From Klebsormidium nitens (lineage: Eukaryota > Plantae > Klebsormidiophyceae), in assembly GCA_000708835.1 (NCBI GenBank), contig DF237614.1:1-46880 (forward strand): 46,880 nt of DNA, given 5' to 3'. Below the pieces are notes generated by a model that had not been told where the DNA came from, ran no database searches, and saw only the letters and a list, made by a program, of their open reading frames with translations. Shown piece by piece: positions 1-46,880 of this stretch. Every line of letters starts with the position of its first letter. Positions within the stretch are counted from its first letter, which is position 1. Both the position numbers and the translations under genes were made by a program.

Positions 1-435
1 TGGTCATTTCTGGTACTAAATCTTGTTTCCTGTCATTTTTGCGTTCTGCATGTCAGAATGAGGTCAAGAATAAGGGTTAATGTTTGAGAATGGGGCTGAA
101 TGCACAGAAATTAGGCTTCATGCAGTCAAACCTAGTCCTTAACCCCCAAAGGGAATTATACACATACACATACACTGGTGTGTATATGTACACATTACTA
201 TACACATTAGTCTTGGCAAATCTGGGTTAAATGTTCCAAAATCGGGCCGAAATGGGATTAATGGAGGGGCGTAAAGGGGCATTTTGGGTGAAAATTGGGT
301 TATAAGGGACTCACACAAATTTGCCTCAAGACAGCAATGCACAGATGGCCACATTATTATGGCAACATTTTCTGGCAGTCACGTCGGGCCTCGGAGCATT
401 TAATGTAATTCATGTGCCCACTTGACCACCGCGTA

Positions 436-459
436 CGGGCGAAAGTGGACCAACAAACA
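436..459 (+). repeat. 24-bp sequence with a perfect inverted copy at 7277-7300
   Basis: CGGGCGAAAGTGGACCAACAAACA at 436-459; exact reverse complement TGTTTGTTGGTCCACTTTCGCCCG at 7277-7300. Confidence 0.85.
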
Positions 460-528
460 CTTCCAGTGACGGATCTGTGAGGATCAACCCGCCGCTGCGA
501 GCGAGTTAAAGACGGCAACAACACCAGC

Positions 529-648
529 GCTACTTCCAATTGCCAGCGCTACTTCCAGTTGCCATGATTCATCCGTTGAACACTCTACAGTGCTACTTTC
601 AGTTGCCAGCGCTACTGCCAGTTGCCATGATTCATCCGTTGAACACTC
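529..648. repeat. Tandem duplication, 63-bp period, with internal 18-bp subrepeat
   Basis: gctacttccaattgccagcgctacttccagttgccatgattcatccgttgaacactc (529-585) recurs at 592-648 with 3 substitutions. Confidence 0.9.
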
Positions 649-695
649 CCTTCTTCTGAGAATACGTTCCCTCCTTTTCCCTCTTTGTTCTCTCC

Positions 696-1524
696 TTGTC
701 ACTCGCCAGCGCCAGTGCCCTCGCCGCATTCTCCTTTGCGATGTTACTCTCGGTACGCGCAATGGCGGGATGGGTATCCCTGGTGGATAGATTGCGCAAA
801 GTGTGCAACTGCCCCTGTATGTTCTGTGCCCAACCGGCAAGGGGTTATCTAACATATGATTGGTGCAACGCACCCCTTTGAATGGACTGCACTGGGAATG
901 CTGACAAAGTACATTATTGCGATTATGATGGCGACTATTATTCAATCTGTCAGTCGGACAAAAGCTCCTTCGACTTTAAGGCGCTAAGCAACGACAAAAT
1001 GCATCTGGAAGAATGTCCAGACAGTGAGACCAGTAGGCTGAAGATCAAGCTGAACGAAAGGCGATTCTGTTACTTCTGGTCGCATCCCTCGCATTTGCAA
1101 TTGATGCAAACAAGACCATTTTGAAATGTCAATGGCAACCTTCCCCGAACATTTCCATAGAATAAAAGCTCTCCCCCCCCCTTCAATCCCAGCGTATGTC
1201 CGGTGAAAGAAAGTCAATGCATACTATGCAGTGGGCACATTCTTCTTGTTATGAACTCTGAACAAGTAATCATCTCTTCATGCTTCTCCCTGTACCATAC
1301 TGCGTAGTCCGGTTCCACTCTCTGATAATGTTTCACTATTTTATCAACACAGATCAACACGTCTTCGCTTGCCGGCTAGGATCGGAATTGCTAACGGTCA
1401 CCAAAAACCTTGGCGCAAACGTAGTAGAATTGGCCATCTAACCGGATGCGATAAAGCTCGTAGCACCTATTATTGGGCAAATTCCCGTGGCTGGACCGTT
1501 GGACGGTTGTACAAGTATTCTTAA
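696..1524 (+). pseudogene. Possible decayed Cys/Trp/Tyr-rich secreted protein gene
   Basis: ORFs 696-881 and 882-1124 share a frame and are separated by one TGA. The N-terminus is hydrophobic, and a further protein-like stretch IGHLTGCDKARSTYYWANSRGW ends in TAA at 1522-1524. No family recognised. Confidence 0.25.
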
Positions 1525-1854
1525 ACAAATAATAATAATAATAATATGACCAAAGCCTCAGTGTGAAAGTGCGCAAGAGTGTGCTTCTTGAAAATCTTTG
1601 AGAGTAAGACGATTACGCTGGTGCGACGGCCTATTTGCACTTTTTGAAACGAATTATGCTCGTCGCGACCCTAGTCTCATTCAAATTTCTTGGTATTTGT
1701 ATGCCTAAGCACTGTAAGAGTGTCTGGACAGATTGACACGGCAATGTTTGCAACCAAATCAAGCAGAGAGCGGCCAAACTCCCTGAAGCTAAATTACCCT
1801 GGTGTCACAAACCTCGAAGCTGACAACACCGTCCTCTTATGAGAAAGACGCACT

Positions 1855-2205
1855 TCAGACGAAGAGGCTCACGCTATCAAGGGACGCTGACGATCCCTTC
1901 GACTCCCAGACGTCTTCATCTCTAACAGACGAGTCAACTACCGATGCCAGCTCAAGCTGCGAGACCACGCCTTCCATCGTGGGCCTCGCCAATGGGTCTG
2001 TCCGCAGGCAAGCCAGCGCGACAATGTACCTCGCGCCTTCTCTGCATCGTAGTCATTCCCAAGAGCCGGGTCGACCAATTTCAGAATTCCTCCCCAACCA
2101 TCTCCGTCGCCACCTTAGGAGACGCTCCACCGTTCCGCTCTCGAGCTGGCATACCACTGGGCGCCCGCCGATCAGCTCCATCGAGAGCATACCAAAGCCG
2201 CATAC
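1855..2205 (-). pseudogene. Frameshifted C-terminal remnant of a receptor-like kinase domain (subdomains IX-XI)
   Basis: Minus strand reads FGMLSMELIGGRP (IX-like), then LKLVDPALGNDYDAEKA and YIVALACLRTDPLARPTMEGVVSQLE (XI-like) in three different frames. Subdomains I-VIII are absent. Confidence 0.75.
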
Positions 2206-2215
2206 ACAAAACATC

Positions 2216-3825
2216 TCAGTACCCTGAGATGGCAATAGCTAGGAGAACAGCAGCTCCCGCAACAACCCCACCAACAATAGGTCCAACTGGAGGGGATGCT
2301 GATGTTGATGGCTCAGGTCGACATGGTGAGCTGAAATCACAACTGTTGCAGCACAACCCCAGGTTTCCAGGATAGAAACTGGTGTTGTCGAACTTAGTTA
2401 GACGTGGAGGGATTGGCCCGGAGAGGTTGTTGTTCTGAAGGTAGAGGTAAGAAGGAACATAGAGATCGGGTATTGCGCCGGAGAGGCTGTTGTTGGAGAG
2501 AGTTAGATTAAATAGGGAACGCAGATTGCCAAGCTCGCGGGGGATGGAGCCGGAGAGGTTGTTGTTGTCAAGGACGAGGTACAGAAGGGACCTCAGGTTG
2601 CCAAGCTCCGGGGGGATGGGCCCGGNNNNNNNNNNNNNNNNNNNNNNNNNNNNNNNNNNNNNNNNNNNNNNNNNNNNNNNNNNNNNNNNNNNNNNNNNNN
2701 NNNNNNNNNNNNNNNNNNNNNNNNNNNNNNNNNNNNNNNNNNNNNNNNNNNNNNNNNNNNNNNNNNNNNNNNNNNNNNNNNNNNNNNNNNNNNNNNNNNN
2801 NNNNNNNNNNNNNNNNNNNNNNNNNNNNNNNNNNNNNNNNNNNNNNNNNNNNNNNNNNNNNNNNNNNNNNNNNNNNNNNNNNNNNNNNNNNNNNNNNNNN
2901 NNNNNNNNNNNNNNNNNNNNNNNNNNNNNNNNNNNNNNNNNNNNNNNNNNNNNNNNNNNNNNNNNNNNNNNNNNNNNNNNNNNNNNNNNNNNNNNNNNNN
3001 NNNNNNNNNNNNNNNNNNNNNNNNNNNNNNNNNNNNNNNNNNNNNNNNNNNNNNNNNNNNNNNNNNNNNNNNNNNNNNNNNNNNNNNNNNNNNNNNNNNN
3101 NNNNNNNNNNNNNNNNNNNNNNNNNNNNNNNNNNNNNNNNNNNNNNNNNNNNNNNNNNNNNNNNNNNNNNNNNNNNNNNNNNNNNNNNNNNNNNNNNNNN
3201 NNNNNNNNNNNNNNNNNNNNNNNNNNNNNNNNNNNNNNNNNNNNNNNNNNNNNNNNNNNNNNNNNNNNNNNNNNNNNNNNNNNNNNNNNNNNNNNNNNNN
3301 NNNNNNNNNNNNNNNNNNNNNNNNNNNNNNNNNNNNNNNNNNNNNNNNNNNNNNNNNNNNNNNNNNNGGCCCCGAGAGTCTGTTGGCACTGAGGCTGAGA
3401 CTGGTGAGGTTGGTCAGGTTGCCGAGCTCCGGGGGGATGGGCCCGGAGAGACTGCCGGCGGAGAGGCTGAGGTTGACGAGGTTTGCCAGTCTGCCGAGCT
3501 CCGGGGGGATGGGCCCGGAGAGGTAGTCGGCAAAGAAGCTGAGATTGACGAGGTTCGTCAATCTGCCGAGCTCCGGGGGGATGGGCCCGGAGAGGTAGTT
3601 GGGCAAGAAGCTGAGGCTGGTGAGGTTGGTCAGGCTGCCAAGCTCAGGTGGAATGGGACCTGACAGGTTATAGCCTCCAAGCTGAATACTACTCTGATTC
3701 CAAAGGGGCCCCTCGACCAGACTGCCAATCTGCTCAATTGTGATCGAATGAACACCACTCATGACCCCGCACTCGTACAACATCACCAGGATTAGCATCC
3801 TCACAAGCATGTTTGGTGCAACCAT
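2216..3825 (-). CDS. Plant-type LRR receptor ectodomain + transmembrane helix (LRR-RLP-like; spans gap 2626-3367)
   Basis: Hydrophobic N-terminus, 24-aa LSGPIPPELGxLxxL repeats on both sides of the gap, GNLGLC cap, TM IVGGVVAGAAVLLAIAISGY, then TGA at 2216-2218. Confidence 0.85.
2626..3367. other. Assembly gap (N run) inside the 72-bp LRR repeats
   Basis: 742 N flanked on both sides by near-identical LRR-coding units. Confidence 0.99.
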
Positions 3826-4736
3826 GGCGAATTGCTCTGTACCTTCCAGTAATCAGGGGGTCAACCTGCGAAACAAGATACCGCCAGTCATTAAGTGGGG
3901 TTGCTTGGCTTTCAACAAATGGAGGGTAGTTCTGCAGAAGTTCTTTTTCTGGAAGCGTCTCGTAAATCTCTTTTTGGCTTGCTACTAATGCAAAGCATTG
4001 ATGCATATTTCTGCCCAATAGCCTGCACATCTTTAAATGTTGAGCTAGACTTTGGCACCATCATGCAACCCTGAACAGCTTGACTCCGGCAAAACTCCTC
4101 CCCTCTAGATCTGCTCTGAGCTTCCGACTCGTACTTTTGCTCGCTTCGCCTCTTCAACATAAGTGCTCAGCATGGAAAGCATCACAACATCAACCAATGT
4201 AGGCAACATCACGCGATAGCAAGAGGGAAATCCGAGCTCAGGCAGTAAAAACGGCAAAATGTAAAGAGTCACCTTTGAGGTTCCTTCACCAGCCGACTTC
4301 AGTGCAGTCCTGCGCTGTTGCCTTTGTAGCAGGGCCCGACCACCAATGCCCATGTAAGCAGCCACAGGACGAGCATACAGAGATCAGAGCTTCACAATGC
4401 ACAATTCTACCCAAGGTCAGCATTAGTGCTTTTCCACTTCACCTCCGATAGCAGTTTTACAAGTTCCGTGAATCGGCGAGGGCGTTGCTCCTTGCGTTTG
4501 AAAGGACAGACCTTCTTGCCAGGCATTAGGTACGGTAACTTAGCCCTAGAAATTCCGTCTTTCTTGGGAAAATCATCACTGCTTACTTGGTACCAGTCCC
4601 TCCAATTCCTTCACGGCCCTGGGGGAACGGAATGGCGTTGACTTTGAATCTAACACTTGCCTTCGAAGCTCTCAGAAGGTGGACGGTGGATTTAGAAAGT
4701 CAGTGTCAGCGACTCGTGAGTGTGATCTGAATCGCA

Positions 4737-5049
4737 TCTGTCGACATAGTTCTGTCGACATGCGTCTGTCGACATGCCTTGCCAGCATGCAGGATGGCAG
4801 GGCATCTGGGGTCTGGAAGCAGGGACGTTTTGCCACATGGAAGCTCGTCGGCAATTGTGCAGTCTGTTTTGCCGAGCCCGCGTCACAAAACGGCCACCAT
4901 GTTTTCCGGCAGGTTCGCAGATTTCTTGGCCGTTATGTGACGCGGGCCCGGCAAACAGACCCAAAAGGGGACGCCGAGCTTCCATGTGGCCCCGCTGGCC
5001 TTTCCGGCCCAGCGCGAAGATGTATCTGTCGACATGCATCTGTCGACAT
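4737..5049. repeat. Long hairpin flanked by direct TCTGTCGACAT arrays (possible MITE/foldback)
   Basis: TCTGTCGACAT x3 (4737, 4751, 4765) and x2 (5025, 5039), 14-bp period. Inverted arms 4832-4847/4975-4990 (16 bp perfect) and 4862-4896/4927-4960. Confidence 0.8.
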
Positions 5050-5142
5050 GCCTAGGGGCCGCTCGACTAGGCCTTTTGCGGGGGAAATGCCAATGAGTAG
5101 AGGACTAGAGATCTGCTTAACCAATTCATGATTTGAATCTGA

Positions 5143-6018
5143 GTCTTCTTTCTCCTCCTCCCTGAAGCCCCCCCCCTCCGGGCTCCTGGTACAATCGCCG
5201 GCCCCGTCCAGCCGGGGGGGCGCCCCGGCGTGCCGGGGCCCCCAGGCGTGCCGGGACCCCCAGGCGTGCCCGGTTCCTACACTGGCGTGCCCTCGTCCAC
5301 AACGACGCTCAACGTCTATTTTGTCGTCATTATTATCAATACGGGCCAGCCCCCCTGCAGAGAATTGACTGTGTCTGAAACGCGCATCACCAACACGAGC
5401 ATCCTGGTCGGCAACACTACCCAGTGCAACACGACGGAGATAAGCACCGTCACCAACACGACGACGTGCGGCAGACCCGGGATGGCGGACGTGCGGGTCA
5501 ACACCACGACCACCACCAATACTTTGTGCCTGCCGGTTGTCACCCCGCCCCCACCCGTGAACGTCACCGGGACCCCAACCCCCACGCCTACGAACATGAC
5601 CAACGTCACCGGGACCCCAACCCCCGCGCCCACGAACAACGGGACCGCTCCCCCAACCCCCTTCCCAACCCCACCCAACATCACCGCTGCCCCCCCCCAT
5701 TCCCCCCTCTTCCAAACCCAGGAAACAATGGCACCCTAACCCCAACCCCCACCCCATCAAATGTTACCGTCACACCCGTCCCAGGAGTGACCAAAACTCC
5801 ACTTCCCACAAACCGGCGTCCCGACCCCAACCGCGACAATCCCCGGCTTGACCAAGGCCCCCCCGCTCGCTACGACGGCCTCCCCGATCGTTACCACGGC
5901 CGCCCCGGCCGTAACCACTGCCGCCCCAGTCCAGACCACCGCCGCCCCGGTCCAGACCACCGCCGCCCCGGTCGAAATCACGGCCGCCCCGGTCACGACC
6001 CAAGCCGCCACGGGCTAA
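5143..6018 (+). CDS. Pro/Thr-rich mucin/HRGP-like protein, reading frame broken at poly-C tracts
   Basis: GPPGVP repeats, many NxT sequons, TPTP and TTAAPV repeats across three frames, stop TAA at 6016-6018. The start or upstream exon was not identified. Confidence 0.55.
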
Positions 6019-6277
6019 AACCTTAAATCACGAAGTCACTAACCCGAAGTCACCCCGTCAGACTGGATAAAGGTGACTGGATAAAGGTGAGTGTATTTGG
6101 ACTGGCGTAGTTGGACTGACCCTAAAACCTAAAATCACGAAGTCGTTAACCCTAAGTGACCCCCAAAAATCGTAAAACCCTAAAACAAAATGGTGGATAA
6201 AGGTGATTGTATTTGGACTGGCGTGTTGACTGACTTCAAAACCTAAAATCACGATGTCGCTAACCCTAAGTCACCCC
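6015..6277. repeat. ~107-114 bp tandem repeat (2.4 copies) containing degenerate AAAACCCT telomere motifs
   Basis: Units start at 6015, 6122 and 6236 with (c)taaaacc(t)aaaatcacga..taaccc..agtcacccc; the internal tggataaaggtga..tgtatttggactggcgt block is repeated. Confidence 0.85.
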
Positions 6278-6483
6278 GTTGGTTCAACGGTGGGGAGGAC
6301 ATTCTAACACAATTTTCGACGAGACCGTGATTTCGCCAGTGTGGAAATTGAAAGGTTGTCTAGGTTGTCTTGCTGATGTGGCATGGCAAGTGCGACGCGG
6401 CGTACACGTTGTTTAGTTGCAGTACACGTTGTTTAGTTGCAGTTTGGCATTGGTCGTTGATCATTGGTCATTGGTCATTGTTT

Positions 6484-6522
<39 letters not shown>

Positions 6523-7206
6523 NNNNNNNNNNNNNNNNNNNNNNNNNNNNNNNNNNNNNNNNNNNNNNNNNNNNNNNNNNNNNNNNNNNNNNNNNNNNNN
6601 NNNNNNNNNNNNNNNNNNNNNNNNNNNNNNNNNNNNNNNNNNNNNNNNNNNNNNNNNNNNNNNNNNNNNNNNNNNNNNNNNNNNNNNNNNNNNNNNNNNN
6701 NNNNNNNNNNNNNNNNNNNNNNNNNNNNNNNNNNNNNNNNNNNNNNNNNNNNNNNNNNNNNNNNNNNNNNNNNNNNNNNNNNNNNNNNNNNNNNNNNNNN
6801 NNNNNNNNNNNNNNNNNNNNNNNNNNNNNNNNNNNNNNNNNNNNNNNNNNNNNNNNNNNNNNNNNNNNNNNNNNNNNNNNNNNNNNNNNNNNNNNNNNNN
6901 NNNNNNNNNNNNNNNNNNNNNNNNNNNNNNNNNNNNNNNNNNNNNNNNNNNNNNNNNNNNNNNNNNNNNNNNNNNNNNNNNNNNNNNNNNNNNNNNNNNN
7001 NNNNNNNNNNNNNNNNNNNNNNNNNNNNNNNNNNNNNNNNNNNNNNNNNNNNNNNNNNNNNNNNNNNNNNNNNNNNNNNNNNNNNNNNNNNNNNNNNNNN
7101 NNNNNNNNNNNNNNNNNNNNNNNNNNNNNNNNNNNNNNNNNNNNNNNNNNNNNNNNNNNNNNNNNNNNNNNNNNNNNNNNNNNNNNNNNNNNNNNNNNNN
7201 NNNNNN
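6523..7206. other. Assembly gap after a poly-C run
   Basis: 684 N; ggtcattggtcattgtttgtccccc occurs both before and after the gap. Confidence 0.99.
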
Positions 7207-7447
7207 GGTCATTGGTCATTGTTTGTCCCCCCCCCCACAACCCTCTCTCTCTCCCCCCCCCCGGTGGGGAGGGGTCTGTTTGTTGGTCCACTTTCGCCCG
7301 TTGCTTGCTGCACCTGTCACTGGACACTGATGTTTTACAATGTTGTCATAAAACGTTGCATTCCGAGTTCACAAGACTCGGCAAGGGTCTGGAGAATTAT
7401 GACAACATGTTTTCTTTACCAGTGGTGCGATGTGACTTAACGTCATT

Positions 7448-7906
7448 AATGTTGCCATCCGAGTCACGATGATGTCACAAGACGTGGCGGTCAACGATGT
7501 GCCTTGACATCTTGCCAATTGGCATGTCAGCAACCAAAGTTTCCAGCAGTGTGGCGTCGGATTCACCCAGTGCCGTACAACCGGAAGTCAATACTTAAGG
7601 ACTTGCTGGATGTGGGGCGGGAGAATTTAAAGCTGGTCACGTGACTTTCGGCGCAAGAAGCATGTTTGGGCACACATGTTTGGATTGAGCAATGGTGTAT
7701 GACAACACTACGTGACAAACAATTAAGGGGACTGTACGTCAACATCGTTGAATTTGTCAAGAAGTCAGAAAAAGTAACAAAATATCTTATCGGACTCCCA
7801 AAGAATACCTATCCAGCCGACAAAACGTACCCCACAGAGTCGCGGCCACGTCGTCCTAACTCTCTTGTCTAGCCGTTGACTTCCCAGCTCATGTCGTTGA
7901 CTTTCT
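7448..7906 (+). repeat. Dispersed repeat A (second copy at 22090-22399)
   Basis: Shared aatgttgccatccgagtca..gatgatgtc.caagacgtggcg, gccgtacaa.c..gaagtcaat and gagtcgcggc..agccgttgacttccc..gttgactttct blocks; the second copy is internally shorter. Confidence 0.8.
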
Positions 7907-8880
7907 AGCATCAGATTCGGCATCAAAAGTCCGACAAGCCTGCCTGTCTTCGTGATATGAGGTACCGTACCCCAACTCGGTTTGCCACATTCATGACACC
8001 TGTAAATGGCAATCTTTTTCTGTAGAATACCTATGCATGACGACATCGTCGTAGATGCGGCAACCGTTAAGGGCACAAACAGTTTGTTGCCTTCTGACCG
8101 GGCAAGTCGTACACCTGATTCTAGTGTTGCCGCTAGAAGCTTACCCACTCCGGTTCGGAGCTTACGCTATTGGTATGGACACCGAATGGAAGGCACTCGC
8201 ATCTTATTCAGAAGAAGAAATTGAGACTGTGGACTCTCCTTTTGTTATTATCACGCTTCAATGGGCAATGGCAACAGAAAAACGACAGAGCAACTTTGCC
8301 ATGTCTTCTACTTTGGAAGGAGAAACTACGGACCTTGAGTGGGACTTCAATGTGGCAACGAAATCACCGGCATTTAGTGAACCCAAAATCAGGAGGAAAA
8401 CAGCAGAAGAGAAAATTACTGTCAATGAAGGAGGATTGCAATCAATAGCTTTGCCGTGACCTACTCCTCTCAGCACGGAGGCGAGATTACTGTGTGATTG
8501 AGCATCCCATAACACAGCTGGATATAATGAAACAGCTGCAGCTCTCAAAAGTCAAATTGGCCGCCTGCAATTCTTCTTCCTCTAGTTCATCCTTCCTTTC
8601 AATTCTCACTGAATGGAGAAGAGGGACGTTCTAATACGAGTCGCGAAAATCGAAGGAAGGATGGGGCATGCTGCCAAGTTGGGGGCAGATTCTTGAGCAT
8701 CACTGGACAGCTTTGTATATGTGCTTCGCACTTTTCTGTGGGACAGAAACTTCTGCTTTGTAGCTATATCTCAAGCGCGCAAGCATTAAGATTTGCTGCA
8801 GGAGGGACGCGAGTGCCTCTGACCAGAGTGCCTGCGGGACAGGCAGATCAAAGCCGTGCATTGCATAATTGCTTGCAGCT

Positions 8881-11800
8881 ATGCGGGCCCCCAGATTGTT
8901 ACCCTCTTTCCAGCTCCTTTTGTTTCTCCTCCTTGCCGCAGCTTCCACTTCAGAAGGTCAATCAGCGCCCTCAGCAGAGCCTGCAGCTACCTCAGTGCTT
9001 ACAACAGCCCCTCAGACACCAGTCCTGACAGTACCGGCAGCGACGCCCACTTTGACATCCACCCCTCCGCTCGCAACACCCTTGTCTGAAACAGAGCCAC
9101 CTGCCACAACCACCCCACTTGGCACATCAGCCCCCCCTACTCCCGCAGTGCCAGAAGTTCCCCCCACTCCAGTCCCTGTTGTTCTAGCCACACCCCCGCC
9201 TCTTATGGATCCTTCACCTGCCCCCCTCATAGCAACAGCCAGTCCAGCACCCACCAGCTCTGCCGTGCCACCTGTCACGAGTCCCACTGAGGCTGCCAAC
9301 CCTCTTCCAACAACTGGGGTTGCTGTTCCCCCGGCTCTGCCACCAGGTACAGACTTGTCAATCCCACCGCCCACAATTCTGCCGGGTGCCCCACGCCTGT
9401 CTGCACCTACTGAGACCTCTCTCCCAGCGTCCGTCCCCTGCACAACTCTTGCAGCAGCGCTTCCCAATGTCACTGTGGAGTCGCCTTTGCCCAAATGTCA
9501 CGTTTCCATCGATGATTCCTTATGTTACTTTGCCCCTCGCAACTGCATCGTTGGCACCCTTTGCATTGCCGCCTGTCCTAGCCAGTCACCTATTCCCACC
9601 CAATTTCTTAACCTCAAAAAGGAATCTCCCATCTCTAAACCATCTCTGCAGCTCACAGCAGTCCCGGCGTCCGTGTCCCCCTGCGTCCGTCGCCTTTCCA
9701 GGCGCGTTGGAACCGCCTGGTAACTGCACACTGAGCCCTAGCCATTTGCCCCGTGCAGCGACTTCATTGCCACCCAGTGCACCAACCAACGTCTCTCCAA
9801 AGCTGGCTCCAAATCCAGGCGCGGCCACCATTGGAAGCCTCATTTTCGCATCACCCCCAAGCACGAGCCTGGGGCCTGCACCGTCCACCCTCAACGTGTC
9901 ATTGACAAACATAAGTCTGGCGCCATCTCTCAGCTCCCCCAACCACAACACCTCTTCCAACGTCACATTGGCGCCCTTTTCCAGTGCTCCCAACTGGACC
10001 AACTCGTCAAACACCACAACAGCACCCTCCATCAGCCCCCTGAACCGGTCCAACTCTTCTAATGTCACGCTGGCACCTTTTCCTTCGGGCCCAAACCTAA
10101 CCAATATCACAAATACCACTGCGAGTCTTGCCCCCAGCCCGGCGCAGGCAGTACTGTACGCCCCAGCGCCCGCACCTGGGAGAATCAATGTAACCCTGGC
10201 TCCTGGTCCAAGTCCCGACGGAGCACGCCCTTCAAACACGTCTCCGGCGCCCGCTCCGGCGCAAAATGCAAGTGTTGGAAATTCTAGCCAGAGGGTACAG
10301 AATACTACAATCTTTGTGCCTGGCAGACTGGAAGTGGCCCCTTCTTCCCAGTTGCCGCGAGGGTCGGGCAACGTGCGGTCTGTGGCGCCAACCGCAAACT
10401 ACCAGATGAGGTTTTCCACAGCTGTTCCGCAAAATATGGGGAGCGTACTGCAGGTAAGCTAGCTCTTGAAGCCTCCCGGCCAGCGTTTGGGTCCAGCTCT
10501 CCTTATTGCACCACTGCATTGATTAGATCAACCCTGCTGCATCCAGTTGATCTTATTGCAATCGCTTTGGGTGTCAGATTCAGAAATGAGCTTGGGCGTT
10601 GGCACATGGCAGAGCAGAAATGCAGACAGTTACTAAGAATCATAGAGTCCTTTGAATGTTTGTGCCTCGCTTTCGACAAGTTTAATTGTTTATTGAAGGA
10701 GCTCTGATGGCAATCGCCTCTCTTGCCCTGCATGAGCGGAACAAAGTGTAGCCTTAAAAGGATCCAACTTTCGATCCCTTTGCAATAGTATTGCTCTCTA
10801 TCACAGGGTTCCCCACAAGCAAATTTTACGAACCAGTTGGAGTCGGTGGTCCAATACCATCTGGATCCTGCATCGGGGCAGCAATGCGGACAGTCGTGCG
10901 TGGCGTTCTGCCAGGCAAGCAAAGCCCTCTGCCGCCAGCAGTGAAACCTTGTTGTTGCTCAATGCATCAGAAGTGACCCAAGGCAAATCGAAACTACTAA
11001 TTTCAAAATCGATTGGCTACCCAATTGCGCAGGCATGTGTCGGAGCCTATCAGTGGTACAGATGTGCCGCCCTTTCATGTTCCTGTTATTTTAAGCTTAG
11101 TGACGTACGTGCAAAGCATCGATCGCCTCGATCCTGTTTATGGCAGAAGTTAGATTAGTAAGCTGGGTTTGTCGATTTAACATCGACCTGCGCATCAATT
11201 CTGAAGTCATTTGCCTCTTCAATGCTTTATTCCCGCAGCTAGATGACGATTCTGCTAAAGAGTGCGGGAAAGCAGACGCGAGTGCTGCAACAGGCCGCTT
11301 GAGCGACGGTTACCACCGCATGACCGTCCGCTACTATGCTACGCGTAATGCCAGCGAGCCGTTTGCAGTGTACAGCACCTTCTTCCTTGTTGGTGAGTGC
11401 CTAAGACACAGCGCCAAATGTATTGGGCGCTGAACGTCGCTGACGTAAGTGGAAGCGCATGATTGAGCACGGTCATCAGCTCACTCTGGCCATGACTGAT
11501 GCAGTGCCTGATCTTATGTAGAGGAAAGATGGGCCATCATGTGGTCATCGTTTCCCTGCTTGCCCGTTCTTGTGGGAGCACGTTTGTTTACAACGCACTG
11601 TGTCGGGGTTGTTGGCCTTGCAGAATTATCTGCAGCAAGGATAGTCGTGCGTCGGCTTACTAGGAACCTTCTGACGTTTTATCCTACTCGGCGTCTCCCC
11701 AGAGCTCAATCAGAAACAACGAGATGGCCAGAAACATTCCAAAAGAACAAATCTCGGCTCAGAGCCCGCTCCTTTCTTTCGAAAAAGCGATAACCAACTG

Positions 11801-14800
11801 TTCGTCAAGACGTTTGTAACCCGATGTTTCCCTTCACCCAACTGCAGATTCCGTCCCCCCCACCATCTCGATTGCGCTCCAAGCCGCGGATGGAGAGGCG
11901 AGAGTCTTCGAACAACTCCGCCATGGACAACCGACCCTGTTTGTTTTCTGGGACTCGCTCGAGCCATTCCCAGGGCGCGCTGTCTTAAGCGAGCCAATTG
12001 AGCCATTCAGCGAGGACTCATTACTTGTGGAAGGGGGAACGCTGGTGGGATGGCAGAGGGAAGAGTCACTTGCTTCGGGGGGCACACGGAGGCTGTTGCA
12101 AGAGGGGGGTAACTCAAGCGCGGTCGCATATCGATTCCAGGTAAGAGGGGAAGGAAGCATCATCCGAATTGGAACTGCTGGTAGTTTGAGCTGCTGTACA
12201 TGGCGGAGCTAAGGAACCAGTGGGGCTGCAATTGTTATCATGATCGGCCGTTTTTAGACGGGAACGGTTGCGGTGGATACAGATGGAGAGGTGAAAGCAT
12301 GGCATGGTCCAAATGCAGTCGCTTTGCCGCTTTACTTGGTCGCGTACTCCTTCCCCTGCGAGGCGCATTTGTCTGCCCTTAGAAAGAGCTTCTGAGAGCG
12401 AGCAAAGTCGGAGAGCGTCGCACCAGGTTTCGAAAGTTTTTTGTGCGTCGATCAGACATCTGGACCGTCCATGTGTGCACATGTGACGAGCTATGCATCT
12501 TTGTCAGATGGTCATGTTGTTGGCAGCATTAAATATTGGGTCAACGTGTATAATCAGACTGAGGGGTGCTGCAAAGACACGGAGACCGTTGGATGACTCG
12601 ATTGGACGGCCAGGTCCAGGTTCGACTGCGTTCAGAAAACTCAATTTCTGCAACCTCCTTCTGAGTGCCATCTTGTGATAGCAACATTTTTGCTCTCGGT
12701 CTTATGACCGGGGAATCCAGTTCGCTTTGGAAACAAGCACGCATGTGCGAAATGAGGAGTTTCCGATGTGAACTTTGCAGACTTTGACAATGACATCAAA
12801 GGACTTGAGAGTGGCACATTCAGGTACATTCTAGCCGAGTAGTCTATAAATAACCGCCTTGAGACCACTTAGGTCATGGAACTTTGCACTGGAAACATTA
12901 TACGTTCATAGGGGAAAAAAGGTTAGGTTAGCGACGGTCAATTTGGAAGGTAAGCGGTCATAGATTGGTACGCAACAACCAAATCGGAAGGGAACAGATT
13001 AGGTTCGAAACGGGCAATCTCTTGAATCAACGGGTCGATTGTTCGCAAACGCTCGAATGCGAAGGGAACGGGTTTGGTCGGCACGGCCGGATGAAGGGAA
13101 AAAGGATTAAGATTTGTCCATCCAGGTGTTCCCTTCCGGGGTGGGCCCGTCCTTGATCCGAGTCTCTGCACGACCCGGGGCTACGGACCGGGCTCTGAAC
13201 CCCATGCAGCTGACCGGCGAGTCTGAGTACACCGTGTATTTTGGTAAGAAGACACCTGCGCTCCTTTTCCGTTCGATTCCTTAACCTTGAATGCTTCATG
13301 TTGCCACTGCACATGGCTGCTAAGCAAAGCTAGACTTGGAGCGGGTGGGAGCATCTTCTTAGGTGGTCAGATTAGCCTGTTACATTTGCATGCCATGGAC
13401 CATGTTTCAGGGCGTTTGTGCAGAGATCAGAGTGTCTAGAAGTCTTGATCTTGGAGACGCCTTTGTTGCGCGAGTCATTGCCATGAGAATGCTCTGCGCC
13501 TGCTCGAGTTCATCACTTCACTGTCAGACGGTCTCTGGGCCTAATATTTCACGGAGTATATGCTTCTGCATGCAGTCCTAGAGTTTGTAATATGTTCAGT
13601 CTGAATCTACTCTGCAAACATTGAGGACAAGCATGAAAGTTTGTGCTGGATGGAGTTTAGGATTGGTCGCAACAGCTTGAAGCACAGCAGTCTCGAAGAT
13701 AGCTCACTCCTAGTCATCCACTTTTGCAGACGCACGACGTCCCAAGGCCTTGCTGGCGCTCGTGGTCACCGGCCCAGCTGGTGTGACGTCACTGTCGAGC
13801 GCCCCTGAGCTGACATCAAACAGCGTTGTGGCAGTCCTGCTCTCCTTCGATGAAAGAGTCTATGGTTTCTCCCCGAGCTCTTTGAACATCACCAACGGGA
13901 CACTGACCGCGTGAGGAAATACATCTGCGCCCTTCACCTTGAGAGGCGAAAATCTCGAGATGCGACGCTGTTTGATTGGATCATGGTTTTGAAGTACTCC
14001 TTCGCGCTTCGAGAGGCCCAGTCTGCATTTCTTCTAACTACAAGCGACCAGGATGACTGAGACATGAATCTTGCATAAAGGGAAGACAAGTGCATACGTC
14101 TTGCAGTCGGCATGTAGTCTTCATAAAATAGTACAGCTGACTTCAGCATAGCGGATCAGAGTTCTCAGGTCAGAATGGAAGCCCCTACCTTCTTCTCGAT
14201 CCAGGTTTGGACCCGAGGAGGCCATTGAGTCGGGCGGCTCCTCGTATGCCCTCACCATAGCCATCGACCCGCTTGGAAACCTGCTCATTCAGGCGCCTGA
14301 GAACATCACCTTCAACGCAGTAGGCAAGGGGAACGAGGCGTCCAATCAATTGCAGGTCCAACACTGTAAGTCGCCCGGGGCAGCAGATCCCAGACGATGT
14401 CTCCACCCTTCATTTTAGCTCTGCCATTTCTATGCAATCGGCGAAGCCTTGGAAAATCGAGAGATCAATGTCCGTTGGTTCATCGCCCAACAGGCTCTTC
14501 GATTCGTAACCTGTATCCGACACAGCCGTTCGCCCCTGTCCCAAGATTTTACATCTTAAATCTGCAGACATTCTGCATCTCTGTAAGAATCAACAGGATG
14601 CCACGTCCGCTTACCCGGCCATGTCTTTCAAGATTGTCCTTATACCGTAGCTTCTCGGCTTGGCTGCCTTTTGGCGCTCTCCTGAAACGCTTCTCTTGCT
14701 TGTTTTAGCATATTCTGAAGCCCCAACATGTACTAAACCTATCGAGGAGCTAGGATAGAGCGTCAGTTTGAAACATGTGAGCAGAAATGAAGAAAGAATT

Positions 14801-17800
14801 GCTGCGCCTTTGCATTCCTATTGACATCTTACAATCTCGCTTAAAGTAGTAGTGGGTCGAGTCAATCTGCTGATGCATATAGATGCTGATTTTGAGTCGT
14901 AGAATCGCTGCCCATTAAGCCAACCCGCTTGTCTTCCTAAAACGGAAGAGTCTAAAATCTCATTGAGGAAAGTTGATTTTGGACTTCGCGCCAAGTGCAC
15001 CAGTCTAGCTGACTAACTTCTGTATTTTGTGTCTTTCTACCGAGATGCAAGGAGGCCGGCCTGCAAGTTCCTACGTAGGGCCTAGGACTAGGACCGTACT
15101 AAGACCACTGCAAGAAGAAGACTTTCACCACCCTCTGCTGACATCGTATCGTTGTATGAGCAGATGTGAAAAACGAGAACCTGGAAGCTGGGATCCGTGC
15201 GATGGCCGCTGTTTCGCTGGGCTTACTGGCGACCAGTGCTGGGGTGTCGGCATCCGTGAGCTTCATGGTGAGGAGAAACTATTGTTGGTTACTGAAGATA
15301 TAGGATAGGAGACTTGGGTTGGCATTCGAGTTCCCGCAAGGGCCTGTGGCAAAAAGTGCAAAGCACGGGCAATCTGCCACAGCTCTAAGATGAGACCAAT
15401 ATTCTCAAGGTTTGTTTGCTCGTTGCTTTTTCTGCTTCCTTTTTGCAAAAGGAACGAGCTCCTGGTATATTCGGCACAGCCAGACACGTGAGTTAAGCAG
15501 AGAGACTGCAAGGGACACTTATTGCTCTTCTCAATCCGGGGGGCGAGAAGTACAGTTTCGTTATCATAAGAGGATGATGCAACGGATTTGGCAGTATTCC
15601 ATTCGTCCATGGCAGCGTTTCATTGGTCCATGGCAGGATTCCGTTGGTCTATCGCAGGGTTCCTTTGGTTTATGCGGCGACTCTTGTAAACCAGAACCTT
15701 AGACCGACGTCGAAATGGCCAAACAAATCGCTAGAACCGTGCTTGCAGACCGCCGCCGCCAGCATCACGACATTCGCTGCGCGCCAGAACCTCCAAGCGC
15801 CGTTGCCAGCGCCCTACCTGGATGCGAGCTCGGGCCTCTCATTTTCGCTGTTCAACTGGCCCTGTCCCTTCGACGGTCTCATACCGACAGCTTCAGCTCT
15901 CGACAACCTACTGCCGGGAAACAGCGGCTCCCCAGAGCCACAGGCGCCGTTTGAAAGCCGCACGCTCACTTGGGACAATGGAAGCGTTCCGGTCCGCCTG
16001 ACGGTGCTCAGTCGAGCAACGGTGGAGACGGTTCCGTTCAATGCGAGCGTGGAGGCGGATCCGAGTATGTACGGCGCGGAACTGACGGTGAACGCGGACA
16101 GGCGGGCTCTTCTTGCAGAAAATGACGGGTATGTCTGCTTACTTCGTTACCTCTTGGGCTCGGATCTCGCCCTGAACATGTCTCGGAATCATGTGACCTC
16201 AGAACGCCTACCCCTGGTTTCTTGTGGCCGGCGGCCAGGTACAGCGTCTTCATCTGCAGTGTGACGTTGATATGTCTTTGAAAGTCTTCGCTGTGCCTTG
16301 CAGATTGCGCGCCCTGGTCCGAGCAGTCTTTTGGGTTCTCACCATCCTAGTTTTGATGGTGCTCTTCCACTCCAGCAAAGCGCTCGCAGCCTGGTGTTTG
16401 AGGCGCCACATCGCTCCCTCCCTCTTCGTCTTTCCCGGGCCCGAGCTCATCTTTCTGACCTTTGCAACCCTGCCGCTGACGCACCTGTGCGTCAGAGCGC
16501 TGACAGGTACGGCGTTCTGAACAACTTTTCTGCAGCCGGGCGTTCCCTTCTGAACACCTTTTCCGCAGCAATCTGGTTCCGCTCTGTACACCTTTTCCGC
16601 AGCAAGCCAATCCGCTAGAGTAGTACTACTCCCCAACGGACTTGGGGCTTTGATTCAGCGCCAGTGCGGTCTAGGATTCTGTCCTGGTTATGAGCACACC
16701 TCCTTCGAAGAGATTTGCTAGTATCCGAACGGGTTGCCTGGGGTGAACGATCTTTCGAAAGTGTAACCCTTTCTTTCTCGCCTTCTGTCTGCATCTACTG
16801 AAAGTAATATGCAGCCGTCAGTTTAGATTCCAGTCTGTTGGACCACATGTCGCGCGATTTTGTAGGATCTTCGACAAGTTTGCACTGCGCGCCACAGAGT
16901 TCGGGGTTTGGCTGCCCGACCAGCGGGTTAGTGACTACGCCAGTACCAGAAACGAAGGCCCGTGCGAAATCACTTAACCGATTGCTTCTGATTGTGTGTG
17001 CGTCAGCCTCTGAAATGACATGAATCGTTGATTGAAAGATGATAAAGATGAATCATGCGCATTGCGTAATTGGTCGTTGTACAGGTGGAACGATGGCGGC
17101 CATCGTGCTTGCATCGGTTGTTCTCACCTGCATCGCCGCCCACCTCGTCTTCCTTACCGGTATCCTTTGGATACATGTCGTGAATGTGAGTAAACCTTCG
17201 CTCACTAGTTAAGTTACAGCTATCATGTGGCTACCCAATGGTGAGCCGCTTAAAGCTTTCCAAGCGAACAGAACAGTCCGTCACGGGTTCAGGTTTCGTT
17301 CAGCTTTCTTTCAGCACACAGAAGCTGGCCGGCGGTTGTGACACCTTAAACGGATAGACGAACAGGTGTGGTCACGCTTGATACGCTCCGCTTGCGAAGA
17401 GGCCCCCATGTTTTCAAAAGAATCGTAGCGCACTTTCGGCGCTACCTCGTCTTCCTAAGTTCATTGTCCAAAAGGCAGGATACTCCCGACCTTCGTCTGA
17501 CGCTCTCTGCTCCATCCCCGTCTCAGAGCAAGTCGGTTGCGTTCGTCAGAGAGGACTCCGATGACGACACCCGCTCTTGCTTCCGCGCCCCGGTGCACGG
17601 CACGTGGCAGGTTGTTGACCCCTCGGAAGGGAATCTGTTCGTGGCAAAGTACGGCTTCTTCTATACCGACTTTGCCGGACGCCCCTCGAAATTGCACTTG
17701 AACAACAGAAGCTTCCGCACTGATTTAGAATCAGTTCAACTCGATCACAACGACAGGGACCTGGCCGTCGAAAGTGCCAATGCCAAGATGGATCCGCCAG

Positions 17801-19620
17801 CAAGGGCAATGGTGCCTGGGTCAGTTAAGCTCACATCGAGCACCGCTGTAGAAGAAAACGGCCGCTCGTACTTCACGGATAAGGAGGAGGTTGCGGAAGA
17901 AGCGAGACTGGCGCTCGAGGAAGGGGCTGAGAACGCGAGACGCGTGGTGCGCCGCGTCGGACGCTTCGGACCGAGCGCCGACCTGAGGCCGCTTTGGAAG
18001 GTGGTGTATCTGCTGATTGTGGTAAGTCAGTCACTGCTTTGCAGCGTACATGCAATAGTCGTTTCTCTCGACCAAAATGTGGAAGGTGATACTACCGTAC
18101 AAGGGCGAGAATTACCCCGGGATGGAGTAGTTAGTGTGATGCCGATGGCGTGGAATCGCTCTTTCTACATTGACTGCTGATGCTACGCCGGAGGTCTGAC
18201 AGACTATGAATCCTTCTTAGAAAATCTGATTGAATACCGAAATAGATGAACAAATCTACGGTGATATGAGAGCTTGAGCGAGACCGTCAAAAGCACGGAC
18301 CATGGAAGGGAGTCTTCTTGAGACGTCCTCCTGATACAGAAACGGAGCGCAAGTGCTGTGGGTAGAAAGGGAAAGATTCTTGTTGATTCAATGTCAGCAG
18401 AGAATGGTATCAGAAGGGGATTTCCCGGACCCAGATTTTGTACGCTTTGAGTTCCGAATTTCTTTCTCTTGATGGATTCCCTCAGCTTTGACAAAACCCT
18501 CCTTCTCCAACAGTTGGTCGAGATTTCCATGCTCGGTGCGACCAAAGGCATCCGAGCCTCGTACTGGCAAGTAGGGGTGTCGTTCTCTCTACGGCTGGTG
18601 CTCGTGATGCTGCTAATCCTTTTCAGGGTGAGCTCTTTCAAATTTTCTTCTCTCGTGTTCGTTCAGCGAGTCGGAAACGCAGAAAGTATGCATGCTGTTA
18701 TTCGTCAAGCTCTGCGGGACCTTCTTCTGATTGCAGCCAGCATGTGAGGATTCATTTTGGTGGCTTTAGACGGAATCGCGAAACGCTGGACGAAGCGAAA
18801 CGAACGTAACCGTTGAAAAGTCTCATCGGTCAAATCCTTAGCACGGTATCAGGCTTACACATCAGCAAGGACTAAGTACCGGCCAGTTTCGATCCGAACC
18901 GTTTCGTGGAGGCTCCGAAGCTCTGATCAAAGTTTCTAACAGGTTCGCCGAAACCCGCATGATCCAAGCTTCGAATTTTTTCGTCCTTTTTCTCTTGTTC
19001 ATCCAATGGGGTGTTGGCATATGCAAGATAGGCCGTAACAAGTCTCTGTATGTAGAGCACTTAACACCCTGATATTCGAATCCCGCCAGAGTGAAACAGG
19101 GAGGCGACCTTTACTCAGGAAGACTGTTGATCGAGTCGGCTCGGTCCCTGCTCTTTTATGCTCGCTGCGCCACGTACTTCTTCCCTACCCTAGGCTCTGA
19201 AGGAGCTCGCCAATACCAGCGGATGAATCTCTCATCATCTTCAAGCCGCGTCATCATTGCCACAAAAAGTGCAATTTGTTCAAGGACGATCATCTCATCA
19301 GTGAAGTGCGGTGTATCCCCTCCTGCACTGTATCCCCGCATCCTTCCTTCCGTGCACTTTTCCCACGCCATCTACTTTTTCCTGCGCTGAACCCTCTACC
19401 ATTTCTCCTTCGCCCCATCAGCCCTTCCGCGCAACGAGGCTACAGCTGGCGGAGGTTCTCAGCGCCATGTGCGAATTGGGAGTGGTGCTCTCTGCGCTGG
19501 CACTGCTGATCAGACAGAACGTTCGAAGCCCGGCTGGAAAGATGCGGACGACGCAGTCCGCCATTGGCTACGTCATGGTGGGCCTCCAGGTGGCGGCTGT
19601 TGTCATCTCAGTGGTTAACT
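8881..19620 (+). CDS. Multi-exon membrane protein: signal peptide, Pro/Thr-rich HRGP-like region, bacterial Ig-like (Big_12/Big_13-like) repeats, multi-pass TM C-terminus; 3' end not found
   Basis: Signal MRAPRLLPSFQLLLFLLLAAA. Phase-compatible GT-AG exons 11239-11392, 11848-12140, 13730-13910 and 14205-14365 give VDSVPPTISI..LSEPIEPFSEDSLLVEGGTL, FDARRP..SFDERVYGFSPSSLNITNGTL and YALTIAIDPLG..NAVGKGNEASNQL. TM exons lie near 16300-16506, 17087-17160, 18514-18626 and 19432-19620 (donor GTAAGC at 19621). Not all exons were resolved. Confidence 0.75.
16515..16603. repeat. Three 33-34 bp tandem units at the 5' end of an intron
   Basis: (t/c)tctg(a/t)aca(a/c)cttttc(t/c)gcagc at 16515, 16548 and 16582. 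Confidence 0.8.
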
Positions 19621-19994
19621 CGTAAGCTCCAAGAAAACCCCTCTCGTCATTCCTACTTCGGTTCTGTCTCCCAGCTGGCACTGGTACAAGCATCACGTTT
19701 TACTTTTAGGAGATTGCTCAGAGAATGTGCGCTTTTCCTCCTCAATTCCGCAAACTTATGCATACATGACTTGCATGGCACCGCCGGTTAAGCATTTTAG
19801 TCTTTTCTTCCTCATAAAATAAAAGAGGGCCCCATACAGCGCTTCAAAAGCGCTTCTAAAAAGTTGGAAGATGCCAAACCAAGGACGGCTTGACACACTC
19901 ATCTGCGTCGCCTGACGTTAAGGCTGCCATGTTTTCGGCTTTGCTGTCATTTCGTGCTACCAGCTGATCAACGAGGAACCCCGAATACATGTGG

Positions 19995-20485
19995 TAATTA
20001 CTGTCGTTGCACATATATTGACCCCAAGACGCAAAATTCTGTAACACTCTGGCAACAGGAGCAAGGCTCGTTGGATAAGCCCGCTGCGCTAGACTACTTT
20101 CCCATTGCAGTCCGTTAACCCACCTGGCCTCGGTGATGCGGTAGCAATCCGAGACTCCTGAATTAGACCTTGCACAAGTTCCTTCATTCCTGCATAATGT
20201 GCACACTGTTATGGTTTGAAGCAACAAGCTGACTCGAGGGGCTTGCATCAGCCATGTCAATTGATACACTCCTGAGCATGGGCACCTGTGCACAATGCCC
20301 AATGTAAGATCACAAACTCGTCTTGGTTTAACTCTTTGTGCAGAGTCATCACCGTCATAAAGGAAGGAATTGCCCGCGCAAGGGGTGGCTTCCATTCCAA
20401 CCCGCTCTAGATTTTGAGGTCGGGCATGGGTTTTCATTAATATAGCAAGGTTTATGACACGTTGCAGTTGCACCATTCGAAAAGG
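19995..20485 (+). repeat. Dispersed repeat B (deleted copy at 22561-22717)
   Basis: 19995-20048 and 20383-20485 match 22561-22615 and 22615-22717; ~335 bp are missing from the second copy. Confidence 0.85.
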
Positions 20486-22034
20486 CACTTTGTTTCAATA
20501 TGGAGAAGCAACCATGTTGGAGGCATATAAGAACACATAACGAGGTTGGCGGCTAGTGACGCAAAAGGCGAGCAGGAGTCGAGCTCCGGTCCGGGGTAGG
20601 GAGCTTCCGACGGCCACCTGTCGGGTGACGAAAACCGGGTGGCTGAGAGCGGAGCCAATGATCCAGACACTGTAGCACACGCCGAGGTTATCATGCACGA
20701 AGTAACTAGCTATACCCCTTTTGGTTAATTCCGTTGCGATTTGGAGTCGGATCATTGTAATTTTCTTTATTGACGGGGCCCTATAAGCAAGCCCTTGCCA
20801 TTCGCCACCTTTAGCAACTAATCCGCAATTATTCAGGGCCAGACAACTTCATAAGCAACCAGGGTTACGTCACTCGGGCCCACATTGATAGGTTCAATTA
20901 GGACTACTAAAAACGATTCATGCCATTAGTTCCTCATACTTCACACGCTTCTCAACTTTGTCAACAGTTCATCTCTTCACATTATTCTCTTCTACGCTTC
21001 TTGCATTTCACGCGCTGGCTGTCCACTGTCGCCTTTCATTTTGTTGTAACACATACATCCGTACAAAATCGTGTTAATTCTCGAGACGCGCTGGCTCTTA
21101 CTGGACGTCGCTTTGCCGGACCTAGCTCGACTGTCCGTGTCTCAATCTTACTTTCTGTGACTTCACTTGCGTGGACCGTTGTGAAGTAGCTTCGAGCAGT
21201 TCAAAGCGGGGTCAGCTGTGAATGGCGCCGGTAAAAGCCGCCGCTTCAAAAGAATACGCAGGTTCTACTGACTAGGGTCTGCCACAGACTTAAGGCGCCT
21301 CTTCAAGCGAGGGGCATCATGGCATCCTTGCATGTGTGTGTCTGGATTCCTTAGCTTGATCTGCATGACTCCATATATGCTTCGTGTCGAGTTTCGGCAA
21401 GGTGCTGGACAGCTACTTCCTCGACAAGATTGACGAAGGCACTCTGAAGCAGTTGGAGGAGGACGATGAAGCGCAAGAGAAAGCGCATCAGCGCTACATT
21501 GCGGACAGGGAGGTATGGAAAGTAGCACAGCTGAGGCACCGGTGTGGTGTGGTGTGGTGTAGTGTGGTGGGCAAAATGAGTCGGAAAACGGGGTGAGTGC
21601 TTGGTTTGAAGGGCAAATGGGGGCAAACAGCTCTGAAGCAGTACCTATCGTCATTACCGACTCGACAAACCGGAATGATTCTGCACCGTCCGATCTTGCT
21701 GCTGACGCGGCACAATGACTGTCTGACGAGGATCGGAAGGCAGTCAATTGGTCTAAAACCCTAAAACCCCCCCCTTAAACAAAAACCCCTAAATAAAGGG
21801 GTTTAAACTAAGGGTGTGTGTGTGTGGTGTGTGGTGAGTGTTGTGTTTCTAGGATATCCGGCATGAAGAGTGCCTCTCCGATAGAATGCAGCAACCCTTC
21901 CCCAGAGGGGATATCACACTGGCGCCTTTTGCGCGTTTGTGCCCCATTGAAGGTATAAGAATGGTATAAGAATGGGGTATAAGCGCTCTGCCAAAGGAAG
22001 GGGAAGGGGAAGGGGAAGGGGGACCCGTACCGTA

Positions 22035-23240
22035 CCGTATGACCACACATCTGTTATGCGAAAGTCGCCGCGTCGCACCTTAAAGATTCAATGTTGCCAT
22101 CCGAGTCAAGATGATGTCGCAAGACGTGGCGACGGACGTAAGTGCCTTTACAACTTGCCAATTGGCAAGGCATCAAGCTTTCCGAAAGTGTCGCCATGTG
22201 CGACAGATGAACTGCTCCCGATGCCGTACAATCGAGAAGTCAATCCCGTACCGTAGGGCTTGCTGGCTGTCAAAGCGGAAGCTACCGTACTTTATCCTCC
22301 CCCGATAGAACCCCCATACCTATTTTACGAGAGTCGCGGCACGTTGTCCAACTTTCTTGTCAAGCCGTTGACTTCCCTGGCATACGGCGTTGACTTTCTG
22401 ACTTCAGGTTTACTGTTATCATTATTATTATGGTAAGTTGAGTCTGTCTTGGCGATGCAGGCATTTTGGCGAAGTGCATGACTGTGGACATGTCGACAGG
22501 CATTTAATTGGCAAGTGCATGACCGTGAACATGTCTGCAAGCATTTTGGGATATATGTCGTAATGACTGTCGTTGCACATGTATTGACCCCGAGGCGCAA
22601 AATTCTGTACCACTGGGTGGCTTCCGTTCCAACCCGCTCTAGTTTTTGAGGTCGGGCATGGGTTTTCATTAATCTAGCAAGGTTTATGACACGTTGCAGT
22701 TGCACCATTCGAAAAGGAACTATATATAGTCCATCTTAGCGGATCATTTGTCCTTTAAAGACTTTGCATAATAAGGTTACTTTCCATCCCAATTGAAAGT
22801 GATGATATTGCCAATGATTGAGGAGGGGGCCCACAATCCTCAGCTCGTGCAACATGCCCCCTCTCAACCGCCGATGCCGTGACGGGCGTCTGCAGCGGAT
22901 CCGCCACTGTCACATCCACCAGCAACCGCGGCCCCGCTTGTGGGTCTGCGGCCACTAGATCCATCACCCTCCCCTCCGTTTCATCGCCCCTCAATGGAAA
23001 GATGCCCCTCGCCTCTCTCCTGACACTGAGCCCCGCCTCTTGAAGAATGACAAACACGACGTCCCGGATGCCGTCATGAGTGAGGGTCCGCTCTCCACCC
23101 CGCTCGCAGCGAATGAGACACTGCCCTGCTAGCTGCTGGGCACCTTTGGGGGTTGCTAGGCACACTGCATCCCTCAACGCTCCCTCTACGGTACCTGATC
23201 TACCGTAAAACGCGAGAATGTTCACATTTTGACATTACGG
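22035..23240. mobile_element. Putative non-autonomous Tc1/mariner-like composite element, TA|CCGTA...TACGG|TA
   Basis: GTACCGTACCGTA (22027-22039) and TACGGTACGGTAC (23236-23248) are perfect inverted 13-mers, with weak TIR similarity inward. It contains repeat A, repeat B and an RLE fragment. Confidence 0.4.
22839..23129 (-). pseudogene. Fragment of a non-LTR retrotransposon restriction-like endonuclease (RLE) domain
   Basis: C..GGERTLTHDGIRD (RHD-like), E, RVMDLV..LLVDVTVADP (PD..D-like), GHVARAE. It is truncated before the expected K..KY. Confidence 0.75.
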
Positions 23241-23557
23241 TACGGTACCGGTACTAGTACCGGTATTTTTGTGTCACTGCGAGAGAGTGTCGATATCCAC
23301 GATCTGACAGTCCCTTCTGGCGGCCTGCTTGGCGTCCCCTCTGTGTGCGTTGTGTGTTGTGTGTTGTCGTTGACATCCGACAGTCCGAAATGTACGCCCA
23401 GTCGGGCCAGTACCGCCTCGTTCTAGTGTCGTTGAGGGGTAAAACCCTAAAACCCTCAAATGAGGTCAGGGGGGGGTTTAGGGGGGTTTTAGGGTTTTAG
23501 GGGGTTCAGCAGAGCGTCCATCTCTAAGATGTTCCAGGCACAGTTCCGTCTACTACT

Positions 23558-23755
23558 TCAGCAGCAGCATCTGCGGTGTCCGGGTTCTCGATTGAACACG
23601 TATCTGCAGCAGCAATAGGCAACCGTCGATAGCAGCATGATTCCACCCAGCACTGAAATTGTTATGATCACCGCTAGCAACTTCCCGTCATCTTCATGTC
23701 TATCACCGGCCAGGCTTGCCGCCGCGGCGGCGTTGGCGGCGGCGACGCCCGACAT
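23558..23755 (-). CDS. Small single-pass membrane protein with Cys clusters
   Basis: 65 aa; TM LLAVIITISVLGGIMLLSTVAY followed by CCC, and a C-terminal CCC. Confidence 0.35.
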   Translation of the reverse strand: MSGVAAANAAAAASLAGDRHEDDGKLLAVIITISVLGGIMLLSTVAYCCCRYVFNREPGHRRCCC

Positions 23756-24374
23756 TATGCTCTAAGCGGAATTGTTTGTGACATGAGACGTTGTTCTCTG
23801 CTTAGCATTCGACTTCTTCGGGGCACCGGCCTTGCTCATGCTCGCTTTCAATGGCTTTGCGCCCCTTGTCTTTGACGTACGGAGATTGCGGTATTGGGAT
23901 GCCATGCTAGCCTGTATCGCATCGCGCATAGTTTTCAGGCCCGGTGCTACTGAGTTTGAACGAGCCAACCAACATGTAAGGAAGATTCTCAGTAACGTTG
24001 ATGATGCAGTGTAGTATCCACTTCTAATAAAAACCATCATGTTTATTTGTGTACACACTTCATCAAACTCTGACCACTTTTTTAGGGTAAAACTCTAAAA
24101 CTTTTAAACTCTTTTAAACTCTAAAACTCTTGTGCGGGATCGTACGGTCACACATGGGGGTTTCAGCCATACGTGTGGTGAACAGAATAGGCGGTGGACA
24201 AAGTACGCACACTTAGGTGCGACTTTATGAACTTGTGGCTGTCCCTAGTCGGCGAAGATTCGCAGATTTTGGATATCCGCGTGCGAGATTTACGAAGAAG
24301 GAAGGAACTTTGCTTCTCTTCCTTTCCATTGCAGACGAGTAGTTCTTCATCATTCAGCCGGATGAGACGGCGAG

Positions 24375-24664
24375 ATGGGCAACGACATTGCATCTCTTCG
24401 TCGATTGGTTGCGAAACTGGAGGGCCAATTGTTGCTTGCTGAGGCTTTGGTGAGGCAACTGAAGGAAGAGAACGCTGCTCTGATTGTAAAGAGCGACAAG
24501 CAGATAACATCGATGAATGCAGAGGCAATTGTGTGGGTGAGCAATGCACAGCTTGCGATCAAAGTGCTTGAGGGAGAGCTCAAACGCCTGACCACAGAGA
24601 GGGATGAGGCAATTTCAGCGAGAGATCGTGGAACCTGCAAGTACTGTATCGACATGACCCAATG
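24375..24664 (+). CDS. Coiled-coil exon ending in a CxxC (possible start of a RING finger)
   Basis: Heptad-rich LVAKLEGQL..LKEENAAL..LEGELKRL, then CKYCID, then donor GTAAGT near 24665. Confidence 0.35.
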
Positions 24665-25017
24665 TAAGTAGTTGACTAAACATTTGCACCTCGGTTTGAA
24701 ACTTCCTGCCATTGTAGTAGGATGCAGTAGTCCAAAAACAAAGTATGTAAAAACGTGAGGGCCCCATCAATCTAGGAGTGTTTGCTGAACACACTGGATT
24801 GTTGCTTCAAATTTTTGAACAGGGTCCAAGCCTGAGTCCAAGCCTGAGTCTGTAAGAAGCGAGTTGTTTGTTGTAGACGGGTTGTGAGAACCATGTTTGA
24901 TCTGTCAGATGAACCACCGAGAATTAGGCTAAGGATTGTACATGGAAGGCAAGTGCTTGAGAGCGTGCACTGGCTTACGTCTAAATGCCATAAACAAAGA
25001 ACTCAACGCTGCTGCCG

Positions 25018-25047
25018 TAAAACCCTAAAACCCTAAAACCCTAAAAC
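25018..25047 (-). repeat. Interstitial telomeric tract (TTTTAGGG)3+
   Basis: TAAAACCCTAAAACCCTAAAACCCTAAAAC, perfect units. Confidence 0.95.
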
Positions 25048-25311
25048 ACTAGCTGCATACCTTCGCTGCCGAGCAGCATGTTTGGCATTCTGCTCTTCTT
25101 TTGAAACAGACGCAACTGGTCCTAGCTTGATAACAGGAAGCGGCCCCTCCTCAAAGTGAACCTTGAGCCTGTGCTGTTGGAAAAGCTCCATCTGACGGGT
25201 ACGCGGAAACCTTTGCTTGCAAATGCCCCCATCTTCCAAATGCAACTCGCAGATCCCGAAAGAGTCCTTTCTGATGAATCCTGTCTCCTCTGAAGTTTTC
25301 TTGGCCGCCAT
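25033..25311 (-). pseudogene. C2H2-like zinc-finger ORF terminating inside the telomeric tract
   Basis: C-x9-C..F..QQHRLKVH spacing; the stop TAG is supplied by the telomere repeat. Confidence 0.35.
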
Positions 25312-25846
25312 TCTCTTCCTTCAACAGTAGCTTCTGGGTGATGTGAGAATAAAAGCTAGTTCAAGTTGACTCTACACTAAGCTACGGTAGCTCCCGAGTG
25401 CTTGAATTTCTGTTCTTCAGATGACCGTTGGAAACCCGTATTGACGGTCCGCTTTCATGTCTGACTTGCCGCCAAATTTGTGCTGAACGGTTTCGGTGGA
25501 ACTTTAGACATTCGACCCGGGCAATACTGCTGACTACGTGGCGTGAAGACATTCACCGTCCCCAAAACTTTTCCCAGTTGGCAGCCTCCGGTTGGATATG
25601 TCCATGATGTCATCCCAATAAGGCGCGGTACGTTATCTAAGTACGGGAACCGAACAATTCGGGGATGACCTTTCTTCATGCCCTCACTGACACCTCAGTC
25701 GCAGAAGGCGTTCCAAGCTCCGGGTGTAAGTTCCAAGAAGCTGTGGGATTTGTACACGCGCTGCAATTATCTTTTGAAAGGCAGTGGCAAAGAACGTTCT
25801 AGCACTGGTCCGTGTGTAAAGGCTGCTTTAGCAGCAAGTCGGAGCC

Positions 25847-28741
25847 ATGAGCGGGAGTGCTTCCCTACCTGAGGACGATTTCACTCAATTGCTTCGGAGC
25901 CTTCAGGAAGACGAGGAATTGCGAGAACTAGTTGCAGGAGGAGATGGCCCCAATTATGAGAGAGCACTTGTCGACGATGAGAATGTTTCAAGGGATGTGG
26001 GCGGGATCGGTGTTGACACAGCTGGCAGCAATGGTGGGTCGGTGTCTTGGCTCTTCGATGTCCCCACGGGTAACCTTGACTTCCTTGCAGAAGAAAACAC
26101 TGCCAGCTCGGATCTAGGGTGCCAAGCAACTGGCAATCATGGTTGTCTGGTCGAGCAAGAGCATGCACCAGAGATTGGTCATCTCTCCAAGCCGGTGCTT
26201 GGCATCAACAACCAAGTGATAGTGGATAAGAATCTGGGGGTCCTCCTCTTACGGGAGGACCGTAATGAGGGACCTGGGAGAACGGGAAACGATGGCCATA
26301 CTTTGAAGCGGTCTCGTAGCTTGTCTGCGAGGGACCCTTGGGTTGAGAAAGAGGGTTCTGATGTGGATCAAGGGGGGCAAGCAATGGGCTTTAGTGCGGA
26401 TTTGCCAGAGAAAGAGCATTTGACAGGGATTAGTGCTCGCTCCCGGAAGTCACTTGACAGCGGTGTGTTTCGGTCGGAAATTCCAAGGACGGATGGTGAT
26501 GACTTCAAGGGCTTGAGAGACTCTGAGATTTTGGAGAGTGTGGAAATGGCTCCGACTGGAGAAACAGCAGGCAATGATGCGTGTCCGCTTGGGGGAGGAC
26601 AGTTTGGTGGGGTTGGCTCTACTACCCATGATCTTGAGTGCACTTCCATGGAGAAGATGCCTGACCTGATTAGCAAGTTGAAACCAAGGGGGCCAAATGT
26701 TCCATTCGAAGTCAAAGCAGCAGTGCAATGCGCGAGCGCATACCTTGAGAAAATGAATTGCTCGTTCTTTATCTGCATCAATGGAGAAGTTGAAGTGTCG
26801 CCCTCCCTTGAAGCACACAAAGAAGGTTTTGCAACATTCTTCAGGGAAGCAGAATTTACAAGGTGCGTATCCTTCTGTTTCATGTCAAGAGTCTCTGTCA
26901 AGTTCAGGGGATGTATCATGACACATGGTACACAAGACTTTTCTTCTTTCAAAAATACTTAGCACTCACAGTGGTCACAATCTGCCACAATCGTTGAGCT
27001 GCCTCTTCTTGTGACGGGCTTACACCAGGTCGTAACAATGTGTGCAGTGAAGAGTTGGAGGCCATCCAAGCTCATAGATTGAAGGTGCCATTTTCGGCGA
27101 GAGGCGTTTCCAAGAATGATGTGAGCGCAATCCTGGCAGCCCTTATGCAGGAGATGGAAAAGCTCAACAGCCCCACTGTAGAGCTATCAAGGGTGAGTGA
27201 GGTAGTACTCTTCATACGAAGCATGCGTGCTCAAATACTGTTGCACCAGGAAGACCCTATGTGCTGGTAAAGTCGGATTTGCCCCAGTCTTTGACTGTGG
27301 TATTTGGCCATGCAGGAATCCTTTCTGTTTGCCATGGGCCACATGGTGGAAGCCTAAATCTTCAACCATCTTATTTGCAACCTTGCAGGAAACCCATTGG
27401 AGCCCCCATAAACCGCGGTCGAAGACGCTCAAGGTAGTACTCTTCCATATGAGGCATTCTTGTGCTCAATGCTTGTGCTCAACTAGCGTGCACCAGGGGA
27501 CGCTACGTGCTGGTGAAGTCGAATTTACCGCAATCTTCAACATCATGATTCCCACCTTTTGCAGGACCCCTGTTGGTGGCCACGCGGGTTCAGTTACGGA
27601 AAACGGGCACGAGAACAAAGTCGGGAAGACGCTACTGTAATCATCGATCATATTCTGTCACATCTCACTGGTACAATCTACTCGGACCATCACCTCCAAA
27701 AAATTAAGGAGGGGCTCTCAGCGAACTTCAACACGAAGAGTACGCTTGGGTTGAAAGCACGGGGGTTGATCACGGCAGCACTCATTTCGCTCATCAGGGA
27801 GAAGGAACGGAGCAGGGAGTCATCGAAGGTAAGAGCAAAGGGATCTTTAGTACTTTGTTGCCGGGAGTCCCATTTGGGCAACTTTGATGAGGTATCTAGC
27901 GATACTCGATTTTTGATCTGATATGGACGTTTGGTTGATTCAGACTGATAAATTGATTCGTCCAATGGCCAGCATTGCAATGTATTGCAGGTGTTCTGCA
28001 GATTGTCACTTATTGTTCGCCACTTCTGCAGGACGAGGCTGCGTGCCCACAGCAGTCTCCCCGCAAGGTATCTAGCGAAACTCGTTTATCCAATCTGACA
28101 TGTTGGTTTCAGATTGATAGCTTGGTTTGTCCGATGGCTAGCATTGCTGTGCATTACGGGTCTCTGCAAATTTCGCCACTGATTGTTCGACCTTTCTGCA
28201 GCAGCGACGGATGCGATCAACCGCGCGGACGATCTCTCAATGTGCTCCGCCGCAGATGTCGCGGCAGAGGTCTCCGGAATCTCCGTTGGCATATGTCTCG
28301 CGGGCGCATCCGTTTGATCCGTATACGAGTGATTCGTTGGCGTATCACCACCATCGGGTGCCCTCGTACAAGCCACCTTCTGTGGACCGCCTCTTCATTG
28401 GAAATGAAGGTAAGGAGATGTGCGCTTGAATTGGAGCATCAGTCAAACGGATACAAGCTGCAGTGTTGTAGATTCTTAGTGCAGGTCGTGTTGGTGCAAG
28501 GTGCACGCAAAGTGGTAAGACTCAACGAGACGGTTTGCTGACCAAAATCAACTTTGTGTATCATTTTGCAGGTCCCGGTTGGCAACGCGAGACTTGTGTG
28601 TTGCAAATGGCAATCTGCCTGAAGGGATTGAAGTTTTTCGGGAGCCCCGAGGAGCTCGATTATTCAAAGCTCTGCAACACGATCTATGAGTTCCAAGCCC
28701 AGAAGTTCTCCTACATTAAATTACTCGACAGCACCCTTTAG
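25847..28741 (+). CDS. Multi-exon host-type gene, unknown product
   Basis: Long acidic first exon with a donor near 26863. Further exon-like blocks lie near 27040-27194, 27564-27829 (GTAAG), 28199-28408 (GTAAG) and 28571-28741 (stop). No family recognised. Confidence 0.45.
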
Positions 28742-29289
28742 CTTAGTCTCCACATAACGGCCGCCATTTTAATGGCTTATCGGGACTAGTATGGAATGGG
28801 TTCATAGCCATCTAAGATCAAGTCTCTTGCATATGTGATTCGTGTTCTTGCATTTACTTTGTGATTATCAGCTGTCATGACATCAAGTCCGATGTGATCG
28901 CTCTGGTCCAAGATTATGTGAGGATTCATTGGGGGTAACTCTGCGGACAGCAGTTGCTATGCAGAGCGGCCTATTTCGCTCCACAGGATTTGCAACATGG
29001 ATCTGATATGAACTGAAGGCCAGGTCGGCTTGCTCTATTTGATACGATTTCGGTTGTGTGGCATGGTGAATGACACATGCAAAACCAACGTTGTGAATGC
29101 AAAAATGACCGATCAACAATGGTATGACGTGGTATATAAAAAACGATGTTCGATATGTGGCTTTATTTGGTTGTCCTGGCGTCCAAGTCCATCTGCCCAA
29201 GCAGGAGACTGTCACTTTCCCGACTACATGCACCCACCCTGCTGCTACCTACTTTCACTGTTGATGGTTATCTACACACAAGTACTCTC

Positions 29290-30104
29290 CTACGGACTGT
29301 TGACTCTCTCTCCAATGCACATTGGAGTTCCCGGTCCCTGCTGATAGGTCTTCCTGACTTTGAGCACCTGCCCAATCTGCATCTGGGGGCCGCAGACATT
29401 GGGGTTAAGATTCTCAAGGTCAGACAAAGACACACCACACTTCTTGGCCACTGAGACGCATGTTTCACCTTTCTGAACCTGGTGTGTCTCGAAAGTAGTG
29501 CTATTGTTCAGATACACGGTACAACCAGGGATCTGCTTCGTGCACTGCAGACCCATTTCACCACCCTCGCAGTGAGCCGGTTCACAATAGTCCGACCACA
29601 GCTTGAAGCAGGTGCCCACGGTGATGTGGCCAGCAACCAGGTAGGCATAGTTGTCCTGAACGACCTGCTTCTTGTAGCAGGCTCCATTGAAGACAACGCT
29701 GACGCCAGGGATGGCGCTCAAAGTAGCCCCGCCATCGCACTTGCTCTCCACTGCCTGCACAGCAAAGACCACCTCTTCTAAAAATGGAATGCGAAGCACC
29801 AAGGGGCCACACGTGAACCATACTCCGGGAATACCAAGGAGCCAGAAACAGACGCACATGAAATCCAATAACTGTTTCGACCAGGGCCCAACGCAACAAA
29901 AGCACAGCGTACAATCTTGCCTGCCAAGAAACTTCATCTAGGATAAGAAGTCATGTTCACCTTGGATACAACGCCTCCTTGTATGATCTTGCAGGCCACA
30001 CGGACGTCGTCGCAAAAAGCGTTCCCCAGATGCACCTGCAGGATGCTGAATCCTAGGATCACGAGAAGATACGTAGCTGGGTGACTGCTCTGGCGTTTTG
30101 CCAT
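29290..30104 (-). CDS. Secreted Cys-rich protein with C-terminal LysM domain (2 exons: 30104-29961, 29754-29290; ~202 aa)
   Basis: Signal MAKRQSSHPATYLLVILGFSILQVHLGNA, phase-0 GT..AG intron, LysM HQVQKGETCVSVAKKCGVSLSDLENLNPNVCGPQMQIGQVLKV. Confidence 0.85.
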
Positions 30105-30256
30105 GCTTGCCAAACGGACAATTTGCTTGCGAAATCTCGGAATGAACTGGGCATCGAACTTTTGCTCTCCTTTTATCCACCCGTTGGTTAAAAGGTTGAA
30201 GTGAACGCCTCTGTGCTGCATTTGCGCGGACACCGTATCCAAGTTGGCGGATGGGT

Positions 30257-30423
30257 TGGGAGGCCGCCCATTCAAAGTCGTCGATGGCGACGGCCGCCGT
30301 TTTGGAGCCGTCGGATGTCAGGTATGGGAGGCCGCCCATTTAAAGTCGTCGGATATGGCAGCCGCCGCTTTTGAAGCCGTCGGATGTCATGTTTGGGAGG
30401 CCGCCCATTTGAGGTCGTCGATG
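30257..30423. repeat. 68-69 bp tandem repeat (2.4 copies) upstream of the LysM gene
   Basis: TGGGAGGCCGCCCATT..AGTCGTCG at 30257, 30325 and 30394. Confidence 0.9.
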
Positions 30424-30458
30424 TGCGCCCCACATGTGGTCAACAACTCCTGACGATG

Positions 30459-30560
30459 ATTTTTTTATATATTTATATAAAGTTTATAATTATATAGATT
30501 TTTATAGTTTATAGTTTATAGTTTATATAAATAAAATATTTATTATTTATTTATCTTTTT
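30459..30560. other. Almost pure-AT tract at the host/virus-like boundary
   Basis: ~100 bp with only a handful of G/C; inverted 12-mers at 30470-30481 and 30522-30533. Confidence 0.9.
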
Positions 30561-30563
30561 CTG

Positions 30564-31133
30564 CTACATGAACTGCATTACAACAGGGAGGTCGAACGAT
30601 GTTGATGTGAGCTGCATGGTGTTTATGTTCACGTCCCCAGTCTCTGGTGCAGACTTATCGTAGAAATAACGCACCTTGACTCCTGACATTACACTATACT
30701 CTTCCTTTTCTGAGAGGCTCTGCTTGTTCCCAACCTTCAGCACTCGCGCTATATCGTCCTTGCTCAGATGTCCTAGCAGGGGGAAAGACTTGGAAGCACC
30801 CACGGGTATCAGCCAGTATTCTGCTACGGCACGCATAGCCTTCAACTTTTCTGCCAGTCCATCGCGGTCGAACTTGACGAACGTTCCCTGCCCACCGTGC
30901 TCCTCCTGTGTCTCTACCTTGCTCGTACCCATGACATTCCGCGCCTCCTTTCTACCGACCTTCTTTTGGACTTTCGCTGGGATGTCTGCGTGAGCGGGTA
31001 CCTTGCAGACTGCCTTGTGTCCATCTTTCCAAGCTGCACTCTGGCAGACCGTGCTGCAGTAGGATACGTAGAAGCACCTTCCACACCGTTTCAGGTCATC
31101 ACGGGAACCACAGTGGTCGCATGCAGGAGCCAT
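30564..31133 (-). CDS. MYND zinc-finger protein (189 aa)
   Basis: CDHCGSRDDLKRCGRCFYVSYCSTVCQSAAWKDGHKAVC matches CxxC..CxxC..YC...CQ...W..H...C; intronless. Confidence 0.9.
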   Translation of the reverse strand: MAPACDHCGSRDDLKRCGRCFYVSYCSTVCQSAAWKDGHKAVCKVPAHADIPAKVQKKVGRKEARNVMGTSKVETQEEHGGQGTFVKFDRDGLAEKLKAMRAVAEYWLIPVGASKSFPLLGHLSKDDIARVLKVGNKQSLSEKEEYSVMSGVKVRYFYDKSAPETGDVNINTMQLTSTSFDLPVVMQFM

Positions 31134-31509
31134 TGTCCCTCTTGTGTGTGTTTTTCCCTTGAGCAGCCACAAATTGCAGTGAGAAAACCGCTCTGGTCGA
31201 TCTGTCGTTGGTCTTGCACGGGGGCTTAATCTAAAAGAACCTTGCACTCCTTGAGACATGTGATTCTCCCTTGAAGTATACCATTACCGTAGTCTACCGT
31301 TACCAGATGACGCCAGACACGACCGTCCGCGACACATATGACGATCCAGATATTTTACAAACTTTCCCGCGCAAACCTCTGCATTGTGCCTAAGGGGAGT
31401 CCTGCTCACTTTCATTTTTTCGGCATAGAGACAGACGCAGAGAAGCAAGATGGTGGGGATCTACGCCGTCAGGTCCGGGGAGGTGCCATGCCATATGAAT
31501 GTCATGCTA

Positions 31510-31564
31510 CAGCCTGTTCAGAATAAAATGGCACACTCGCCATAGTACTCTGCCGTATCTACTG
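31510..31564 (-). mobile_element. 55-bp internally deleted relic of the Fanzor element
   Basis: 31510-31560 matches the Fanzor right end (46/51 vs the reverse complement of 39293-39343), followed by ACTG; TA on both sides (31508-09, 31565-66). Confidence 0.85.
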
Positions 31565-31633
31565 TAGGATCATGTTTTGACTATCAGGTAACGTGAGAGT
31601 ACTGACAAAAATCCTCTCATATATCAGAAAAGT

Positions 31634-33944
31634 ATGCCCACTGCATCATACAAAGCTACTACCGTTTGTGGTGGAGTAGTATTCATATCGTTTTTGGCAA
31701 CCATGCTCTACATGGTCGGGTGGTCCCCCAGCAGCTCCGCACGGAGTCCTCTCGCGGCGAGTCTAGAGCTGGAAACGCTCTCCGGAATCGAAGATGAGAT
31801 CAAGAACGTGGTCGATGGCTCTATGAGAGCGTGCGTGACGGCCGGCCGGGCCATAGCTTCCGGTTTAGAAGGCAATGAAGACACTTGGGACGCCATCCAC
31901 GCAAGAAGCCCCGCCCTCTGGGGAAACCTTGCAGGGCTCCAGGTACTTCACCAGCGCCGGATTCCAGTCCGCGAGCAATCTGTCCCTTTCTTTCGTCCGG
32001 ACAGGTAACAGCATCATAGAATACACACGAAACGCGACGGATGCACCCAACATCACTGGTTACGAGGTATCATACGATTCAGGCAGAGCATCGCCCATCC
32101 CTACGAACTTCATCGCAACCCCACCCCTACAATACAGAGAATGGTACGTGAGAGCGGTCGCGCAGCAGGACAGAGCGATCGTCACGCCCTTGCTGAGCGT
32201 GCTGGGCTATCCCACCGTCATCGTCAGCTACGCGATTTCCGACAGTACGGATACGCTGAGAGGAGCGGTCAACTTGGGTCTGGACGTCAGCTTCGTCCTG
32301 TCGACCCTGGCGAGCAGGAATCGCACGGATTTCTCCACAACGTACGTGACAATACGTCAGAGTGGCGATCTGCTCCCCCTGACGCAGAGCCCTAACTTCA
32401 CGCAATTCGTGAACGCCTACAACTCGACCGACCCCTTTGTCTCCGAAAGCGCCCGCAAGCTCGGAAACGCACTCTATGACGAGAAGGATTACAACCTGCA
32501 GATACGCCTGCGGGGTCGCAGGTATTTCGTGGGAGTGAAGAAGCTTCTGAACAACGTCGATCTTACGATGGTAGTCCTCATGCCGAGGGACTACTTCTTC
32601 GCTCGGGTGGACCACGACAGGACCGTGACCATCGGGGTCTTCTGCGCGGCCATGGCCCTCTGGGCTGTGTTCGCGCTGGTAGTCAGTATTGCCTTCTTCA
32701 GGTTGCGGAAGCGGGAGCGGATCCTACGGGCCGCCGCCAAACACGAGGAAGAACAGCATAAGCTCAAGCAGATTCTGTTGACCAGGCTGAGCCACGAGTT
32801 GCGGACGCCGATGACCGTAGTCATGGGTTTGCTGGAAGAGCTCCAGAACGATTGTAAACAAGAGGACCTCATGGAGAACGTGAACCTGTTGAAGAAGACG
32901 AGCATCGATATGTTGCACCTTTTAGACGGAATTCTCGTCCTCGCGAAGAACGAAGCCGGAAAGACAAACGTGGAGAAGCAACTGTTCGACCTGAAGGCCG
33001 AGCTGAAGGCCGCTTTAGCAGCCATAGCCCCTCTCCTAACACCCCAAGGAGTGACCACGAGCCTCAAGTACGATGAGCACATGGCAAAGGAATTCGTGGG
33101 TGACCGCCGCGTGTTGCGGCAGATCCTGGACAACCTCCTAAACAATGCGGCAAAGTTCACGGACCACGGGCGTATCGAGATCGAGGTCGCGGGGAATCCA
33201 GTGAAAACGGACGATAGGTACCTCGTAGAGATCATGGTGAGAGACACGGGCATAGGTATCGATCCTTCTCGACGAGAAGCCATCTTCGAAGAATTCGTGC
33301 AGGCCAACGATCGTATGAAAACTCTTTACGGAGGTAGCGGTCTCGGTCTGAGCATAGTGCGTTCGCTTTGCAGACTATTGGGCGGGGACATCACCGTGGA
33401 TTCCTCGTCGAGCCAGGGTACCTGCTTCCGATTTTCAGTGTCACTTGGCGTCCCATCCGCGTCCATCAGGAGGTCCGAGGTGGTGAGCGAGACCATGAAG
33501 AACGACGACTCTCCGTTGGAAGGCATCCGCGTGTTGGTGGCGGAGGATACACGACTCATTAGTAAAATCCTGGAGCGCTTCCTGCTAAAAGAGGGGGCTA
33601 GAGCCACGATGTCGGAAGACGGAAAGGCGGCTCTGGACATCTATTGCGAGCGGCCGTTTGACTACGACATCATCCTCATGGATTTGCAGATGCCTCGTTT
33701 GGATGGTTACGAGGCTACAAGGCAGATCCGTAAGCTGGAAACGGACGGTGCCCTCCCGGGGCGGGTCCCCATCGTTGCGTTGACCGCCCACGCCATGGAG
33801 AACGATGCGATCAAGTGCCGTGAGGTGGGAATGAATGATTACATCCGGAAGCCGATTTCCCGCGAGACCATGTTGTCCACTATCCTCAGCCTCGCCCGAT
33901 CTAAGCGGCTCAGCAGTTCGCGTTCGAATATTTTGAATCCTTGA
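31634..33944 (+). pseudogene. Intronless hybrid histidine kinase, AHK1-like (TM, sensor, TM, HisKA, HATPase, receiver), with one +1 frameshift at GGGG 31920-31923
   Basis: H-box LSHELRTPM, N-box LLNNAAKFT, G1 RDTGIGI, G2 GGSGLGL, receiver AEDT..ILMDLQMPRLDG..KPI. Removing one G joins ORFs 31634 and 31875 into ~769 aa. This could be a sequencing error. Confidence 0.9.
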
Positions 33945-34000
33945 AACGCAGTCCGTGGATACCCACTGCTTTTTTACTTCTTACGCAACGCACAAGCATG

Positions 34001-34546
34001 TCACGTAGTAGGTACAAGCTCGCCTGAAGACTTCTTCTGGACGCAGTCTTCCGGCACCCAATGCTTCTTAGTACCACCACCGTAAACCTCAGCATAGCCT
34101 TCTTCGATGCAGATGGTTTGCAGAGACTTTGTATCGTCAGGTGAGAGGTAGATATCTCCAAGACACCTCCCGTACTTATCCCAACCCTTCGCATCCATCC
34201 AGATCAACGCCACATTCTCTCTGAAAAGCTTGTTGATATCTTTCCTCGCATATTTTCCGTCTATCTCAAACACCCCAGGTGCCACGAGAGCGAGCATACG
34301 GTTGCGCGCCTTTATGGCCCACGCTTTCACCACGGGGTCTTTTGCATTCATCTCTGGTGCGTCGATGCCGAGCAGTCGCACGATAATCTTGTGGACGTCA
34401 TTGTTCTGGAATGGAAAGACGACCGTACAAGTATCGAGGTCGTGCATACCTACAATTCGCGCCCACGCTTGCAATCCCGCCAACGAGAATAACTTTGTAG
34501 AATCATCATACTTGGAGAGAAGCTGCGTAGCTTGCTCCTTGTCCAT
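34001..34546 (-). CDS. Staphylococcal nuclease (SNase/thermonuclease)-like protein
   Basis: HDLDT, RLLGIDAPE, DKYGR and EEGYA retain the SNase catalytic Asp/Arg/Glu pattern. Confidence 0.9.
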   Translation of the reverse strand: MDKEQATQLLSKYDDSTKLFSLAGLQAWARIVGMHDLDTCTVVFPFQNNDVHKIIVRLLGIDAPEMNAKDPVVKAWAIKARNRMLALVAPGVFEIDGKYARKDINKLFRENVALIWMDAKGWDKYGRCLGDIYLSPDDTKSLQTICIEEGYAEVYGGGTKKHWVPEDCVQKKSSGELVPTT

Positions 34547-34593
34547 ATCGTATCAAGTTCTCGAGAAAAGAAAACGAACCCCACGCACGTTCA

Positions 34594-35943
34594 CTAAAAG
34601 TCCTCTCCGGTGAACGGATTTCGCTTCAATTTTGGGTATGGATGCATGTGTCTCTCCGGTTCCCTCAAGTAAGGCTTGAGGAGCTGCTGCTCGTGTGGCG
34701 TATTCGAGTACTGCAAGCCCGTCCTCTGCACCACCAGCCATCGCCACAGACACTCTCTCCAGGTATCAAAGTCTGCATCTCTCCTGGCTAGGAGGAATCG
34801 CTCTATGAGTTTCCTCACCTCGTCCGATGCATCAGCAAGGAATCGATCGGCGTTCCCTCTCCGTACCTTCCATTCTTGCGGTGTGATGTTGCCGACGCTC
34901 GCCGGATCGATGCCGTACAATCGGAGCAATCTCGCGCAGACCGACCGGATCCTCCGATAGTGATTGTCCGTGCTCTTCTCTCTATCATGAACCAGGTCCT
35001 GCAGCTGTCTATGGTAAGTGGGAAGGGAGTCGATGAATGCTTGTGCCTCCACTGGATCCTGTAGGAGAGCCCATATGTGACGGTAGGGACGAGTCTGTAG
35101 CTCCAGTCGCAGTCTGTGTAGATTTTCGGATCTGTTTAAGAGGAAACGCGCGTACCCATCGACCTGGTCGTTATGCTGCCGGATGAGCAGTGCCAGATGC
35201 TCCATTTCCCGGGAGTCATCCGCTCTGACGATCGTGTCAGGGAGATGTTGCCGCATCGAGAATTGTCCCAACACAGGTAGGGTGGCCTCTACAAAGTTTC
35301 TGTAGCCTCTGATCCGCAACAGGTCATTGGTGAGGAAGTCCGCTATAGCCTGCCGTAGACCCTCTATCCTTTCTAGGTACCCATCATCTAGGCTGCTCAG
35401 GTCGTCCAAGAGGGACCTGAGTCCGGGCCTAGCCACCCGGAGGAGCTGCTTCCACACGGCCCTCATCGGCAGCTGGAGATTGCGGTCGTGGAAACGGTCG
35501 GGTTGACCCCACTGCCGTCGATCGAGATACAGATCCGTAAGGACCTCTCTCATGGGTGCCAAGGTGGTCACCACGTAACCTACGACCGCCCGAGCTCCGG
35601 GGTCGAAGAGGGCGATGGCCGTCGACTGATCAATGTCCCCAAGTCCACCCGCTTGAAGAAAGGGTCTGAGACGATTCCAGAGGGCCGCCGCGGTCGATCT
35701 CTTCCGGTCGTCCTGGCTCCGATCGGGCTCCTTGGCCTGCGCAGCGGGCTTGCACTCCGCACGCAATCGCTCTATCTCGCGGTACGACTCCCGGCCCAGG
35801 TCGGTGAGTCGGTTCCTGCCGTTCGATCGAAAGATCCGAGAGACTTCGGACGCCACCGCGCTCTGGCGTGCGTTCAAGCCAGCCCAGATGGCTAACCTCG
35901 CGTTCTCGTTCAGGTTCGAGAGCGTCAGTCTCCTGGCGTTCAT
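34594..35943 (-). CDS. 449-aa protein, possible N-terminal F-box-like motif
   Basis: Long open frame; LSNLNENARLAIWAGLNARQSAVASEVSRIFR resembles F-box spacing; the rest is helical and unrecognised. Confidence 0.65.
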   Translation of the reverse strand: MNARRLTLSNLNENARLAIWAGLNARQSAVASEVSRIFRSNGRNRLTDLGRESYREIERLRAECKPAAQAKEPDRSQDDRKRSTAAALWNRLRPFLQAGGLGDIDQSTAIALFDPGARAVVGYVVTTLAPMREVLTDLYLDRRQWGQPDRFHDRNLQLPMRAVWKQLLRVARPGLRSLLDDLSSLDDGYLERIEGLRQAIADFLTNDLLRIRGYRNFVEATLPVLGQFSMRQHLPDTIVRADDSREMEHLALLIRQHNDQVDGYARFLLNRSENLHRLRLELQTRPYRHIWALLQDPVEAQAFIDSLPTYHRQLQDLVHDREKSTDNHYRRIRSVCARLLRLYGIDPASVGNITPQEWKVRRGNADRFLADASDEVRKLIERFLLARRDADFDTWRECLWRWLVVQRTGLQYSNTPHEQQLLKPYLREPERHMHPYPKLKRNPFTGEDF

Positions 35944-36016
35944 CTTCTTTGATACTATCCTTGGAAAACATTAGGCGTCGGACCATCGAATATTCTCAAA
36001 CATTGTGTATGCAAAG

Positions 36017-36858
36017 ATGGCTTCTCTCCTCGATTGCGCAGCCATCTCGTGGGCTGCATACACCGGCCTCGCGGGAATAAACAGAGAGCTGCCTGACTCG
36101 TGCAGAGACCTACTGCTCGGTTACGAGATCCGGGATGTGGCGGAGGGTGTCGTGATGGCGAAGAGGGGCAAGAGCGTCGTCCTCGCATTCAGGGGCACCG
36201 TGAGCTGGAGAGACATCGGAAGCGACCTCGAGCTATGGAGGAGGGAGCCCTGTAGGAAGATAACGAAGGTGGATGGCGCGTTGGTCCACGATGGTTTCGC
36301 CGACGCCTACCGCCGAGTCGCATGCAGTTGCATAGCCATCCTCGAGCATACCTTGGGAAAAGACGATCCATGACGGTGACGGGTCATTCAATGGGGGCAG
36401 TCGAGGCCCAGCTCTGCGCTCTGCACGTGGCGAGTGCGCTCGACATCAAGGACGTCCGTTGCGTGACCTTTGGTTCGCCAGGAGTGGGCAACGCAGCCTT
36501 CGTATCGGCCTTCTCTTCGGTGGTAAAGGAAAGCGTGAGGGTCGCCCACGTGCTCGATCCTATACCCAAGATCCTGCCTGCTGCTTATTTCGTGCAGACG
36601 CCCGAGCTTCAATCGGTGAAGGGGGAAGCCACGGTGAGCAGAGTGGCGAGCTCTGGCTTTTTGAGTCAACTATGGGGTAAGTTGCTACAGCTCGTGGAGG
36701 GGGACATGCGCTACCACAGGCTGGCCACGTACATCGCGTGTCTGCGTGAAGAATCGGCTACCGAACGTGCACCTCAGGATGTAAAGTCTGACGAGACCGA
36801 AGAAGAATACCACGCAGATTCGACGGGCATGCCGGAAGGCTCTCCGACGGACGCTTGA
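36017..36858 (+). pseudogene. Class 3 lipase with a -1 frameshift near 36367-36372
   Basis: LAFRGT, VHDGF, GHSMG nucleophile elbow, TFGSPGVGN, DPIP and the His in YHRL, split over two overlapping frames. Confidence 0.88.
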
Positions 36859-36956
36859 GCGGACTTTTCGCGGTTTCGTCGTTTGTCCTTCTTCGATATT
36901 ACAGTCTGTCCAGAGTAAATGGCACACCTTTTCTTTCAGCGATCGAACCGTCCGAG

Positions 36957-37232
36957 CTCCGAGAGCTCCTAGATCACCACGTGGTGGCCACATGCGTCTG
37001 AACTCCAAGAGCTTCTAGTTCGCCACGTGGTGGCAACAGGCGTCCGAACTCTGAGGGCTTCTAGTTCGCCACGTGGTGACCACAGGCGTCCGAACTCCGA
37101 GGGCTTCTAGTTCGCCACGTGGTGGCCACAGGCGTCCGAACTCCGAGGGCTTCTAGTTCGCCACGTGGTGGCCACAGGCGTCCGAACTCCGAGGGCTTCT
37201 TGTTCGCCACGTGGTGGCCACAGGCGTCCGAA
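36957..37232. repeat. Six tandem 46-bp units, each with a CCACGTGG G-box
   Basis: Consensus CTCCGAGGGCTTCTAGTTCGCCACGTGGTGGCCACAGGCGTCCGAA; units start at 36957, 37003, 37049, 37095, 37141 and 37187. Confidence 0.97.
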
Positions 37233-37279
37233 CGACTTCAGTCCGAAAGGTTCTTCACTTCGGACGACCTCTCTCGGAG

Positions 37280-37285
37280 TATAAA
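37280..37285 (+). promoter_or_regulatory. Putative TATA box of Fanzor 1
   Basis: GAGTATAAATG is conserved in both elements (42825-42830), ~40 bp upstream of the likely ATG. Confidence 0.5.
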
Positions 37286-37320
37286 TGCAAGAAAGATGTC
37301 ATTTTCACAAACATTCCCAG

Positions 37321-39219
37321 ATGGAGGAAGGAGCAGATGACTGCGAGAAGGCGCAGAGGAAGCGTCCAGATATCACTCTCCGAAGAGCACTCCGGAAGGA
37401 CAAGGAGACATCCGTGGTCCAGACGGGATGGAAGTTCCTCTGCCAGGAACGCGGCATAAGAGATCGGATCGAGGAGATCATCCCGGAGGTGACCCGCATC
37501 CGAGTCGAGACATGCCTCCTGCTCAATCTCCACTTCATCCGCCTCCTGGATGAGGGACGGCCCATACCCGTCATCGACCAGAACTTGGTCGGACGTGCTA
37601 TGCAGTGTACGTACTCCAAGAATCCGCAAGCGGACCCAGACCTCCACGAGACATTCGTCCACCACTACCTCCCCCTCTGCCCCAACCGTCCGAACAACGG
37701 CTGTCTCCCTCGCATCACCAACGTCCTCCTGGACCTCCGCAACCAGCTCCTCAGCAACATCAAGAATCACGTCGCGGTCCTCTTCCAGTCACGACACCGG
37801 GCCTTCATGAAGCTACTCCTCCGAGAAGCAGCTCCTGAGGTGCCGTTCTTCGGGGACGCGGACGAGGATCTGGAGTCATGCACCCGGCTGCTGACGACCG
37901 CCACGTTGTGGCGTCCGAACGAGAGCGTTCGAGAGCTGCTGCCGGAGTATCCTCGCATCTACGGAAAGATCCCCGAGGCAGCCATCGAGTGCCTGCAAGA
38001 TCTGGTCGACTCCGTCAGGCCGGAGGTTGGGCCGCGGCCTGCGGCGCCCCAGAGCAGACCTCACCTCTACATGCCCTGGATGAGGACCATCAGCGAGGAG
38101 TTCTCGGACCGCGACCTGTGGTCATTCTCCCTCGTGCCTCATGCCTCCTTCTCTGCACCCTTCATCGCGATCACTCCCACCACATGGCCCGAGCTGCAGC
38201 CCAAGACCGGCAAGAGAAAGGCTCCCGGAGAGCTCCGCGATGCTTTTCCCTCCATCGGACGGCTGGAGAGCGGTGGGAAGACCTTCGCAGACCGGATCAC
38301 CACGGACGGAGTGTCTACAAGCGTGTATTTCTTGGTGGAGAAGAGGACGCCCCCTCCGGAGGACAGAGTGGTCCACATCCACCCCGAGCAGCGCGTGGTG
38401 GGATTGGATCCAGGAAAGCACCCAGACTTCCTCACCGGCATTGCCGTGACCGGAGATTGGGACGGAATCGAGCGCCAGGAAGAGATCATCGGTCTGGGAA
38501 CCCGGGACTTCTACCACCGAGCGGGTTTCAAGAAGCGGACGTCCCTCATGCACTCCTGGATGTCCAGAGACCTGGATGTAGCAGCCTTCAACAAGGATGC
38601 TCCTTCGGGGAACACCGTGAGCCTGGAGGACTTCGGGAAGAGGGTGACCTTCGTCTGTGCGAACCTGTACGTCCTAGTACGCTTTCACACCGCGAGGAGG
38701 GTCCGGAAGCTGAGACGGCGAGTGACGATCCAGAGGCAGATCGAGGTGGACAGAGCTTGCAGGGCGATCACGGCAGGGAAGAAGACCGTGGTGGCTTTCG
38801 GAGCAGCACAGGTGTGGGCGGGCAGGACCAAGAGGCAGTGTGGGCCATGCGAGTCGGTGAAGAGGCGCCTCAGCAGCCACCACAAAGCGACGGTGGTCAT
38901 GATAGATGAGTTCAGGACAAGCCAGGTCTGCAGCACGTGCCACTCGGACGTCGACAAGTTCGCCGTGCTCAAGAGGCAGCGGGTGATGGAGGATGGACTC
39001 CCGACGGTGACCGAAGGAGGGCGTCGCAAGGACGATGACGAGGACGGAGGAGGGAGGACAAGCTACAAGACGTGCCACAACGTGCGAGCGTGTACGAACC
39101 CGCTCTGTCGCATGGTGTGGAATAGAGACGTCAACGCAGCTCGTAACATAGCTTGGATCTGTATGAGCATAGTCAGAGGCGAGGGCAGGCCAGCGGAGTT
39201 CACGAGAGCAGGAATGTGA
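37321..39219 (+). CDS. Fanzor: Fanzor1-type RNA-guided endonuclease (TnpB-like), ~632 aa
   Basis: RuvC-I VVGLDPG, RuvC-II position VAFG with relocated Glu in IDEFRTS, CSTC..CTNPLC zinc finger, RuvC-III NRDVNAARNI, basic N-terminal KRKR-like segment. The upstream ATG at 37285 overlaps the TATA motif. Confidence 0.95.
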   Translation: MEEGADDCEKAQRKRPDITLRRALRKDKETSVVQTGWKFLCQERGIRDRIEEIIPEVTRIRVETCLLLNLHFIRLLDEGRPIPVIDQNLVGRAMQCTYSKNPQADPDLHETFVHHYLPLCPNRPNNGCLPRITNVLLDLRNQLLSNIKNHVAVLFQSRHRAFMKLLLREAAPEVPFFGDADEDLESCTRLLTTATLWRPNESVRELLPEYPRIYGKIPEAAIECLQDLVDSVRPEVGPRPAAPQSRPHLYMPWMRTISEEFSDRDLWSFSLVPHASFSAPFIAITPTTWPELQPKTGKRKAPGELRDAFPSIGRLESGGKTFADRITTDGVSTSVYFLVEKRTPPPEDRVVHIHPEQRVVGLDPGKHPDFLTGIAVTGDWDGIERQEEIIGLGTRDFYHRAGFKKRTSLMHSWMSRDLDVAAFNKDAPSGNTVSLEDFGKRVTFVCANLYVLVRFHTARRVRKLRRRVTIQRQIEVDRACRAITAGKKTVVAFGAAQVWAGRTKRQCGPCESVKRRLSSHHKATVVMIDEFRTSQVCSTCHSDVDKFAVLKRQRVMEDGLPTVTEGGRRKDDDEDGGGRTSYKTCHNVRACTNPLCRMVWNRDVNAARNIAWICMSIVRGEGRPAEFTRAGM

Positions 39220-39243
39220 GGATGACTGAGAATTAGTCGAAAG

Positions 39244-39343
39244 ACATAGCTGCCTAGAAACGAGTTCATCTAGGCACTTCGGTGAGAATCCGAGATACGG
39301 CTGGGTACTGTGGCGAGTGTGCCATTTTACTCTGAACAGACTG
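39244..39343 (+). ncRNA. Conserved 3' part of the Fanzor omega/fRNA scaffold (guide expected immediately 3')
   Basis: 100 nt, 96% identical to 44788-44887; hairpin TGCCTAGA/TCTAGGCA, cUUCGg motif, GAGT(G/A)..TACTC stem. The 5' boundary is unknown. Confidence 0.8.
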
Positions 39344-39400
39344 TATCCCTCGAGAGTATCAGACCCCGTCCTCGGGGCAAATCTGGGCACGTATAAGGAC

Positions 39401-40567
39401 ATGCCTATAGGGCTCGCCATATGGAGAGACCCCACTAATCGCTTCGTGTGCAAGTCGGAGCCCCTGGGTACTGGTGGGAGCAAGAGAGTGTACCGAGCAT
39501 TCGACAGAAAGACGGGCCGCGAGGTCGCTTGGAGCAGGGCTCCATTGCCGTCAGAGGGTACGAGGGAGACCACAGACATACTCGACGAGATCGATATGAT
39601 GAAATCGCTGGACCACCCTAACATCGTGAAGTTGATCAGCTTCTGGATAGAGAAGCGGACGAACGAGGTGATCCTCATAACCGATTTATATCACGGATCT
39701 CTGGATGCCTACGTTCGCAAGCATGGCAAGCAGGAACCGTGCGTGATACGAAAGTGGACTATCCAGATCTGCGAGGCAATAGAGTATCTGCACTGTCACT
39801 TTGAGAATCCGATCGCTCACCGCGACATAAAGTGCGCCAATATATTCGTGAACAACTACACGGGCGACGTCGCCCTAGGAGACTTAGGCTTCGCGACGAT
39901 GATGAGCAGGTCCAAGTCCGATCGTTCCGTCCTCGGTACGGCTCACTTCATCGCACCCGAGGTCCTCAGCGGCCGCGCCAGCCGCAAGGGCGACATCTAC
40001 TCGCTGGGCATGACGCTGATCGAGATGGCTACGCTGAAGAAGCCCTACTCCATGATCAAGAATCAGAGTCAGCTGTACATGCTGGTCCTGGACGGTGCCT
40101 CTCCGGACGAACTCGTCTTCATAAAGAACAAGAATCTTCGGGCACTCGTGGAAAAGTGCATCAGGCCCTTAGAGACGAGACCTTCGATCGGGGAGGTGCT
40201 GAGAGAACCTTTCATCACGGACTGGTTCCCACTAAAAGATTTCGCAGATCGAGACGTGTCAAAGATACTATCTAGCACTTCGAGTATACGAGTGATGGCA
40301 AAGTGCGGCGCAAAGACCGCATCCGGTAAGACCTGTCGTAGGACCGTGTCTTCCGGTCATAAGCGGTGCTATCAACACAAGCGGGCCAAGTCCGGCAGAA
40401 GAGCAGTGCCAAAGAGAATGACCATGAGAGCTCACCCTGCCAACGCCGACCGCATCCATCGGCTGACCGAGAAGCTTCTGAGAAAGGGTCTCACCAGAGC
40501 GGAGATGAAGGAGCTGAAGCGGCGCGTGAGGTCTAGGGACGAGATGATGAGATCGTTCTGGCTCTGA
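39401..40567 (+). CDS. WNK: WNK-family Ser/Thr kinase with C-terminal CCCH zinc-ribbon/basic extension
   Basis: Lys in the Gly-loop (LGTGGSKRVYRAFD), VAWS at the usual VAIK position, HRDIKCANIFVN, GDLG, GTAHFIAPE; intronless; tail C..KT.SG.TC.R.V...C.QH. Confidence 0.88.
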   Translation: MPIGLAIWRDPTNRFVCKSEPLGTGGSKRVYRAFDRKTGREVAWSRAPLPSEGTRETTDILDEIDMMKSLDHPNIVKLISFWIEKRTNEVILITDLYHGSLDAYVRKHGKQEPCVIRKWTIQICEAIEYLHCHFENPIAHRDIKCANIFVNNYTGDVALGDLGFATMMSRSKSDRSVLGTAHFIAPEVLSGRASRKGDIYSLGMTLIEMATLKKPYSMIKNQSQLYMLVLDGASPDELVFIKNKNLRALVEKCIRPLETRPSIGEVLREPFITDWFPLKDFADRDVSKILSSTSSIRVMAKCGAKTASGKTCRRTVSSGHKRCYQHKRAKSGRRAVPKRMTMRAHPANADRIHRLTEKLLRKGLTRAEMKELKRRVRSRDEMMRSFWL

Positions 40568-40613
40568 AACCCGCCTCGCCTATTCCTGCGCCGTCATGTC
40601 GCAAACTATATCC

Positions 40614-42590
40614 CTATCCCGACCTGGTGTTAAGGTCTGAGGCATCGGCCCTAGGGGTTCTATCCCGCGGCGAAAGAAAGGGGGGTGGTAGATCATGCAA
40701 TGCGTCATCCTGCACGAATTTTATCTTGGTAACCCCATCTGCCAACAGATCTAGCTCGGCGAGTGCCTTCATGACGGTGAGCATCAGCCGGTTCTTATTG
40801 GCCAGTCTGACGTCGACTTGCTGAAAATTCGTGCGATGCGACACGAGAAAAGTTAGTAGTATCTTTTCGTTATCAAACTGCTTCATGTTCAACGTCACCT
40901 TTGGGTACCATTGCTCTGGGTTCGCTTGAAGAAAGCGCAAGATGCACGCTCTCATCTCTTCGATCTTCTTCTGGGGGGTGCCCCAGCCCAGCGCCAGATC
41001 GATGAGCTCGATCTGATCGGGGGACCTGTAGTAGTTGCTGATGACCTTCAGAGCCAGTTGATTGTTGCTGTAGTATACCTTGCTGTTGTCCGCTGCTAGG
41101 AGGATCGTGGACAGCAGCTGCATCTCTTCCACCACGTAAGTTTGCCCGTCCACCCTGATGATATCCGAAACGTCAAAGGGGTGCGTAACAAAGAGGAAGA
41201 TTATGGACTCGAATACGGTCTTGCAGGTGTTGCCAAAGACGAATAGGGAGGCCAGGAAGGATCCCGACGTGACGACGAGCAGCTTCTGCACGTTGACGTT
41301 GAGCACGAAGAGGCACATAAGGACGACGATAACTCCCACCACCCAATCCAACAGCCTGCTGAGGGATCTTATCGCAGTCTTCGTGTCGCTCAACGTCAGA
41401 GCCAATGCCTTCCGCTCGCGCACTACGTTGATGAGCCAGTTTTCGAACGATTCGCACGTCACCACGCCCTCCTCGCTCTCAAAGGCCTGGAAAGCCCGCT
41501 CGGCGTCGTTCTCCTCCAAAAAATGGAACAGGTCATGAATCACCATATGGTGTCTCCCCTCTGGTACCACATTCTTGAAGATGTCCCTCGCGGCGTCCCG
41601 TCCGTGCTCCTCGCTCCGGACGTCCCTCTGCTGCTGCGTGGAGATGGTCGTGATCTTGGTGCTGCGCACGAAGCGCATGATGCTCTGGAACGTCCGAACG
41701 CCGAGTTGCCCCTGAGAGAGCGTAGCCAGGACTCCCACCTCCTCGTGGGGTTCGCCGCGTATGCCGGTCGTCGCTGAGTCTACCTCGATCCTTGAAGATC
41801 TATTGAGCATGTAAGCAGGTATGGAGAGTCGTTCTATGACGTAGTGGTCGAACATGGCGTCCCTGATCCTCTCGAAGTAGGCCTTTCTATGAAATGCGTT
41901 CGCGAGGATCTTGATGAATATCACTTTTCCCGCCATCACGAGGGTGGCGATCTGAGTGCACACTAGTATCTGATTCACCTTGACTGGTATCTTGCCCACG
42001 ATCTTCCTCCTCCCGTTGAAGAGGAGCGTCCAGACGCACAGGACTTGCAGGCACCAGATCACGTTCCAGGCGGACCTTCGCACGCCGTAAGCCACATACA
42101 GTATCTTTCCGTTGTCCTTGAAGATCATCTGGAGTAAGAAGATCATCGTGTATACCAGAACCCTCCCTATGAGCCTGCCCGAGAGCAGCGTCAGGAGCAG
42201 GACGGTCCACTTCCAGACCTCCAGCTCCGAGATGGTGGACCTAGAGAAGAAGAGCAGGGAGATCACGATCTGCGTTACCAAGTATCCACCCAGCGCCATC
42301 TGCCCATACGCGAGCAATCTCCTCGAGAGACGGGTCTCGCGTACCGTGGATGGGGATCGAGGATTCTCCTCGTCCTCCTCACCCTCCTCATCCTCCGAGA
42401 GGGCTCCCAAGATCGACGTCTTTTGTACCTCGCCGGTCTTTATGGCGTCCAAGACCGCGGAGTGTGGTACGCTGTGCATGTTTCCCTGCAGCGGTCCGCT
42501 CACCAAAACCGTGGGTTCGAAGTCACGAGACTTGGTCATCGACGCCCGCCGCCCGAATTTCAGGGAAGCGCTTCGCTTGTAGTCCTGCAT
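40614..42590 (-). CDS. MSL: MscS-like mechanosensitive channel, plant MSL4-10 type (~658 aa)
   Basis: Multiple TM segments; FVFGNTCKTVFESIIFLFVTHPFDVSD, VVEEMQLLST and KVYYSN..ISNYYRSPD; intronless. The start is taken at MQDYK because the longer ORF begins inside the transposon. Confidence 0.92.
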   Translation of the reverse strand: MQDYKRSASLKFGRRASMTKSRDFEPTVLVSGPLQGNMHSVPHSAVLDAIKTGEVQKTSILGALSEDEEGEEDEENPRSPSTVRETRLSRRLLAYGQMALGGYLVTQIVISLLFFSRSTISELEVWKWTVLLLTLLSGRLIGRVLVYTMIFLLQMIFKDNGKILYVAYGVRRSAWNVIWCLQVLCVWTLLFNGRRKIVGKIPVKVNQILVCTQIATLVMAGKVIFIKILANAFHRKAYFERIRDAMFDHYVIERLSIPAYMLNRSSRIEVDSATTGIRGEPHEEVGVLATLSQGQLGVRTFQSIMRFVRSTKITTISTQQQRDVRSEEHGRDAARDIFKNVVPEGRHHMVIHDLFHFLEENDAERAFQAFESEEGVVTCESFENWLINVVRERKALALTLSDTKTAIRSLSRLLDWVVGVIVVLMCLFVLNVNVQKLLVVTSGSFLASLFVFGNTCKTVFESIIFLFVTHPFDVSDIIRVDGQTYVVEEMQLLSTILLAADNSKVYYSNNQLALKVISNYYRSPDQIELIDLALGWGTPQKKIEEMRACILRFLQANPEQWYPKVTLNMKQFDNEKILLTFLVSHRTNFQQVDVRLANKNRLMLTVMKALAELDLLADGVTKIKFVQDDALHDLPPPFLSPRDRTPRADASDLNTRSG

Positions 42591-42865
42591 CTCCTCATTT
42601 TCCACCAGAAAATTACCGTCTGTCCAGAGTAAAATGGCACACCTTTTTTTTCCAGCGATCGGACCGTCCGAGCTCCGAGAGCGTCTGAACTTCAAAAGGC
42701 CTCTGGGTTGCCACATAGTGGCTACAGGTATCCAAAGTCCGAGAGCGTCTAGTTCGCCAAGTGGTGGCCACGGGCGTCCGAACGACTTCAGCCCGAAAGG
42801 ACCTTCGGACAACCCCTCACGGAGTATAAATGTCAGAAAGATGTCATTTCCACAAACATTCCCAG

Positions 42866-44770
42866 ATGGACGAAGGGGCAAATGACTCCGAGACGGCGAA
42901 GAGGAAGCGTCCAGATATCACTCTCCGAAGAGCACTCAGGAAGGACAAGGAGACATCCGTGGTTCAGACGGGATGGAAGTTCCTCTGTCAAGATCTCGGC
43001 ATAAGAGATCGGATCGAGGAGATCATCCCGGAGGTGACTCGCATCCGAGTCGAGACTTGCCTCCTGCTCAACCTCCACTTCATCCGCCTTCTGAATGACG
43101 GACGGCCCATACCCGTCATCGACCAGAACTTGGTCGGACGTGCTATGCAGTGTACGTACTCCAAGAATCCGCAAGCAGACCCAGACCTCCACGAGACATT
43201 CGCCCACCACTACCTCCCCCTCTGCACCAATCGTCCGAACAACGGCTGCCTCCCTCGTATCACCAACGTCCTCCTGGACCTCCGCAACCAGCTCCTTAGC
43301 AACATCAAGAATCATATCGCGGTCCTCTTCCAGTCAAGACACAGGGCCTTCATGAAGCTACTCCTCCGAGAGGCTTCTCCAGATGTGCCGTTCTTTGGGG
43401 ACACGGACGAGGATCTGGAGTCGTGCACCCGGCTGCTGACGACCGCAACGTTGTGGCGTCCGAACGAGAGCGTCCAAGAGCTGCTCCCGGAGTATCCTCG
43501 TATCGACGGCAGGATTCCAGAGGCAGCCATCGAGCACCTGCAGGATCTCGTGGAGTCCGTCAGGCCGCAGGTCGGGCCGCTGCCGGCAGCACCTCAGAGC
43601 AGACCTCACCTCTACATGCCCTGGATGAGGATCATCAGCGAGGAGTTCTCGGACCGCGTGCTGCGGTCTTTCTCCCTCGTGCCTCACGCCTCCTTCTCTG
43701 CACCTTTCATCGCCATCACCCCTACCACGTGGCCCGAGCTGCAGCCAAAGAGCGGCAAGAGAAAGGCTCCGGGAGTGCTCCGCGATGCTTTTCCCTCCAT
43801 CGGACGGCTGGAGAGCGGTGGGAAGAGATTCGCGGACCGGATCACCACGGATGGAGTGTCCGCTAGTGTGTACTTCTTGGTGGAGAAGAGGACGCCCTCT
43901 CCGCAAGACCGAGCGGTGCATATTCACCCCAAGCAGCGCGTGGTGGGGCTGGACCCAGGAAAGCACCCTGACTTCCTCACGGGCATCGCCGTGACGGGCG
44001 ACTGGGATGGCATCGCGCATCAGGAGGAGGTCATCGGCCTGGGAACCCGGGATTTCTACCACCGAGCAGGATTCGAGAAGCGGACGTCCCTCATGCACTC
44101 CTGGATGTCCAGAGACCTGGACGTGGCAGCCTTCAACAAAGATGCTCCTCCCGGGAACACCGTGAGCCTGGAGGAGTTCGGGAAGAGGGTGAGCTTCGTT
44201 ATGGCGAGCTTGTACGACCTGGTACGCTTTCATACAGCGAGGAGGGTCCGAAAGCTGAGGCGGAGAGTGACGATCAAGAGACAGATCGAGGTGGACAGAG
44301 CGTGCAAGAGGATCACGGCAGGGAAGAAGACCGTGGTGGCTTTCGGGGCCGCAGAGGTGTGGGCGGGCAGGACCAAGAGGCAGTGTGGGCCATGCGAGTC
44401 GGTGAAGAGACGACTCAGCAGCCATCACGGGGCGACGGTGGTCATGATAGACGAGTTCAGGACGAGCCAGGTGTGCAGCACGTGCCACTCGGACGTAGGG
44501 AAATTCGCCGTGCTGAAGAGGCAGCGGGTGATGGAGGATGGACTCCCGACGGTGACCGAAGGAGGGCGTCGTGAGGACGAGGACGAGGAAGGAGGAGGGA
44601 GGACGAGCTACAAGACGTGCCACAACGTGCGAGCGTGTACTAACCCGCTATGTCGCATTGTGTGGAACAGAGACGTCAATGCAGCTCGCAACATAGCTTG
44701 GATCTGTATGAGCATAGCGAGAGGCGAGGACAGGCCAGCAGGGTTCACGAGAGCAGGAGTCTGGCAATGA
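42866..44770 (+). CDS. Fanzor: Fanzor1-type endonuclease, second copy, ~634 aa
   Basis: Same catalytic motifs intact; about 57 amino-acid differences from copy 1 by manual count (~91% identity). Confidence 0.95.
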   Translation: MDEGANDSETAKRKRPDITLRRALRKDKETSVVQTGWKFLCQDLGIRDRIEEIIPEVTRIRVETCLLLNLHFIRLLNDGRPIPVIDQNLVGRAMQCTYSKNPQADPDLHETFAHHYLPLCTNRPNNGCLPRITNVLLDLRNQLLSNIKNHIAVLFQSRHRAFMKLLLREASPDVPFFGDTDEDLESCTRLLTTATLWRPNESVQELLPEYPRIDGRIPEAAIEHLQDLVESVRPQVGPLPAAPQSRPHLYMPWMRIISEEFSDRVLRSFSLVPHASFSAPFIAITPTTWPELQPKSGKRKAPGVLRDAFPSIGRLESGGKRFADRITTDGVSASVYFLVEKRTPSPQDRAVHIHPKQRVVGLDPGKHPDFLTGIAVTGDWDGIAHQEEVIGLGTRDFYHRAGFEKRTSLMHSWMSRDLDVAAFNKDAPPGNTVSLEEFGKRVSFVMASLYDLVRFHTARRVRKLRRRVTIKRQIEVDRACKRITAGKKTVVAFGAAEVWAGRTKRQCGPCESVKRRLSSHHGATVVMIDEFRTSQVCSTCHSDVGKFAVLKRQRVMEDGLPTVTEGGRREDEDEEGGGRTSYKTCHNVRACTNPLCRIVWNRDVNAARNIAWICMSIARGEDRPAGFTRAGVWQ

Positions 44771-44787
44771 GAGATATATAGTTCAAT

Positions 44788-44887
44788 ACATAGCTGCCTA
44801 GAAACGTGTTCATCTAGGCACTTCGGTGAGAATCCGAGATACGGCAGGGTACTGTGGCGAGTATGCAATTTTACTCTGAACAGACTG
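44788..44887 (+). ncRNA. Conserved 3' part of the Fanzor omega/fRNA scaffold, copy 2
   Basis: Same hairpins as copy 1 (44795-44802/44813-44820); ends at the TIR. Confidence 0.8.
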
Positions 44888-44914
44888 TATCACGGGAATT
44901 AGCATAATCGAGCG

Positions 44915-45394
44915 ATGGAGGCGATAAACCCTCTCTACGGGCAAGCTTTCGGAGCTGCCCAGAAGCATCTCCCCGGCGCCCTCTCTCAGCTGGCGGATAC
45001 CACCGGCATGTACAGCGACGGTCTATTGGACTTTCTAAACGGACCCACGGCCGCTCAGATCAAGAAATTCTTCATAGTGCTACGCATAGTGGCCACGGCC
45101 GCACTGCTCTACTACGCCTACTGGTTTAGCAACAAGTTGAGGTCGATTTCCCTCGAGAGGCAGTATGAATCGGAGGAGAGGAGGCAGACGGAGGTGGCGA
45201 GGGCTCTCGCGGAAAACACCCTCTGGTTGGGGTCTCAGAGAGGGGTTATCCCCCTCATCTGGGACATATGGATGACGCTCCTCTTCACCTTTGTAATCGT
45301 ATATGGCGTGAAGCAAGTGCTGGAGAAGCGCCTCGGCGAGTATGTCATGCGGCAGATCGCCGAACAGGCCGCCGCCGTGCTCAAGAAGAAGTGA
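44915..45394 (+). CDS. Hypothetical membrane protein (2 TM)
   Basis: 159 aa; hydrophobic FFIVLRIVATAALLYYAYWF and IWMTLLFTFVIVYGV. Confidence 0.7.
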   Translation: MEAINPLYGQAFGAAQKHLPGALSQLADTTGMYSDGLLDFLNGPTAAQIKKFFIVLRIVATAALLYYAYWFSNKLRSISLERQYESEERRQTEVARALAENTLWLGSQRGVIPLIWDIWMTLLFTFVIVYGVKQVLEKRLGEYVMRQIAEQAAAVLKKK

Positions 45395-45442
45395 GCGACT
45401 ATATAGGAAAGGCAAGAACATGAGAAGCATCATGTCTACACC

Positions 45443-45838
45443 ATGGACGACGAGACGGTCGTGGAGACTGGCTTCCTGTACGCAGCCCGGGCGCCCGGAT
45501 CTACGATAATGAAAGTCGGAATGTCCAAACAGCGGGACCCCAGCTTATACATAGCGAGACGGTACGCATTCGTTCTAGAGCCATTCGCCATCATGGGAGT
45601 GGCCGACGCCAACATGGCAGAAAAAATCGCATTCCACAAGCTGAAGCCATGGCACGTCACGCACGAGATCTTCGAGGCACTAGATTGGGATTTGGTCCAA
45701 GCGATATTCGAACAGACTGCTTACCTAGTGGCTGACAGAAACCGTTGCTTAGAGTATTGCAGCGAACACGGTATACCATTGGTGAGAGAGGGCAGGAGTA
45801 CGAAGACGATACATCATTTCGAAGATTTCGCACTCTGA
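45443..45838 (+). CDS. T5orf172/GIY-YIG-like domain protein
   Basis: GFLY..MKVGMS..DP..AEK..H.KLK..V.HEIF pattern. Confidence 0.7.
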   Translation: MDDETVVETGFLYAARAPGSTIMKVGMSKQRDPSLYIARRYAFVLEPFAIMGVADANMAEKIAFHKLKPWHVTHEIFEALDWDLVQAIFEQTAYLVADRNRCLEYCSEHGIPLVREGRSTKTIHHFEDFAL

Positions 45839-45847
45839 ATGCACATT

Positions 45848-46333
45848 TCAACGTTTGATGCCTACTGCCCTAGAACCATCCGGCAACTCTATCTCTCTTA
45901 CTACATCAGGCGGCTTTGTATCCTCCACTCGGACTACGCTAGGTGGTTCTACGACGGGTCCGGATACTGGTACTACTATCATCGGAGTCGTATCGTCTCT
46001 GGTACAATGTCCTACGATGATCGCGACTGCAATCAGCATCTCTAACAAACCTATACCTATGCACCCGTACACGAAGAGTCTGCCGGGTTGCCGAGTGGAT
46101 CCCTCCGTCAGGAATCCTGTCACCAGGAGCAAGAACTTTTGACAGCCGAATCTGACGTCCGAGTTGTACTCCAGACAGTCGTCCCAGAAAGGAGATAGAA
46201 TGAAATAGAGGATGTCTAAGACGATAGGAACCAAGTAAGACAGGGGAACCTCGTTCCCCAGGGTGGACACCACCACCAACATGAGGCTCGCTACTACCGC
46301 GTCCACTGCGTAGAGCTCGGACGCCAGCGTCAT
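45848..46333 (-). CDS. Hypothetical membrane protein (~3 TM)
   Basis: Open frame with three hydrophobic segments; ATG 6 bp after the RNR stop. Confidence 0.65.
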   Translation of the reverse strand: MTLASELYAVDAVVASLMLVVVSTLGNEVPLSYLVPIVLDILYFILSPFWDDCLEYNSDVRFGCQKFLLLVTGFLTEGSTRQPGRLFVYGCIGIGLLEMLIAVAIIVGHCTRDDTTPMIVVPVSGPVVEPPSVVRVEDTKPPDVVREIELPDGSRAVGIKR

Positions 46334-46338
46334 CCTCC

Positions 46339-46880
46339 TCAAAAGTCGTCCTCTACGAAATCGCCGTACGTCAGGCCTCCCTTCTTCCCCTTGTTCAGCG
46401 TCTCGATCACACCAGCCTTTTGATAAGAGCTCACGTGCGACTCGAACATGTTATTCTTGGACGTCAGGGAGATTAGTTCCATAAACCCGAAAGGGTTCTT
46501 GCTGCCGTTGTGGGTCTCGTAACCGAGGCTATGGAGCAAGCGGTCCGCCACGCACTCGATGTATGTGGACATTAACTTCTGGTTCATCCCAATGAGGGAA
46601 ACAGGGAGTGCGTCGCAAGCGAATTCCTTCTCTATCTCCACAGCCCCCTTCACGATCTCCAGGACCCTCTCGGACGACAGCTTCCCCACCAGCAGGTCGC
46701 GGTACAGGTGGCAGGCAAAGTCCGTATGGAGCGCCTCGTCCTTGGCGATGAGCTCGTTGGAAAATGTCAGCCCCGGCAGCAGGTTCTTGCTCTTCAGCCA
46801 GTAGATGGCGCAGAAGGAGCTGCCAAAAAGGATGCCCTCAACGCACGCAAACGCGACTAGCCTCTCAGCAAACGAGTCAG
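46339..46880 (-). CDS. RNR2: Ribonucleotide reductase small subunit (class Ia beta), 5' part outside the window
   Basis: [72 protein letters not shown]; intronless. Confidence 0.96.

Follow-up and report, generated by a model that had tools for sequence, protein, structure and literature searches.

RNA-guided nucleases of the Fanzor1 type have already been characterized in Klebsormidium nitens. KnFNuc (PMC10530073; Jiang et al. 2023, Sci Adv) is an intronless K. nitens Fanzor1 present in five copies per genome; it binds an RNA from the 3' non-coding region next to the right end, recognizes a TTA TAM and carries out RNA-guided DNA cutting. KnFNuc is presented there as a plant/algal Fanzor, and the text consulted does not discuss a giant-virus setting, Tc1/mariner-type ends or a TA duplication. 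Fanzor1 elements that are TA-flanked, transposase-less and virus-borne have been described since 2013 (PMC3627910). ESv-1 of Ectocarpus siliculosus virus 1 (2639 bp, two copies; Bao & Jurka 2013, PMC3627910) is a virus-borne single Fanzor1 gene with inverted repeats and TA flanks, and PUl-4 carries a single TA-flanked Fanzor1 gene between Mariner repeats without a transposase (PMC3627910). In a green alga, the endogenous giant virus of Chlamydomonas reinhardtii contains Fanzor1 families A-C of IS630/Tc1/mariner type, with Fanzor-only copies and end fragments among their variants; related elements are also present in endogenous viruses of other algae (bioRxiv 10.1101/2024.09.03.611062). IS605-family TnpB is described as a homing endonuclease whose transposon-encoded guide comes from the right-end flank and whose TAM lies in the left flank; it cuts vacant sites, and repair by recombination then restores the element (PMC10690162; PMC13565253). 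No demonstration of homing by a Fanzor was found in the texts consulted.

We analysed a 46,880-nt stretch of K. nitens DNA (contig DF237614.1, positions 1 to 46,880; hereafter the window), which contained two intact Fanzor1 elements at 36902-39343 (A) and 42616-44887 (B). Each had TIRs of about 27 nt, an outer TA pair and a single intact Fanzor1 ORF. We consider it likely that A and B are diverged but intact non-autonomous Fanzor1 transposons lying in virus-derived DNA, very probably of the KnFNuc family, with guides that target their own insertion sites. The features of the locus are as follows.

31508..31631, minus strand: orphan right-end/scaffold-like module of a diverged relative, without an ORF, with TA at its end
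31592..46880, no strand: virus-derived neighbourhood, syntenic with intronless virus-like contigs (left limit approximate)
36900..36901, no strand: left TA duplication of element A (TTA including the preceding T at 36899)
36902..36927, plus strand: left TIR of element A (about 27 nt conserved across lineages, beyond which conservation collapses)
36949..37233, plus strand: subterminal tandem repeat of element A (46-bp unit, 6.2 copies)
37277..37285, plus strand: TATA-like motif of element A, putative promoter (common to B, L004, L006 and L008)
37321..39219, plus strand: Fanzor1 CDS of element A (632 aa plus stop, intact; mechanical ORF from 37285)
39239..39345, plus strand: predicted 3' RNA scaffold of element A, omega/fRNA-like (three predicted stem-loops; contains the right TIR and TA)
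39317..39343, plus strand: right TIR of element A
39344..39345, no strand: right TA duplication of element A (junction GTA)
39346..39365, plus strand: predicted guide-encoding flank of element A (unique in the window; guide length of 14-20 nt inferred from the literature)
42614..42615, no strand: left TA duplication of element B (preceded by T, giving TTA)
42616..42642, plus strand: left TIR of element B (one terminal mismatch)
42681..42783, plus strand: about two degenerate 46-bp repeat units of element B
42822..42830, plus strand: TATA-like motif of element B
42866..44770, plus strand: Fanzor1 CDS of element B (634 aa plus stop, intact; mechanical ORF from 42830)
44783..44889, plus strand: predicted conserved 3' RNA scaffold of element B (contains the right TIR and TA)
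44861..44887, plus strand: right TIR of element B
44888..44889, no strand: right TA duplication of element B
44890..44909, plus strand: predicted guide-encoding flank of element B (unique in the window)

The TIRs of A and B spanned about 27 nt (29 counting TA) with a complementarity of 86-95%, and the left TIR of A carried a 1-nt deletion. TA was present on both sides in all eight insertions with defined ends; for L003 and L009, no left end could be placed. The same element architecture was found on two further K. nitens scaffolds and six metagenome/SRA contigs, a recurrence that excludes chance as its source. The first-pass annotation had described two complete, transposase-free Fanzor elements with Tc1/mariner-type ends, TIRs and TA target-site duplications, and this description was confirmed, with the duplication in 8/8 insertions and no transposase domain in the element ORFs. 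Within element A, every 46-bp repeat unit contained the palindrome CCACGTGG. In A and B, as in three environmental relatives, the motif GAGTATAAA was present upstream of the Fanzor1 gene; the promoter proposed earlier thus held as a conserved TATA-like motif, while its promoter function is putative. The terminal four bases of the TIRs presumably resemble those of Tc1-like elements. A and B are at best non-autonomous IS630/Tc1/mariner-type members. Long antisense or out-of-frame ORFs inside A and B were rejected as genes, having no Pfam domain and no conservation between A and B. A 10-kb composite element at L005, bounded by a second repeat, was likewise discarded, that repeat being an inverted orphan right end.

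The ORFs of A (37285-39219) and B (42830-44770) were uninterrupted, and the encoded proteins were 91% identical. All relatives began at the 13th codon of the ORF, corresponding to 37321 in A and 42866 in B. Initiation at the first ATG, which lies over the TATA motif, is therefore improbable; the intact ORF noted earlier was retained in both copies, but its start probably shifts accordingly. D363 of RuvC was invariant (632-aa numbering). G494 occupied the position of the canonical RuvC-II Glu, consistent with a rearranged RuvC-II, and the relocated Glu was E530, six residues ahead of the CxxC...CxxC zinc finger. The RuvC-III RD motif (R602-D603) completed the catalytic site (D363, E530, D603), in agreement with the intact triad with a relocated Glu that had been proposed. 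G494, E530, the zinc-finger Cys and R602-D603 were retained in at least 90% of 87 relatives, and the zinc-ribbon cysteines C537, C540, C591 and C596 were conserved.

The protein matched Pfam PF07282 (TNB / OrfB_Zn_ribbon) above the gathering score (E ~7e-7). Profile matches were strongest to SpuFz1 (E 4e-64), followed by PpFz1 (3e-51), GtFz1 (8e-47) and the mimivirus Fanzor2 (1e-11). An AlphaFold model (pLDDT 89.9, pTM 0.87) gave SpuFz entries as the best Foldseek matches (TM 0.66-0.73), with Cas12f, TnpB and Fanzor2 at most 0.3. SpuFz1 of Spizellomyces punctatus (PDB 8GKH, 9CEU-9CEZ) gave the best match in profile and in fold, almost end to end, and shares the catalytic layout; its Glu and RuvC-III Asp aligned with those of the K. 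nitens protein; it differs in being fungal, in sharing only ~17% identity and in its transposon context. The profile matches and the predicted fold indicate that the protein of A and B is a true Fanzor1 and not a Fanzor2, TnpB or Cas12f. Between A and B, dS was 0.30 and dN/dS was 0.15, with a family-wide dN/dS of 0.14-0.32, indicating that the Fanzor1 protein is under purifying selection.

Downstream of the gene, A and B shared 96% identity in the 3' non-coding stretch, and the figure was still 94% against a relative with only 70% protein identity. The predicted scaffold covers ~107 nt and extends through the right TIR, and its identity of 94-96% was maintained at distances where synonymous sites are saturated. 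This conservation supports the earlier proposal of a 3' scaffold that includes the right TIR, as a putative structured RNA. The predicted fold comprised three stem-loops, with 96% of cells paired compared with 30-42% when partners were slid, and a fold z-score of only -1.7. Covariation was weak (2 compensatory pairs; 14/500 shuffles equally good) because the sequences are too alike. In L005 and the orphan module at 31508-31631, another hairpin stood in place of SL1, and no Rfam family matched the scaffold.

The base preceding the left TA was T in six of eight independent insertions (binomial P ~0.004 at 25% T), and on that basis the empty site would consist of TTA and then the right flank; the other two insertions read CTA at the left and not TTA. 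These TTA left flanks coincide with the published TAM of KnFNuc. In Fanzor complexes of solved structure (review PMC13565253), the scaffold takes up the 3' duplication and the TAM the 5' one; on this assignment the first guide nucleotide should come directly after the TA, at 39346 in A and 44890 in B. By the same comparison, the right TA is more likely to belong to the scaffold than to the guide. The guide flanks of A and B had no other match in the window. The suggestion that each copy targets its own empty allele thus fits the T+TA left flanks, but the guides probably start after the right TA and not at it.

The K. nitens Fanzors comprised A, B, a duplicated copy on a second scaffold (L001) and a copy on a third (L002), making five ORF pieces; no others turned up in K. 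nitens. The copy count and the TTA flanks both match KnFNuc, so A and B very probably belong to the KnFNuc family, the match being one of description and not of sequence alignment. The points shared with KnFNuc are the host, the Fanzor1 type, the intronless gene, the five copies, the 3' RNA at the right end, TTA and the rearranged RuvC-II Glu (PMC10530073). The caution of the first-pass annotation about novelty was justified, as the family was very probably characterized in 2023 (PMC10530073), which makes the Fanzor1 finding in K. nitens largely known already.

ESv-1 was considered as a member of the same family and rejected: its protein is different (693 aa, with an unrelated N-terminus), it comes from a brown-alga virus, and the supplement of PMC3627910 did not contain the A and B repeat strings. 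PUl-4 differs from A and B in its oomycete host. Full-length C. reinhardtii copies carry a transposase and are >99% identical, indicating recent activity, whereas A and B are ~10% apart and no transposase was found with them. IS605 elements excise precisely without duplication, whereas the partner of A and B would be a DDE enzyme that makes TA duplications.

The right 15 kb of the window was syntenic with intronless giant-virus-like metagenome contigs. Genes at 31592..46880 encoded a hybrid His kinase, an SNase, a 449-aa ORF, a lipase, a WNK-like kinase, an MscS channel and an RNR small-chain fragment. This fragment was the only such signal in the window in the search for giant-virus hallmarks, which returned no capsid, PolB, packaging ATPase, D5 primase or VLTF3. 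Close relatives of the element and its neighbours were located on intronless contigs with D5 primase-helicase, A22-type resolvase, PCNA, RNR and dNK. The first 1-10 kb of the window were non-viral in appearance, and PMC5294986 reports NCLDV core genes from the assembly of K. nitens, at that time named K. flaccidum. The synteny supports the viral origin proposed earlier for the DNA around A and B, which probably derives from a giant virus. Relatives of the A and B Fanzor1 on environmental giant-virus contigs shared 57-74% protein identity. IMG/VR contained only one distant Fanzor (21% identity, without a transposase beside it) and no relatives of the His kinase.

The K. nitens copies differed by 10-12%. 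The copy on L001 was broken by an internal partial duplication together with a frame change and a stop, and that on L002 by a single stop. The difference of ~10% between A and B gives no sign of recent movement and suggests that they are old copies, not recent duplicates of each other. A search through the flanking kinase for element-free relatives found no empty site, and the closest K. nitens paralogue of this kinase was only 51% identical. L010 was rejected as an exact empty allele; it is syntenic and lacks the element, but the lipase and the 449-aa ORF are absent too. No transposase was present in the element ORFs, the neighbouring called genes or ~180 kb of related loci. TIR-pattern scans for a transposase-bearing partner gave 0 hits in IMG/VR and 0 in a metagenome collection that evidently lacks the JGI samples holding the relatives, so that the latter blank carries little weight. 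The transposase-bearing element with the same TIRs that had been anticipated was therefore not recovered from the elements, the related loci or the pattern scans.

Under the reading we favour, RNA from the 3' end would bind the Fanzor1 protein, as the literature describes for the KnFNuc family, and would run on into the flank, so that the guide would comprise the 14-20 nt that follow the right TA. The Fanzor1 complex could then recognize the unoccupied insertion site (T + TA + right flank), while the occupied site would be spared, its junction reading GTA. A break at the empty site, repaired from the occupied genome, would copy the element in by homing, for which co-replicating related viral genomes are a possible arena. 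Ordinary transposition would need a Tc1/mariner-type transposase in trans, as the conserved left TIR implies. Homing into empty sites and mobilization in trans are both plausible as hypotheses. A more tentative extension, which we hold to be rather doubtful, makes KnFNuc itself a giant-virus-borne homing element: the TAM T alone would separate the TTA empty site from the GTA junction and allow drive into co-replicating related viral genomes, with orphan modules such as 31508-31631 adding guides in trans.

Whether the elements still act in the present host is a separate matter. A and B might have been active in a free virus and now be silent passengers of the host scaffold, their selection signal dating from before integration and their intactness being residual, a possibility to which we give appreciable but minority credence. 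The two broken elements among four in K. nitens (L001, L002), the lack of a close second copy of the flanking genes for the guides to meet, the divergence of 10-12% with no recent burst and the orphan end fragment nearby are all in keeping with inert relics. However, A and B keep 632-634 uninterrupted codons, the catalytic residues, both TIRs and the scaffold, and a recombinant K. nitens Fanzor1 is reported to be catalytically active (PMC10530073). This reading concerns present activity in the host and not the identity of the elements, and is compatible with the main explanation.

The beneficiary of cleavage might also be the virus, with the nuclease kept mainly for cutting host DNA or related viruses that compete with it, while transposon upkeep would come second. 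Virions of the endogenous giant virus of Chlamydomonas contain packaged Fanzor proteins, for which the authors suggest a part in inter-virus competition (10.1101/2024.09.03.611062); additionally, purifying selection on the protein is strong across viral contigs, and orphan scaffold modules could provide extra guides. Both guides nevertheless equal the flank of their own insertion site and match nothing else in the window, as expected of a self-serving mobile element, and we regard this reading as unlikely. Cutting an element-free rival at that site would be the same molecular event as homing, which leaves the beneficiary as the sole difference between the two readings. Homing without any transposition is the least probable account, and we doubt it strongly. 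It holds that the family transposase is extinct and that the TIRs persist only because the RNA scaffold includes the right-hand one; the right TIR is indeed embedded in the conserved scaffold, and no transposase with A and B ends appeared in the elements, the ~180 kb of related loci or the pattern scans. Yet the left TIR, which lies outside the 3' RNA, is conserved over ~27 nt across synonymous-saturated lineages in which the DNA just inside it is unalignable, and the eight insertions occupy eight different sites, each with a TA duplication, which is the mark of a transposase and not of homing. The transposase searches, moreover, took in little sequence, short of the whole K. nitens assembly.

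If A and B are of the KnFNuc family, the nuclease, the RNA and the TAM are on record already, and what the window adds is the context, namely K. nitens copies within virus-derived DNA and relatives on environmental giant-virus contigs. Together with TA, the left flank equals the published TAM and the element's own junction does not, which would offer a simple sequence-level account of self-sparing. This context opens no new question, and is useful for views on natural Fanzor roles and for algal genome annotation. The host identity agrees with window protein P0002, which corresponds to K. nitens KFL_006650100.

The window carries two element copies of 2.3-2.4 kb, A (36902-39343) and B (42616-44887), each with inverted repeats of ~27 nt at its ends, TA flanking each side and a 5' non-coding part upstream of one long ORF. 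The best-supported reading is that A and B are non-autonomous Tc1/mariner-type transposons whose Fanzor1-RNA complex would be aimed at the unoccupied form of the element's own insertion site. The encoded proteins are 91% identical, and no transposase domain was found in any ORF on either strand of A or B. The non-coding 3' tail measures ~125 nt in A and 117 nt in B, and its final ~107 nt is a conserved putative RNA scaffold. The first-pass annotation, made from the sequence alone, had described two complete transposase-free copies; this was confirmed, and its anatomy of the elements was largely right. The same layout was present on two more K. nitens scaffolds and six environmental contigs, and because of this recurrence it is not due to chance. 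The terminal bases of the repeats appear to resemble Tc1-like ends. The coding and subterminal parts are as follows:

37285-39219, single long ORF of element A
42830-44770, single long ORF of element B
36949-37233, subterminal tandem array of A, 46 bp x 6.2 units, with a CCACGTGG palindrome in each unit
42681-42783, subterminal repeat of B, about two degenerate units of the 46-bp repeat

Both arrays are located between left repeat and putative promoter, and might be bound by a transposase or a transcription factor. In other lineages the equivalent place is occupied by 79-bp and 60-bp arrays unrelated to these (K. nitens scaffold L002, DF238013.1, 282-458; environmental contig L005, 9591-9930).

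The sole Pfam match in the A and B proteins was the Cas12f1-like TNB zinc ribbon. A profile built from 87 relatives aligned over near full length with the solved Fanzor1 proteins SpuFz1 (E 4e-64), PpFz1 (3e-51) and GtFz1 (8e-47), and far more weakly with mimivirus Fanzor2 (E 1e-11). The AlphaFold model built on the same alignment was confident (pLDDT 89.9, pTM 0.87), and its best structural matches were SpuFz entries (TM 0.66-0.73). At the RuvC site, D363 is invariant, G494 takes the place of the canonical RuvC-II glutamate, E530 precedes the first zinc-finger cysteine by six residues, and R602-D603 completes the site. The relocated glutamate noticed at first pass is therefore right, since these residues match the 'rearranged' RuvC-II arrangement described for Fanzors by Jiang et al. 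2023 (PMC10530073) and in a review (PMC13565253). Because all relatives begin at the equivalent of ORF codon 13, translation likely starts at 37321 (A) and 42866 (B). The motif GAGTATAAA was located 36-65 nt upstream of this start in A, B and three environmental relatives (L004, L006 and L008); the claim of a conserved promoter thus stands as regards the shared motif, for which a promoter role is plausible but putative. Close to the N-terminus, the A/B family has a conserved basic RKRPD-type stretch that resembles published Fanzor nuclear localisation signals.

Elements of this kind have been described before. Bao and Jurka 2013 (PMC3627910) reported Mariner-type elements that carry Fanzor1 genes, among them transposase-less elements with TA duplications, and a TA-flanked Fanzor1 family in a brown-alga virus. 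Jiang et al. 2023 (PMC10530073) describe KnFNuc, an intronless K. nitens Fanzor1 with five copies. They showed that it co-purifies with an RNA derived from the 3' non-coding stretch next to the right end, that the TAM it selects is TTA, that it nicks each strand at focused positions, and that editing in human cells reaches up to 2%. The caution on novelty in the first-pass annotation was well placed: systems of the kind seen in A and B are already known, very probably including this same family. Judged by the published description of KnFNuc, the A/B family is very probably KnFNuc itself. The additions made here are small (the viral provenance of the K. nitens elements, a TTA versus GTA contrast and orphan scaffold modules), together with two corrections, to the start codon and the guide register.

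Against the five published copies, five Fanzor ORF pieces were found in K. nitens: A, B, two on L001 (DF237727.1) and one on L002. Protein searches returned no other K. nitens Fanzor. Three lesions damage the L001 copy (an internal partial duplication, a frame change and a stop) and a single stop damages the L002 copy; the A and B ORFs are intact. The ORF of A was absent among the annotated proteins returned, and most of Fanzor B is spliced onto the neighbouring ORF 44915-45394 in the annotated protein KFL_006650100 (730 aa; window 42866-45394), which looks like an annotation chimera produced by a wrong splice. On L002, two left-repeat copies (187-204 and 592-609), ~400 bp apart, each lie directly 3' of TTA, which suggests a nested or duplicated left end. 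Among the environmental copies, the L006 Fanzor (9502-11994) has one frameshift, and the L003 copy (9293-11290) has a whole ORF with a 3' scaffold that stops short of the right repeat.

The left TA is preceded by T in six of eight independent insertions and by C in the other two (binomial P ~0.004 at 25% T), so an unoccupied site would read TTA followed by the right flank. This predicted empty site is the published KnFNuc TAM. The right junction reads GTA in every copy, and TAM recognition of the first T (TTA versus GTA) would spare occupied sites. In solved Fanzor complexes, the 5' duplication lies in the TAM, the 3' duplication lies in the scaffold, and guides are 14-15 nt (2026 review, PMC13565253). 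Because the 3' duplication belongs to the scaffold, the guides should start at 39346 (A) and 44890 (B), two bases later than first proposed. Neither guide has a second match in the window.

Over the stretch that begins just beyond the stop codon and ends with the right TA, A and B are 96% identical, and A and L004 are 94% identical despite saturated synonymous sites. RNAalifold predicted three stem-loops, the last closed by the extreme end of the right repeat and TA pairing with a conserved upstream segment. In keeping with the first-pass claim, the conserved putative scaffold includes the right repeat. Scaffold cells were paired in 96% of cases, compared with 30-42% after sliding partners by one to three columns. 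Compensatory change occurred in two pairs only, a level equalled by 14 of 500 shuffles, and the single-sequence fold z-score was -1.7. Extra support came from L005 and an orphan module, where another hairpin stands in place of the first one. In assigning this stretch as a putative RNA scaffold, conservation and published work weigh more than covariation. A covariance model built from the region recovered all copies, and also three right-end modules without a Fanzor ORF:

window 31508-31631, minus strand, orphan right-end module
L003 15829-15908, minus strand, orphan right-end module
L005 1818-1900, minus strand, orphan right-end module

The window module retains the last stem-loop, repeat and TA; its first hairpin differs in sequence, and in place of the second there is a 29-nt insert. 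These modules could be remnants or stand-alone guide modules.

The surroundings of A and B were compared with related contigs. The interval at 31.6-34.5 kb, with the hybrid histidine kinase and SNase, and that at 39.4-40.2 kb, with the WNK-like kinase, share 72-76% DNA identity with L010, a gene-dense, intronless SRA contig. Related contigs also carry homologues of the lipase situated left of A, of an ORF at 45.4-45.8 kb and of a ribonucleotide-reductase (RNR) fragment, which shares 56% identity with the RNR gene on virus-like contig L004:

46342-46878, minus strand, RNR small-chain fragment (Pfam E 2e-43), running off the scaffold end

The closest Fanzor relatives (57-74% identity) sit on JGI metagenome contigs of 41-128 kb that encode D5 primase-helicase, A22-type resolvase, PCNA, RNR, dNK and UvrD helicase. 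No hallmark virus gene was found in the window itself; a published study reports phycodnavirus-type NCLDV core genes from the K. nitens assembly (PMC5294986). The proposed viral insertion is accordingly supported for about 31.6-46.9 kb, by synteny with L010 and by the relatives' contigs; the stretch 1-10 kb looks non-viral. Since K. nitens belongs to the charophyte algae, the virus in question is an algal one. Unlike the virus-like right part, positions 1-10000 are heterogeneous in composition (GC 26-64%) and contain several tandem arrays as well as an LRR-like ORF (2593-3825, minus strand); this part may represent repeats or host DNA.

The A and B copies may be active in the host or may be silent passengers of a dead viral insert. 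Between them dS is 0.30, with no sign of recent movement; judged by this divergence they are not recent copies of each other, in contrast to the Fanzor elements of the Chlamydomonas endogenous virus, which are >99% identical. The A-B dN/dS is 0.15 and family-wide values are 0.14-0.32, so the Fanzor protein has been under purifying selection. The left repeat is conserved over ~27 nt with no conservation just inside, and insertion sites differ, each with a TA duplication; this pattern makes transposition in trans plausible. The search proposed at first pass for a transposase-bearing element with the same ends found none in the A and B ORFs, ~180 kb of related loci, or repeat-pattern scans of IMG/VR and a metagenome collection. 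No exact empty site was found via the flanking kinase and the syntenic contig L010. IS605 TnpB is described as cleaving vacant sites, the element being restored by recombination (PMC10690162; PMC13565253); by analogy, A and B, read as Fanzor1-guided transposons, would be copied into related viral genomes that lack the element.

Compared with L010, the window holds 4.8 kb of additional DNA between SNase and kinase (34547-39378, versus L010 3131-3169), consisting of a 449-aa ORF without a Pfam match, the lipase and element A; the L010 interval is ~60 bp. Element B occupies a ~50-bp divergent intergenic gap (42590-42615 and 44888-44917), where the first ATG of an MscS-channel gene on the minus strand lies 22 bp away and the ATG of ORF 44915-45394 lies 25 bp away; both flanking genes are therefore cut off from their former upstream DNA.

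Follow-up and report, generated by a model that had tools for sequence, protein, structure and literature searches.

Architecture of the elements

The window, a stretch of 46,880 nt from Klebsormidium nitens (contig DF237614.1), contains two full elements, E1 and E2, and one internally deleted mini copy, each with TA at both sides. Boundaries of the full elements were read from the sequence. On the forward strand, E1 occupies positions 36,902-39,343, between TA dinucleotides at 36,900-36,901 and 39,344-39,345, and E2 occupies 42,616-44,887, between TA dinucleotides at 42,614-42,615 and 44,888-44,889. The TIRs are 26-27 bp long, 93% matched, and begin with CAGT, except for the left arm of E2 (42,616-42,642), whose terminus is CCGTCTG instead of CAGTCTG. 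The left TIR of E1 (36,902-36,927; CAGTCTGTCC...GGCACAC) lacks one A that the other arms have. The right TIRs, at 39,317-39,343 in E1 and 44,861-44,887 in E2, both lie on the forward strand inside a conserved 3′ block.

Downstream of its left TIR, E1 carries 6.2 copies of a 46-bp tandem repeat (36,949-37,233, forward strand), with GCCACGTGG present in every unit; the counterpart in E2 has only about 2 units. A TATAAAT box (37,280-37,286, forward strand), conserved in E2, precedes the likely start codon by about 35 nt. The sole gene of each element is an intact, continuous Fanzor1 ORF on the forward strand, at 37,321-39,219 in E1 (632 aa plus stop) and at 42,866-44,770 in E2 (634 aa plus stop). 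No transposase ORF was found in E1 or E2, nor among the 18 window ORFs scanned.

The junction TA-CAGT is the same as in Tc1-type elements. On the basis of only the TSD and the terminal bases, E1 and E2 can be assigned to the Tc1/mariner superfamily, and we consider them likely to be two old, non-autonomous Tc1/mariner-like transposon copies of K. nitens, a judgement made jointly with the explanation of the elements as a whole given below. The similarity of the two loci ends at the hexamers in which the elements sit; E1 and E2 are therefore independent insertions rather than products of a segmental duplication.

The mini copy (31,508-31,566, reverse strand), the relic of the preliminary description, keeps both ends: between its two TA dinucleotides lie 51 nt from the right end, followed by ACTG, the final 4 nt of the other terminus.

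This organization resembles that of SPu-1, the SpuFz1 element of Spizellomyces punctatus, which combines a length of about 2.1-2.4 kb, one Fanzor1 ORF of about 630 aa, TIRs of about 30 bp and a TA duplication with no transposase (Bao and Jurka 2013; Saito et al. 2023). SPu-1 differs in having more than 100 'ghost' loci, compared with the one relic seen here. Other Fanzor1-only, non-autonomous Tc1/mariner elements, such as PUl-4, likewise share the TA duplication, the TIRs and Fanzor1 as the sole ORF (Bao and Jurka 2013).

The Fanzor1 protein and its family

The E1 protein starts with MEEGADD, which matches its homologues and the public gene model. The public gene models are spliced chimeras, and their exons were checked singly. 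GLDPGK, IDEFRTSQVCSTC and NRD are all intact in the E1 ORF, and the Fanzor1 motif series IDEFRTSQVCSTC ... CHNVRACTNPLC ... WNRD is present. GLDPGK is invariant in 13 of 13 family members and aligns with VIDPNK of SpuFz1, at the RuvC-I aspartate; this aspartate in a DPG motif is a criterion for Fanzor1 (Yoon et al. 2023, PMC10711439). The DPG motif, a glutamate located six residues ahead of the zinc finger, and NRD are conserved and align with SpuFz1 in 8GKH. PF07282 (OrfB_Zn_ribbon / Cas12f1-like TNB) was matched with 29.5 and 29.8 bits, against a gathering cut-off of 26.3. An AlphaFold2 model built from 13 sequences had a mean pLDDT of 43.5, too poor for a fold search (WED-REC-RuvC-TNB fold). 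The E2 and E1 proteins are 91% identical, and comparison of the two genes gave a dS of 0.30 and a dN of 0.046 (dN/dS 0.15). The Fanzor1 gene is under purifying selection.

The closest proteins are hypothetical proteins of K. nitens. The species has exactly five gene models of this family (GAQ91395.1, GAQ90636.1, GAQ90634.1, GAQ92588.1 and GAQ89740.1), with a protein divergence of up to about 10-14% among the five copies, and relatives beyond them are 57-82% identical. Metagenome, viral and prokaryote collections, scanned with protein patterns, yielded no relatives. A scan with the TIR pattern gave no hits in viral contigs and 5 in metagenomes, the latter without similarity beyond the pattern and thus chance matches.

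A Fanzor1 of this species, KnFNuc, is already known. According to its description (Jiang et al. 2023, Sci Adv, PMC10530073), KnFNuc cleaves DNA in an RNA-guided, TAM-dependent manner with TTA as its TAM, is present in five intron-less copies, and uses an fRNA derived from non-coding sequence on the 3′ side, next to the right end. E1 and E2 resemble it in species, Fanzor1 type, absence of introns, number of copies and a predicted 3′ RNA, and TTA, formed by a T plus the TA, stands before both full copies. They probably belong to the KnFNuc family, an identification that we hold jointly with the overall explanation and that is based on species, family type, lack of introns and copy number. Insertion sites, the TA duplication and the relic are not described in the accessible text of the KnFNuc paper (PMC10530073), and Klebsormidium is not mentioned in the supplements of Saito et al.

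A conserved 3′ non-coding block

Each element ends in a conserved 100-nt non-coding block on the forward strand (39,246-39,345 in E1 and 44,790-44,889 in E2), which includes the right TIR and the 3′ TA. E1 and E2 differ at 4 of the 100 positions (96% identity), versus 60% identity immediately upstream. Given a synonymous divergence pS of 0.247, such conservation has a probability of 2.5e-8. The block is conserved far beyond the neutral expectation, and we read it as a putative omegaRNA/fRNA scaffold. Its consensus fold is predicted to contain three stems, with the terminal ACAGACU paired, a shape resembling the three-stem Fanzor1 reRNA (PMC10711439). The E1/E2 consensus contains 0 compensatory pairs, single-sequence folds were not better than those of shuffled sequences (z = -1.1 to -1.4), and no part of the window matched Rfam.

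In characterized Fanzor1 systems, the scaffold includes the TIR and the TSD, and reads reach about 15 nt past the TSD (PMC10711439). The predicted guide templates of E1 and E2 are thus placed directly after the 3′ TA, at 39,346-39,365 (TCCCTCGAGAGTATCAGACC) and 44,890-44,909 (TCACGGGAATTAGCATAATC) on the forward strand. Both are unique in the window, where neither guide has a second target.

The insertion sites

The preliminary description placed both full elements in the same hexamer, AT-TA-TC, and our analysis confirms this, with AT-TA before and TA-TC after each element. The flanks read cgatAT-TA ... TA-TCcctc in E1 and gaaaAT-TA ... TA-TCacgg in E2, and our reconstructions of the empty sites, cgatATTATCcctc and gaaaATTATCacgg, are identical to those given earlier. 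The relic was correctly said to disagree: in element orientation its empty site is aacatgatCC-TA-GCatgacatt, which mismatches the hexamer at -2, -1 and +1 and, among the A and TC bases, has in common only the C at +2. Since the relic sits in CC-TA-GC, ATTATC is not required for insertion; since it sits at CTA, neither is TTA. A reading of AT and TC as element ends or as part of a longer TSD was rejected, since the two do not repeat each other in either direct or inverted orientation and are absent in the relic.

To estimate chance agreement, we used as background the 2,956 oriented TA sites in the window, elements excluded, about 22% of which have T at -1. Against these sites, the probability that two sites share the bases at -2, -1, +1 and +2 is 0.0045, and that of flanks matching contiguously over 4 or more positions in total is 0.0165. 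T at -1 in both sites has a probability of 0.048; given that both are TTA, the other three positions are shared with a probability of 0.018. TTA at two or more of three sites is expected by chance with a probability of 0.12. The four-base match is nominally unlikely by chance, in a sample of two sites.

One explanation would treat the whole of ATTATC as a real extended motif, either as the target preference of the Tc1/mariner transposase or as a longer TAM, ATTA, combined with a preferred TC guide start. The probabilities for the four shared flank bases and for the remaining three given TTA point in this direction, as do the A at -4 relative to the TA and the C at +2, which occur in 3 of 3 sites. 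Against it stand the relic site and the lack of a palindrome in ATTATC, as a DDE transpososome, being two-fold symmetric, is expected to prefer palindromic sites. Furthermore, the published KnFNuc logo shows TTA only (PMC10530073), and a fixed guide start would lower programmability, which Fanzor1 is thought to avoid (PMC10711439). We consider an extended motif unlikely. Among the extra bases of the hexamer, a functional reading exists for the T alone. The A (position -2) and the TC (positions +1 and +2), which apart from the C are shared by two sites only, most likely reflect chance. The earlier proposal that the insertion motif mirrors the TAM accordingly holds for the T-TA half; the other bases are absent from the published TAM.

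The T at -1 may reflect selection, through retention of TAM-compatible copies, or luck (p ~0.05, three sites). It is possible, though in our view doubtful, that the agreement is pure coincidence, with a transposase that needs only TA, two TTA sites obtained by luck, and a nuclease without influence on copy location. The modest figures for T-TA, 0.048 for both sites and 0.12 for at least two of three, with n = 2-3, are compatible with this, and the relic demonstrates that insertion at CTA is possible. However, the full four-base match is rarer (0.0045-0.0165), and the two intact copies are TAM-compatible while the sole decayed copy is not, an observation that is anecdotal.

The TAM and the start of the guide

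In published Fanzor1 systems, the 5′ TSD forms part of the TAM and the 3′ TSD forms part of the RNA scaffold (PMC10711439; PMC13565253). SpuFz1 (PDB 8GKH) illustrates this arrangement: its elements have TA TSDs, its TAM is CATA, the left junction reads aaCA-TA-GTGCGG, and the 75-nt scaffold ends in ...CCGCAC-TA. The elements described here resemble SpuFz1 in that the TAM consists of upstream bases plus TA (CA-TA there, T-TA here) and that the scaffold would run through the right TIR and end in TA. SpuFz1 is, however, a distant protein (E = 1.5e-3, in the RuvC/TNB half only), and its TIRs and upstream TAM bases differ. A comparable solution is found in the IS607 TnpB of ISXfa1 and in the reRNAs of insect-virus Fanzor1, where the scaffold takes in whichever invariant flanking bases the transposase dictates, leaving the guide free (Yoon et al. 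2023, PMC10711439). IS607 differs in using a serine recombinase with GG cores, compared with a presumed DDE transposase with TA here.

Three guide registers had been put forward in the preliminary description. In the first, the TAM consists of T plus TA and the guide begins after the second TA. This register agrees with the published Fanzor1 architecture and with the TTA TAM of KnFNuc. The TAM-equivalent TTA lies at 36,899-36,901 in E1 and 42,613-42,615 in E2 (forward strand), each composed of the flanking T and the 5′ TA of the TSD (36,900-36,901 and 42,614-42,615, respectively). The published TAM fits only if a single TA stays in the empty site, and thus fits a TA duplication; with an unduplicated TA, TAT or AAT would occupy the TAM position. 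The 3′ end of the scaffold would then read ...CAGACUGUA.

In the second register, the guide would start at the duplicated TA and the TAM would comprise the preceding two or three bases (..AT). Guides of IS200/605 TnpB do start directly after the element end. For the present elements, however, the TAM would have to be TAT in E1 and AAT in E2, which is contradicted by the measured TTA provided that KnFNuc belongs to this family, and a fixed UA guide start conflicts with the finding that the TSD belongs to the scaffold (PMC10711439; PMC13565253). We regard this register as highly improbable.

The third register starts the guide at the terminal CUG, so that the nuclease would re-cut the TA-CTG-TA footprint and homologous repair would restore the element. 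Tc1/mariner excision usually leaves footprints, and the nuclease would in this way gain a role in a footprint-leaving, cut-and-paste element. The TTA TAM fits this register equally well, as the footprint site, ATTA-CTGTATCC..., would present TTA followed by a perfect match, and the occupied end, AGA-CTGTA, would be protected. Yet in published Fanzor1 systems both the TIR and the TSD lie within the scaffold (PMC10711439; PMC13565253), and the SpuFz1 scaffold used for structure determination and editing ends in TA. In addition, both predicted folds have a terminal stem in which the C and the U of the last CUG are base-paired within the scaffold. TACWGTA heptamers in the window, too, lack an upstream TTA. 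The proposal thus retains its agreement with TTA and conflicts with both the TSD-in-scaffold architecture and the predicted terminal stem; overall, we consider it very unlikely. The TACWGTA heptamers themselves (5 observed versus 1.56 expected) were rejected as excision footprints: one is the relic, 0 have an upstream TTA, and one lies inside an intact ORF.

Proposed mechanism

Taken as a whole, E1 and E2 are best explained as Tc1/mariner-like Fanzor1 elements whose guide begins after the second TA, an explanation in which we have considerable, though not full, confidence. Transcription continuing past the element end would append the flank as guide, beginning TCCCTCGAG... in E1 and TCACGGGAA... 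in E2. Where an allele is empty, T plus a single TA would stand before this target, giving TTA, the TAM of KnFNuc. In the occupied locus, the same position would carry G-TA (from ...CTG-TA), and the donor would remain uncut. We infer that E1 and E2 share the TAM of the tested enzyme, that the boundary between scaffold and guide lies exactly at this position, and that the difference between G and T allows self-avoidance.

The KnFNuc enzyme family, its TTA TAM and the presence of the TSD in both TAM and scaffold were already published, and the latter two are taken from the literature here. The TAM screen proposed in the preliminary description was likewise published for KnFNuc in 2023, and the prediction is consequently not new. 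The present analysis itself establishes the site anatomy, the intact catalytic motifs, purifying selection on the gene, the conserved 3′ block and the number of five family members in the species. The window serves as a consistency check, with two natural copies occupying genomic sites that fit a TAM determined in vitro. Had it been new, reading the TAM from insertion sites would have offered a cheap prediction of the targeting rules of a eukaryotic RNA-guided nuclease.

A guide beginning downstream of the second TA would leave the nuclease unable to cut excision footprints, whose TAM position would read GTA, and its benefit to the element would thus be hard to account for. One improbable answer is that the nuclease shapes the survival of cut-and-paste Tc1/mariner copies. 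Copies at T-TA in the right orientation would be restored once the RNA-guided nuclease cuts the empty allele, and would thereby remain intact, as E1 and E2 have; copies at other NTA sites would decay through abortive repair, as may have happened to the relic at C-TA. If this were true, the longer agreement over ATTATC would be a hint that the site has to meet further requirements, directional ones among them.

Insertion sites of E1, E2 and the relic

The two full Fanzor1-carrying elements of the window, E1 and E2, sit in a common hexamer, AT-TA-TC, and the flanks in the window sequence are as the preliminary description gave them. E1 (36902-39343) lies between TA dinucleotides at 36900-01 and 39344-45, with flanks cgatAT and TCcctc, while E2 (42616-44887) lies between those at 42614-15 and 44888-89, with flanks gaaaAT and TCacgg. 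Comparison of the loci showed that their similarity stops at the hexamer bases, indicating that E1 and E2 are independent insertions. Chance estimates were based on the oriented TA sites that the window contains outside the elements (n = 2,956). Two random TA sites agree at all four flanking positions with p = 0.0045, and show a contiguous flank match of any kind totalling at least 4 bases with p = 0.0165. T at -1, counted from the TA, occurs in both sites with p = 0.048; once TTA is granted for both, they also agree at the remaining three positions with p = 0.018. With n = 2 sites, the hexamer match is real and nominally unlikely by chance.

A BLAST search of E1 against the window matched only E1, E2 and, on the minus strand, a right-end fragment of 53 nt (31508-31560). 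Directly adjoining this fragment is ACTG-TA (31561-66), in which the final four bases of the opposite terminus are followed by TA, a coincidence of roughly 1 in 600 when a few positions of slack are allowed. From its sequence, the whole relic (31508-31566, minus strand; TA, 51 nt of right end, ACTG, TA) is read as a 55-bp mini copy that has lost its interior and has TA on either side, of the kind that interrupted gap repair leaves, and not as a bare right end. Its empty site, in element orientation, is aacatgatCC-TA-GCatgacatt, in which the C at +2 is the sole flank base of the hexamer. The relic does disagree with the hexamer, as had been noticed, and its position in CC-TA-GC means that insertion requires neither ATTATC nor TTA.

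Element anatomy and the Fanzor1 genes

The ends of E1 and E2 are inverted repeats of 26-27 bp starting TA/CAGTCTG, and no transposase was found in either element or among the 18 window ORFs scanned. We therefore assign both to Bao and Jurka's class of Tc1/mariner-like, non-autonomous Fanzor1 carriers. The left terminus of E2 (42616-42618) reads CCG and the other termini, including those of the relic, read CAG; the mutated terminal base may render E2 immobile.

The sole ORF of each element encodes Fanzor1 (E1, 37321-39219, 632 aa; E2, 42866-44770, 634 aa), with a start, MEEGADD/MDEGAND, consistent with homologues and public gene models. By protein sequence the two are closest to hypothetical proteins of Klebsormidium nitens, and the Cas12f1-like TNB domain alone scored above the Pfam cut-off. 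Conserved Fanzor signatures are GLDPGK, NRD and, six residues ahead of the CSTC zinc finger, a glutamate; they align with SpuFz1 of Spizellomyces punctatus (8GKH) and Parasitella Fz1 (9CF0), the sole PDB relatives. Between the two genes dS is 0.30, dN 0.046 and dN/dS 0.15, which marks the copies as old and under purifying selection. Just upstream of a conserved TATAAAT (37280-86) lies a tandem repeat of a 46-bp unit, present 6.2 times in E1 (36949-37233) and about twice in E2 (~42681-42783). Every unit holds GCCACGTGG, with a G-box-like CACGTG core. One possibility is that the repeat acts as a promoter or enhancer of the Fanzor gene that varies in copy number; another is that it provides a set of binding sites for the transposase.

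Relation to published Fanzor1 systems

KnFNuc, the assayed K. nitens Fanzor1 (Jiang et al., PMC10530073), is intron-less and has five genomic copies; its fRNA comes from 3' non-coding sequence adjoining the right end, and its TAM in a 7N library is TTA. A cluster look-up returned exactly five K. nitens gene models of the E1/E2 family, two of them in the window. Matching on the published description, not on sequence, strongly suggests that the E1/E2 family is the KnFNuc family. No relatives were found in the metagenome, viral and prokaryote collections scanned. JGI, ENA and Logan assemblies hold relatives with 57-82% identity (P0004-P0012, contigs up to 127 kb), so the family has diversified beyond K. 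nitens NIES-2285.

In Fanzor1 systems the terminal inverted repeat and the target-site duplication (TSD) belong to the RNA scaffold, and reads run ~15 nt past the TSD, with an analogy to the fixed flank base of IS607 (Yoon et al., PMC10711439). According to a 2026 review (PMC13565253), the 5' TSD counts as TAM sequence and, in solved structures, the scaffold contains the 3' TSD. SpuFz1 provides a direct example of a TSD in both: its SPu-1 elements carry TA duplications (Bao and Jurka), the assayed locus has the left junction aaCA-TA-GTGCGGAG, the TAM is CATA, and the 75-nt scaffold ends ...CCGCAC-TA.

As a predictor of the TAM, the hexamer succeeds in its T-TA part, which equals the published TTA; the bases beyond it are unsupported, and the relic differs. 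Neither the A at -2 nor the TC at +1/+2 has a counterpart in the published TAM; they are non-palindromic, and chance is their simplest reading. Across n = 3 sites, the T at -1 may reflect retention of TAM-compatible copies, for which the position of the sole decayed copy at CTA is suggestive at most, or it may be luck.

Guide registers and excision footprints

If the guide starts after the duplicated TA, both empty sites read as ATTA followed by guide, giving TTA, which fits the published TAM and architecture. A guide starting at the TA itself would place TAT (E1) or AAT (E2) at the TAM position, and the published TTA contradicts this. The same conflict with TTA would arise if the TA were not duplicated; the TAM thus independently supports the TA as a true duplication. 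A guide starting at the terminal CTG, and so directed at the TA-CTG-TA excision footprint, would also fit the TAM, since TTA precedes CTGTA... in the footprint site too. However, the evidence for the TSD within the scaffold opposes this register, as does the pairing of the terminal CU in the predicted fold, and we regard it as very improbable. The preliminary observation is confirmed and its first register, with the guide after the duplicated TA, is right, yet the TAM screen and the split of the TSD between TAM and scaffold are already published; E1 and E2 are an ordinary, known system.

Once the locus is occupied, the TAM position is GTA (from CTG-TA), and this one T-versus-G difference would spare the donor. 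The usual Tc1/mariner footprints are not cuttable with the guide after the duplicated TA.

The heptamer TACWGTA has the form of a mariner footprint and is somewhat over-represented in the window (5, relic included, versus 1.56 expected). The occurrences besides the relic, at 10152, 24642, 27633 and 42097, are probably not footprints: none has TTA upstream, and that at 42097 falls inside an intact ORF.

The 3' block

Just past the stop codon (39220-39245), E1 and E2 are only 60% identical; their last 100 nt (E1, 39246-39345; E2, 44790-44889) contain only 4 differences, which given the synonymous divergence has P = 2.5e-8. The predicted fold of this block, the putative RNA scaffold, has three stem-loops. 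The third is formed by GGU.CUGU and, downstream of it, the inverted repeat's terminal ACAGACU; the GUA next to the flank stays unpaired. An alternative predicted fold for E1 pairs the final CUGUA with UACGG. The two near-identical sequences show no covariation and the folds are no better than those of shuffles, so the structure is a prediction only. No Rfam family matched the window.

Gene models and genomic neighbourhood

Checked exon by exon, the public K. nitens gene models spanning E1 (37321-40567) and E2 (42866-45394) are spliced chimeras. GAQ90634.1 (1040 aa) fuses the E1 Fanzor ORF with the Ser/Thr kinase that lies downstream; the annotated intron between them, 39216 (GT) to 39339 (AG), takes out the 3' non-coding block almost exactly, together with most of the right terminal inverted repeat. 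In GAQ90636.1 (730 aa) the E2 ORF is truncated before RuvC-III and fused to a host ORF at 44963. The chimeras are probably prediction artefacts, but would also be compatible with transcripts that read through out of the element.

E2 occupies a very short divergent intergenic space (42597-42613, 44890-44917). An MscS-like channel gene (minus strand, ORF 40614-42881) has its likely ATG ~17 bp away, and for the ORF at 44915 the distance from E2 to the ATG is ~25 bp. E1 starts 42 bp past the stop of a lipase-3 ORF (36322-36858) and ends ~50 bp before the likely ATG of a protein kinase. These short distances place both elements in gene-proximal non-coding DNA. The relic lies ~310 bp upstream of a hybrid histidine-kinase ORF (31875-33944).

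Elsewhere in the window, interstitial telomere-like CCCTAAAA (TTTTAGGG) repeats occur at 25007-25054, 21753-21774, 23439-23460 and 6162-6187, and in part form inverted pairs (21753 with 23481). Within the first 8 kb, AT-rich stretches, long runs of C and further repeat families are present as well.
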